From: Macrostomum lignano
Taxonomy: Eukaryota
Direction of reading: 5' to 3'
NCBI GenBank assembly: GCA_002269645.1
Contig: NIVC01003968.1
Location: forward strand, 1 to 64,000
DNA length: 64,000 nucleotides
Shown: in pieces, positions 1 through 64,000 of the stretch
How positions within the stretch are numbered: position 1 is the stretch's first letter
Layout: every line of letters begins with the position of its first letter
Notes under the pieces: model-generated
Seen by the model: only the letters and a program-made list of their open reading frames with translations
What the model was told of the DNA's origin: nothing
Database searches by the model: none
Position numbers and translations under genes: made by a program

Positions 1-545
1 CTCAACACTGCACCACTCTTGTCACTCAACACTGCACCACTCTAAGGCACTAAATACTGCACCACTCTTGTCACTCAACACTGCGCCACTCTTGTCACTC
101 AACACTGCACCACTCTAAGGCACTAAATACTGCACCACTCTTGTCACTCAACACTGCACCACTCTAAGGCACTAAATACTGCACCACTCTTGTCACTCAA
201 CACTGCACCACTCTTGTCACTCAACACTGCGCCACTCTTGTCACTCAACACTGCACCACTCTTGTCACTCAACACTGCGCCACTCTTGTCACTCAACACT
301 GCGCCACTCTTGTCACTCAACACTGCACCACTCTAAGGCACTAAATACTGCACCACTCTTGTCACTCAACACTGCACCACTCTTGTCACTCAACACTGCA
401 CCACTCTTGTCACTCAACACTGCATAACTCTTGTCACTCAATATTGCACCACTCTTGTCACTCAACACTGCCCCACTCTTGTCACTCAACACTGCATAAC
501 TCTGGTCACTCAATATTGCACCACTCTTGTCACTCAACACTGCAC
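1..545. repeat. 24-bp minisatellite (CTCAACACTGCACCACTCTTGTCA, with a CTAAGGCACTAAATA variant), probably inside a kinase intron
   Basis: Directly visible tandem array. ORF 313..540 (LSDKSGAV repeats) is only its translation. Confidence 0.95.
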
Positions 546-634
546 CACCCTATCAATCTCCAGAGCTACATTAAGTATTGTCCTAGATATGCATTCCAAA
601 TGAAAATAATGACAGAAACGCTCAAATTACATAC

Positions 635-1374
635 CGTTTAAAAATTGAGCAAAGCGTGTTATACTCTTTAAAGAGAGTGAAATTCTCAGTGATGGCATCT
701 GGTAGACTCTTCGGATTCACTGGAAAGTTCTCAAGTTGAAAGTTGAAAGCTGTCTCGCATTTCAAAGCCACTGTGGAGCTCCGTTTGATGGCAATCTCGG
801 ATCGGTTCGGGAAGCGAATCGGTGTCACTTTATTCAGGTAGTCGTGCTTCTCTTCCTTAGTCAGTGCTGTCGTGATGGCCTCCAGCTCGCCATATGTGAT
901 ATCCTTCAAAATCAAGCCAAGGATAGACAAGCAGATACATGTGTTGAATAAGTACACGCAGATTCGTAAATTATCCACTTTAAAAATCTCCCGGCGGTAA
1001 AACTTTCAATTTCCCCAATTGTCCATGTGGATTGGCTTTAAATTACGTAAACATGAATTTCCGAATTTAACAAGTTCAAGAAGACTTGATGGTACAAATC
1101 CTTTCTTGTACTACGAGATTTAAAATAGAACAGCTGCTCCATGGTAACCTACCTTCTTGGCAAGAATTTGAAACACCTGACCGAACGCGCCGGCCCCAAC
1201 AAGGGCAACGGAGTCTGTATGAAAGTGCGACCTCAGCAGAACATCCTTCATCAACTCGTGGCAATAGAACTCTGTGAGTCTCTGACGCACAACGTCCTCT
1301 TTTTTGTCCGCATTGATGATGCGCTTTCTCAGACTCTTCTTCGTTGTCTGTGACACGCCCACGCCAGAGGACAT
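635..1374 (-). CDS. Protein kinase, N-terminal part (exons 1374-1153 and about 903-635); the gene continues beyond the left edge
   Basis: ATG at 1374 in an aaaATG context. Gly-rich loop VGAGAFGQVF. Donor AAG|gtaggt at 1152, pyrimidine-rich acceptor ttttgaag| at 904, then EIAIKR (beta3 lysine) and LFKEYNTL (alphaC-like). Donor |gtatgt at 634. The catalytic loop is not in the window. Confidence 0.6.
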
Positions 1375-2150
1375 TTTGTTTACAAGAGAAACATTAGCAA
1401 CCTCGCAGAAAGTGGATAGGTATTTACAATCTAACGTTTTGTTGTCCCAAGAAATCGTCAGTAATATGCCCTCTAATTTTGTTTATGGCATTTGTTATCA
1501 AGCATAGATTTTTAGTAACATTGAAAATTCATTAAGTTTACAAAACACCTATCAAGGAAAATCAATTTTGCTTCTGCCATCTGGTCTCTAATTGCTTGAA
1601 AAAATTCTTACTAGCTTGAAAATACGAGCATTGATTGTGATGAAATTTTAAGTGGTAAGGCTCTGATATTTCCAAATAAGTTGAGAGAAGCATCGGAGAA
1701 GCCACACAATCATCAATATTCTGGACCAGTAGCTCCAAAACTTCCCAGCAATATATATTGGTAAAAAAATTGAGATGATTTTTCAGTATTTATTAAGTAC
1801 ACAAGAAGAATATTTGAACATAATTGACACAAAAATGTAACATGCAAACGGTGCAGACCTATGCTCATATTTTCAATTCGGAAAACACAGGCATGAAACT
1901 TCTTTACGGCACTAATAGTGATTTTGTGCTTATTTCGCGAATCACAGACACCTGCAGCTTCCAGTGTTAACTCTGATACAAAATAACGCTTTGCTATATC
2001 ATCTGTAAAAAATTAAACTGGAGTACAACTTTCTGGCGACAAATTTCTGAATAAATATTTTGAATAAGAATGCTTGAATATTTCATTTCACTTAACACGC
2101 AATTGCTCAAGGGTGTCAGGTGTCAAAGCTCTAGTGTAATTTCCATTAAA

Positions 2151-4114
2151 TCAAACAGTCTCATCCACAGTCGCGTGCCGAGGCAAGAACCTTTTAACAG
2201 CCCTGGCCTGCATTCCCACAGTCAAGTGGCAGTCGATCATGCTGAAATGAATGGACAAGTTGTTGTCCGCGTAAAACTGCACCATCTTGTCCAGATCGTC
2301 GAACCAGCAGATTTTGTTGCCAAGAGCTACTTTGCCACCTTCCTCTTCGATGCTGATGTGCTCAAACTTGCCGTTGCCAGTGTGCAGTGAAAGCACCTTG
2401 CAGCCTAATTTGCCATCGCGGATCAGGTAAGCGCCGGGTTGCGTGTTCGACAAAATTTCGTGGGCCCTTTGTCTCGTGACGTTTTTGTGATAAGCTGCAA
2501 CTGCCAAATGTTGAGTGGGTAGCGCGGGAGCGGTGCCACGCCTGGCTGCACCCACAAGCTGAAAACAGTGAATATGAACTGTTTGGCTGCAATGAGAACA
2601 GCTGTAGCCTTGCATTACTGAGCTCGGCAGGGGCTGGTAGCACTTGGTGCATTTGGTCCCCTCGGGAATCGTTATGAGCTGGAAACGGTGACCGTTGGAG
2701 TTCCAACCGTTCGGTAAGTTCAATGATTTTGTCTCGTCTAAAGCTTCTTCCACAAGCTCAATAGATCCTTGCTTCGCTTTAAACACTCCAGAGTCACCCT
2801 ATCGCCATCATTTTGAATCAGTTCAAGCGCAAAGGTCTTCTCGCACTTCCTGACCTCCATAATGGTGTCAACAGGAATGTTGAAGGCGTAAGTAGATTGA
2901 CCATCCTTCCTCGGTGGCTTGTTAGCCACAATCAGCTGTTTTGTTGTAAGAATACAAGCGCATATTATGCTCTCTACCTTGCCACTCTTCACCGTTTTCA
3001 CCTTGAAGGAATCATTTCCCAGGTGCAGTCCAATAAGCGTTGGATTTCCAAGATCGGTTGGTAGCTGCTGGATCTGTCTCAAAATTTCCTTTGTAGCAGC
3101 GAGTTGCTCAGCTTGTTTTTTGTACTCATTAGTTTTATCCAGAAAATCCTGCATTGCTGCAACAATCTCACCTACGCATGGCGCGGCGTCGGGAATGTCT
3201 TTTTCTGCAGCCTTCTGCAGCCGCTCAAAGAGCATTAGGTAGCTCGTTGTTTGACGGATCGGAGCCTCAAACAGAGCACGAAAGCCCAGACCAGTACAGC
3301 CGTTGTTGAAGTGTCTCTCAAGCAATTTGAGTTGGATCTGTAGCGAAGGGGTTTTCTTGAACCCATCTTTCATTATTTCTTCAGCAGTCGGCAAGTCTGA
3401 AAAATAATTTTTGTAGACTTCTAGCTTAGGAGCCAACTCATTGTAAAGGTCAGGGAGCTGCATGCAGAACTGCTCACAACCCTGGTCGGCAAGGGCGCTG
3501 AGCTTCTCGTGGAACTCTTTGTGAACCAGGTACAGCTGCTCCGTGTGCCGAAACACGACTTCGACGAACTCCTCGCTCCACTCTGACAGCAGTCCGAGCA
3601 GCTCTTGCCGATACAGAAGCAGCTTGGTGAGCTTGTCTACGAGAGCCTTCTCGTGGTCGCAGATCTCCTTGATGATTTTGTCCATCATTCCTCCACCGAC
3701 GCTGATGTTTGACTGTCGCTTCGGCTTTGGAACAACTTGACCAGACTTGCTGACGAGTTTATGAATCGAACTCACCACCTTTTCAGGATTGCTCATCGTG
3801 AGCAGATCGTCCGGCTCGAACAGCTCGTCTTCGCGCATTCCAAACTCTTCTTGGCACTTTTCAACAAAAAAATTCAGATTTCTTTTAGCTATAATCGGGG
3901 AATTGATGGCGCAGCACGTTTCATTACCACTGGAGATGCGGCCTTCGCTCAGCTGTGTGAGCACTGTGCAAAGTATCTCACCATTGCTCAGTAGCTGACA
4001 AAGATCTTGATCACTTGAGCAGTCTGAAGCAAATTCTGGATTAGAAAGCAATTGCTGGAGTGCTTGAATGCATTCCCCTCTTATTTTATCGCCGGTGGTC
4101 AAATAGTTGTCCAT
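2151..4114 (-). CDS. vav: Vav-like Rho/Rac GEF copy 1 (CH-DH-PH-C1-SH2), intronless, with a 1-nt frameshift at about 2740
   Basis: Vav-type CH domain (LSNGEILC...NLNFFVEKCQEEFGMREDELFEPDDL), DH (EICDHEKALV...PIRQTTSYLMLF...TNEYKK), PH, C1 (H...CTKC...GYSCSHC...HIHC), SH2 (GAYLIRD...FEHISI). ORFs 2738..4114 and 2151..2786 join if one T is added (KKL/LDETKSLNLP), matching copy 2. Confidence 0.85.
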
Positions 4115-4814
4115 AGAACTGGCTTCTTTGAAGATCGTTCTGTGTTGCTTTTGCTAAACGAAAAGAACTGCTTCTTTGCTTTTTCGCTCTTGTTTTGATG
4201 GCTGCTCAGAGATTCAATTTAAAGCGATGCTATTGTGCTCCACTAGTACCTCGGGTCTTGGGTAAAAACTCAAGCGCAACATCAGTTTTTAAGGCGTACG
4301 AGCGTACGTGTCTCAATGTACAGTTCTGTTCACTGGCGTGCGTACTTTCTTGCCCACCCCTAACAGGACTCCGAATATGCACATTGCTAACTCAAAGGAA
4401 GCCTCCATCCTGAAGGCTACAGTGCTGTACCTCGAAAACGACGAAAACTTTACCTCCTGCATTATAGAGTTGTTTGTGAGATATTACATCCAGACCACAT
4501 ACGCATGTAGGTTCAGAGGGTCAGAATTTCATTAATTAAAGTTTTTCTTAGCAGTTTCGTCAGGTTAGCTCCATAATCTAGAACATATATGTTTTAGTTC
4601 GAGAAAGTTGTACGATATTAATCTCTTTTAATGAAATGATACTTGAAAGCGAAATCATTTTACTACTTTTGTTAAATAGATGGCAAACAATCAGTTTCTG
4701 TCAAAACAGTTGCCTAAATTTAAGGCAACTGTTTAAATTTACCTTTCAATGTTATTTAAAATCTCTGTTTCGGGTACGTGTTCTTGAGTCATAGGCAGGT
4801 CAATGTACAATATT

Positions 4815-5030
4815 TTATTGCAGATTATAGTCAGTTCGGCTTATAGCTGCGACGGTTGGATTGTGTCCCGTCAAACCCTCGATGGGAAAAACCTCTGTTG
4901 AAGAGCGATCTGGGACTGTCTCTTTCGCGCGTACGACGGGCGTACGACGATCCAATCTCAAGTAGGCCCAAGCCCACAAAAAACCGAGCAAGAAACAGCT
5001 TAAGCCAACTGCCGCTTTGCCTCCACGCAA
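4815..5030 (-). CDS. Possible small ORF or exon with one N-terminal hydrophobic segment (type II membrane-like)
   Basis: Hydrophobic stretch AAVGLSCFLLGFLWAWAYL followed by basic residues. It starts with GTG and I recognise no homologue. Confidence 0.15.
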   Translation of the reverse strand: MRGGKAAVGLSCFLLGFLWAWAYLRLDRRTPVVRAKETVPDRSSTEVFPIEGLTGHNPTVAAISRTDYNLQ

Positions 5031-6876
5031 CAGTTGAGGGACCTAGCAATATGGTCAAGGAACGGTCGAACAAAATGAGGTGTCAGGGGTCCGATTAAAT
5101 AGACGACCGGGCTGAGGTCATGATTGGTTAAAGTGAGCAACAAATAGAGGGTGAGGCGGCATGTGACTTGAGCCAAAAGTTCACAGTCAATCAAGAGACC
5201 AACATCGCAGGGCACAAATAACTGAGGATGTATGCACTAGTTTCAATCCAAGTTGACGACGCCGCGCGCAGGCTAGGGAGACAAATAATATAAATATTGA
5301 CGCAGCAAGAATATAAATACAATAGTTAATAATTATTAAATACTACGCCTCTACACAAAAACATGGAGACTCAACTCACTACAGTAAATAAATAAGCATT
5401 TGATGGAGGGCTGCAGGCAAGCTGGCGATATCGCCCTACCAGCGCTGAAGGCAGTTCTGTCCATTTCGCTGACTCCTGAGAACAAAACAACCGTGCCACG
5501 AACTCATCCACACGCTCACGGGGCAGGGTGTACGGTACAGCGGCCTCTCTGTGCCTTGGGATTGGCCCTCATGACTGTGAATCGAACTACAACCTTCAGT
5601 GGTTAAAATGAAGCTCACAAGCTTCAAGTGAATATGTCCGGGCACGGATTTGAACTCGAGTCGTGTGCAAGAATCAGACGCGTTTACTACCGCATGATGC
5701 AGCTTTTACAAAAACTCTGGGTAGTCTTGACTGAAGGTTGTGACAGATTTCACTCAACAACATGTTTAAGTTTCCACTCTGATACTGTACCAGTGATCAA
5801 CATGTGGCAGCTTTAATCCAACTCAACCCGTAAATCTCCACCCTCCTCACCAGCCTAAGCCAGGGCCTTGTGACTGCATCATCCACAGTTGAGCCGAGAA
5901 CCGTGGGAGTGGTTTGAATTGCGTCACTTGGGGCTGAGATCTGAGAAAAGTTGACCACTGATTTCGGGGTGAAAACTCTGCCCCAACTTCGTTCAATTCA
6001 GTCCAAGTCAATCCAGATTTTTCTCGTGAAAGCTACATTGTATGTTATCAATATGTTATCTATCTGTCAACAGGATCGCGTCTTTTGACTTCTGCTGTTA
6101 CTCGAACTTGCTTGTCTAATGCCCAATTTGAGGGCTTCATTAACTGAAAAGTTGTAAAATAAGCATACAGTCAGTTTCTAATCTAATTTATTGATAATGC
6201 AGTAACGACCTGATAAGGTAAATAGTACATTTACTAGAGATTTTTGGTTCTTCTCTGGTATTTGTATGACCAGAACTGGCTGTCATGGCAACTCCAAACG
6301 AAACACAAAAATTAAACGGAACAAATGCGTCACGCTTGATATTTTACACACTTGTGAAACAGCTGGATGCAAATTTTCGCAATCAAATGCGCGATGCAAT
6401 TAGGCTGGCAGTTAAAGCTTCTCTGTAGCTGGCTGTGACGCCAATTTCGTGGCCCGGTGCCTCTATTGTTAGCTAGTTGAGCTCGCAGGAAACTTGACTT
6501 TACTTGGCTTAGCTGCAGGGGCATCGTCCAGCGGCGGATGCAGCGAGTAGGCAGAAGGGACCGCTCATTTCGCTAGCCCCTGGAGTCCAAAAACTTCCAG
6601 CGAAGGCCTGCAACCGTCGGAGAGAACCAACGGGTTAGGTCCGAGATGAGTGAGCCTGGCCCTGGTGAAAACTGGACAGTGGCAGGTAAAGTACACAGGG
6701 TTTTCACTATCTGAGCAGCAGAAGAAGCGCACCGCTTCTCAAGGAAACAGCCATGCTGACTGCTCTGAGGCCTCTGCGCAGGAGACGCGTCACGGGACCA
6801 AAGGAGATCCTAAGTTTACTGCTGCCACGCATGTCACAGTACTACCCACTGTCAAACCACTAAAGTGTCTATTGTA

Positions 6877-7985
6877 CAACAACAACAACAAAAACAACAA
6901 CAAATTACGCAGCCCCCCACGCAAGGTCACAGTGAGATCAGGGCACGTCAGATGGTGCGCCGCAGAGCCTGACAGCGGACAAAGTCCGCCCCGTTGGCAG
7001 TGTCGGGCGCCCCGGCGTCGCATAGGAGGCAGTCCACGTATCGACGAGTTTGGGCCTGACTTTGCCTGAACGGGCCCTGCAAGATGAGCAGCAGGACTTC
7101 CTGAACAGGTTAGGGGCAGTAGCCCTCGACCCGGATCACGTGGCCCGCCAGTTAAAGTCGCTACCGGCTCAGGATAATCGACAGGCGCTGCAGCTTGGCC
7201 CAATCCTACAGGGCCTCGGTCCCGACGCTCTCGTCAGCTCGAAAAGCCGCACGGAGCAGCCCTGAGTGCGCCGAGTCCAGCTGCCGCTCTAGCGTAGCCG
7301 TCAGGCATTGTATAGCAGGACGGTTTCGACCACCGCCTGCCACAGCCAAGCCCTCTGGCGGTCGGGCGGCGCTTCGGACTGGAGGACGGCTCGGATCGAC
7401 GGAAGGCTACCCAGACAAGTACTCTGCGCCGCCGGAGGTCTTCCTCCACGTGGGGCACCAGACCGCCGAGGTAGGTGAACCGCTGGCAACGTGCAAACTT
7501 GGTTGTCTGCCCGTCAGGCCCGCTGGGATGTCGACCTGCACAGTCAGCACCTCAGTCTTTTGCGTGTTGACAACCATACCGACGCTAGATGCCACCTCGA
7601 CCAGCCGGTCGATCTGGCACTGGGCGCCTTCGACGGACGAGGACAGGAGGGCGAGGTCGTCGGCGTGGCCAAGCAAGCTCGGGCGCTTTTTGCTGTGGCG
7701 GCGAACGATGCGTCTGCGCGGCAGGAAGCCGTCGTCAGCCGAGGGAACAGCACAATGTCCTCCGTGGTGACTGGGCTGGTGCAGAAGTCCTCATCAGCTG
7801 GGGTGTCCAGTGGGAGCGCAAAAAGGCAGGCAGCGGCGACGCGGGCGCGGTCAGGATGCCGGCGAAGAAATCGCGCAATTCATTCCTGCGCTCCTCCGGG
7901 GTGTCACTGGCCAAGTTCAGCGCCACTCGCTTTTTGCGCCCCGTCAGAGTCCGCAAATCCGAATGGCCAATCCATTGATAGTACA
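6877..7985 (-). mobile_element. Degenerate, internally deleted non-LTR retrotransposon (RTE/RTE-X-like) with a (TTG)n tail
   Basis: Translates to DDGFLPRRRIVRRH...LLGHADDLALLSSSVEGAQ...GMVVNTQKTEVL (RT YADD region and downstream). Several frameshifts. (CAA)n at 6877-6903 is the 3' microsatellite tail on the minus strand. Confidence 0.75.
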
Positions 7986-8664
7986 CAATGCGACTTGCAT
8001 GAAGTTTACAGTTAGGACAAAAAAACCAGACAGAAAAGTACTTTCACTAGTTTAGCTAGCTTTCCACTTCAGCTATCAAGACACTGCGATGTTTGAGATC
8101 TCACATCTGCGAATGCAGCAACGGATATTCTGTCAGCTCTTCTGCAAGCATAGCTAGTTAGTAGCCTGTGAACTAAGTTATTTCAAATATATATATATAT
8201 ATGTATATAGTGTGAAAAAATTACCAATTGACAGTGGAGTCACCACAGTGCGGCCGATAAACATTCACTCAATAATTGGTTTGGTAATTGTCTACAGTAA
8301 CTTTGTCATAGATTGGTATGCAGACTGGATGCTTCGGCAAGAGTGAACAGCAACGAGATAAAACTCAAACTTTATATTTAAATTTGATAACGTTTGAATT
8401 TTTTCTGAGTATCATACAAGAACTACTATTAAAAATAAGTGGCTGATCTACTAAATAATTAAGCGCGTGACAAAAAAGACTTTTGTTGACGAAAAAACTT
8501 GAATAGAACGTGAAACAATGGTGTGAAAAACTTTCATCTAGACTGCTAGCAGAAATGTGAAGAACTTATGATATTCACGATTAAAGATTCGCTGTGTCAA
8601 TAAGGCAATGGTTAGCTATACTGTTTAACTAGAATAGTTAGGGGAGTGCACGAGCACTAATAGT

Positions 8665-10535
8665 CTAATTCGAAGTGCTGAACTCAATGCCTTCGTTCAG
8701 TGTACAATCTATAGTGGTAAAATGAATTGACAGCTTGTTTACTCGATAGAAGTCCAACAGCTGGTCCAAGCTATCGAACGCTTTTGTGTTCTCGCCTAGA
8801 GAACACTTGCCATTGCTTTCCACTATATTGATGTGCTTGATTTCGGTGCTGGTCTTCAAGGAAAGAGCTTTGCCGCCGGTCCTGCTGTTGCGAATCAGAA
8901 ATGTCCCCTCGGGCCGATCTTTGAGAAGCTCTTTTGACCCGTCTCGCGACAGATTTCCGTGATCGACCTCTCGAGCTGGCAGGCCAACGAACCTCTGCAT
9001 GCAGCGCAGGTGACAGCGGTTGTCGCAGTGGGCGCAGCTGTATCCTTGCATAAAAGAGCCGGGCAGAATCTCCTGGCATTCGGAGCACTGCGACCCTTCG
9101 GGTAGCGTCTTGAGCTCGAACTTGTGACCATTGGAGTTCCATCTGGTCGGTAAGTTTAAAGACTTTGCGTCCAGTAGAAGTTTTTTCCACTTTTCCAGCT
9201 CTTCTCGTCGTTTCTGACACTCGAGGACCACCCTGTCGCCATTTTTTCTTGAAATCTCAAGGCCTGATGCTTTGTCGCCGTTTTTTACGTTCGCGATGCT
9301 CTCGATTGGATGTGAAAAGCGTATGTGTTGCACTGGCACTCTTTCTTTTGCAATCTGGAGGCAAAAATCACCTGTTTCGTTGTTACAAGGCAGGTGCAAG
9401 TTTGACTCTCAACCTTGCCCTGCTTTACCGTTTTCACCTTAAAGCACTCGTCGGCTAGATGAAGCCCAATCAGTGCTGGATCTGCAAGGTCTTTTGGAAG
9501 CTTGCATATCTGACCCAGAATGGCTTTCGTGACTGCGAGGTGCTCAGCTTGCCTTTTGTATTCATTGGCTCTGTTAAGAAGGTCCTGAACTCCTGCAACA
9601 ACTTCGCCTATATCATTTGCTAAGTCAGGAAAGTCCTTTCCTGCAGCCTTCTGCAGGCGCTGAAAGAGCATGAGGCAGCTCGTCGGCTGACGGATCGGAG
9701 CGCTGAATAGAGCATGAAAAACCAGACCAACTTGACCGTTGCTGAAGTGCTTCTCAAGCTTGGTAATTTGGTGTTTTTGTACGGGTGATCTCTTGAACTC
9801 TTCTTCCATTCTATTTTGAGCAGTCGGCATGTGCGAAAAGTATTCCTTGTATATCTCTAGTTTGGGAACCATCTCACGAAATAGTGGTTTGAGCTGCTTG
9901 CAGAACTGCTCACAACCCTGGTCGGCAAGGGCGCTGAGCTTCTCGTGGAACTCTTTGTGAACCAGGTACAGCTGCTCCGTGTGCCGAAACACGACTTCGA
10001 CGAACTCCTCGCTCCACTCTGACAGCAGTCCGAGCAGCTCTTGCCGATACAGAAGCAGCTTGGTGAGCTTGTCTACGAGAGCCTTCTCGTGGTCGCAGAT
10101 CTCCTTGATGATGTTGTCCATCATTCCTCCACCGACGCTGATGTTTGACTGTCGCCTCGGCTTTGGAACAACTTGACCAGACTTGCTGACGAGTTTATGA
10201 ATCGAACTCACCACCTTTTCAGGATTGCTCATCGTGAGCAGATCGTCCGGCTCGAACAGCTCGTCCTCGCACATTCCGAACTCTTCTTGACACTGTTCGA
10301 CGAAGAATTTCAGGTTACTTTTAGCCATAAACTGCGAATTGATGGCGCTATACGTCCCATCGTCGTTCGAAATCCTTCCATTGCTCAGCTGCGTGAGCAC
10401 TGTACAGAGTACGTCACCATCGCTCAGTAGCTGACAAAGATCTTGACTGTTTAGGCAGTCGGCAGCAAAGTCTGAGTCTGACAGTAGACGCTGAAGGCCT
10501 TGAATGCACTGTTGGATTTGGCTTTGGTTTGCCAT
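8665..10535 (-). CDS. vav: Vav-like Rho/Rac GEF copy 2 (CH-DH-PH-C1-SH2), intronless, with a 1-nt frameshift at about 9308
   Basis: Same domain order as copy 1; SH2 reads GTFLIRNSRTGGKALSL. ORFs 9285..10535 and 8665..9399 join if one C is added (YAFHI/PIESIANV versus copy 1 YAFNIPVDTIMEV). Confidence 0.85.
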
Positions 10536-11565
10536 CGAACGGTCAGAGCGTAGTGCGTGCTTGAATAGCTTTTCGTTTCTTTTTTACTTTAGTAGACCGA
10601 AAGAGTAAGCCTAGAGCAGACCTTTAACTGGATTGGTTTCTTTTTTAGCTAGTAGTTGCAGCGGCAACTGATTTATTTGGATCTTGAATCTTAGATGCTA
10701 GTCATGTCCTATGCTCAATAAAGTCGTCTCTATTGCAGCATCTACGCTCAGAGGGAGAGTTCTGATAAATAGCTTGTGACCATGTGTACAAACAACTCGC
10801 TCAGAATGGGCAGATGGGGCTGGAGTGAAACGAACTATGCTATCCTGGTGTTGTCAAGTTCTCTACTTATTTTTTGGCATCGTGGGCTAGAAATTCCTAC
10901 CATATGCTCGTATTTGTTTTCTACCCGCATGCATCGAGTTTGCAGGGTTGAGCGGAGAGATGCGCGCCTATCTCTGTTCTATTTTTAGTACTTACCTACT
11001 GGCCTATTGAAGGATGCGTTCGTAGCGAGAGACAGTTTATTGTCGACTATGTATATTCGAATACTGAATCCTTGTTCTTAGGCAAGAAAATGTATACCAA
11101 CTATCCTTTATTCATGTGCGTGTACATTCGATTCTTTTTGGTTCATTGTATTTACATAATTAAACTGCAGCTTTCTGCAGTCAACATCCGCTATTCAAAG
11201 AGGAAAAATTCTCAAGTCTCGTATTTTAGTTAGTAGTAGTTATACACTAATTTTTAGACTGGCTACTAGCAAAAAAGTAGTATTATTATTTTCTGATAAA
11301 AATTATCGTCTACTTTGTTTGTTATGATATGAATTCAGGGCACTCGGATTTGCGTCGAATGCCTGCTGATTGATATAAGACCTACTAACAGATTATTTTG
11401 TGCATTATTACGAGCTAAAATAGAAAATGCAGAGAGTGCACCTTGGCAAGAGAGAACTAAACTGACAAATAAGTTACGAAATCCATCATGGAAAAAATAG
11501 TTTCTGTTGATTACATATGAAGTACTGACTGACGGTTGTCTCGGGTGGTTTGGTAGGTCTTCAAT

Positions 11566-12267
11566 ATCCCACCGCTGCCACCAGTGAAGTAGTCACTCTT
11601 AGCTTCCCGATTTAGTTTCAGGCACTTAAAATCTACCTTTAAATTCCGGCGCCTCTTCAGTCGGAAGCTCTATAGTTGTAGAGTAGGTAGTGCTGCCACC
11701 ATTCTGTCGGGTCTCGGCCTTCGGTGAGGGTGAGTTTCCTTCGGGACGAAATAACTAAGACGAGTGAGATTGAGATCTGTAGCTCAACCTACAAAGGCAT
11801 CTCGTCAGCAGATCCTGTCGGGCTCAATGGGTGGTTGGGAGGGCAGGGTTAGCCTCTTGTCGGCTTGGGGCCTTTAGTTGGATGGTCAGGCTAGCACTTA
11901 TAGGCTGGGAATCCCATTGCGCCATTGTGCGCAAGAACTCGTGATTCCTCCCTCCTACCTTAGAGAAGGCAGGCGGGACCCGGGACACATTCTGCCGTAA
12001 ACACAGACTAGCTCACATGACAAGGGAAAACAGGCCACCAACTGTGACCTCAAATGGAGCAAACCAAGAACAGACCACAGCAGAGATGCCCATGGTAGCA
12101 AACAAAAGCACAGAGAAAACGCAGCACAGGGAAGTGTGGAACGCAGGCAGATCAAAAAGGGGAGGGAAGCTGCCCAGCGGCAGACAGTAACCCAAAGCTG
12201 GGCGAGGGCGAGGGAAACTGCTGACAGTAGGGCGACGCCAGACACTAAACTAGCGACTAACAACACA
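11566..12267 (-). mobile_element. LTR (about 11585-12267, TG...CA) followed by a tRNA-Leu primer-binding site (11566-11583); the internal region is lost
   Basis: The minus strand reads ...CTACTTCA C TGGTGGCAGCGGTGGGAT, an 18-nt PBS identical to the one at 59806. A TGTG start lies near 12267. The upstream boundary is less certain. Confidence 0.55.
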
Positions 12268-12299
12268 TAGCTGGTAATTATTCATAGAAAATATGTGAT

Positions 12300-12850
12300 T
12301 AAATTTCATTGACTCTGAAAAACTTCAATCCAAGTGGCCTTTCACCAGCGTCGTTAAAGTGCAGCTTCAAGGAGGCGTCGAAGTAGGGCAGCATGACGCA
12401 CTCGAGCTTGGCTGGGTGCCAGTAGAGTCCGACGCAGTCCGGTCCAAAGATGCAGCAGCTGATTGTGCAGTCGAATACGCTGGGAATTCTAGAAATTGAA
12501 CATCCCAGATCTATCTGGTCGATCAAACTTAGGATTCACTGATTTTACAGTCGGATCCACGAAACTATAGAAAGGATTCACAGACGTACATCTCTCAGAT
12601 CTCCGATTTTTTACACTCCTTATCACTCCTTAATCCACTTGGCACCATGTCGATGATCGCAGCGGAGAGTTTCATGACCTTGGGCTTGGGCTTGCTGATC
12701 ATCTCTACTCCCGCGGCGTGACAGGCCTTCACAGCGTCTCAGAATGTCACAAGTGTTGCATTGAGCTCCGTGATGCACCAGGTTGTCTCGGCGCTATTCA
12801 ATGAAATCGCACCACTGGGGCAACCTCGAGCTTGCGTAATTGCGAGCAGA
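12300..12850 (-). pseudogene. Degenerate C-type lectin/PAN family member
   Basis: The minus strand gives GCPSG...TWCITE...TF*DAVKACHAAGVEMISKP and DLGCSI...DCTISCCIFGPDCVGLYWHPAKLECVMLPYFDASL, homologous to the intact lectins. It has an in-frame TGA and an internal deletion. Confidence 0.75.
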
Positions 12851-13461
12851 ATTATAAAAATCGCGATGGCTTGTTGACTTGAAATTTGTGCCTCGGAACG
12901 CATATTCTTGTCTTCGGAAATAACGATTGAGCTTTCAGATTACAGATTTGGGTCAACAGAGTCTTTATGGAGCAAAGCTCAGAGCGCTGGCTTCTTTGCT
13001 TAAAGCAATTTTTCGCGTGTAACAATCCCGGACGTCTGTCTAAGGAGCTTTGCCTAGGCAAACACAGAATGCGTTTACTAAATTTCTGCACATCCGCGTT
13101 GGTAGCTACAAGACTCTAGATCCTGTAGAACTCTTCTGTGTAATGTCCGGAAGCCTTCCTGTGTAATGTCTGGAGCAACCAACCTGTTTTCTTGTCACGG
13201 TTGTCACGACAAATCCTAAGATATTCTGCCTCAGACAATATGATTGAGCAATACGAGATAAGATCGAACTTGAAAAGCCCACATATCAGCTGTCTTGAAA
13301 GCTTTCACGCATCTGTGTCATATGTCAGCACTATCTGCCTTCTCGTGCATTTGAACTCCGACAAGAAACACTGGGTATACGTAGGAGGTTTCTTGGGACT
13401 TTGAAAATTTATTTTATTTTGTAAACATTATCTACATATAGTACGAGTGTAGATTTAAGCA

Positions 13462-14244
13462 TCACATTAGACGCAGATACTTCGTCCACTGCATCTGCTC
13501 AAGATTGTTGGCGGAAAACTCCGAGGCATTGAACGGCAGGCTGGCGTCAAAGTGAGGCAGCAGGACGCACTGCCTCCTTGTCGGATGCCAGTAGAATCCG
13601 ATGCAGTCACCAAAACGATATTTGAGGCAGAACTGAGCGCAGTTTAAGTAGAATCTGGCAGCCGGCTCCTTGATCCAGCAACCAAGGTCAAGTTGGTAGC
13701 GCACGGCGATTTCCACTCGCACGAATTTTCCGCTGTCCAGTTTTGTCGTCAACCGATCGGCCGCAGCACTGTCCGAGTAGCAGTACACAAAGTGGGTCGC
13801 TGAGCATGAATCATCTCTCAGCTGTCCGTTCGTGCTGGAATATGTCGTTACACAGTCCTGGTTGTAGGCATTATTTGGCTCGTTCGTCTCAAAGTAGTTT
13901 TCGGTTCCCGTCGTTACGTCGCCATCCTTGATCCATATCCAACCAGCTTTGCTCTTGTCTCTCTCATCGAGCGCGTCGACCAATCCGACCCACCACTGCT
14001 CGGGTGGAATGTTGCCGGCTGACTTCATGTCGTCATACACCGTCTTGCTGATCATCTCCTGGCCGTTGGAGTGGCACACTTTAACCGCCTCGCAGAAAGT
14101 CCTTCTGACATCGGTGTACTTCTTGACGCACCACGGCTTCGAAGTGTGGCCAACCTGGGTCATGTCAGGTGGACAGGACGACGCAGTAAGCATCACCAGC
14201 TGAGCAGCCAGCAGAGGAATCGAGAGATAAGCTACAAAGCTCAT
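13462..14244 (-). CDS. Secreted C-type lectin with a C-terminal PAN/apple-like module, copy A (260 aa)
   Basis: Signal peptide. CTLD motifs FCEAVKVC, WWVGL, GWIWIKDG, EPN, DCV...LRDDSC...FVYC. C-terminal C..C..FC....DC.GFYW....QC pattern. Intronless and intact. Confidence 0.85.
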   Translation of the reverse strand: MSFVAYLSIPLLAAQLVMLTASSCPPDMTQVGHTSKPWCVKKYTDVRRTFCEAVKVCHSNGQEMISKTVYDDMKSAGNIPPEQWWVGLVDALDERDKSKAGWIWIKDGDVTTGTENYFETNEPNNAYNQDCVTTYSSTNGQLRDDSCSATHFVYCYSDSAAADRLTTKLDSGKFVRVEIAVRYQLDLGCWIKEPAARFYLNCAQFCLKYRFGDCIGFYWHPTRRQCVLLPHFDASLPFNASEFSANNLEQMQWTKYLRLM

Positions 14245-14639
14245 GCTATTGGAGAAGTCAGTTTGTCTAAGTTAGAAATTTGCAAGTCTCGCCAGAAGCT
14301 TTCGGTCCACGCTCCCGACTTTATTTGATACAAGCCAAGGGTTTTCTCTCCCTCATCCGCTTTTTCTACTTTACAAAGCTGTTGTGCGTTGCTAGGAGCA
14401 ACAATGTCAACTTAACGCAGCGAGTTTTTGATAAAAAAACTAAGCAGAGCTTGCGTCTCACATCCGGGCTGCTATTCGTAGAAGTCACGACTTTGTGTTC
14501 CGGCTTTTTTATGCACAAACTGAAGCATCCCATTGACGGGTTTGTAGGACCAAAAAGTTCCGTTTTACCCATCACGCGGAGAATTTTTTAAATAAAATAT
14601 ACCTAAATAGAAGTGAACCAATTTACTATTCGTTGCATA

Positions 14640-15300
14640 CTTATGACTTACTTGTCTTAGCTGAATTGCGCGCCGGGCATCAGGGAGGAGGGTTACATTC
14701 CGTAACCCATGGGGACTGCGGGAAACACGTTAGCTCACTTCTCTCTGTGCTTGGATGCCACATAATAGTTAATCCGAGTTGTGACAACGGTGGTGTGGGG
14801 CTGGGGGCCACGGGCAGGGGACCAGTAAAAGACCCGGTCGGGCCAGCCTTGGCCAGGCGATCGGCCAGCTTGTTACCGAGGTGGCCTGAGAGCCCAAGGT
14901 AGGGGCACCTTGTTGGAGACGCAGTCTGAGTGGAGGCTGATCTTTTTTTCAAGACTTGCTGATTTTTCAGCTCCATGACACAGGAGCTGAGGCGAGAACT
15001 TCGTTCTAAAAAACGGTGGAGCAGGTGCCGTTGTGTTGGGAGAAGGTCGCCACAGTTTTAACTCCAGACACAATGCAGTAGCGGTAGCCAGAGGCGGAGT
15101 TGATTTGGGACCCATCAGTGAAGCTGTGGATTTCACGGAGCTTCCAGTTGTCCCTTGCTACCTGGCGTGGTAGAATGCTGGTATTGAATTTAGGCGGAGG
15201 GCAGAGCGTGGACGGGTTTCCAGCCGAGAGGGTCAGCAGTCCTCCCGCTGCATTCTTCTTACAAGTGTGGGGCCCGCTACTTGCATTTCAGCAAATGCAT
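14640..15300 (-). mobile_element. Degenerate LINE fragment (RNase H region)
   Basis: Remnants GHLGNKLADRLAKAG...GPLP and STVF..EVLA, similar to the RNase H at 16.8-17.4 kb. An ACTT-like tail remnant lies near 14636-14655. Confidence 0.6.
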
Positions 15301-16341
15301 AATTATGATGCTAATACGAGCTGTTTTTATCGATTGATGTCAAGAACTGGCAAGTAGTTGCGCTAATAGCGTCGCTGTTGCTTGTGCTCAAAAACAGACT
15401 ATGCAGCATTAAATTCAGAGAAAAAGCTACCCTGCCTTATTAGCTGCCGATTGATAAACCCGTACCTGTGCCATCGTTGACCTATTGAAAACTATGTACA
15501 GGTAAAAGAGCGGCTAGTATTCGTTAAATGACTTTTTGTTTCTTTGACAGCAAAGAAGCGAAGCAGTACATACCAAACTTATTCATGCAACTGAAGCAAG
15601 CAGGTCGCTTCTGCAAGCATTCGAGTCATTGAAACAGATGACCCGAGACCGAAATTATTAGACTTGTCTCAGGGGGACTACAGAGGTTTCTTACAACTTT
15701 TCTTACTACAAGGTTTCTTAAAGACAAACAACATACGTTGCGTTGGAAGAATTGCGTCGAATCGAAGAGGGACTACGTCGAGAAGTGTGACAACTTTGAA
15801 GACTCTGATTCACTGTGTTTGCTAGGGCAAAAAGTCTCAGAACTTTCGGAACGCCCCTCGTGCAAGAACTTGGTTCAATTCGCCACAGAAAATTCTATAT
15901 GCGGTTGAAAAGTGTTTTACCAATAGGAATAAAATACCAAGTAAGTGTCAATATTCAAATTGAGAGTAATCTGTAAACGAGTGTAGAGTAGTACACTGAA
16001 AATAAGTTTACAAAACTGGAGTTGCGCAATTAGCTAAAAAATAACTTAACAAAGACAATCATTCGATAGCTAGTCAACACTTTTGATGGACCTCATTCAG
16101 ATGAAAATTAAGTAGTTTTGGCAACAGAGCAGAATGTGAACAGAATTGAATAAAAAACGAAAAAAAGATTTTAGCAGCGGCTAGAGACATTTCAAAACGA
16201 ATTTTCATGTTGTGAATAATTTTGTTTTTAAGAAGGGTTTTTCCAAAAAATATCATGTTTAAGTAAAACAGATTAGGTGCTATTATTTTAGGGGAGGCAA
16301 TTTTATTTTATGATTTAATTATTAACATCTAGATTTGTCTT

Positions 16342-17793
<1,452 letters not shown>

Positions 17794-17835
17794 CTAATTC
17801 CGTTTCAGCATTACTGTCGCTCCGAATCCACTTCA

Positions 17836-18621
17836 TCACGTCGTTTTGTGCAGATACTTCGTCCAGTGCAAATTCTCCGTTTCGTTGGCAGAAAAGTCTG
17901 ATCCGTCGAGCGGTAGGCTGGCGTCAAAGTGAGGCAGCAGGACGCACTGCCTCCTTGTCGGATGCCAGTAGAATCCGACGCAGTCGTTAAAATCGAACTG
18001 AAAGCAAGTCAAGGTGCAATCAGCGAGAGTCTTGGCAGCCGGCACCTTGATCCAGCAACCAGGGTCAAGTTGATGGCGCACGGCGATTTCCACTCGCACG
18101 AATTTTCCGCTGTCCAGTTTTGTCGTCAACCGATCGGCCGCAGCACTGTCCGAGTAGCAGTACACAAAGTGGGTCGCTGAGCATGAATCATCTCTCAGCT
18201 GTCCGTTTGTGCTGGAATATGTCGTTACGCAGTCCTGGTTGTAGGCATTATTTGGCTCGTTTGTCTCAAAGTAGTTTTCGGTTCCCGTCGTTACGTCGCC
18301 ATCCTTGATCCATATCCAACCAGCTTTGCTCTTGTCTCTCTCATCGAGCGCGTCGACCAATCCGACCCACCACTGCTCGGGTGGAATGTTGCCGGCTGAC
18401 TTCATGTCGTCATACACCGTCTTGCTGATCATCTCCTGGCCGTTGGAGTGGCACACTTTAACCGCCTCGCAGAAAGTCCTTCTGACATCGGTGTACTTCT
18501 TGACGCACCACGGCTTCGAAGTGTGGCCAACCTGGGTCATGTCAGGTGGACAAGACGACGCAGTAAGCATCACCAGCTGAGCAGCCAGCAGAGGAATCGA
18601 GAGATAAGCTACAAAGCTCAT
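17836..18621 (-). CDS. Secreted C-type lectin + PAN/apple-like module, copy B (261 aa)
   Basis: Protein is identical to copy A up to VRVEIAVR, and about 190 bp of upstream DNA is also shared. It diverges in the PAN module. Confidence 0.85.
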   Translation of the reverse strand: MSFVAYLSIPLLAAQLVMLTASSCPPDMTQVGHTSKPWCVKKYTDVRRTFCEAVKVCHSNGQEMISKTVYDDMKSAGNIPPEQWWVGLVDALDERDKSKAGWIWIKDGDVTTGTENYFETNEPNNAYNQDCVTTYSSTNGQLRDDSCSATHFVYCYSDSAAADRLTTKLDSGKFVRVEIAVRHQLDPGCWIKVPAAKTLADCTLTCFQFDFNDCVGFYWHPTRRQCVLLPHFDASLPLDGSDFSANETENLHWTKYLHKTT

Positions 18622-21169
18622 GCTATTGGAGAAGTCAGTTTGTCTAAGTTAGAAATTTGCAAGTCTCGCCAGAAGCTTTCGGTCCACGCTCCCGACTTTA
18701 TTTGATACAAGCCAAGGGTTTTCTCTCCCGCATCCGCTTTTTCTACTTTACAAAGCTGTTGGGCGTTGCTAGGAGTAACAATGTCAATTTAACGCAGCGA
18801 GTTTTTTATGATGAAGTTGCGACTTTGTCTTCCGGTTTATCTTACGAGACTTCACCTCCAGTTTACAGGATGCATGGTAGGAAACCCGTTGATTTTTTAT
18901 TTAGCCTCACCTGTACGCATGTTTTGTTGTTGAGTGGTCCAAGCTTCGTTTAGGAAGAGCGACAGAACAATTTTCTATGAGAAGAATAGCAAACACTAAA
19001 GATATTTTTACAGATGTCGTTTTTATTGACGCATAATTTTAATGGATTTTAAGTTTTGTTGCATTTTTTCTGATATCCAGATGACATGACATATGAATTA
19101 TAGACATGGTAGACATGCCTCTTGGCCAGTGAGATCTCTCTCCAGATTCTAAATGCATTAGTACTCCTTGGACATGCGGGGAGTAGCTTGCGAAAGGAAC
19201 TAAGCTGATTTCTCTGCCTACCTTGACGGATCATGCCCGCCCCTAATCCGCGCACACAAAGCCAGAGAAAAAGCATCCGTGAAGCAGTGGCAATAAAACC
19301 CAGTATTTCCTTTCCATTGTTTCAGCAGCTGCTATTGTTGCCTTCACAACTGCGACACAGAGGCCGCGAAAAACAATGCAATTTTAGCAAAGTTTTCGGA
19401 AACTATAGAAGATTTTTTTAAATGCAAAAACTAGCTCTTGCAATTTTAAAGCAGGGGTGCGAAAACCAGTGGCTAGAAGCCTACAAAACTAATTAGAATG
19501 AGTCCTGTGGATCGGTCTATGCGGTTGCTGCCCGATGACTAAGCTCGATCTTTGGCCACATACGAGTATATTATAAAGTAGCAAGTCCATGAAAGCCACC
19601 ACATAAGCGTCTACTGCATTATCATCTCCTTAGTGTTTTCCTAACTGGTATTTGTTGCCTCTTTCTAGCGCAGAATTTTGCTTGAGTGGATGAACGGTTT
19701 AGCAAACTATATGTTTGTTTAAAAAGCCTTCATGAAAAGACCCTACTAAAACTGTTTGGCTAGTCTTTTAGGAATGTAATTTTTCCTCTTTGAAAAATTC
19801 TGCCAAATTTTACGAACTAGAGAAAGGAATCATTTCAGCCTTTGCTGAAATGCTTTGCTTTGCGTTCGCTCCCCGGAAAATGATAGCTAGAAGTGATCTT
19901 TGTTTAATTTTTTGTCTTACTTTTGTCTTCGGAGAAATTCCTCTATCGATTTTTCCGAGAAACCTATGCGCTTCTATAAGCAAGGCAAGCTAGATAGCCC
20001 TGCTATAGCAGGAAATACTGATGATGACAATGGGCTGGGTTTTCTTGCGCAAAGTTTGAAAATCTTCAAAACAAAAGAGAAGCGAGGAAGTTCCACAAAC
20101 TTGGTAGAGGTTGGAAAACATAAAAAGCAAAAATATCAGCTGACTCTTTTGTTAAAAACATCGAACTCAAATTTTGGGAGTCTTGAGACTGGCTCTAAAC
20201 CATGCAGGGACCATTAGAAAACTGTAGCTACCTGGACTAGAAACAACCTCCACGAATACACGCGTTACTAACAGAGACTTTACGAAACTCAAGATTTTAA
20301 TTCATTCCCGCCTTAGCATCTTTTTTAGTGTCCAATGAAAACAGGGCAAAGAAGTTGAATTTCTTGAGTTTTAAAATACGAGTAGCCATGGGAGCGTAAA
20401 ACGTGATTACCAAGGTAAAAACTGGATAAGATTTTGCGAAAGTCTTATTAATAATCTCATTTTAATCTTCTACTCGTAACCAGGGACTGTCCTAAAAAGC
20501 AGCCAAATTTTGTGCAATAAACATTTTCACTTGATTTGTATTCAAAATACTGGTAAGTATGGGACTACGTGGACTTGATAATACTGCTCACAGAGCTGTT
20601 ACATACAGACTCAGCTTGTCTCCAACTCACTAAAGAAGAGCAAAGTTCTTAGTGCTCACACCTGCACTACGTGTTTGTACAAGCACAAACAGCGCTGACT
20701 GGTACTTGGAAATTTATATCTACTAATGTAAGAGCTTTGGACACCTGATTATTTTTATCTCGTGTGCAGCGCAAGTTCGGTTGCATAAGCAAGGCAAAAT
20801 TAGCTCGTAGACAAGTCACATTGATTGCTTTTTTGAGATGCTGGGAACAGAATTTTTTGTTAATCTGGGTAGCGGAAATCTTTCCATATATTTTGTCGAG
20901 TTGATTCGAGTATTATTAGTTTTTAGAAAGGATAAAGCGGATATAATAAATATAAGCACTACAAATACGGAATAAATTTAGATTTAAAGTAAGGTGTAAG
21001 GTTGATATTGATAGAGAGCTTAACTGTAAGATAATAACATTTTTACTAAAAAGGGCTTTAACAGAAGTTCGTAAAAATGGTGAAGCTTATATTGAAACTT
21101 TAGAAACTCTAAAAGTGAGTTAAGTGTTTGTTATTAATTTTAAGTTTTCATATCCTCTTCTCTGTCGGT

Positions 21170-21942
21170 TCAAAACTCTGTGCGACGGTACTTCGTCCAC
21201 TGCATCTGCTCCGTTTCGTTGGCAGAAAAGTCGGAGATGTCAAGCGGCAGGCTGGCGTCAAAGTACGGCAGCAGGACGCACTGCCTCCTTGTCGGGTGCC
21301 AGTAGAAGCCGACGCAGTCACCGAACTCGAACTCAAGACAAGCCATGGTGCACTCGAGGCGGCTCATTCTGATCGACTGGTTCTTCCAACAGCCCGGGTC
21401 GGGTTGCACGCGTTCCTTAATCTCCACGAGATGGAATTCTCCGTTGTCCGGCCTTTTAGCTGCTCGGTTTGCCGCAGTGGCGTCCTGGTAGCAGTAGAAT
21501 GGATAAGCTTCAGAGCATGTCTCGTCCCTCAGCATTTTTTTCGATCCGGTAGTTGTCATGCAGTCTTGGAGGCTCTTATCATTAGGTTCTCCATCAAAGT
21601 AGTCCTCGGTGCCATCCGTTACTTGGCCATCCTTAATCCACACCCAGCGGTCTTTGTGCCTATACCTCTCTCGTTAAGCGCATCGACCAATCCAACCCAC
21701 CATTCTCTGCCAGGAATGCTATTGCTGATCTTCATGGCGTCGAACACAGGCTTGCTGACCATCTCCTGACCGTTTTCGTGGCAGGTTTTTACCGCGTCGC
21801 AGAATGACTTTTGTAGACTGTACTCCTTAACGCACCAGGGCTGCTCAGGGGTTCCAACCTCAGTCATGTCGGAGGGGCAAGCCGACTCAGTGACATGAGC
21901 GGCCAGCAGTGGCAACAGAAGCAAAGCTATGGGACTAAACAT
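21170..21942 (-). CDS. Secreted C-type lectin + PAN/apple-like module, copy C (more divergent), with a 1-nt frameshift at about 21650
   Basis: ATG at 21942 (MFSPIALLLLPLLAA). Motifs WWVGLVDAL, GEPND...DC...LRDETC and the same GFYWHPTRRQCVLLP. The two ORFs join if one base is added. Confidence 0.8.
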
Positions 21943-22906
21943 GTCCTGTTTGATGGCTTCAATCCACATGAAAAGAAAAGTTTACCGAAGCATAAAACTT
22001 CTTTCAAAGTCAGCTTTTAAGGCTCCGCTATGGCCCGTTGTTTTTTAACTTTCATCCCCGATCCCGATACTCCTTTCTCACGGCCAAACAGCAGAGTTTG
22101 AGCTTGGTTGCCATGCCTCGAATTTCCGTATGCAAAAAACTGTGATGCAGCTACGGAAGATTCCTGACTCTCTGACTTCCCTTCAGTTATTGATCCGAAA
22201 GCCAATGACTCTATGCATCGGTAGGCAATCAGACTATTCATTGCTTTGTAGAAAGGATGAGCGAAAACGATTAGGAGGCAAGCATTTAGAAAGCAACACT
22301 GCACAGAGCGTTTGTAGTTGATAGGACCTGTGCGAACCAGTTACATGTAATTCTAATACGTGGAATTGTGAGCATACATGCAATTTAGCTACTTACATAA
22401 ATGTTTTTAAACCCTGATTTATTTGGCTTATCTTCAAGGCCTGTCAAAAGATACGCTTTTTGTACTTTTATGCTGGTAGCGACAGGCAGATAACGTAACT
22501 GATTTTACCGTTTTCTTACACTCGGGGTCTTGGCAGTTTTCTAAAAATAATTAACACGTGAAAGGTTCAGATAAAGTCAGTGTTTCTGCTTTTGGCTATT
22601 TTGTTATGGAGACATGGCGATGGTACATTTAATCAGATGATTGTACGCTCAACCGATGCGATGGTGCATCATATTTATCCACCACAGAATGCCAAGAGAT
22701 TCGCATCCTTGATTTCTCACGCAGATTTCTGAAGACGGAGTCAATTAAAAACTTCATTTCAACACAATAAAAAAGCGAAGCATGGGCTAATAAAAACATT
22801 CGAAGCAAGCAAGTACAAATGAAAAACTGCATCAAATATTAAAAGTAAGCGAGAAGTGCATAATTTCAGAAAAATATATCCGTCAAAGTATTCTCAAATA
22901 AAGGAT

Positions 22907-24586
22907 TCAAGCCAAGATTGTGGCATTGAAACTTGGCTGCATCGACGAGGCGTCGATGACAATCGCAGACGCATTGCCATGGTGACCGCTTTCGTCAGGC
23001 ACCTGCGGGGGAACCAGCAGGCGTAGCGTCAGGGACGCCGCTAACAGAGTCACCAGGCCGAACAGCACGGGCAGCTTTGAGCGGACCGCGTTGCGCTGCT
23101 TTGCGCCATTAGTTGACGCGCTTAGAAGATAAGAGGACGCCGCCTTGGCCGTGTTCTCCTGGCTCCCGGTCGGCTCCGATGGCTCGGGCTCCGGCAGGAG
23201 AGGTCGCCGCTCGCTAATCAGCTCCATGTCGGTCTCCATCTCGGCGTTGAAGTGGGCGGTCGTGGCTCGACCTCGCCAGTCGAGGCGTAGCGCGCAGATG
23301 GCCAGCAGGATGAAGAATGAGACAGATGAAGTGGCGAAGCCGACCCAGAGACCGTTGAGTTCCCAGCCAGCGGCGAAGGCGAGAGAAATTCCTAATGGAG
23401 CGCCGATCACATAGTAGCCGATGAGGTTCATGAGCATCGTGTGCAGATGGCAGTTGCACGCTCTCAGGGCGGCTATGCTGGGATAGGCAGCTAGTTGAAA
23501 GGCCGTATAGATTGACAGGTATGGCGACATTGCCACATACAGCTCTGAGGCTTCGGGTTCCATAGAGAAGATCCGAGGCACCTCGTAGCGCAGTAGGAAG
23601 AAGATTATTCCAATCACGGCGCCTACGGCGCTCATGAAAGCGAGGCTAGTAAGCACTAGCCGGGCCGCTTTTTCGGGCTGCTGGGTGCTCAAGTAGTAGC
23701 CGATGCGAGAGATGAGGGCGCTTCCGATGCCTACCGGGATGAGGAAAGCGATGACGTTGAGCTGAAACAGCACTGACTCGGCCGCGATCTCCGCTTTACC
23801 GATTAGTCCGGCCAGGAAGTTGCCGTACTCTGTGCCAAAGATCCAGAGAGTCTGGGTGAGCAGGCAGGGCATCACAGTGAGCAAAAACTTGCCCCAGTCC
23901 ATGAAGGCGCGAGTGGACCAGCCCGACCAAGTGTCGCGGTGGATGTTCAGACCCCAGATAAAGGCGGTCTGCAGTATTGGAAGCAAGCAGAGACTAATTG
24001 AGAGGCCGAGAGCCGAGCCTGTAAGTCCCAGACCGGCTACTGTCACCAGTAAATACTGCAGCAGAGTGTTGACCCCGAGGCAGACGCCCCGAACGACGAA
24101 TGTAGGCCAGAGGTAGCCGACCGCATCAGTGTAGGCAACGAGAGCGTCATTCAGGTTCATGGCCAAGCTGCCAGGCATTAAGATGATGAGAAAACGCTCG
24201 GCTTTGACTGAAATAACCGGGTCTTGGCCCAACAGGATAAGCAGGTTACCCGCGTTCATGACTAACGTCCAGTTAAAGCAGGTCAGCAGCACGGAGGTCA
24301 ACAGTCCGCGCTGTACAAAGTTGCCAACACGATGCTTCTTGCTACCGCCGATGGTCTGCGCTAGAAATGGCATGAGGCCCCAGCGCACCGAGGAAGCGCA
24401 ATTCTCCACCGTCAGCTGCTGGATGGACAGCGCTAGGCCGGCCGCGTCCAGATCCTCCGTGCCTAAAACGCCGCAAAAGGCGAGCGTGACTGGCATCATC
24501 ATAGAGTAGAACAGCTGAGTGGCAGACATCGGCATGCCGCGCCGCATGATCCAGGCCAACTCGCGGGCGCTCTCGACGACTGTCAT
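22907..24586 (-). CDS. SLC47A: MATE family (SLC47-like) multidrug/toxin exporter, copy 1, intronless
   Basis: Hydrophobic multi-pass protein with FCGVLGTEDLDAAGLA, QTIGG..HRVGNFVQRG, W.GWS..AF.DWGKFL, EYGNFLAGLIG, RIGYYL...P, GYYVIGAPLGISLAF...GLWVG. Likely ATG at 24586; the listed ORF start is GTG. Confidence 0.9.
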   Translation of the reverse strand: MTVVESARELAWIMRRGMPMSATQLFYSMMMPVTLAFCGVLGTEDLDAAGLALSIQQLTVENCASSVRWGLMPFLAQTIGGSKKHRVGNFVQRGLLTSVLLTCFNWTLVMNAGNLLILLGQDPVISVKAERFLIILMPGSLAMNLNDALVAYTDAVGYLWPTFVVRGVCLGVNTLLQYLLVTVAGLGLTGSALGLSISLCLLPILQTAFIWGLNIHRDTWSGWSTRAFMDWGKFLLTVMPCLLTQTLWIFGTEYGNFLAGLIGKAEIAAESVLFQLNVIAFLIPVGIGSALISRIGYYLSTQQPEKAARLVLTSLAFMSAVGAVIGIIFFLLRYEVPRIFSMEPEASELYVAMSPYLSIYTAFQLAAYPSIAALRACNCHLHTMLMNLIGYYVIGAPLGISLAFAAGWELNGLWVGFATSSVSFFILLAICALRLDWRGRATTAHFNAEMETDMELISERRPLLPEPEPSEPTGSQENTAKAASSYLLSASTNGAKQRNAVRSKLPVLFGLVTLLAASLTLRLLVPPQVPDESGHHGNASAIVIDASSMQPSFNATILA

Positions 24587-24685
24587 GTCTGCAGACTGAA
24601 GCTGATTGCTGGTTGCTGATTTTACGCCCGATACGCAAACTAAGCGAATGAATATTGTTACTTTCACTTGCCTAATGCAATTGGC

Positions 24686-24696
24686 CTATTTATAAA
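24686..24696 (-). promoter_or_regulatory. Putative TATA box (TTTATAAATA) upstream of MATE copy 1; the equivalent lies at about 26988-26997 for copy 2
   Basis: About 100 bp upstream of the likely ATG and conserved in both duplicates. Confidence 0.4.
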
Positions 24697-25206
24697 CTAG
24701 TTTTTCCAGACCAGTTTCGCTAAACTGCCTTGTATCCCATGGAAACGAGTTTGATCTCACTTTATCACAACTGCTTTTCTGGTAGCTACAATTAGATAAC
24801 GTAACTGATTTTACCGTTTTCCAACCCCTAAGGTGCTGGCACTTTTCTAAAAATAAATAACACGTGAAAATATCAAATAAACGTCTGGATTTCTGCTTTT
24901 GGCTATTTTGTTATGGAGACATGGCGATGGTACATTTAATCAGATGATTGTACGCTCAACCGATGCGATGGTGCATCATATTTATCCACCACAGAATGCC
25001 AAGAGATTCGCATCCTTGATTTCTCACGCAGATTTCTGAAGACGGAGTCAATTAAAAACTTCATTTTAACGCAATAAAAAAGCGAAGCATGGGCTAATAA
25101 AAACATTCGAAGCAAGTACAAAAAAATTGCATCAAACATTGAAAGTAAGCGAGAAGTGCATAATTTCAGAAAAATATATCCGTCAAAGTATTCTCAAATA
25201 AAGGAT

Positions 25207-26886
25207 TCAAGCCAAGACTGTGGCATTGAAACTTGGCTGCATCGACGAGGCGTCGATGACAATCGCAGACGCGTTCCCATGGTGACCGCTTTCGCCAGGC
25301 ACCCGCGGCGGCACAAGCAGGCGTAGCGTCAGGGACGCCGCTAGCACAGTCACAAGGCCGAATAGCACGGGCAGCTTGGAGCGGACCGCGTTGCGCTGCT
25401 TTGCGCCATTAGTTGACGCGCTCAGAAGATAAGAGGACGCCACCTTGGCCGTGTTCTCCTGGCTCCCGGTCGGCTCCGATGGCTCGGGCTCCGGTAGAAG
25501 AGGTCGCCGCTCGCTAATCAGCTCCATGTCGGTCTCCATCTCGGCGTTGAAGTGGGCGGCAGTGGCTCGACCTCGCCAGTCGAGGCGTAGCGCGCAGATG
25601 GCCAGCAGGATGAAGAATGAGACAGATGAAGTGGCGAAGCCGACCCAGAGGCCGTTGAGTCCCCAGCCGGCGGCGAAGGCGAGAGAAATTCCCAATGGAG
25701 CGCCGATAACATAGTAGCCGATGACGTTCATGAGCAACGTGTGCAGATGGCTGTTGCACGCTCTTAATGCGGCTATGCTGGGATAGGCAGCTAGTTGAAA
25801 GGCCGTATAGATTGACAGGTATGGAGACATTGCCACATACAGCTCTGTGGCTTCGGGTTCCAGAGAGAAGATCCGAGGCACCTCATAGCGCAGTAGGAAG
25901 AAGATTATTCCAATCACGGCGCCCATAGTGCCCATAAAGGCCAGGCTAGTAAGCACTAGCCGGACCAATTTTTCGGGCTGCTGGGTGCTCAAATAGTAGC
26001 CGATGCGAGAGATGAGGGCGCTTCCGATGCCTACCGGGATGAGGAAAGCGATGACGTTGAGCTGGAACAGCACTGACTCGGCCGCGATCTCCGCTTTGCC
26101 TATCAGTCCGGCCAGAAAGTTGCCGTACTCTGTGCCTAAGTACCACAGAGACTGGGTGAGCAGGCAGGGCATCACGGTGTACAAAAACTTGCCCCAGTCC
26201 ATGAAGGCGCGAGTGGACCAGCCCGACCAAGTGTCGCGGTGGATGTTCAGACCCCAGATAAAGGCGGTCTGGAGTATTGGAAGCAAGCAGAGACTAATTG
26301 AGAGGCCAAGAGCCGAGCCTGTAAGTCCCAAACCGGCTACTGTCACCAGTAAATACTGCAGCAGAGTGTTGGCGCCGAGGGAGACGCACCGAACGACAAA
26401 TGTAGGCCAGAGGTAGCCGACCGCATCAGTGTAGGCGTTGAGAGCGTCGTACAGGTTCATGGACAAGCTGCCGGGCATTAGGATTATGAGAAAACGCTCG
26501 GCTTTGACTGAAATAACCGGGTCTTGGCCCAACAGGATAAGCAGGTTACCCGCGTTCATGACTAACGTCCAGTTAAAGCAGGTCAGCAGCACAGAGGTCA
26601 ACAGTCCGCGCTGTACAAAGTTGCCAACACGATGCTTCTTGCTACCGCCGATGGTCTGCGCTAGAAATGGCATGAGGCCCCAGCGCACCGAGGAAGCGCA
26701 ATTCTCCACCGTCAGCTGAAAGATGGACAGCGATAGTCCGGCCGCGTCTAGATCCTCCGTGCCTAACGCACCGCAAAAGGCGAGCGTGACTGGCATCATC
26801 ATGCAGTAGAACAGCTGAGTGGCAGACATCGGCATGCCGCGCCGCATGATCCAGGCCAACTCGCGGGCGCTCTCGACGACTGTCAT
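25207..26886 (-). CDS. SLC47A: MATE family (SLC47-like) exporter, copy 2, intronless
   Basis: Near-identical tandem paralogue. The duplicated unit of about 2.3 kb includes the flanks (AGATAACGTAACTGATTTTACCGTTT at about 22488 and 24794). Confidence 0.9.
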   Translation of the reverse strand: MTVVESARELAWIMRRGMPMSATQLFYCMMMPVTLAFCGALGTEDLDAAGLSLSIFQLTVENCASSVRWGLMPFLAQTIGGSKKHRVGNFVQRGLLTSVLLTCFNWTLVMNAGNLLILLGQDPVISVKAERFLIILMPGSLSMNLYDALNAYTDAVGYLWPTFVVRCVSLGANTLLQYLLVTVAGLGLTGSALGLSISLCLLPILQTAFIWGLNIHRDTWSGWSTRAFMDWGKFLYTVMPCLLTQSLWYLGTEYGNFLAGLIGKAEIAAESVLFQLNVIAFLIPVGIGSALISRIGYYLSTQQPEKLVRLVLTSLAFMGTMGAVIGIIFFLLRYEVPRIFSLEPEATELYVAMSPYLSIYTAFQLAAYPSIAALRACNSHLHTLLMNVIGYYVIGAPLGISLAFAAGWGLNGLWVGFATSSVSFFILLAICALRLDWRGRATAAHFNAEMETDMELISERRPLLPEPEPSEPTGSQENTAKVASSYLLSASTNGAKQRNAVRSKLPVLFGLVTVLAASLTLRLLVPPRVPGESGHHGNASAIVIDASSMQPSFNATVLA

Positions 26887-28099
26887 GTCTGCAGGCTGAA
26901 GCTGATTGCTGATTGCTGATTTTATGCTCGATATACGTATTAAACGAATGAATATTGTTGCTTTCACTTGCGCGGTGCAGCTGGCGTATTTATAAACTAG
27001 TTTTTCCAGACCAGTTTCGCCTAACTGCCTGGTATCCCGTAGAAACGAGTTTGTTCACGCTTTCTCGCAACTAGTTTTCTAAAATTAGTCCTTTACGACG
27101 ATAATTTTGGAATTAAAGTTAAACCGGAAATTGGGAGGGGAGAATGTAGCAGCCAGTTTGAGGCACTCAGGCAGCTTCACTAGTGAGAGTCTCTGCATCG
27201 GCAGACGAGAGTAGCCCACACGTTTGCTAGTAGGTCAAAGGTAGAAAGTTTCACGTGTTTCGTTATCAGTTCATGCAACTGTCGCAACTGCACGCTATGA
27301 GGGTGTGGGAACACTGGCGTGAGCAGACAGGCCTGAAGAGTTTGCATCGAATGCTCGTGCGTCTGGAGTGGATTGCACACCAGTTTTTGCCAGTTTAGAA
27401 CCAGTTTTCTATCTGATTAGCAAAAAGTTATTTCAAGTGCAAGCAGGGGTCATATAAAGTGACCTACTATTTTGTCGTAGGTAGTGACAAGAATTTAATG
27501 GAGCCACTATCTTATTGACTCGTAATATGCATGTACTTTCTTTATTTAACAAACGAAGTCAATGTTGACCTTCTCAACAATTCGCATCATCATATAGCCG
27601 TTCAGTACCAGGAAGTCTTTTCATTCCAGAGCATTTGAAAACCGCAGTAACCGCAGGCGAATTCCGCATATGAGGGGTGAACAAAAATTTTCTGGATTTG
27701 AACAGATAGTTAATGGGCTACTGACAATCAATGTACAAGAAGAGTTGGACAACGCTCAGAGAGAGCACTCGCCATTTGTGGTAGGCACTGGTTGGGATAC
27801 CCCACACCAGTGACTGTGACCTGCTGCACAAGTAACACCATGGCTGAATGGCCGGCTTAGTCGCAAAATTGCTTCCATTTGCTCAGCGACACAAAGGTGG
27901 GGTGCTTCCTATTGGAATCCCCTAGGGCCGACTGCTACGTTGTCTCTAGGTCAAATTTGTAGATCCAGGACTCATCGCCACTGAAGATTTCCCAGAACGA
28001 GTGGGAATGACCGAGTATGTTGCGGCACGACGTCACTAAGGCCTGTTTTTACTCCTTGGTACTTGATCCTTTGCTCTTTGATGAGGTATCCGGCGGGCC

Positions 28100-28760
28100 G
28101 AAATCTTTCTGAGATGAAGCTTCGTTGAGAATCGTTGGGATGTAAATCTGAGAAAAATCTGATGGTGAACTTTCAGAAGTGCCAGTGGAACAAGACGCGA
28201 GTGAATTTCTCGGGGTTCGTGGTGGATAACGGAAAAGTATACCAGAACGAGGACAAGGTTCAAGCCATCAAGAGCATGTCACTACCTAAGAATTTAATGA
28301 AGCTGGAGTCCTGGCTCGGGCTTGTCAACTTCTGTGCCAAGATTTTTTCAAGACATTCAAGACATGACAGCACCGTTGGTTCGTCTGAAGCAGGAGGATG
28401 TGGTGTTCCGTTGGGTACCAGCCGAGATGAGCACACACCAGATGATACAGCAATCCATTTTCAAAAACACCGTACTGCGACCTCATGACCTCAATCTGCC
28501 TTTGAACTGGAAGTAGATGCTTCAGGAATGTCTCTTGGAGGTGTTCTTAGTCAGGAAGGTCAGCCTCATGTTCTGTTTAAAAGCAAGATTCTATTTCAGG
28601 CAGAGACGAAGACGAATTACTCCCAGATAGAGCGGGAGGCTCTCGCTATCGTGTGTGGAATTCATAATGCCACATGTTTCTATGCGGCAGCTAGACTGCA
28701 GAGATGGGCCATTATCCTGACTGCGTATGATTGAGATACATTACCGATCTAAGTGATAGG
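28100..28760 (+). mobile_element. Degenerate Ty3/Gypsy pol fragment (RT thumb to RNase H)
   Basis: KCQW...VNFSGFVV...KVQAIKSM..PKNL..LESWLGLVNF; TAPLVRL...FRW; EVDASGMSLGGVLSQ; NYSQIEREALAIV; RLQRWAIILTAYD. Multiple frameshifts and deletions. Confidence 0.85.
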
Positions 28761-30720
28761 CCGTGTGGGCCTGTCCGAAGATAGCTTTTAACAAAAGACA
28801 TGATTTTGAAACAAATTTGCAGTTTTCAAGTTCCGAAATTGAAATTGAATACGTCAATTTAGTGCTAAAGAACGGAAAACTTTACCAAAAAATTGCAAGA
28901 TTTGCAGCGTCTTACGTCAGCTGTTCAAAGTTCGTGTGCGCCAGCGCCCTTATCGCGTAATCCAGACGAAGGAATGAAAAACAAAAACAAGAGAATTGCA
29001 TTAATATGCTACTTTCTACTGTTGCTAGCAGTATGTTTGGACTGTGCTTTAACTTTGAAACAGGTTTGCCGTATTTTAATAATGTTTCTGAATCATTGAA
29101 CTTTTTTTCAAATCACTGTACCTCGTGGTTAAGTTTGAACTGGAGTTTGAAAGAAAGTTAGGAACTGAATGAATTTTTGGGTATTCTATTATGAACTCGT
29201 TACCAGTAGCATTATGGTGTCCAGCATACGAAGAAAGTAGCAAAAAGGCATTGTTACTTTAAGTAAAAGCATGAGAACTACATCATTAAAGTCTCCAGAC
29301 ATGAGCCCCATCGAGCAACGCGAAGAGTTCATCAGGGTACATTGTTTAACTGTTGTGCCGCGTGACTTGACTTGACTATTGCTCTGCCCCACCTTTACCA
29401 AGGTCAGGGCACCCAACTCGGCCCTACTAAGGGACCTTTCCGACGTTTTCAGCTCCAAGAATCTCTGCCAACTCATACACTTACCCTAAAGTTATCGGGC
29501 GAGCGACCATCCACCTCCTGGACTCAACGCCACCCCGATGTATCCGGATATCCAGAGTCCCCTGCAGCTTAGCCAAGTAAGTCAAGTAGCTATTGCTCTC
29601 CCAGCGGACGAGCGTATGTTCGCGTGGATTGTTATGCGTAGCACAAGGCAAAGCGTGCGTGTCTTCAGCGTCGATACTGATACAGTGTATGAATTGAACA
29701 AGTTAGAAAGTTCTGCATCAGATTCTGTATGTTATTGGTTTTATCAAGAAGCGGTGACCTCTCCCTCTCTTAATTTATTATTCGAAGCTGAGACAGTGAT
29801 TGGCTAAGATAGTTACGAGTATGATTGGATAGGAAAACACGAAAAAACGGCAAGTTGCAAGGCTACATGTAAGAACAAAATGTTTGGGACAAGTTAGTTT
29901 TGAACTGGAATATACGAGACACTGGTACTGACTCAACCAAAAATGATGTCCTAGAAATTCCCAATCCAGAATTAAAGCGCACAGTCCAATCACAGTTTAG
30001 ATTAGCAACTGTGCTGCGAAACAATTGAGGACTGCATGATCAAAGATTCCTCACGAGAACAGGACCCGCCCAAAGTGCCAATGTCAAACGTCGAAAGAAT
30101 GATTCATAGAATTGTGCAGAAAGCTTACAAAATACAGCACGCGAAAAATAAGAGATTTTAAAAAAATATATATTTTGACGCTTCTGACGTTAAATAGAGT
30201 TTTTACCAGTTTTACCATGATCCATCAAGGAAAGCTTTAGAAAACATTCATTAGCACTAAGAGATTGGAATAATTGAAATTTCTCTGAAATCCTTGCTCT
30301 CTTACCAATCTAGTGTAGTTTGGTTTTTATCGAAACTTCAGCTGGATAAAATATGAAAATGAAAATCTTGAAAGTGGAAATTTTGAAAAGTAGCGTTCTT
30401 ATAATCAAGTAGTCCGTTCTTGTCTCTGTCACGTGACCTGGGCACGAATATGGGAGTTTAGCCTATTAGCTGGAGCTAATATGGCCTACCCCAAAGAGAA
30501 ATGGGAAAATTTTCAAGTTGGCGCTTTAATCCTTTCGAATCCATCAGTTAGTTTCCCTCGACATTGTACAACGACCTCCGTAATTAAAATGTAATTAAAG
30601 TCATGTGATGGGCCTGAAAACCTGAATATCTAAGAAGCTCTTACATACTTTTCTCAATTCTGATCATCGGGTCCAAAATGATCGCCATTCTAAAAGAATG
30701 CCCGAATATGAGCTCAAGCT

Positions 30721-32900
30721 TCAAACGTGAAGCTGCATTGGTTGAGTCTCAGCCTGCACTTGAACCACCTCCCTCACGGCCCCATTTGAGTTGCCAACCT
30801 CGGGAACGGCCGAATACCGGACGCGTAGTGGCTGCCCAGCACCGTCACCGCTGCCCAGCTGGCCGCAGCATCGCCCACAGGCCCGAGAGTCGGCAACGGG
30901 TGAAGCAAAAGCAAAGTAGATGATTGGGTTGAGCACGCTGTGCAGCAGAACGAGGTGGCGCAGCAGCGGCATCAGCGGCGAGTCGGCGAGCAAGCGACCG
31001 TTAGAAAATACGTTGGCCAGGATGGCTAGGAGATACGGCAGCCAGCAGGCTAGGAAGGCGTTTACAACTGTCAGACTCATGTACACCGCCCTGATTTTAG
31101 CTCGCGATAGGAGCCGACTGCCGGATGCGCGATGGACGGTCAAGCGCTGACCAATTACTCCAGTGTTGCTGCTGCTGTGGGCTTCGCTAGCGCAGCTAAT
31201 GCTATTTGGGTTGGACAGCTCGGCATTGTGGGCGGCTCGGGTGCGGCGCCAAATTGTTTGTACAATTCGAGTGTAACAATAGACCATGATAGTTGTGGGA
31301 ATGGCGAACACAAACAACGGTACGTAAAGAACGTAAACTTTACGCTGCCAATCGGCCGTGTAGCCACTGCTACTACATTGAATAACGCTGACGTTGAATG
31401 GGTTGTCTTCAGCGTCAGTTTGTTCTACTGAGACCGTCTTGACACGAAAGATTAATAGTTGTGGCGTAGAGAATAGCAGTGCAGCCAGCCAGCATGCGCC
31501 GATGCGGCGGGCAATAAAACTGTTGCTACGAAATATTGCGAGCGGTTTAACAATCACCTGTTGGTTGGTTGGTTGGTTGGTTGGTTGGTTGGTTGGTTGG
31601 TTGGTTGGTTGGTTGGTTGGTTGGTTGGTTGGTTGGTTGGTTGGTTGGTTGGTTGGTTGGTTGGTTGGTTGGTTGGTTGGTTGGTTGGTTGGTTGGTTGG
31701 TTGGTTGGTTGGTTGGTTGGTTGGTTGGTTGGTTGGTTGGTTGGTTGGTTGGTTGGTTGGTTGGTTGGTTGGTTGGTTGGTTGGTTGGTTGGTTGGTTGG
31801 TTGGTTGGTTGGTTGGTTGGTTGGTTGGTTGGTTGGTTGGTTGGTTGGTTGGTTGGTTGGTTGGTTGGTTGGTTGGTTGGTTGGTTGGTTGGTTGGTTGG
31901 TTGGTTGGTTGGTTGGTTGGTTGGTTGGTTGGTTGGTTGGTTGGTTGGTTGGTTGGTTGGTTGGTTGGTTGGTTGGTTGGTTGGTTGGTTGGTTGGTTGG
32001 TTGGTTGGTTGGTTGGTTGGTTGGTTGGTTGGTTGGTTGGTTGGTTGGTTGGTTGGTTGGTTGGTTGGTTGGTTGGTTGGTTGGTTGGTTGGTTGGTTGG
32101 TTGGTTGGTTGGTTGGTTGGTTGGTTGGTTGGTTGGTTGGTTGGTTGGTTGGTTGGTTGGTTGGTTGGTTGGTTGGTTGGTTGGTTGGTTGGTTGGTTGG
32201 TTGGTTGGTTGGTTGGTTGGTTGGTTGGTTGGTTGGTTGGTTGGTTGGTTGGTTGGTTGGTTGGTTGGTTGGTTGGTTGGTTGGTTGGTTGGTTGGTTGG
32301 TTGGTTGGTTGGTTGGTTGTTGTTGGTTGGTTGGTTGGTTGGTTGGTTGGTTGGTTGGTTGGTTGGTTGGTTGGTTGGTTGGTTGGTTGGTTGGTTGGTT
32401 GGTTGGTTGGTTGGTTGGTTGGTTGGTTGGTTGGTTGGTTGGTTGGTTGGTTGGTTGGTTGGTGGCTGTATAGTTAAATCTGTAAAGCTGATGCTGATCC
32501 TACCTCAAAGCGATCAATGCTCATAGCCACCAGCAGAAAAGCGGTGGACGCCAGGCACACAAACTGCGTGTAGACAGTCATCTTACACATGACGACGCCT
32601 AGAGTCCATTGACCGAACACCGTAAATAGCAGCTCTCCCGTGCAGACTACCGAACCCACAGCCAAATCACCAACGGCCAAGTTCAGTAGGAAGCAATTGA
32701 GGCGAAGGATTCGGCCAGTTTGACGTCGGGCTCGACGAATGTGTGCTACAAGTAGAGCGTTGCCGCACAGAGTCGTAAGCATAATCGCGCCTAGGAGAGC
32801 CAACGTGCCAACAGACTGCTTGCTCAGATGGTACTCGTAGACGACTGGTCCGTTAGCATTTCGTGAACTGTGTTGATTGATGGAATAAGTGGGTTTTCAT
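30721..32900 (-). CDS. Rhodopsin-family neuropeptide GPCR of the vasopressin/oxytocin-CCAP/NPS receptor group; exons about 32900-32504 and 31557-30721; N-terminus unresolved
   Basis: TM1 GN, TM2 [24 protein letters not shown]|VIVKPL (donor GAG|gtagga at 32503, acceptor cag|GTG at 31558, phase 0), [14 protein letters not shown]...YCY..I...[23 protein letters not shown]. The frame stays open upstream ([10 protein letters not shown]) with no ATG. Confidence 0.88.
31560..32462. repeat. (TTGG)n microsatellite of about 900 bp filling the GPCR intron
   Basis: Directly visible and nearly perfect, with one interruption near 32318. Confidence 0.98.
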
Positions 32901-35714
32901 CTACTGACGGTATCGTTTCCTGTCTTGCATGTAAAATTTTGGTAATTGTTTAACCTTTGGTGAATAAATCAGTCATTGAAGAAAGAGTCTGAGTATGATT
33001 ATAGGTCTCAGTAGCGCATGAAAACGTGCTTGCACAAAAGATAAAGCTATTAAGGCTCATATGCAAGTCCTAAACATGTATCCTATACATGCAGTACTAA
33101 AAATAGTTCCAATTATACTCACCGGTTTAGCAGCCCCAACTCTTGCATGTCTGCTACCAAGTGATACTTTGACCACTTCCTACTTTGAACTATTATAGTG
33201 GGTGGTGTTAACAAACTCAGTAAGTACACTGATGCGGGAGAAATTCCGGGCAGATAATTTTTCTGTAGACTAGAAAATAAGTCTCTAATTTAGCTACTCT
33301 GCTTTTGTAGCCTGATATTTGGACAGTCAGCTTCCCCAAGAGGCTGAGCTCAATGCAGCCAATAAGCAAGCTTTCCATCGTTTTTGCCTTTCCATCGATG
33401 GCTCTAGTTTTGAGTAGAGTTTCGTTGCGCCTGCCTTCTATTCATTATGCACCATTGCTTTCTGGGAGAACAACCAAAATCAAGTCCCACTTAGTTACCG
33501 GCATGAAACGGAAACTCTTTAGATTCTCTCATATAGAACTTCATGGGAAACTCAGTTTTGCTCTGAAAGATAGCTCAACTTTAATTGGCATGAGCCAAGA
33601 ATAAGAGCCTCCGACAGATTCTCGTACATGTAGACATTTGAGTCGCCAAGTGTCAATCCGAATTTCTCGCGAACAGAACGAAACGGATCCCGACAATTTG
33701 CTTTTCATGCTATTTTGAAGAGAGATTGCACTGTCCTGTAGATGATTTCGCGCTTGTAGTTTCTGACCTCTGCCACTTAATTTGGTCTACAGTCATTTTT
33801 TTCTTTGACGATTTTGCTCCTGATTTGATTGGAACCACAGAAGATACACGGAATTCTCCCTGATTTTTTCTGCTGCACTAGCAACGCAGGCACACGAAAT
33901 TCAAGAAGGCAGAACAACTGTCTGTTACGCACCTTCTCAAACCCTTGAGAAGGTGCGTATGGTTGCCAGCCCTCTGGACCGTCGAGATATTCAACAATTC
34001 AGTGTACCCCGGAGCGCCAAAACAGCACTGCGCCTCAGTGCGGCCTTGCTAAGCTTCTGAATTTCATCAGCCACGTTGAGCACATCTGTTTACATTAGCT
34101 CTGACTTCGTTGGTCACGTACTGGCCTTCACCCAGGCGGAGCTTCTGGACCTTCAGCAGGTGGCACCAGGTGACACCCTGTACGGAATTTCTCAAGTTTC
34201 GTTGATCAAGCCTTGACAGCAAACTTCAACTGTCGGACATCCTCAGCTAGTCTCTCGAACATTCCGTCATCTCTCCGATGCTGTCGGCAGCGAGTCAGCG
34301 CGTGTATCGTGCCCACAGACCAATGAATATAACTAGACCCGACCCGTGCACCTCCTACATGTAATCCCCATCTTTTGAGACAGAAAATCTGTGTAAAAAT
34401 AGTCATTCAGATTCCACTAACTGTGAGGAACTGTAAATAAAGTCCAATAAATGACTTGAATATTGAAACTATATCACGTATACTTTTTGGACTCGAAGCC
34501 CGTATTCGTGCGTGTTAGAGATGTAACTGCACTAAAACATGTTTTCATACAGTGTCTATAGTCTACCTTTCGCTTAGGTGTTAAGCAGCAGCCTCAAAAA
34601 AGTAATTCCTAACCATGTATCTCAATAAAAGCAACTTAATCTAGCATGCTTCGCTGCTGTCTGATAAAAATTGTTTTTCAACTACCTGGACTAGGAACTA
34701 TGATTGTCTGCTACATCTCTGAGTAACATCTCTGCTTCGAAAATCCGATTTAAAAGTCAAATCACCGAGTCAATATGCTTCCCAGTTTCCCATGCAATCT
34801 GTAGAGCACTGATTACCTGGGTGAAAATAACAAAATATCTGATCCTCGAGACAGCAAGAAAAAATATCTGTTTTGAACTTTCCGGATCGGAGCTGAGCTG
34901 ATCCGGGAATTCCTAGCGGAATCAGCTGTATCCTTGGGGATTTATTCCCATGCTGAATACGGATTAAAGAAAGAAAGCATCTATTCTGGTCAAGCAATAA
35001 TTCATCAGTATGTTTCCGATTTTTCCTCTTCATTTCTTTAGAAGCGCATTCGAATAAAAACAGGAAATGTGATGACCTTTCTTCTACAACCATTAGAGCT
35101 AAAAACTACTCATACTTGAGTGCAGACCGCTCAACAAAGTCGCGTGATAGCTTTTTTATCTTTTTCAAAAGTATTACTGCTGTTAAACAAGATTTCAGGC
35201 AACTGTTCTTGGGGTAGAGACAATTTGTTTCGGTAGTCTATCATTGCTCTATAATATACATAAATATTTATACTCAGCAACAGTCAAAAGTTCCACCCTC
35301 TAAGCGAGATGAATTTTCTCACTTTTCGAGTGACGCAACTTACGGCACGCGCGAGTCTTATTGCCACTTGAATTGACCAGGATAACAATAACGCACCACC
35401 ACACCGAGCCGATGCTGTTAGTCAACTAAAAGAACAGCTACAGCTGAGCACTCTGCGCTGGCCTTCCCGGTCCCCAGACATGAATCCCATCGAGCATGTC
35501 TCGTGAGACTTTCCAAAACGCAGCATTCGAAAAGAGAATCCACCACAGAATGTTGCGGAGCTGCGTCATGCCATTGAAACCGCTTGGCAGCAGCTTCTCC
35601 AGGACTTTCTGCACCGCCTCATCCTGGGGATGCCGCGCAGAGTCGCCGGCGCCGCACTTCTGCGTGCGAAGGGATCCCACACGCGTTAGTAAGTATCGCG
35701 ATTCTAACTGCTTA

Positions 35715-37595
35715 TCTCTAACTATAAAAATCAAAACTCTGTCTGTGTGTCTGTCTGTCTGTCTGTCTGTGTGTCTGTGGACAATTTTGATCGCTATGGA
35801 CTCCCAAACCACTCAACCAACTAACACCAAATTTTACACCCACCCTAAACTCACTACGGAGAATGTCTTAGGCTATCTTTTAATTTCCTAAATTTGAGTC
35901 TTCCTACCTAAAAGTGCAAAAAACTGCTCAAAATGCGCGATTTTTTCACTAACTCCTCCATAGCGCCGCTCCACTTCTACCGATTCTCTTCAAATTTGAC
36001 ACAGATTATCTTTAACTATTTTGGCACAATCGTGTAAAATTTCGAGTATCAAAGTTAATCCTGAGCGGTGCTGTGCGCTTTTAAAGTTAGGCTGTTTTTT
36101 TCAGCGTAGCAACCACCCCAACCTCCGCCCGCCTGCCTCTCTTTCCCGATCTGGGCCCAGATGTGTAAAAGGGTTTCAAAATTGACTAACTTTCAGCTGC
36201 CATAAGTTTGCTCCACGTAAAGCGATTGACTTCAAGCTTGACACAATTCTTCATTGACTCATTCTCTATCTAAATGTAAAGTTTCAACTCTGTAACTCAA
36301 CCGAAAAAGAAACTGTAAGCATGTGAAGTTTGTCTGCTTTTTCTGTTGTTTGTGCCACTCACTCACTCATTCCCCCCAGAGCGAGACGAAGGGTCAGGCG
36401 ATAGGACTGAATGTACATAGCAAATGTACAGTGTTTTGGAATAACTTTTTAATAGCCTTCTCTGTACCCCCGAGCGTGGAGAGGCTACGTTTAGCCATGA
36501 CAGTTTAGTGAGAAATTCTAACCACTGTCCTTTGTATTGGCAAACTCTGCAGCAGTTTAACAGTGGATGGCAAATCGAGGGAATCCAGCATGGTTTGTAA
36601 AAGCGAAAGATTTATGATAAGGCGATGCAATGCAATACAACCCTACTAAATTAGGCACACCATGGAAATTTTAGGTTTCTTTTATAGGTACTGTGTAAAT
36701 ATTAAATGGCCTCCTAAGAGATGCGTATTTCCTTGGTTGTTAGACTGATGCAGACTGCAGTGGAGCTGAAGATACACAAATTCCTTTCAGGGCTGCAAAT
36801 TGGCAAGAAAGATGACGTGATCAAAGCGTGAGAACAACCATGAGAGTACTACGTCCCACAAACTGGCTTTCCAAGCAGGGATAGACAGACTTTTACCTCA
36901 AAGGCCAGATAAAGAATCCAGCTCATAGCTGAGGGGCAGATGAAAGTGGAAAGAAGAAGGAATAGACGATTCGAAGAGAGGAGAGGCGATAGAGGGGATA
37001 AAAGAAAAGATAAAAGATAATAGGAGAGATGAGGGGGTGAGGACGATGAGAGAGAGGGGAGAAGAGGGGAGAGAGGAAAAGCAAAAGGAGAGAGTAGAGA
37101 TGAGAGAGCAGAGAGCTGCAGATGAGAGGAGACAGCAGAGAGGAGAGCAGAAAGGAAACAGGTGAAAGAAGGGATGAGAGAGTAAAGGGAAGAGAGAAGA
37201 GATAAAGATACATCTCTACATCTCTAAGGTTGTAGAGATGAGAGAGGTGGAAGGAGAGATGAGAGATAACGGAGAGAGGAGAGTGGAGTGAGAGAAGAGA
37301 GGGAGACAGAGTATAGAAAAGGGAAGAGAAGAGAAAAGAAGAAAGGAGAAAGGAAAGTGAGGAGTCAAAAGAGGGGAAAGAAAAGAGTACAGAGGAGAGA
37401 GGTGAGAGAACATATAAGACAGAGATGCCAGATTAAAGAGGGGGATGAGAGAGCAGAGATGAGAGTGAACAGATAAAAGATGGGAGAGTAGAGAGAACAG
37501 AGGAGAGGTTACAGAGACGAGAGGAGAGAGGAGAGGAAAGAGGAGAATGGAGAGGGGAGAGAGTAGAGAGAGGAGGAGAGATAAGAGAGAAAGAC

Positions 37596-37673
<78 letters not shown>

Positions 37674-38368
37674 AGCAGAGAGAAATGAGAAGAGATAAGA
37701 GAGAAAAGATAAAAGAAGAGAAAGGAAAGATGAGAGAGCAAAGACGAGAGAGAAAAGAGGTGAGGGAAGAGAGAAGAGGGACAGATGAGAGAGTAGTGGA
37801 GAGAGTTAGGAGAAGAGAGAAAAGAATAGAAAGGAGAAGGAAGATGAGAGAGAAGTGGGGGTGAGAGGAGAGAGGAGAGGGCGAGAGAGGAGAGAGGAGA
37901 GGAGAGAGAAAACGAAAAAGTAGAGAGGAGAAAGGAGAGGAGAGAGAAAAGAAGAGACAAGAGATGAGATAAGAGAGATGAAAGAGAAGAGAGATGAGGG
38001 AAGATACGAGAGAAGAGGGGAGAGAGGAGAGAGGAGAGACGAGGGACGAGAGAGATGAGAGGAAACAAAGAGACGATAGAAATTTTAAAGGATCCAAGGG
38101 ACGTAGGGAGAGTCAGGGAGAGACCAGAGTTTAGCAATATATGTTTTAGAGTCAGACAGACATTGCCTGACATTCTGCGCAGTACCCCAGCCAACAATGT
38201 CTCAAACCCTAATTTTACACGAATGTGCTCCATTTTATGTCTACCTCTATCCTACTAACTATTAACAAGTTTTTGTTTGTGTATGGCCTTAGATTTCAGA
38301 ATACATGCAAAAATAGTTCCGGGGATTGGAATTCCCCGGGTTCAAAATCCGCGGGTTTCAACAGCTTG
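35715..38368 (+). mobile_element. Helitron-like non-autonomous insertion
   Basis: Starts TC after a host A, followed by ...CTATAAAAATC and a (CTGT)n stretch. Subterminal hairpin CCGGGGA...TCCCCGG at 38319-38339. Ends CTTG before a host T. No TSD. The 3' end differs from the canonical CTRR. Confidence 0.55.
36930..38110. repeat. Purine-rich low-complexity tract with an (AG)n core at about 37601-37665
   Basis: Directly visible. The SPL- and RE-rich ORFs here are artefacts. Confidence 0.95.
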
Positions 38369-38961
38369 TATTGCATAAAAAATAAACTTATGATTATGTG
38401 CGACTGACGTTAGATTCGATCAACTTTCCTTTCCTCGCGGCTGCTTAGTTTCGTAACTTCAGGGTTGAATTGTGATGAGTGAGAAGTTGTCACAATAAGT
38501 AAGAAAATTTTCATCTCGCTTGGAGAGTGGAACTTTTGACTGTTGCTGAGTGATATTCGTTAAAACAAATGCATGGTTCTCTAAATCCCTTTCTAAAATG
38601 GGTGAATATCTTATCGATTTTTTAGTTGGAAGTTGAATGATTCAGGCTCTAACCGTTAAGACTCGCTTAACATTCTAAGCTTTCTAACATTTCATCCAGC
38701 CCCTAAGTGGAGTGGGGTGGGTGAGCGTGTTATCGATTTTTGCTTGGCTTTACCCCGTACAAGTTTTCGCTAAACCCTCGTAAGTGTTTACGAGCTAATT
38801 GGCATCGACGCTTGCGCGTGAGGAGGGGGTGAAGTGAATATTATCGATTTTTGCGTTGGGCAACAACTCATCTACATAACCCCCCACGCTAGAGAAACCC
38901 CACATTTTATGGCTTTAGCTGTAGTGCCATAGGTATGGACCCAAATTAAAATGAGTTGTCA

Positions 38962-39268
38962 CTTTTATTGCCTTAAATCACCTATGTCTCCATTCACTGA
39001 CTTTAGCTGTTATTACTCTAGTATATTGTGTTTGCTTTAAGATAGGAAAATTAGGCTACGTGATAAAAATGATTAATCAGTCTGGATTAATCGTTTATTT
39101 AATTAAATCATTAAATCATTTAATTAATTAAATGAGTTGACACTTTTATTGCCTTAAATCACCTATGTCTCCATTCACTGACTTTAGCTGTTATTACTCT
39201 AGTATATTGTGTTTGCTCTAAGATAGGAAAATTAGGCTACGTGATAAAAATGATTAATCAGTCTGGAT
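38962..39268. repeat. Two near-identical direct copies of a segment of about 127 bp (period about 180 bp)
   Basis: TTTTATTGCCTTAAATCACCTATG...TCAGTCTGGAT at about 38962 and about 39143. Confidence 0.9.
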
Positions 39269-39413
39269 CTTAAACCCACACTACTCTCCTAAATTCCAAA
39301 GCTTGCCAACATTGCCATCGATTTTGTCCAGTTTTTCTAACTAGTGATGAGATTTTGTGGGATTTTTTGCTGGCGTTGTGAATTCGAACCAGCCTTTGGC
39401 GTTGAACACGGAG

Positions 39414-40570
39414 CACCCCAACTGCCAGCCGACAACTGCCAGCCGGAAAACTGCCAGCCGACAACTGCCAGTCGACAACTGCCAGCCGACAACTGCCAGC
39501 CGACAACTGCCAGTCGACAATTGCCAGTCGACAATTGCCAGCCGAGAAAACTTCCAGCCGGAAAACTGCCAGCCGACAACTGCCAGCGAGAAATCTGCCA
39601 GCCAACAACTGCCAGCCGACAAGTACTAGCTAATTGAATCTACTGTAGCCTACTTATTAGCTAAGTAAAAAGCACGAAACTGTTTGGCTAGCAAAAGGCT
39701 TGTGGGGTAGCCTTACATGTCGCCCTTCCCTTTCCTAATTTTTTCAGATTTCCATTAGAAGTATATATGTGAAGGAGAAGGCATTCTGTAATGCCTATTG
39801 TAAATATTTCTGTATTGATTACATTATTATTTAATTTGCGATTGCTATATGACGCAATCCTAGATAAGTCTATTAAATTACTTTACTTAAATAAAGCTTT
39901 CAAAGAAAGAGCAAAGGCTACATAAATTCGAAATTTGAATGCCTTCTCCTTCACATATATACATGTACTTCTAATGGAAATCTGAAAAAATTAGGAAAGG
40001 GAAGGGCGACATTTAAGGCTACCCCACAAGCCTTTTGCTAGCCAAACAGTTTCGTGCTTTTTACTTAGCTAATAAGTAGGCTACAGTAGATTCAATTAGC
40101 TAGAACTTGTCGGCTGGCAGTTGTTGGCTGGCAGATTTCTCGGCTGGCAGTTGTCGGCAGGCAGTTTTCCGGCTGGCAGTTTTCTCGGCTGGCAATTGTC
40201 GGCTGGCAGTTGTTGGCTGGCAGTTTTCCGGCTGGAAGTTTTCTCGGCTGGCAATTGTCGGCTGGCAATTGTCGACTGGCAGTTTTCCGGCTGGCAGTTT
40301 TCTCGGCTGGCAATTGTCGGCTGGCAGTTGTTGGCTGGCAGTTTTCCGGCTGGAAGTTTTCTCGGCTGGCAGTTGTCGGCAGGCAGTTTTCCGGCTGGCA
40401 GTTTTCTCGGCTGGCAATTGTCGACTGGCAATTGTCGACTGGCAGTTGTCGGCTGGCAGTTTTCCGGCTGGCAGTTTTCTCGGCTAGCAATTGTCGGCTG
40501 GCAATTGTCGACTGGCAGTTTTCCGGCTGGCAGTTGTCGGCTGGCAGTTTTCCGGCTGGCAGTTGGGGTG
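39414..40570. mobile_element. Foldback-type element: long inverted arms with an outer tandem-repeat domain (AACTGCCAGCCG) and a unique inner domain, around a 150-bp spacer
   Basis: 39414-39786 is the reverse complement of 39937-40570, apart from different repeat numbers. Termini are CACCCC...GGGGTG. Spacer 39787-39936. No transposase. Confidence 0.8.
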
Positions 40571-41235
40571 GACCCGTTGAAGGGTCACACTTCGAATCAG
40601 TTTATAAAAGTTTAAAATTCACTGTTTATATAATCGGAAGTAAGAAAAAATTAAAACCTTTATTGGTATTTAACGCATTTTTGTTTATGTTGCGTTCCAG
40701 CACTTTTTCACAGAATAGGACGAATTTATTTAGCTAACAATAAACAGAAAGTAATAAGTAAATAATGGCATAGAGACGCAGTTTAAAAAACTACAATAGT
40801 ACACAAAGAGTATTCTTATATACCCAGTAAAACCAGTGATCATTAATACTACGAGTACATCACTAAGATACGACTGTCTGTTCCAGTGATTCTTATATTT
40901 TACAAGCAAAGTTGTAGTCAGAATCGCTAGTGCATTTATATGCTCTCGTGAAATAAGAATTTGTCTGAGATAAGGACTTTACAGCTCTCGATATGACATT
41001 CTTGTTCATATAACCTGACCGTGATTCAAAGAATGCAAGAATCAAGAAACAACAGAGAGCATCAATTGCTAACAGTCTACACAACAGAGATTTACTGAAA
41101 GAAAGCTGAAAAGTACATGGCTGTTGGAAAACGTTTTTTTTCTAGAAAGAAAGTGATCCAGTTTTACATTTTATATCTACCGGTCTTTAAAATGCAGTAA
41201 AACTGAAAGTAATAATCTAATTATATTTAATGAGG

Positions 41236-44200
41236 TCACCTGGCCAGCAGGTCTCGCAGCTCCTGGCACAGGTCGCCAAAATTGGGCGCCGGTTCGCTCA
41301 GGCAAAAGTACATCTCCCATTGCGACGTCTTCCTACCTTGCAACGTCAACGACAACCGTTTAGGGGCGCCGCTTTCGCCACCGCCACCGCCGCCACCAAG
41401 GTCAGACGTGTCAACGTCGAATTCGACTACCGACATTGCTTCGACGCTGTTGCCACCGCCGCTGCCACCACAGCTAGCCGCAAGTGCCAGCAGCTGCGGC
41501 CGGAGGTGCAGGCCAACTAGGCGAAGGAATTCGGCAGCTACGGGTCCCGCCAGTCGGCCCTGAGGCAGAGCGGCCTGGACGCGTGGCAGACTCCAGCCGG
41601 CCAGTCCAGCAGCAGGTAGGCAAACACGCCGGCTCCGCCCGCCTGTTGAAGCCACTGAGCAGCCGCCTGCTGCTGGCCGGAGCCGCCTGACAGGTCGCCA
41701 GCGCTGCCACCGTCGATGGTACCCCCAGCCGCATTGTTCAGGGAAGTCAACGAAGCAGCTCGGCCCAACGAGCCGGCTCTTGATCCGCCGCCCGCCTTTG
41801 AGCCGCCGCCTGCCTTCGATCCGCCGCCTGCCTTTGATCCGCCGCCTGCCTTTGATCTTTTCAAGCTGCCGCTACGGCTGCGAAACCACGATAAGATGCC
41901 GCCGCCGCTGCCAGACTTGGCGTTCACAACTGTCAGATAGTCGGCTGGGTCGGCCAGGGCAATCTCTATCGCTGCCGATGCGCCATTGGCTGACGCTTGC
42001 TGACTGCCTGCGGCTGTGTCGATGCAGGATTTAATTCAGTTAACTTAATTAAACTAACTATATGCTCGTACGTTTGTGATTTAATAGTAATGGAGAACTG
42101 ACTGTGGTTGGCTGACTGTCATTAGGCGGGTAAGAAAAGATAAGGAGGAAGGAACGATTGTGATTGGCTGCGTACAGTCAGACGGGTAAGAGTTATCTAG
42201 ATAAATGTACAGTAGCCAGACGACTAAATGACTTTTAATTGGCTGAGACTGGTAAGACTACTGACTGACCAGATAAAAACCTGTAGAGATAGGAGAATGA
42301 TAACGCGGTAGTCTATTCTGATAGACTGAAGATGGTTAATGAAGAATAGAATAGAAAGTAAGCGTCAGAATCGCAGTGAAATTTGGCATCCTGGCTCTAC
42401 TCTACCATTTACACTGCTGAGTCTCTCTGAGTCGCAGAAGTTGCAGAAGTCTGCAAACTACATGTTTACAGATTACTCAAATTCTACATTGGTGAAAATG
42501 TCAATTAGGCATTGGAATTGCTTTTTACCAAGACACAACAAAACCAACAAACGCAAATAGATACTCGTAGAAAAAAGAAGATTGATTTTCTTACGCCAGT
42601 GAAACAGATGCGGCAGACGGGCTGGCAAACAGTCCAATAGAAATGACTCGGCAGCTTCTAGCAGAGTCTGTGGCAATCCAGTCAGGTTAGTTAGCCCGGC
42701 GTACAGCAGACAGACGCTCAGGTTGCCATTGGCTACGGAGAGAAGGTGTACAGGCCGGCTGCGCAGGTGACTCGCCGCCTCCTCGTCCGGGAAGGCGTCG
42801 AGATGCACCGGTAGCCAGACAACTCGCAGACGCCGTCGGCCGGCTGGGTAGACGGTGAAGTGTCGGTGCAGCAGCTCGAACAGCCAGCAGGCGTGGCCCA
42901 GCCTGCGGTGCTGCCTGCCGTGCGACAGACAGCCAACTGAGGCTACTCGGCTGCCGGAGTCGGCGAGACTTCCGCCCAGTATGCAGGCGTGTCCGGTGAA
43001 GTCCGGACAGCCGGGACTGCTACCGGACACGAAGTCGGCCAGTAGACGATCGGCGTCCCTGGCCTGGCCGGAGGTCTGACGCCGGGCTGGCCAAGCCAGG
43101 CGGCGAAGGCTCGGCGGTAGGCGGCGCTCCGAGATGGCGGTGAAAAGCACCTGGAGTGGAGCGTTGGGGAGTCAGCACTGAACCACTGGACTATAAGAGG
43201 ACGTAAGACTTAACAATTTCTACGAAGGCATGATCACAAATAGATGAAGAAATACGAAAAGAACAAAGTATCAAAAATGATAATTTTTATCACAATGTTT
43301 TAATTGGTATCCAGGAAATCTGGCACCCTAATAATTGACACGATCTTGGATTTTTATGCAGTCGTGTTAATCACAATGTTTTTTTGAATTGCTCGCAGAA
43401 GCTGAGGGAATTTGAGGACGCGCGCTTTAACTACTAAGAACGCAAGATACATAAAATGTCAGGCAACGGACGCGTTGGTTACGAGCTAGTTTAGCAGCTA
43501 GTTAGTAAACAGTTATGCCACGTTACAGTTATGGGCAATTTGGTTTGAGAGACGGACCCAAAGTCCGCCAGACTGACGAAGATAAACGAGAAACATGTCG
43601 TATGACCGTTTTGTATTTTTTTCACTTTAGAGAGGCACTGCAGGATTGAATTGACGAAAGGAAAATGTATAAAAAAATTCTAGTTCGTCTGAGTACGCTA
43701 CCCTCGTGACCAAATGCTGAGCTGGACACCTCACGTCCAAGCCAAAGTCTGCGCGCGTCACCTTTATCCATAGGCTGAGCTGGACCTCCAAGCCAAAGTC
43801 TTTTTACATCAGCTCAACCCTCAAAAAATGGACAGCTCACGTTAAACATACATCAGTTTACCTGCAATAGCTGGCACAGCGGCTCATTGTAACCGGCGGT
43901 GTCCTCATTAGCCTCCTCCTGACTGCTTGTCTGCACCGGATTTCCTCTCGGCCAGCCCAGCAAAAGGAAAAGGTCCAGCAGGTGGCCCGCCAGTTGCACG
44001 GTATCGGCTCCGGAACCGTTGAGCCAGGCTGTCGGCGCGGCCAGAACGCACACGAGGCGAGCATTGGACAGTTGGCACGGCCGCATTGCCGCTGTCACCT
44101 CCTGGCCGTCCGGATCTTCGAAAGTTAGCGTTCTGTGCAGTTGAGCAAGGTTTGAATATCGATTATGCCGGTTTGTCTATGTTGATTGTTATTTGTAGAT

Positions 44201-47200
44201 TCTGATTGGTTCAGATTGGTCAGTTGGGTAAGAGAGGAGATGAGACGGTCGATGGATGATTCTGATTGGTTCAGATTTGTCTGGGGTAAGAGAGGAAATG
44301 AGACGGTCGATAAATGATTCTGATTGGTTGAGATTGGTCAGTTAGATTAGAGAGGAAATGAAACGGCCAATGGATGATTGGCTCGTATTTGAAAATAATA
44401 AATTTAAAGGGAATAAGACGGTAAGTACGACTTCCCCCCGAGCGCAATGCCAATACAAAGTAAATTTGTTAAAGACATAAACAAGACTTAGTATTAATTA
44501 AAACACTTTATGGATTACAAATACAGTTACCCAATGGCATTCCTTGTGTTTGTAGTTATATATAGGAACGCGAATTGTCAGAGAAGATGTCACATTGTAA
44601 GAGTTTCTGTCATCGTAATATCTATATTATACAGTGTGTTAATGAATAGTGTTAACTCGCCAACTTAGATCGGCGCTAAGCCATATTCAAGATTGATGAA
44701 CCCAAAATAGGAGGAAGATAAACGAGACTTCATTAACTATCTTGAGAAAAGCACATGGGCGGAAGTCACTAAAGGCAGATGAGGCGAGATTTCAAGTCCA
44801 GAATCCAGGCTAATGGAGCTCAACAAAGAGATAAAATTAATGAAACACCTTAGCGATTAGTCCAGAATTCCTTCGAAATTAAAAAGCCCCTAACTTAAAG
44901 TACCAAAGTGTCGGTGTCCGATAAAGAATCGGATTACTGGCCTCAGGCCGCAAAATGTTTCTAAGAATTTTGGATTGCAAATTACCAAAAAACGCTAGAT
45001 TTAATGAAGACGTTTCTTTTAATAAATAATTGCACCTGCCCAAACACGAGGATTTGGGATTAAAATCAACAAGCCTGAACTGCCTGCGTCGTGCTAATCT
45101 CCCTCTAATTTTGTGCCACGGTTTCCATCCACCCACTCACTGATTCTTGAAAGCCACCGCTATAGCAACTATCAATCAGTGTGTCTGGGGCTTCTCTAGG
45201 CTGTCTGTTTTTTTACTAATATGCAGTCCCGAATCACTGGCTTCTCAATTTCTCTTCTCGAGATGTTGTCAGACTGACTGGATTTTCAATCTAGATAATC
45301 TCCGTTTTTCTTTTTAACGTTTTCCTTGACGAAATGACCAAAAATAATAATTAGCTCAGAGAGATAGAAGAGTTAATTATCAGTGAGGAATCATTAAATA
45401 AGGACTGTTAGCTCTATGTTTCTGCCTTTATTATCTGCTTCACACTCTATTTTCTACTTTCACCCTCTGCCCTCTGTTTTACCCTCTGCCCTCTGTTTTA
45501 CCCTCTACCCTCTGTTTTACCCTCTACCCTCTGCTTGACCCTCTACCCTCTGCTTCACCCTCTACCCTCTGCTTCACCCTCTACCCTCTGCTTCACCCTC
45601 TACCCTCTGCTTTACCATCTACCCTCTGCTTCACCATATACCCTCTGCTTCACCATCTACCCTCTGCTTTACCATCTACCCTCTGCTTCACCATCTACCC
45701 TCTGCTTTACCATCTACCCTCTGCTTTACCATCTACCCTCTGCTTCACCATCTACCCTCTGCTTTACCATCTACCCTCTGCTTCACCATCTACCCTCTGC
45801 TTTACCATCTACCCTCTGCTTCACCATCTACCCTCTGCTTTACTATCTACCCTCTGCTTCACCATCTACCCTCTGCTTTACCATCTACCCTCTGCTTCAC
45901 CATCTACCCTCTGCTTTACCATCTACCCTCTGCTTCACCATCTACCCTCTGCTTCACCCTCTACCCTCTGCTTCACCCTCTACCCTTCTGCTTCACCCTC
46001 TACCCCCTGCTTCACCCTCTACCCTCTGCTTCACCCTCTACCCCTGCTTCACCCTCTACCCTCTGCTTCACCCTCTACCCTCTGCTTCACCCTCTACCCT
46101 CTGTTTCCCCCTCTACCCTCTGCTTTACCCTCTACCCTCTGCTTCACCCTCTACCCTCTGTTTCCCCTCTACCCTCTGCTTCACCCTCTACCCTTTTGCT
46201 TCACCCTCTACCCTCTGCTTCACCCTCTACCCTCTGCTTCACCCTCTACCCTCTGCTTCACCCTCTACCCTCTGCTTCACCCTCTACCCTCTGCTTCACC
46301 CTCTACTCTCTGCTTCAAACGTATCGTGAGCCCTAGGCACAACAGAAGAGTTTGAATCAAGCATGAACTCACTGAAAAAACAGGCAGACAAATGACGCAC
46401 AGACTTACCTGCACGGGAATTCGCCAGCACAGCCGACTTGGCCTCCTCGGCGGCCGCGCCGTTCGCTGAGGACTTCGCCCGGCCCGGGAGCAGGTCCGGC
46501 CAGACCGACCAGGCGGCCATCAGGAAGCCGCGCAGGCCGCACAGCCGACTTTGCCGTCTGGGCGGAAACGCGAACAGAACGTCGGCGAAGTCCCCGTTAA
46601 CGCCAGAGGAACCGTCGGCCATGTCTGAGGATCGGACATCGGTTCGCAGCAACAGCAGGCCGTGGGTGTCGGCGATGGGACTGGCAGCTCCACTCTGACC
46701 GCCGCCGCCGCCGCCGCCGCCTCCGCTGCCGACAAGGATGGCGCAGTTGCTCTCAAGATCATAGACTGGCGGCGGCGGCGGCATTTGGGAGGCCGGCAAA
46801 TCCTGCGCAGACTGTTGTTGGCGACGGTTGAAGCTCAAAGTGACGAGACAGGCGCTTCTGCTGGGCTGCTGCTGCTGATGGGTGTCAAGGAGATCGGGAC
46901 AGAAGATCTGGGTTGGAGGACTCCTTCATAAACTGCAGGCTCCCGAGTTAGATAAATTAAATGCCTTCTATCTTATTCTATCCATCTAGCACGTCACTTA
47001 TATTGATACATCTAGAACGCCCCGTATAAATCTAGCACGACTAGCACACCTCATATGCATCTTGCACGTCTCATATCCCTCTAGAGCAAGCTTCATACGT
47101 ATCTAGCACTTTTCATATGCATCTTGCACGCCTCATATCTCTCTAGAGCAAGCCTCATACGCATCTAGCACGCCTCGTATACATCTAGCACGCATCATCT

Positions 47201-47586
47201 AGCCTTACCTGATGCCTGGACTGGCGCTCCTCAGCCGGCCTGCGCACGTACTGATCAGCCGGATTGAGCGCGTCGCCAAGCCGCACCGGAATTCCGTTGA
47301 CCCCCACCAGACAATCGTCGATGCGAACACGCCGACTGTCCAGATGCCCGACGCCCGGCGTGAAACCTTTGACAGCCAGTGGGGTATTCTCGTCGACCTC
47401 GTCGCTATTTTTGGCTTGACCAATTGTAGAGGCCTCAGTGCCACGTTTGAGTATGAGTCCGCAGTCCGAGCGGAGGAACTCTTCCAGGGTGCAGTCAGCC
47501 GGAGACGTCAGGCTTGTCAGCATCAGCGTTACGGACATCAGCTGCTGCTGATGCTGCGGCTCCGGATGCGCTTGCCTCTGGCGATG
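41236..47586 (-). CDS. INTU: Inturned (CPLANE ciliogenesis/planar cell polarity effector): PDZ plus longin domains; exons 47586-47209, 46907-46409, 44132-43862, 43150-42595, 41929-41236
   Basis: PDZ LAVKGFTPG...VRIDDCLVGVNG...VTLSF. Longin-1 DVLFAFP...RLCGLRGFLM. C-terminal VFAYLLLD...GV...EF...LQGRK...EMYFCL, resembling the INTU C-terminus as I recall it. All exons have GT-AG ends. There is a 1-nt frameshift at about 41559, and the 46409/44132 junction is off by one base. Confidence 0.75.
44198..44385. repeat. About 3 copies of a roughly 59-bp unit (GATTCTGATTGGTTCAGATT...GAGACGGTCGAT) in an INTU intron
   Basis: Directly visible. Confidence 0.85.
45460..46315. repeat. 19-bp minisatellite (CCCTCTGCTTCACCCTCTA) in an INTU intron
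   Basis: Directly visible. ORF 45535..46329 is its translation. Confidence 0.95.
46983..47203. repeat. Degenerate tandem repeat of about 19-20 bp (CATCTAGCACGCCTCATAT) filling a short INTU intron
   Basis: Repeated CATCTAGCAC words run up to the donor site. Confidence 0.75.
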
Positions 47587-47669
47587 CTGCAAATTAAATT
47601 TTTTATAATCGAAATGCAATTCTGAATGCAGATTGCAAACTATAATGTTTTTTTGTCCAAAGATCTTAA

Positions 47670-48142
47670 CCTAGTATCTGGAGTGGAATGCGTCTCTAGC
47701 CAAACTAAAGAGAACTAGATCTAGTATCTGGAGTGGAATACGTCTCTAGCCAAGCCAAAGAGAACTAGATCTAGTATCTGGAGTGGAATACGTCTCCAGC
47801 CAAGCCAAAGAGAACTAGATCTAGTATCTGGAGTGGAATACGTCTCCAGCCAAGCCAAAGAGAACTAGATCTAGTATCTGGAGTGGAATACGTCTCCAGC
47901 CAAGCCAAAGAGAACTAGATCTAGTATCTGGAGTGGAATACGTCTCCAGCCAAGCCAAAGAGAACTAGATCTAGTATCTGGAGTGGAATACGTCTCCAGC
48001 CAAGCCAAAGAGAACTAGATCTAGTATCTGGAGTGGAATACGTCTCCAGCCAAGCCAAAGAGAACTAGATCTAGTATCTGGAGTGGAATACGTCTCCAGC
48101 CAAGCCAAAGAGAACTAGATCTAGTATCTGGAGTGGAATACA
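47670..48142. repeat. 50-bp minisatellite, about 9 copies
   Basis: Unit AGAACTAGATCTAGTATCTGGAGTGGAATACGTCTCCAGCCAAGCCAAAG, head-to-tail with no spacers. Confidence 0.95.
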
Positions 48143-48467
48143 TCCTGAATTTTCTAAATACAAAAGTTCAAAAGAACATACCACAAAGGCAGGCATCTGC
48201 CAAACTCATTTAATTATGTAAGGCACAAGTTAATTGTCTGTCAATAATAAATATTTTACGAGCGTATTAGCTAATTATCACGGCTAGAAGGAAAAATGAT
48301 CAGTTGAAAATTAACAAAGGTCAACTATAGAAATAAAGAATTACTAAACTACAAATCCGAGAAAGCACCAAGTCCGTTAGCAGACAGCAGTGAAGTGCGT
48401 ATGAAAAATGCAGACATGTTTCATGGCTAAAAAGAGTGCATTTTGCATACCAGTGAACATCTCACAC

Positions 48468-48616
48468 AGGTGGATCTGTCCACAGAGAGATCTGTCACAC
48501 AAGTAGATCTGTCACACAAGTAGATCTGTCACACAAGTAGATCTGTCACACAGGTAGATCTGTCACACAGGTAAATCTGTCACACAGGTAGATCTGTCAC
48601 ACAGGTAGACCTGTCA
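48468..48616. repeat. 17-bp tandem repeat (TAGATCTGTCACACAAG)
   Basis: Directly visible. Confidence 0.9.
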
Positions 48617-48762
48617 CCAAACAATTTGAATTTCCGCTCCGGGCCATCTGAAAGAAAGATTAAAAAAGAAAGGAATGAAATCACGAATATGCAGTATCAA
48701 ATTTAAATTTTGCTGGCACAAACAAACAAATGGATGCTCCGGATGAAGTATTAACTGCTTAC

Positions 48763-48952
48763 TTGGATCGAAGGCACATCTCGACCGGGCTGACTTCAGC
48801 GGTTGGGGGCAGCTCAATGCCCACTGACGATTTTCTTTCCCCTTCAGGTGCCAACGGCGACTCCGAGGTGTCGGCGGATTCTCTGAGCGAGGCGGCGGAC
48901 GAAGTGGCCGAGGATGATGAAGAGTTCTGGTCTGAGAAATTGCCGCGGCAGT
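48763..48952 (-). CDS. Probable upstream exon of INTU (Ser/Ala/Pro-rich)
   Basis: Acceptor ccccatccccag| at 48953 and strong donor |gtaagc at 48762. The frame is open ([15 protein letters not shown]...EMCLRSK). Its phase does not match the 47586 exon directly. Confidence 0.4.
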
Positions 48953-48987
48953 CTGGGGATGGGGGGGGGGCAGCGGCGGGCTTGTAG

Positions 48988-49714
<727 letters not shown>

Positions 49715-49784
49715 TCAAACCCAAAATTACAGCTCGGATACAATGAGCCAGTACAGTACAGAAACATTTTTTAGATCTTAGAGG

Positions 49785-50960
49785 CTGGCGCCCCTTTGTG
49801 CTGGCGCCCCTTGGTGCTGGCGCCCCTTGGTGCTGGCGCCCCTTGGTGCTGGCGCCCCTTGGCGCTAAAGCCCCTTGGTGTTGGCGCCCCTTGGTGCTGG
49901 CGCCCCTTGGTGCTGGCGCTTCTTGGCGCTAAAGCCCCTTGGTGCTAAAGCCCCTTGGTGCTAAAGCCCCTTGGTGCTAAAGCCCCTTGGTGCTAAAGCC
50001 CCTTGGTGCTAAAGCCCCTTGGTGCTAAAGCCCCTTGGTGCTAAAGCCCCTTGGTGCTAAAGCCCCTTGGTGCTAAAGCCCCTTGGTGCTAAAGCCCCTT
50101 GGTGCTAAAGCCCCTTGGTGCTAAAGCCCCTTGGTGCTAAAGCCCCTTGGTGCTAAAGCCCCTTGGTGCTAAAGCCCCTTGGTGCTAAAGCCCCTTGGTG
50201 CTAAAGCCCCTTGGTGCTAAAGCCCCTTGGTGCTAAAGCCCCTTGGTGCTAAAGCCCCTTGGTGCTAAAGCCCCTTGGTGCTAAAGCCCCTTGGTGCTAA
50301 AGCCCCTTGGTGCTAAAGCCCCTTGGTGCTAAAGCCCCTTGGTGCTAAAGCCCCTTGGTGCTAAAGCCCCTTGGTGCTAAAGCCCCTTGGTGCTAAAGCC
50401 CCTTGGTGCTAAAGCCCCTTGGTGCTAAAGCCCCTTGGTGCTAAAGCCCCTTGGTGCTAAAGCCCCTTGGTGCTAAAGCCCCTTGGTGCTAAAGCCCCTT
50501 GGTGCTAAAGCCCCTTGGTGCTAAAGCCCCTTGGTGCTAAAGCCCCTTGGTGCTAAAGCCCCTTGGTGCTAAAGCCCCTTGGTGCTAAAGCCCCTTGGTG
50601 CTAAAGCCCCTTGGTGCTAAAGCCCCTTGGTGCTAAAGCCCCTTGGTGCTAAAGCCCCTTGGTGCTAAAGCCCCTTGGTGCTAAAGCCCCTTGGTGCTAA
50701 AGCCCCTTGGTGCTAAAGCCCCTTGGTGCTAAAGCCCCTTGGTGCTAAAGCCCCTTGGTGCTAAAGCCCCTTGGTGCTAAAGCCCCTTGGTGCTAAAGCC
50801 CCTTGGTGCTAAAGCCCCTTGGTGCTAAAGCCCCTTGGTGCTAAAGCCCCTTGGTGCTAAAGCCCCTTGGTGCTAAAGCCCCTTGGTGCTAAAGCCCCTT
50901 GGTGCTAAAGCCCCTTGGTGCTAAAGCCCCTTGGTGCTAAAGCCCCTTGGTGCTAAAGCC
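49785..50960. repeat. 16-bp minisatellite (GGTGCTAAAGCCCCTT; first copies GGTGCTGGCGCCCCTT)
   Basis: Directly visible, about 70 copies. Confidence 0.98.
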
Positions 50961-51012
50961 GATGAAAAGCTACTTGTAGCTACAAGTTGTACCGTAGGAA
51001 TCCAAATTTTGC

Positions 51013-54000
51013 TTAAAATTTGTCGAGACGACAACCACAGAATACGAGTATTCGACCCAACGCTGTTACTATGAGTATAGTAACGAGGGTCAACCCTAAA
51101 GGCACACAGACTGGGTCGATTGCCTTACGATTAAAATCCAAATAAGATATCTGGAGATTTTGTTGAGCCGCTGTCAAACTCTTACCAACAGTTGCTTTCC
51201 CAGGTGCTCGGCTGCGCAACTCTGGCGTTAGCAACAACAGTTCGAACAGGCGCTCGGCTCGCCAATCGCTGACTAATTTGGAATCGCAGGCGAAGGCGAC
51301 CACGTACTGCTGCTGCTGCTGCTGCTGTCCGGTCTGCAGCTCCAACAGCCAAATTGGCGCCCGAGGCGACTTAAGAAACGAACCAATCTGATAGGGCTGA
51401 GCATTCCGTCTAGTGGAGAACTCTCGGCTGCTTAAAAGGCCAACATCGCATCGATTTGGTACACCGGCGAGTCTGAGCACAGATCCGTTGGGAGCCGCCT
51501 CGTCTGAGTAGTGATTGCAGACCTGACTTACCGGACTGCCGCATAGCAGTAGTAGCAGCAGGCTCTGATTGGCTAGGTTTTCTGGACCAATCAGAGGCCA
51601 TGGCGAGCCATCCGGCGGCTTGTATACGGGTCTGGATTGGTATGCGGGTCTGGATTGATTTGACATGGTATACCGAAATCTGAAGGCTCCAACATGATAT
51701 AAGTCACTTTAAAGTTGTCTTCTTGAAGCATTGCAACCAGTGAAGCTACGTGTGGAACGAGTGAAGCTACGAGTGGAACCAGTGAAGCTACGTGTGGAAC
51801 GAGTGAAGCTACGAGTGGAACCAGTGAAGCTACGAGTGGAACCAGTGAAGCTACGAGTGGAACCAGTGAAGCTATGTGTGGAACCAGTGAAGCTAAGAGT
51901 GGAACCAGTGAAGCTACGAGTGGAACCAGTGAAGCTACGAGTGGAACCAGTGAAGCTACGAGTGAACCAGTGAAGCTACGAGTGGAACCAGTGAAGCTAA
52001 GAGTGGAACCAGTAAAGCTACGAGTGGAACCAGTAAAGCTACAAGTGGAACCAGTAAAGCTACGTGTGGAACCAGTGAAGCTAAGAGTGGAACCAGTGAA
52101 GCTACGAGTGGAACCAGTGAAGCTACGAGTGGAACCAGTGAAGCTACGAGTGGAACCAGTGAAGCTACGAGTGGAACCAGTAAAGCTACGTGTGGAACGA
52201 GTGAAGCTAAGAGTGGAACCAGTGAAGCTAAGAGTGGAACCAGTGAAGCTACGAGTGGAACCAGTGAAGCTACGAGTGGAACCAGTGAAGCTATGTGTGG
52301 AACCAGTGAAGCTAAGAGTGGAACCAGTGAAGCTACGAGTGGAACCAGTAAAGCTACGTGTGGAACGAGTGAAGCTAAGAGTGGAACCAGTGAAGCTAAG
52401 AGTGGAACCAGTGAAGCTACGGGTTGAACCAGTGAAGCTAAGAGTGGAACCAGTGAAGCTACGTGTGGAACCAGTGAAGCTACGAGTGGAACCAGTAAAG
52501 CTACGTGTGGAACGAGTGAAGCTAAGAGTGGAACCAGTGAAGCTAAGAGTGGAACCAGTGAAGCTACGAGTGGAACCAGTAAAGCTACGAGTGGAACCAG
52601 TAAAGCTACGGGTTGAACCAGTGAAGCTAAGAGTGGAACCAGTGAAGCTAAGAGTGGAACCAGTGAAGCTACGGGTTGAACCAGTGAAGCTACGGGTTGA
52701 ACCAGTGAAGCTACGGGTTGAACCAGTGAAGCTACGGGTTGAACCAGTGAAGCTACGGGTTGAACCAGTGAAGCTACGGGTTGAACCAGTGAAGCTACGG
52801 GTTGAACCAGTGAAGCTACGGGTTGAACCAGTGAAGCTACGGGTTGAACCAGTGAAGCTACGGGTTGAACCAGTGAAGCTACGGGTTGAACCTGTGAAGC
52901 TACGGGTTGAACCAGTGAAGCTACGGGTTGAACCAGTGAAGCTACGGGTTGAACCTGTGAAGCTACGGGTTGAACCAGTGAAGCTACGGGTTGAACCAGT
53001 GAAGCTACGGGTTGAACCAGTGAAGCTACGGGTTGAACCTGTGAAGCTACGGGTTGAACCAGTGAAGCTACGAGTGGAACCAGTGAAGCTACGAGTGGAA
53101 CCAGTGAAGCTACGGGTTGAACCAGTGAAGCTACGGGTTGAACCTGTGAAGCTACGGGTTGAACCAGTGAAGCTACGAGTGGAACCAGTGAAGCTACGGG
53201 TTGAACCTGTGAAGCAAGTGGATCTGAATCACCGATCACGCACCTGTCCACGCCGAGGCTGAGCAGGCACGAGTAGATGAGCAAGACCAGTGATGGAGTG
53301 CGCTGACTTTCAAAACAGCGAATATTTTCGAGCAGAAATTGAACAACATTGCAGCCTGGCTGAGAGGTGTACACGTCCAGCTGAAATCGTTGTAGATTGG
53401 GAGTTTATCTAGCACTGCTACCAGCTGTGACCCTGTCCTTAATTACCCCGCCACCCATGTCCCTAATTACCCTGCCACCCAAGTCCTTAATTACCCCGCC
53501 ACCCATGTCCCTAATTACCATGCCACCCATGTCCCTAATTACCCTGCCACCCAAGTCCTTAATTACCCCGCCACCCATGTCCCTAATTACCCTGCCACCT
53601 ATCTGATATGTCCTTAATTACCATGCCACTTACTGTCTTAATTACACTTTCATAAACCGTGCTTAACTAAACGCTAGCCGATGTCCATAAATATAAATTC
53701 GAAAAGTATATAATGTCATTTTTGACGCACTAACCTTTTCGGATAAGCCATCCTTTACGTAGCTCAAACTATCTATATAGAAAATGCCTTTGGAATTTGG
53801 TCTAAAAATTAATAACGGGAGTTGACAAAATCGGCTATTGAATTATGAAATTGAGCGCTTGTTGTTTCAATTTTAACTCACAAGACAAGTTTCACACTGT
53901 CGCCGCACCGAGCCACAATGCTGGAAAAAGCGCGAGCCAACGCGGCGCTTCTTTGCGCCGGTCCGGCCAGTCGTTTCAATCGAATTGTCGGCTCTAAATT

Positions 54001-56675
54001 GTTGCCGCCGATTTTAGAGGCCGGGTTCGTCGGGTTTGCGGAAGCCTCGGTGAACAGCAACTGTCGGAGCAGCTCAGCTTGAACGGCGCACAGAGCAGAC
54101 CGGGGCTCCTGCTGCAGTAGTGTTAATTACAGCAAAATTCTACGGCAAGTTGTTGGAGAGTTTTGGCCGAGTGGTTAAGCGAATCGCTCTGTCAGTTAGA
54201 AGGGCCCGGGTTCAAACCACAGAGCGGTTAGAATTTATTATATAACAAAAACACAATGACTAAGTTATGGAGGAGGCGTAGCCGAGTGGTCAAGCGTATA
54301 GGTCTGGTGAATTATAATGCCCGGGTTCGAATCCTGTCGTCCGAAATCTGATTCTCGACTTTAAGCATGCTGGGTCCTCGAAATTTAATAAACAATTATA
54401 ATTAATTCTCGCCTCTCACAAAAAGGCACTATAGACCAATTTTCGAAACATATCGTCGTGTCAGTTAGGAATTTTCTTGAGTAACAAACTTTAGAACTTT
54501 ATACCGATTTAGTTATGACGAGCTCAAATGCTAATAAGCTAGATAAGCTAAGCTCGTTCCTGGACTCACCTTGGACGATGTCAGCAGGTAAGGCATCAGA
54601 TCGAAGCCAAAGTGGAAGCCTTGGCTAGCCCAGTCCGGACTAAAGCGGCTGTCCCCGCTGCCAAACAGAGCTACGCGTAGGGACTGCAATATTTTTAAAT
54701 TACACAATCAAAATAATAAGGCTTGCAAAATTCTTCAATTTTACCATTAGCAACATAGTTATATGAACCTTAGCTCTATGACTTTTGCGCGTCAGAAATT
54801 TAACAATAAATAAAAATATCAACATTTTTAGGCTCTAAGTTCTATTTCTTGGATAGATGTTTATATGGATCTTAAGTCAATTGTCACTCTCAGTCAACTG
54901 TCACTCTCAGTCAACTGTCACTCTCAGTCAAATGTCACTCTCAGTCAAATGTCACTCTCAGTCAACTGTCACTCTCAGTCAAATGTCACTCTCAGTAAAA
55001 TGTCACTCTCAGTCAAATGTCACTCTCAGTCAAATGTCACTCTCAGTCAACTGTCACTCTCAGTCAAATGTCACTCTCAGTAAAATGTCACTCTCAGTCA
55101 ACTGTCACTCTCAGTCAACTGTCACTCTCAGTCAAATGTCACTCTCAGTAAAATGTCACTCTCAGTCAACTGTCACTCTCAGTCAAATGTCACCCTTAGT
55201 CAAACTCCTCAGTCAGCTGTCATTCTCATTCTATTGTCACTCACAGCCAATTGTCACTCCCAATCAATGAGCAGTGTCTGCGATAGCATTTTCTATCAGC
55301 CCATATAAAACTTTGAAAATATGAAACATGAAAAACGATGCAATCTCAAAGCGCCTCACTTCAATTTGCTTCTCGGTGATCGGCTCTCGGATCCAAAGCT
55401 TGGCAGCGGCGGTTGTTGCAGGCTTTGACGAAGGAGCAACAAGATTTACTGCAGCGTCTTTGACAGTTTCCAACGCTTCGACTGTTGCCGGCGCTGGCGG
55501 CTGCGGTTTCAAGGTCTGCGACGCCTGCGGCGGCTTCGGCGGCGCCGGCAGAGCTTCCAGCAGCTGATTTTGCTGCTGCTTGTTAACAGATTTCCACCAC
55601 GGCCGATCAAGGGACAGTTTGGCCGGCGGCTGCTTCAAGGCAACTGGAGCTTCGTTAGCTGGCTTATTGTCATCATTAGCAGTAGTATTAGTACTTTTAG
55701 TAGCAATCGATGAATCTGCGTCGATTTTTTTGTTTGCGCTAATAATATCAGCAGCGACGAGTGGCGGCAGAAGCTCCGGTGTTGACTTAGTCGATGCCGA
55801 ATTGGAGGGCGAAGGCGAGGTCGTCGCTGGGCTGCTGGTGGTCTTGGGCAAGCTTGACCCGGCTTGACCACGGCGAACCGGTGGAAATTGCACAGAGTCC
55901 AGCTGTTGGCGGAAATAGTGGAAGTAAGTGTATTTGGTATCAGAAGGCTGAGTGGCTCGAGTGGCAGGGTGTTTACTGGGTTTTACTGGGTGTTTGGGGT
56001 GTCATTTTATTTGAATGGGGCACCAGCACCAGAGGCGCCAGCACCAGAGGCGCCAGCACCAGAGGCGCCAGCACCAGAGGCGCCAGCACCAGAGGCGCCA
56101 GCACCAGAGGCGCCAGCACCAGAGGCGCCAGCACCAGAGGCGCCAGCACCAGAGGCGCCAGCACCAGAGGCGCCAGCACCAGAGGCGCCAGCACCAGAGG
56201 CGCCAGCACCAGAGGCGCCAGCACCAGAGGCGCCAGCACCAGAGGCGCCAGCACCAGAGGCGCCAGCACCAGAGGCGCCAGCACCAGAGGCGCCAGCACC
56301 AGAGGCGCCAGCACCAGAGGCGCCAGCACCAGAGGCGCCAGCACAGATCAAAGCTCGAACCTCAGTCTCTGTCCTGTTAGAGATTCTGCTGCCAAAGGAA
56401 GCTGGAATTGCATCGCCACTTGCACCAAGTCTGCTGCTACCTGCAGGGGCGGTCGGTTTTCTGCCATGTGACGAAGTTATATGATGCTGCTGCTGTTTTT
56501 GTCCCAGCTGCTGCTGATGCTGCCATCTGGAGCCTCCAAGAGCTGCAACAGACAGTTCAGTGTCGATGTCATCTTCAATAACAAGATCGGCTGTTATTTG
56601 AGCCTGGCTTTTAGAATTGATGCGACTATTTCTGTGATTGATTTTAGCCTGTTTAAGGCTAGAGCCTGAAGCCAT
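51013..56675 (-). CDS. MINDY4: MINDY4/FAM188B-like (DUF4205) deubiquitinase homologue lacking the catalytic Cys and His; exons about 56675-56361, 55902-55360, 54683-54570, 54111-53882, 53432(or 53380)-53244, 51679-51013
   Basis: The spliced product gives EPITEKQIE|SLRVALFGS..RFSPDWASQGFHF...PYLLTSSK|QEPRSALCAVQAELLRQLLF, VQFLLENIRCFE...LVLLIYSCLLSLGVD|R, LIGPENLANQSLLLLLLCGSPVSQVCN, RCDVGLLS...QIGSFLKSPRAPIWL, LVSDWRAERLFEL. These match MINDY4 motifs as I recall them (GGPCGVLAAVQ, LKTPRFPIWV, DWRTERLFDLY). Most junctions are in phase. Confidence 0.8.
51742..53216. repeat. 21-bp minisatellite (GTGGAACCAGTGAAGCTACGA) filling the last MINDY4-like intron
   Basis: Directly visible. The VEPVKLR and VASLVQP ORFs are its translations. 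Confidence 0.98.
53435..53645. repeat. 24-bp tandem repeat (CCCTAATTACCCTGCCACCCATGT)
   Basis: Directly visible, abutting a splice acceptor. Confidence 0.9.
54155..54344 (+). pseudogene. Two tandem tRNA-derived sequences (tRNA pseudogenes or SINE heads), antisense within an intron
   Basis: A-boxes TGGCCGAGTGG and TAGCCGAGTGG, B-boxes GGTTCAAACC and GGTTCGAATCC at tRNA-like spacing. Acceptor and anticodon stems do not fold canonically. Confidence 0.55.
54880..55200. repeat. 17-bp minisatellite (GTCACTCTCAGTCAAAT) in a MINDY4-like intron
   Basis: Directly visible. Confidence 0.95.
56018..56345. repeat. 15-bp minisatellite (GGCGCCAGCACCAGA) in a MINDY4-like intron
   Basis: Directly visible, about 21 perfect copies. 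Confidence 0.97.
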
Positions 56676-58403
56676 GTCAGCAAATGTTTTAGTGAGGTTA
56701 CTTAATTATCAAAAAAGTATAAGGAATATAAAATAATAACAATGTTATAGAAAAAAGCAATAAATGTTTAATTTTTTTAAGAGTAGCAAATGATAAGGAG
56801 ATAAAAAGCCTCAAAACAAAAAGCTTGAAAACTCGTTATTAAAAAAATAGATTTTAGAACATTAATAACCATATTAAATATAAAATATAACAAGTATTAA
56901 TATATATTTAAAGAATTTGCTCAAAGCTAATATTGTAATTTTTTATTACTAATGATTATCAAGTTCTATTTCATGAAAAAGTTTATTTAATTTTAATTGA
57001 TTATATTAGTTACAAGTGAAGAAGAATTTAATAACATTCTATTGCTAAAAGTTTTTATTTAATGTTTTGCAATATAGCTAATTATCCATGCAAATATCAT
57101 TCTAAGTAAGTTGAATACTTAATGATTTCCTATTCATAACTTATGTGTCTCTCCTTTTTAGGCCCTAGACTAGGTTTAAGAAGAAAAAAGCGATTCCTGC
57201 AGGCTGAATCAAAAAAACATGAAATTACTAAAAATAAAATAAACAGCTATGGGCCTAGCTGCCATACGCCCATAATGAATAACAAAATACAAAAAACTAT
57301 CGAGATGAATAAGAGTAGGAGGCATCGTTCATAGTATATTTGACTAGCAATCAGCGCCCCCCGTTGGGGAGCCAAAAAAATGCTATCTACTATCACGATC
57401 ATTTGCCATTTACCAATGGGCAATGGAATGTTTTTATTGCGAAATAATTTTGTGGTGGGTTTATCTTAGTGGTATCTGACATTAACGGAACAAACAAAAT
57501 AGTTTTGTGCTGTTTGCGAATTTACTATAATATCTCATATCTTAAATTTCATATCGCGTTTAAACCAAACAAGAACAGGTTAAAACTTAAACCTTTGCTT
57601 GGCCCAACAAAAATGTGAGTTCCGATGGAAAGTTGTGTTGGTGTCTTGTATAATTTTAGTGTAAGTATATTTTTGCTTAGAAACTTCAAAAAGTATACAA
57701 AAAAATCTGCACTACTAATATATACAATTTATAAAAATGCAGACAGAACTGCATAATATCACAGTACAGTTTGTTTATCTTCCTATCTAAAAACGATAAC
57801 TTTTTAAATGATCACTATCCGCAAAAAAAACGCAAAAAATTTAATCGCAGTTTCATACACGATTGGGTCTATACAGTATATGACGTATCATAATTAACTA
57901 AACCCTAATACTATAAAAATGAGTTGACTAATAATAATAATTATTATTATATTAATAACAGTAAATGTATATTCATTAAGCCCAAAATTTTTAAAGTTAG
58001 GGCCTAATGCCTAACTAATATTAGGTAGGCTAATAACTATTGATTGTAGTAACAAATTATTTATATCCATAGGCCCCTATACTAAAAATGGTCTGTCGGT
58101 ATCTATCTATCTATCTAGGTATATAGGTATGCGATCGATTTTAGCAAAGTTTACACTAAATTTATATTATTATAATTTTTTTAGCTTTGCTTCATTTACA
58201 ATTGATATTCTAAGCTAGAAGTCTAGAACTTAATACTTGGTCCAGAACAAGGTTAGTCAGAATCAAGCTATATATACACCAAAAGCCATCCTATTTTAGA
58301 CTTTTAGTATTTTCCTATTTATCTAATTATTTCACAGGTAAGTTGTATTTTTGGCTAAGAAGTAAATGGCACATGACCAAGATGGCCACATACCAACATG
58401 GCC

Positions 58404-58873
58404 TGGTAATGGCTAGAGTTCCGGCACCAGAACCCATTTTCTAACAGCTAGGGATCCAGCAGTGCCATATAGAAGCATATAAAGACTACTAAGAACATAT
58501 CCATGCTTGGGCGCAACCTAGGGATTCACCCGGCCGTTTCTATTGGCAACACACACACGTAAGTCGCTATTGGACAGAATAGTAGTCACGTGACTGCTCT
58601 CAGCCAATAGCGACTTACATGTGTGTGTTGCCAATAGAAACGGCCGGGTGATTCCAAGGTTGCGCATGTATGAACATATCTTAAGAAGTCTGAATATTAG
58701 AAGCATCTCATCCTAAATCTTATCATATCGTCTTAAATTTTAATCTAGAACAAAATCTCAATATCAGCCACCTGTAGAAAGAAAAATATAATGTTCCATC
58801 TATATTATAATGGCACTGCCGGATCCGTAGCTGTTAGAAAATGGGTTCCGGTGCCGGAACTCTAGCCATTGCC
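58404..58873. mobile_element. MITE-like nested palindrome
   Basis: Outer inverted arms at about 58404-58469 and 58809-58873. Inner arms at about 58518-58573 and 58603-58662, centred on AGTCACGTGACT. Confidence 0.7.
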
Positions 58874-59354
58874 ACATGGCCTAGCTTTTATTGTAGCTTG
58901 ACCTATAGATGTTTATCCACTAAATAAACTTAATAAAGCAAGTAGCTAAGCACAAAATAAATACCTTGTTGCATATTTATTTCATTTTTGCATAGCATAA
59001 ATATTAGCAATGATTTCTCAATAAACTGATGGTAATGTACTAGTGCTATGCCTTTATCATAGTATACTCGAATGTTCTTTCAATGTAATAACTGTATATT
59101 CGAATCTTTCTTAGAAACTGAATCTACGCGAACGCCAAATAATAGTTTGTTTTAATGCGCGAAATAAATTGGAGAATTATTTTTTTGTTTTAATCGTATG
59201 TGGGGAAAATCACTATATATAGGAGCGGTTTTGCGACAAATATACTCCAACTGTCTTTTACCCGTGAGCAAATAATTGCGAACAGAATAAGCAGTTCAAT
59301 CTAAACCATTTCAAAGTCTTTGAGCTAAATAGCGACTTATTTATTTGCAAAACC

Positions 59355-59823
59355 TGTGAAACGATTCTAAGAAATTTGCTAAGAGAAGGGAATTGGGACT
59401 AATTCTTGGAGATATACCAAGAGAGGCGCCGTGACCCTCTAGTCTTGGTGAACGCCCGATTAGGACTATACACTAATACATATACCAGTACTAGACCGCT
59501 CAGGCCATAAGCTACTAGAACGCTACCAGAAAGCAAGCCATAAGCTACCAGAAACGCTACTAAGAACGCTACCAGAAACGCTACTAAGAACGCTACCCAG
59601 AAATATTTAAATGAAATTCTAAGAAATAGTTAGGGAGTAAAAGCAAGTATAATCAGGATAACTGTAGTTGGCAAATCGGTGGGATTAAAATTAATAAAGT
59701 AAGAGGTGAAAGGCCTGTAACAACTTTGGTGGCAGCTCGTAGGATATTTAATAAACACTAATAGTTAGAAGTTTAGAAAGACAGAGCCAAAAGGCCTGTC
59801 ACAGCTGGTGGCAGCGGTGGGAT
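59355..59823 (+). mobile_element. Probable 5' LTR and primer-binding region of the Gypsy element
   Basis: PBS TGGTGGCAGCGGTGGGAT (59806-59823) is complementary to the 3' end of tRNA-Leu. LTR-like ends ...CTGTAACA (59722) and ...CTGTCACA (59803). The 5' boundary is a guess (TGTG at 59355), since the 3' LTR is outside the window. Confidence 0.5.
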
Positions 59824-59903
59824 TAGAGAAACGGCGCGAACTCTCAAAACTAGATTCAGAAGAATTCCGAAGAATAATTTGAAAAGTTTTTCGTAGAGAA
59901 AAG

Positions 59904-60884
59904 ATGAATCAGAATCAGGCTAATGACGCCATCGCCATGCTGGCAGAAGAATTGCGAAACCGACTAGAGATAGGGCCGATGAGACACGTTAAGATTCAGA
60001 AATTCACACCTACGCAAGACATTCGGATCTGGCTAACAGCCTTCGATCAGCGCTGTGAAGTAGAAGGGATAGATGAGGAACATAGGAAGCAGGAATTGCT
60101 AGCTAATCTGGACCTGTCCACTGCATTCGCAGCGGTACAGCGCCTAAATCTGCCCGAGGATCTTGAATACGAAGAGTTCAAAGAGCGACTGATTGAGCGA
60201 TTCGGAAGAATCGGTAGTTCCGCAGAATTCAGAGAGGAGTTTCGTGGAAGAATGCAAGGCAGAAATGAGCCTGTAGAGACTTTCGCAGACTGTTTGATCG
60301 AGCTGGCATCGCGTGCATTTCCGAATATGACTGTTGAGCAGAGGGAAGAAGAAATTGTTGAGCAATTCATCAAGGGAATCAGAATTCCGTCAGAGACCCG
60401 TGAGAAGCTAATCTTTGCGCAGCCAGGCAATTTACAAGAGGCTAGAAGAATGCTAAGAAGGATGGAGGCTGCGTGGAACATGTCTCACAAGAATGTCAAC
60501 ATGAGAATGGCCAAAGGCGAAGGCGAGAGTGAGCAGAAGGCAGATCAGGAGAAGCTTGAGGACATCATCAAGAAGCAGAGAGCAGAGCTAGAGCAACAGA
60601 AGAAGGCGATTGAAGAGCTGATGGAAGAGAAGAGAGCTAGCCGTCAGCAGTATCATCCGCAGAATCAATATCAAACGTACGCTCAGGTCGCTGGACCGCA
60701 GCAGCAGCAGCAGCAGCAGCCAGTATGGCGCGGTCAGCCTCAGTTCAACAGGCAGCCACAGCAACAGCAGCAACCTCGAGCCTGCTACAATTGCGGAAAG
60801 CTTGGCCACATGGCGAGGAATTGCCAGAGCGCTAGGCCAAACGGTCAGCGAGTGGTGAACTACCAGAAGCAGCAGGGAAACTGA
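59904..60884 (+). CDS. gag: Ty3/Gypsy gag
   Basis: Capsid-like W...F...QGRNEPVETFADCL..LASRAF...IVEQFIKGI, CCHC knuckle CYNCGKLGHMARNC, intact 326 aa ending QGN*. Confidence 0.92.
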   Translation: MNQNQANDAIAMLAEELRNRLEIGPMRHVKIQKFTPTQDIRIWLTAFDQRCEVEGIDEEHRKQELLANLDLSTAFAAVQRLNLPEDLEYEEFKERLIERFGRIGSSAEFREEFRGRMQGRNEPVETFADCLIELASRAFPNMTVEQREEEIVEQFIKGIRIPSETREKLIFAQPGNLQEARRMLRRMEAAWNMSHKNVNMRMAKGEGESEQKADQEKLEDIIKKQRAELEQQKKAIEELMEEKRASRQQYHPQNQYQTYAQVAGPQQQQQQQPVWRGQPQFNRQPQQQQQPRACYNCGKLGHMARNCQSARPNGQRVVNYQKQQGN

Positions 60885-63800
60885 GTAGCGAGGGCCGCTT
60901 TGCGAGGCCACGTCCCTCTAGCAACAATTATCGCGAATTCAGGCCTCTGAATTTGTAAATAATGCGTATCGAAGTAATGCCAGACAGTATAGTAACAGCA
61001 GAACGCATGCCGAATTCAATAAATTTCACAGAAAACCAAATAAAAATTTTGCACCTCGTGTACATACGCCGCTTGCACCTAGTCATGCGTCTGCCAGCCA
61101 CAGTAGGCCGAATAATAAAGTACAAAGTACAGTAATTCCGAATGAGCATTCGAAGAAAGAATTCGAAGAAGATACGGAGAGAAAAGGACGAGAAGCAGTC
61201 GTCAATGGAATGCTAAGAAACCGAAAGGTCTACTTCCTGCTAGACACAGGAGCTGGACATAATTTCCTAAGCAAGAGTACTTGGAAAAAATGTTCAGAAG
61301 TGATGAAATTGAGTTGACTACTAGAAGAGTGACTACGTTTGACGGATCAAGTGTGCGAATTGAAGGAGAAGTCAGAACGAAAATACGATTCGGAGAGATA
61401 GAGATTGAGACAGAGTTCCTGCTGTGCAATCACGAGTGTGACGACATACTCGGGATGGAGTTCTTCATGAACTTCTGCGACAGCATCAGCCTTTCCAGAG
61501 GAATGCTTGTATTAAAAGAAGGGACCTGCATCCCAATTCAGTTTACAAAATTACCCGTACGGGTTTGCCGAATTACAGCCATAACAGCGTGACTATACCA
61601 GCGAATAGCGCTCTTCGAATTCCAATTAGAATGACTAAAGGATCAGAAGCTAACTATGGAACGCCAATGGTCATTGACACCATTGGAGGCCAAGTGACTA
61701 CGAAGAGAAATTCCTTAGAGATGATTCCTACTCTAGTGACCATGAACGATGGAACAGGAGTAGTGGAAATAATCAATCGACAGAATGACGATATCAGACT
61801 GACAAGATCTACGCTGATTGGAGTGGCCAAACCCTTGAAGCCAGGAGGCCTGGCCTACTCTATTAACAGCAAAGGTCAAGCCAGTTCAGATGATGCAATT
61901 AGGACAGTGAAGAGTGAAGAGAGTGAGTACAGCTGGATAAACGAGATCGATTTAGGAGAAGAGCTAACATCAGAACAGAAAGGACTAGTGATCGATTTGC
62001 TAAAGAAGAACAAGGAAGCATTTTCGCAGACCAACCAAGACATGGGTCTCACCCATCTTGTGACTCATGAAATATCTCTAAAAGATACCACACCGGTCAG
62101 GATTCCAACACGCAGAATTCCACCACATCTGCAAAAGCAAGTAGATGAGCAACTTGACGACATGCTTGCTAAGAACCTGATCCGACCATGCTATAGTACT
62201 TATTCAACGCCGCTAGTGATAGTTCCTAAGAAGGATGGATCCATAAGAATCGTCAGTGACTTCAGGGTCCTGAACTCGAGAGTGAACTATTACCCATATC
62301 CATTGCCGAACATACAAGAGACTTTCGCTCAGTTATCTGGAAGCAAGTACTTCAGTAGTCTAGATTTAAACTCTGGATACTGGCAGGTACCTATCAAAGA
62401 AGAGCACAAATTTATGACAGCCTTTTCCACCCTTACCAGAGGCCAGTTCGAATATCAGGTCATGGCACAGGGCTTGTCTAACGCTCCTGGTACATTCCAG
62501 AGACTCATGAATTTGGTGCTGATGGGAATACAGCACAAATTCGCGATGTCGTACATAGATGATATTGTGACATACTCAGAGAAATTCGAAGATCATCTCG
62601 GTCATCTGCAAGAAGTATTTCAAAGACTAATCTCAGCAGGACTAAAATTAAGACCAAAAAAGTGCAACTTGTTTCAGAAAGAGCTAAAGTACTTAGGGCA
62701 TATCGTAGGAAGAGAAGGGATTAGAACAGACCCAGCTAAGATCGAAGCGATACAGTCATGGCCTACGCCGAAAGAGGTCAAAGAACTGCGAAGCTTCTTG
62801 GGGTTGTGTAACTACTACTGCAGATTTGTAAAGAATTACGCAGAGGCAGCGCATCCGCTATTTCAATTAACTAAGAAAGGTATTCAAAACTTTAGGGAAA
62901 AGTGGACCAAGAAGCATGACGAGGCTTTCCAGCAGTTGAAGCAGAGAATGACATCGACCGAAGTACTCGCGTACCCAGAATTCTCAGAGAACGAAAATGT
63001 TCGAATGGTGTTAGACACCGACGCAAGCGAAGACCGAATTGGTGCTTGCCTGGGTCAAATACAATCGGACGGGGTTGAAAGACCCATTGCTTACTTCAGC
63101 AGAGCAATGAAAGAGTCTGAGAAAAGATATCCGATTACCAGAAAAGAGCTATTAGCGCTAGTAGATGGCATGAAACACTTCCGATTTTACCTAATTGGCA
63201 AAAGGTTTCTGGCTCGCACAGACCACAAGGCAATCCTATGGCTATTGCGCCAGACCGAAGCCCAAGGAATTCTCGGAAGGTGGATTGAAAGATTGAGTGA
63301 GTTTCAATACGATATTGAGCACCGCAGTGGAGCTAAACATTCCAATGCAGATGGATTGTCACGGCGACCCTCGGAATTACCAGTCGAGCAGAAAGATACT
63401 AAGATCAAAGAGAATGAGGCCGAAATTCCTAAGATGACAATAGAAACCAGCGCTGTGAAACAAGTCGTGACTAGCAGCGTGAAAGATCAGAGTTGCCAGA
63501 CCGACTTCACAGAAGAGTATGAATCAGATTCCGAAGACGAATTCGCAGATGATGAATACGAAGATGCCAGTGATCAGTTCGAAGATGATGATGACATCTA
63601 TGAAGATGCAAGAGACTATTTCGAAGAGGAAGAGACAGTGTGCAGAAGCTTCTGACAGATTACCTCTCGGTTCCATTGAAGAAAGAGCAGCTGACTTCAG
63701 CGCAGCATGCTGATCCTTCTATAAGAACCTTGATGGACTGGAAGCAGAAGAAAGTACGTGAGCCGAAGTTACCAGAAAATGCATCCGGAGAGTTGAAGAA

Positions 63801-64000
63801 GATGGTTAAGCTACGAGCAGATGAAAATCGAAGATGAAATGCTGACAGTCAGTGAAGACGGTAAACGAAAAGTAGTATTGCCAGAGAAGATTGAGAAAGA
63901 TGTATTCAAAGAGCTGCACGACAGTCCGCTAGCAGGCCACCTAGGTCGGGACAAGACGCTACAGCGAGTCCGAGACCGATTCTGGAGGCCGGGGTTAGTG
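60878..64000 (+). mobile_element. pol: Ty3/Gypsy pol (protease-RT-RNase H-integrase start), with several frameshifts, truncated by the window end
   Basis: Protease FLLDTGAG (GAC at 61243) and DDILGMEF. RT IVPKKDGSIRIVSDFR, SSLDLNSGYWQ, QGLSNAPGTFQR, YIDDI. RNase H DTDAS, KELLAL, RTDHKA. Integrase zinc finger ELHDSPLAGHLGRDKT..RVRDRFW at 63900-64000. Domain order PR-RT-RH-IN. Confidence 0.95.

What the first reader, a model, noticed from the sequence alone, without database searches (positions are those of the whole stretch)
51280..54683. MINDY4-like pseudo-deubiquitinase: all catalytic positions replaced, fold motifs kept
Established: MINDY DUBs use Q-x-x-G-G-P-C (oxyanion Gln, catalytic Cys) and S-H-F/Y (catalytic His). 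Seen: LTSSK|QEPRSALCAVQA has Gln to Ser and Cys to Arg (codon CGG at 54102-54100, two changes from TGY, so unlikely to be a single read error). The His site is replaced by a polyQ insert (PIWLLELQTGQQQQQQQYVVAF), and the downstream YYDG-type motif reads LLTP. Flanking structural motifs, splice phases and DWRAERLF are conserved. Inference: an expressed pseudoenzyme acting as a scaffold or ubiquitin-chain binder, possibly ciliary. Vertebrates have a putatively inactive MINDY4B, so independent origin needs testing.
Basis: partly seen in the sequence, partly recalled or inferred. Interest (0 to 1): 0.7.

Follow-up and report, generated by a model that had tools for sequence, protein, structure and literature searches.

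The report
Dead MINDY4 deubiquitinase gene in flatworm
A flatworm (Macrostomum lignano) gene encodes a well-preserved MINDY4-type deubiquitinase fold in which every catalytic residue has been replaced. It seems to have lost activity separately from the known inactive MINDY4B proteins of other animals, which makes it an ordinary but clean new example of a pseudo-enzyme.

Summary
A spliced minus-strand gene (at least 55999..48614) matches the MINDY-3/4 catalytic domain (Pfam PF13898, E=1.2e-48). Mapped onto the solved MINDY3 structure, the oxyanion Gln is Ser36, the catalytic Cys is Arg42 (CGG, 54102-54100), and the Asp/Asn site is Thr318. The catalytic His lies in a hairpin carrying a (CAG)7 polyQ insert. 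The window is Macrostomum lignano; two UniProt models of that species carry the same dead site.

The scaffold is kept. The reading frame is intact, and all seven introns match homologues in position and phase. Of the family-conserved columns, 32 of 40 survive outside the active-site motifs but only 1 of 7 inside them. The ubiquitin-contacting S1 leucine is present, and the AlphaFold2 model is confident.

This is not a MINDY4B orthologue, although MINDY4B also has Arg at the Cys position. Neighbour-joining bootstraps, subfamily HMM scores, likelihood placement (15-31 lnL units worse for 4B; RELL 0.6% or less) and one intron all place it with true MINDY4. The loss of activity therefore looks independent.

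Expression, selection after inactivation, a ciliary role, and whether the genome keeps an active paralogue could not be tested. Verdict: a new member of a known kind (pseudo-DUB), of moderate interest.

The parts
55359..55999 (-). Upstream coding exon. It is low-complexity, rich in S/T/P/A/Q, and ends ...LWIREPITEKQIE in phase 0 with donor GTGAGG. Its 5' limit is not determined; 55999 is only where the open frame starts.
   Evidence: Its end 'PITEKQIE|SLR' matches the family motif PIxxxxAxxLR that precedes the catalytic domain (consensus). The phase-0 intron here is shared with Amia, Nematostella, Trichoplax, Tubulanus and Oryzias genes. Sequence.
54570..54683 (-). Exon SLRVALFGSGDSRFSPDWASQGFHFGFDLMPYLLTSSK. 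Ser36 (TCG, 54578-54576) occupies the oxyanion-Gln position.
   Evidence: Q45 of MINDY3 maps here. Q45 is essential in MINDY3 (PMC13354579).
53882..54111 (-). Exon starting QEPRSALCAVQAELL. Gln39-Glu40 replace the GG of GGPC, and Arg42 (CGG, 54102-54100) replaces the catalytic Cys. Cys46 is at 54090-54088.
   Evidence: In the AlphaFold2 model the central helix begins at residue 42.
53735..53801 (-). 67-nt exon (L)PNSKGIFYIDSLSYVKDGLSEK. The phase-2 intron before it is the one shared with true MINDY4 genes and Nematostella but absent from three bilaterian MINDY4B genes and Trichoplax.
53244..53380 (-). Exon LDVYTSQPGCNVVQFLLENIRCFESQRTPSLVLLIYSCLLSLGVD(R).
   Evidence: Both flanking introns are conserved in position and phase.
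51186..51631 (-). Large exon formed by loss of at least four ancestral introns. It holds:
- the S1 Leu237 (CTC, 51471-51469);
- the PIWLL strand;
- the hairpin ELQTG(Q)7 (51342-51307), with (CAG)7 at 51327-51307 where the catalytic His should be;
- DWRAERLF (51267-51244);
- LLLLTP, with Thr318 (ACG, 51228-51226) in place of the Asp/Asn.
   Evidence: L245 of MINDY3 is essential for S1 ubiquitin binding (PMC13354579).
48763..48952 (-). Exon (D)[14 protein letters not shown]...PVEMCLRS(K). The linker is predicted disordered (pLDDT below 50 for residues 348-374), followed by the conserved C-terminal helix.
   Evidence: Matches the C-terminus of P0002. Phase-1 and phase-2 introns are conserved. pLDDT.
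48614..48647 (-). Last exon (K)[10 protein letters not shown] plus the stop codon TGA. It corresponds to the family's C-terminal ...CIRTKWxGAxxxW motif.
51735..53215 (.). Intronic tandem repeat (21 bp x about 70) filling the intron between exons 53380-53244 and 51631-51186. It is not coding.
   Evidence: The gene model with canonical GT-AG sites skips it.
48989..50960 (.). Two intronic tandem arrays: (CAGA)n of about 180 copies at 48989-49714, and a 16-bp unit x 73 at 49790-50960. They sit in the intron before the exon 48952-48763.

Best explanation
The window carries a Macrostomum lignano gene descended from the true MINDY4 (FAM188B) lineage. It has lost every residue needed for isopeptide hydrolysis but still encodes the complete MINDY-3/4 fold.

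**Shown**
- It belongs to the family, and the Gln, Cys, His and Asp/Asn positions are all replaced.
- The Gly-rich Cys loop is destroyed.
- A CAG-repeat insertion occupies the His hairpin.
- The multi-exon reading frame is intact, with ancestral intron positions.
- Conserved residues are lost preferentially in the active site and kept in the scaffold.
- Phylogenetic placement is with true MINDY4, not with MINDY4B.

**Inferred**
- The protein cannot cleave ubiquitin chains. In MINDY3, the C51A, H287A and Q45A mutants are each inactive.
- It persists as a non-catalytic module that still docks ubiquitin at the S1 site, where the Leu equivalent to MINDY3 L245 is kept. It would then act as a K48-chain reader or scaffold, much as catalytically dead MINDY3 C51A still forms complexes with K48 chains.
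- The Cys-to-Arg change is convergent with MINDY4B.

I cannot say whether the loss is specific to Macrostomum or older.
For: **Family membership**
- PF13898, E=1.2e-48.
- Family profile against MINDY3 chain 9rmd_A, E=2.7e-53, with the residue mapping given in the observation check.

**Species and reproducibility**
- Two M. lignano UniProt models share the same Arg and polyQ (P0002 98% identical to the query by phmmer; P0001 aligned); the polyQ is 7 versus 11 residues long.

**Gene integrity**
- Seven core exons (plus an upstream one) have canonical GT-AG sites and no stop in 405 core codons.
- 4.4% of possible point changes would create a stop. An unconstrained frame would survive 0.1 substitutions per site with a probability of only about 0.5%. 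The branch leading to this protein is about 1 substitution per amino-acid site.
- 7 of 7 introns are conserved in position and phase.

**Pattern of loss**
- 33 of 47 family-wide conserved columns are kept: 1 of 7 inside the active-site motifs and 32 of 40 outside (Fisher p=0.0016).

**Fold and binding site**
- AlphaFold2 mean pLDDT 85.4, pTM 0.87. The helix starts at Arg42 and the polyQ sits in the hairpin between strands 276-282 and 290-296.
- The S1 Leu is kept. Its role in MINDY3 is reported in PMC13354579.

**Not MINDY4B**
- Neighbour joining attaches it on the canonical side in 168 of 200 bootstraps and inside 4B in about 5%.
- HMM score (4B minus canonical) is -15.6 bits, or -28.6 with catalytic motifs masked. 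True 4B members score +58 to +153 unmasked (+43 to +126 masked) when left out of the model.
- Likelihood placement puts it inside or at the stem of canonical MINDY4 with weight about 1.0. The 4B stem is 14.8 to 23.1 lnL units worse and the inside of 4B is 26.5 to 31.1 worse. RELL support for any 4B placement is 0.6% or less.
- The phase-2 intron at VKLVL is present in Amia and Notodromas MINDY4 and in Nematostella. It is absent from the Tubulanus, Oryzias and Amphiura 4B genes.
- It reads VSQVCN, like canonical VSNVFN, not the 4B PYxHNG. It reads IGSFLKSP, like canonical VGSYLKTP, not the 4B VGSMLKTP.
Against: - No expression data could be obtained. The only support is two automatic gene models, each lacking one or two exons, which could reflect assembly errors or decay.
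- One copy (P0001) has a five-residue deletion in the conserved GSFLKSP motif. It also has a frame-compensating splice, which hints at relaxed constraint in at least one copy.
- I could not compute dN/dS because no DNA of paralogues or sister species was available.
- The protein is among the most degenerate members: 70% of conserved columns kept, against a mean of 79% for 4B and 92% for canonical.
- Its HMM score is intermediate rather than typically canonical; canonical members score -89 to -164.
- The likelihood analysis used a home-made BLOSUM62-derived model, a fixed neighbour-joining backbone and 41-42 taxa.
- AlphaFold2 confidence comes largely from the homologue alignment.
- Ubiquitin binding is inferred from a single conserved Leu.
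Confidence: 0.6

Rival explanations
1. It is simply the flatworm orthologue of MINDY4B (FAM188B2), the known inactive paralogue. On this view the Arg at the Cys position and the Thr at the Asp position are inherited, not convergent, and fast evolution has blurred its affinity.
For: - 20 of 25 MINDY4B-type representatives have Arg at the Cys column and 3 have Lys. Several read YYTG where this protein reads LLTP.
- MINDY4B exists in protostomes: Tubulanus, and Rhodnius, whose PYLLKGPKNTTRG resembles PYLLTSSKQEPRS.
- The HMM score of this protein is intermediate, not clearly canonical.
Against: - Likelihood placement is 15-31 lnL units worse, with RELL 0.6% or less, even with the shared Arg and Thr columns included.
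- Neighbour-joining bootstraps place it inside 4B in about 5% of replicates.
- The HMM log-odds is negative, whereas every true 4B member scores at least +58.
- It keeps an intron that three bilaterian 4B genes lack.
- It has canonical-type motifs where 4B has PYxHNG and VGSM.
- Long-branch attraction would pull it towards the fast-evolving 4B clade, not away from it.
Confidence: 0.07
2. It is a gene on its way to becoming a pseudogene. It lost its function, and the intact frame only reflects too little time since constraint was lifted. One or more of the duplicated copies in this polyploid-like genome are already decaying.
For: - Copy P0001 has a deletion in a conserved motif and a compensated frameshift, and both database models skip exons.
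- A slippage-prone (CAG)n varies in length between copies: 7 versus 11.
- Overall conservation is the lowest in the family.
- No transcript-derived proteins were found in the large protein collection beyond two single-member clusters.
Against: - The window copy has no stop or frameshift across 405 core codons, and every splice site is intact.
- Losses are concentrated in the active site while the scaffold is kept (p=0.0016). Neutral decay would not do this.
- The active-site motifs carry many changes (GG to QE, Cys to CGG, SESH to TG+Qn, YYYDG to LLLTP) and are identical in all three copies. The inactivation therefore predates their divergence, yet the frame survived.
Confidence: 0.2
3. The inactivation is older than Macrostomum. 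On this view the gene belongs to a wider clade of Cys-to-Arg MINDY4 derivatives that includes P0014, a metatranscriptome protein from an unknown animal, which has Arg and Thr at the Cys and Gln sites but still has SDSHF and YYDG.
For: - Neighbour joining pairs the two in 127 of 200 bootstraps.
- They share Arg at the Cys column.
- The sister placement is only 5.2 lnL units worse, with RELL 0.27.
Against: - Likelihood prefers separate placements. P0014 sits next to mollusc and vertebrate MINDY4.
- With catalytic motifs masked, the sister placement drops to -9.1 lnL and RELL 0.15. Much of the signal is therefore the shared Arg itself.
- The two proteins are only about 35% identical.
Confidence: 0.2
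4. It is still a hydrolase that uses other residues, for example Cys46 or Cys221 with His223 in VSQVCNHY.
For: A Cys lies four residues after Arg42. The motif VSNVF(N/D) has become VSQVCNH, which creates a Cys-x-His pair.
Against: - Cys46 lies one turn inside the helix, not at its N-terminal cap.
- The Gly-rich loop and the oxyanion Gln are gone.
- Neither of the two His residues of the core aligns with the catalytic strand.
- In MINDY3, single mutations of the Cys, His or Gln abolish activity (PMC13354579).
Confidence: 0.03

Closest known systems
MINDY4 (FAM188B), the K48-specific cysteine deubiquitinase found in animals and many protists
   Same: - Same domain (PF13898), with the nearest sequences at 34-37% identity.
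- Likelihood and neighbour-joining placement fall in this clade.
- Shared intron positions, including the VKLVL intron.
- Shared motifs: VS.V.N, VGS[YF]LK[TS]P, PIW, DWRAER.F, and the C-terminal CxR[ST]KWxGA.
- A long, low-complexity N-terminal region.
   Different: - Gln, Cys, His and Asp are all replaced and the GGPCG loop is destroyed.
- There is a seven-residue polyQ insertion at the His hairpin.
- Trp of ILWRAG, Arg of LSR and the YYY are lost.
- No PF26038 N-terminal dimerisation domain was detected.
- The branch is roughly twice as long as for typical members.
MINDY4B (FAM188B2), named 'inactive ubiquitin carboxyl-terminal hydrolase MINDY-4B' in NCBI records of fish, echinoderms, insects and a nemertean
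   Same: - A catalytically dead MINDY-3/4 fold.
- Arg at the catalytic Cys position, loss of the His, and Thr/Asn/Ser at the Asp position.
- Presumably a non-catalytic role.
   Different: - Not in the same clade.
- MINDY4B has its own motifs (PYxHNG, VGSM, PIW[VL][TC]) and lacks the VKLVL intron.
- Many 4B genes have a phase-0 intron before PxxG.
- MINDY4B proteins are short (about 390-450 aa), whereas this gene has a long N-terminal exon.
MINDY3 (FAM188A), solved structure 9RMD
   Same: Same fold family. It gives experimentally defined roles for C51, H287, Q45 and L245, which I used to map this protein. Dead MINDY3 C51A still binds K48 chains.
   Different: MINDY3 is active. It also carries an EF-hand ubiquitin-binding insertion that is absent here.
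Cnidarian and placozoan MINDY4B-like proteins (Nematostella XP_048589055, Orbicella, Actinia, Trichoplax TRIADDRAFT_51423)
   Same: They also have degenerate active sites: Gln to Phe/Tyr, Cys to Gly/Ala/Glu (kept in Actinia and Trichoplax), and His lost. The hairpin reads TGGRYGVVF, superficially like TG(Q)nYVVAF here.
   Different: They group with MINDY4B, not with this gene. Public records label them as probable active hydrolases.
Pseudo-deubiquitinases in general: inactive members of DUB families that act as scaffolds or allosteric partners (from my own knowledge of the field)
   Same: The fold and ubiquitin-facing surface are kept while the catalytic residues are lost.
   Different: No partner, complex or phenotype is known for this protein.

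Membership tests
MINDY-3/4 catalytic-domain family (Pfam PF13898) | Significant match to the family HMM over most of the domain | tested here: met
   E=1.2e-48, 166.3 bits against a cut-off of 27, residues 5-320 on profile positions 3-295 of 344. The family profile also hits MINDY3 chain 9rmd_A at E=2.7e-53.
Active MINDY deubiquitinase | Catalytic Cys at the N-terminus of the central helix (GGPC) | tested here: not met
   Arg42, codon CGG at 54102-54100. GG is replaced by Gln-Glu.
Active MINDY deubiquitinase | Catalytic His (S-H-F/Y at the start of the strand after PIWV) | tested here: not met
   The hairpin reads ELQTG(Q)7Y, with no His under any alignment. The only His residues in the core are at positions 24 and 223.
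Active MINDY deubiquitinase | Oxyanion-hole Gln six residues before the Cys | tested here: not met
   Ser36 (TCG, 54578-54576). The alignment is anchored by the conserved intron.
Active MINDY deubiquitinase | Third triad position (Asp of YYDG, Asn386 in MINDY3; dispensable in MINDY3) | tested here: not met
   Thr318 in LLLLTP.
Active MINDY deubiquitinase | S1-site Leu that contacts the Ile44 patch of ubiquitin (MINDY3 L245) | tested here: met
   Leu237 in RLAG aligns with L245. The role of L245 is from PMC13354579.
Active MINDY deubiquitinase | Cleavage of K48-linked polyubiquitin | not testable with these tools
   This needs a biochemical assay.
MINDY4B (FAM188B2) subfamily | Positively charged residue (Arg or Lys) at the Cys position | tested here: met
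   Arg42. In 4B representatives the column is Arg in 20 and Lys in 3 of 25.
MINDY4B (FAM188B2) subfamily | Phylogenetic placement inside, or as sister to, the MINDY4B clade | tested here: not met
   Neighbour joining gives about 5%. Likelihood placement is 14.8 to 31.1 lnL units worse, with RELL 0.6% or less.
MINDY4B (FAM188B2) subfamily | Higher score to the 4B subfamily HMM than to the canonical one | tested here: not met
   -15.6 bits (-28.6 masked). True members left out of the model score +58 to +153 unmasked, +43 to +126 masked.
MINDY4B (FAM188B2) subfamily | Subfamily motifs (PYxHNG, VGSMLKTP) and gene structure (no intron at the V.LP position) | tested here: not met
   The protein reads VSQVCNH and IGSFLKSP, and the intron is present.
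MINDY4 proper (FAM188B) | Placement within the canonical MINDY4 clade | tested here: met
   Likelihood weight about 1.0 for inside or stem of the canonical clade. RELL is 0.93, 0.70 and 0.85; most of the remainder goes to a sister position with P0014, which is itself canonical-derived.
MINDY4 proper (FAM188B) | N-terminal dimerisation domain (PF26038), seen in vertebrate MINDY4 | tested here: inconclusive
   No Pfam or tblastn match in the upstream exons or the rest of the window. However, the 5' exons of the gene are not resolved, and I did not check how widely this domain occurs outside vertebrates.

The most novel reading that the evidence does not exclude
The replacement of Cys by Arg is not accidental. 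It appears to have happened independently in bilaterian MINDY4B, in this flatworm MINDY4 derivative, and probably in the unknown animal of P0014. In MINDY4B it has been held (as Arg or Lys) in 23 of 25 representatives spanning protostomes and deuterostomes.

A guanidinium at the cap of the active-site helix could turn the former hydrolase pocket into a reader of a carboxylate, such as the free Gly76 C-terminus of unanchored ubiquitin chains. That would be a recurrent enzyme-to-receptor conversion. In addition, M. lignano may have no active MINDY4 at all.
Probability: 0.12. Interest if true: 0.65.

Novelty: new member of a known kind. Interest (0 to 1): 0.38.

Why it matters
Pseudo-enzymes in the ubiquitin system often act as readers, scaffolds or allosteric partners. 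MINDY4 and MINDY4B are among the least studied deubiquitinases.

A second, independently inactivated MINDY4-fold protein has arrived at the same Cys-to-Arg substitution as MINDY4B. It sits in a flatworm where RNAi and transgenesis are available. This offers a natural comparison for asking what a dead MINDY fold does and whether the Arg has a role.

It also corrects a database label: the UniProt entries for this gene are named as a ubiquitin carboxyl-terminal hydrolase. The same caution applies to the cnidarian 'probable MINDY-4' records. In itself, though, a lineage-specific loss of catalytic residues is a common event, and no function is shown.

Tried and rejected
- **Word-indexed protein searches.** All three searches returned only the two M. 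lignano models, plus echinoderm MINDY4B for the profile: the raw sequence, the low-complexity-masked sequence and a 29-sequence family profile. I could not list other M. lignano MINDY paralogues or other Macrostomum species.
- **Contig look-ups.** P0001, P0002 and P0044 are not on record. No paralogue DNA means no dN/dS.
- **Literature.** Supplementary tables of two M. lignano transcriptome/genome papers have no FAM188 or MINDY entry. No paper mentions both MINDY4 and flatworm.
- **Structure comparison.** Foldseek of the model against the PDB gave nothing below E=0.36. That library stops in April 2026; the only solved MINDY-3/4 fold, 9RMD, was absent from the Foldseek matches (its paper appeared in June 2026). 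This says nothing about the fold. Model coordinates are not exposed, so I could not measure distances around Arg42, Cys46 or His223.
- **N-terminal domain.** No MINDY4 N-terminal dimerisation domain was found upstream by tblastn or Pfam.
- **tRNA-like stretches.** ARAGORN found no tRNA in the tRNA-like parts of intron 1.
- **P0137.** I considered this MINDY4B-type protein as a possible Macrostomum 4B. I rejected that because its GC3 is 0.87, against 0.55-0.71 for genes in this window.
- **First literature search.** It was badly framed and uninformative.
Full report
**What is in the sequence.**
Read on the minus strand, the flagged interval contains five exons with canonical GT-AG borders (54683-54570, 54111-53882, 53801-53735, 53380-53244, 51631-51186).

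The gene is larger than the flagged interval. Two more exons (48952-48763 and 48647-48614, stop TGA) supply the C-terminus. At least one upstream exon, ending at 55359, supplies a low-complexity N-terminal region. The last residues of that exon, PITEKQIE, joined to SLR, reproduce the family motif PIxxxxAxxLR.

The introns are filled with large tandem arrays, which is why the exons are so far apart.

The 331-residue core matches Pfam PF13898 (MINDY-3/4 catalytic domain) at E=1.2e-48. The only solved relative by sequence is MINDY3, 9RMD.

Two UniProt proteins of Macrostomum lignano, both named 'Ubiquitin carboxyl-terminal hydrolase MINDY', are near-identical over shared exons; P0002 is 98% identical by phmmer. 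The window is therefore from that flatworm or a very close relative.

**The catalytic positions.**
The MINDY3 structure paper shows that C51, H287 and the oxyanion residue Q45 are each essential. N386 is dispensable, and L245 at the S1 site is essential for ubiquitin binding (PMC13354579).

A profile of 63 family members aligns to 9rmd_A at E=2.7e-53 and gives this mapping:

| MINDY3 residue | Role | Window residue |
|---|---|---|
| Q45 | oxyanion hole, essential | Ser36 |
| H287 | catalytic His, essential | hairpin ELQTG(Q)7 |
| N386 | third position, dispensable | Thr318 of LLLLTP |
| L245 | S1 ubiquitin contact, essential | Leu237, retained |

- The two glycines of GGPC are Gln-Glu. A phase-0 intron just before this motif, shared by all seven compared genes, fixes the alignment without gaps.
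- Twelve residues stand where canonical proteins have five (CSESH). The excess of seven equals a pure (CAG)7 tract. The paralogous model P0002 has eleven Q, so the tract behaves as a microsatellite.
- The core has only two histidines (positions 24 and 223), and neither is in the catalytic strand.
- Cys46 (SALC) lies one turn inside the helix that starts at Arg42 in the AlphaFold2 model.

**Is the scaffold maintained?**
- The window copy has no stop or frameshift in 405 core codons.
- All seven introns coincide in position and phase with introns of homologues from fish, an ostracod, a sea anemone, Trichoplax, a nemertean and a brittle star. At least four ancestral introns have been lost from the large exon 51631-51186.
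- Of 47 columns conserved in at least 80% of 137 relatives, the protein keeps 33. It keeps 1 of the 7 inside the three active-site motifs and 32 of the 40 outside (Fisher p=0.0016).
- 4.4% of point substitutions would create a stop, and the branch leading to this protein is about one substitution per amino-acid site. Most of that divergence must therefore have occurred under selection for an open frame.
- AlphaFold2 with the family alignment gives mean pLDDT 85.4 and pTM 0.87, with only the Ser-rich linker (348-374) disordered. That confidence is largely borrowed from the alignment.

Against this, model P0001 from another copy carries a five-residue deletion in the conserved GSFLKSP motif and a frame-compensating splice. 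Both database models skip exons. These could be real decay, alternative splicing, or errors in an early long-read assembly. I could not tell which.

**MINDY4B or independent?**
The exhaustive HMMER search returned 381 relatives. The nearest from another species is only 34-37% identical. Three kinds of relative stand out:

- **Canonical MINDY4.** It has GGPC, SESH and YYDG, and occurs in animals and also in protists (Entosiphon, Triparma).
- **MINDY4B.** NCBI names it 'inactive ... MINDY-4B' in fish, echinoderms, Rhodnius and the nemertean Tubulanus. It has Arg (20 of 25) or Lys (3 of 25) at the Cys position, and the His is usually lost.
- **A cnidarian group plus Trichoplax.** Their active sites are also degenerate, and they cluster with MINDY4B.

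Because the window protein also has Arg at the Cys site and Thr at the Asp site, shared ancestry with MINDY4B was the obvious alternative. Four tests speak against it:

1. **Neighbour joining.** With gamma-corrected distances, it attaches on the canonical side in 168 of 200 bootstraps and inside 4B in about 5%.
2. **Subfamily HMMs.** The score (4B minus canonical) is -15.6 bits, or -28.6 with catalytic motifs masked. Every true 4B sequence left out of the model scores +58 to +153, and canonical ones score -89 to -164. The protein is aberrant but leans canonical.
3. **Likelihood placement.** I used a backbone of 41-42 taxa, a reversible model derived from BLOSUM62 and four gamma categories. Essentially all likelihood weight falls inside or at the stem of the canonical clade. 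The 4B stem is 14.8, 18.0 and 23.1 lnL units worse (all columns; P0014 added to the backbone; catalytic motifs masked). The inside of 4B is 26.5 to 31.1 units worse. RELL support for any 4B placement is 0.6% or less.
4. **An intron.** The phase-2 intron at VKLVL is present in the two canonical genes and in Nematostella. It is absent from the three bilaterian MINDY4B genes examined and from Trichoplax.

Motif-level characters agree. The protein reads VSQVCN and IGSFLKSP, like canonical VSNVFN and VGSYLKTP, not the 4B PYxHNG and VGSMLKTP. Long-branch attraction would favour the fast-evolving 4B clade, so the result runs against the expected artefact.

The caveats are my home-made substitution model, the fixed backbone, and the absence of other flatworm sequences.

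**A possible relative.**
P0014 comes from a JGI metatranscriptome and its organism is unknown. It has Arg at the Cys site and Thr at the Gln site but keeps SDSHF and YYDG.

Neighbour joining pairs it with the window protein in 64% of replicates. Likelihood prefers to place it beside mollusc and vertebrate MINDY4, and puts the sister arrangement 5.2 to 9.1 lnL units lower.

Either way, Cys-to-Arg has arisen more than once in this fold. A single T-to-C transition turns TGY into CGY, so mutational bias explains part of this. The long retention of Arg or Lys in MINDY4B nevertheless suggests the positive charge is useful. That is inference.

**Most likely mechanism.**
The protein cannot be a cysteine protease of the known MINDY type. 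Three residues that are individually essential in MINDY3 are missing, the Gly-rich loop is gone, and the His hairpin carries a repeat insertion.

The best reading is a non-catalytic MINDY4 derivative that retains the ubiquitin-docking surface, since the S1 Leu is kept. It would act as a reader or scaffold for K48-linked chains. This follows the observation that dead MINDY3 C51A still forms complexes with K48 chains (PMC13354579).

- Shown: family membership, dead site, intact gene, selective retention of the scaffold, placement with MINDY4.
- Inferred: ubiquitin binding and any cellular role.
- Unsupported: the ciliary suggestion.

The main rival is that the gene is drifting towards pseudogene status. 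I give that about 0.2.

**What could not be done.**
The word-indexed protein search failed to retrieve distant relatives. As a result I could not list other MINDY genes of M. lignano, so the question of an active paralogue stays open. I also could not obtain sister-species sequences or paralogue DNA for dN/dS. Foldseek found nothing because its PDB copy does not hold 9RMD. Two Macrostomum papers' supplements did not mention the gene.

**Verdict.**
The finding is real and correctly read. Its open question is answered in favour of an independent origin, with moderate confidence.

It is a new member of a known kind, a pseudo-deubiquitinase. It also shows that the UniProt name 'hydrolase' for this gene is probably wrong. 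Interest is moderate: lineage-specific inactivation is common. The convergent Cys-to-Arg change and the tractable host give it some value as a test case.

Noticed in passing
window 48462-56344 (arrays at 48462-48617, 48989-49714, 49790-50960, 51735-53215, 53430-53599, 54875-55267, 56019-56344): The introns and flanks of this gene consist largely of long, very regular tandem repeats: 4-, 15-, 16-, 17-, 21- and 24/72-bp units, up to 180 copies, 88-99% matches. The 15-bp array at 56019-56344 is in frame with an ATG-initiated ORF (56675-56007) reading (GASGA)n. It is unclear whether that is a 5' coding exon or intron.
   Followed up: partly
window 54170-54345, minus strand (intron after exon 54683-54570): Two stretches resemble tRNA 3' halves (...GGATTCGAACCCGGGC... 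and ...GGTTTGAACCCGGGCCC...CGCTTAACCACTCGGCC). They look like tRNA-derived SINE fragments. ARAGORN calls no tRNA there.
   Followed up: partly
window 2151-4114 and 8665-10535 (-); 13462-14244 and 17836-18621 (-); 22907-24667 and 25207-26967 (-): There are three pairs of tandemly duplicated genes:
- Vav-like exchange factors (CH, RhoGEF, C1, SH2);
- secreted C-type lectin-like proteins, identical over their first ~180 residues;
- MATE transporters.

An RNase H/reverse-transcriptase fragment (16801-17736) lies between the two lectin copies.
   Followed up: partly
window 59904-63655 (+): A retrotransposon with long gag (zinc knuckle) and pol (RT, RNase H) reading frames open over the parts scanned. 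It lies just upstream of the MINDY4-like gene region.
   Followed up: partly
window 30721-32526: A rhodopsin-type GPCR ORF (7tm_1, E=2.4e-25) on the minus strand abuts a long 12-bp repeat. On the plus strand the repeat reads (GWLV)n in three overlapping ORFs.
   Followed up: no
P0014 / locus L008 (JGI metatranscriptome 3300036111, contig Ga0393294_017624): A MINDY4-type protein of an unknown animal has Arg at the catalytic Cys and Thr at the oxyanion Gln, but the His (SDSHF) and YYDG are intact. It may be a half-way stage of inactivation, and a second or shared origin of the Cys-to-Arg change.
   Followed up: partly
P0006, P0017, P0023 (Orbicella, Nematostella, Actinia); P0100 (Trichoplax): Cnidarian proteins annotated 'probable ubiquitin carboxyl-terminal hydrolase MINDY-4/FAM188B' lack the oxyanion Gln (Phe/Tyr) and the His, and in two of the three named species the Cys (Actinia keeps it). 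Trichoplax keeps the Cys but not the His. They group with MINDY4B, so the inactive lineage seems to predate bilaterians, and these records are probably mislabelled as active.
   Followed up: partly
P0001, P0002, P0003 (M. lignano UniProt models from other loci): - The paralogous copies differ in polyQ length (7 versus 11).
- P0001 has a five-residue deletion in the conserved GSFLKSP motif and a compensated frameshift.
- P0003 strings together three copies of the C-terminal exon sequence. This suggests a tandem duplication or misassembly elsewhere in the genome.
   Followed up: partly
P0120 (representative search): At least one otherwise canonical-looking relative has Ser in place of the catalytic Cys (RGPSG) with the His kept. 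Sporadic active-site loss seems recurrent in this family.
   Followed up: no
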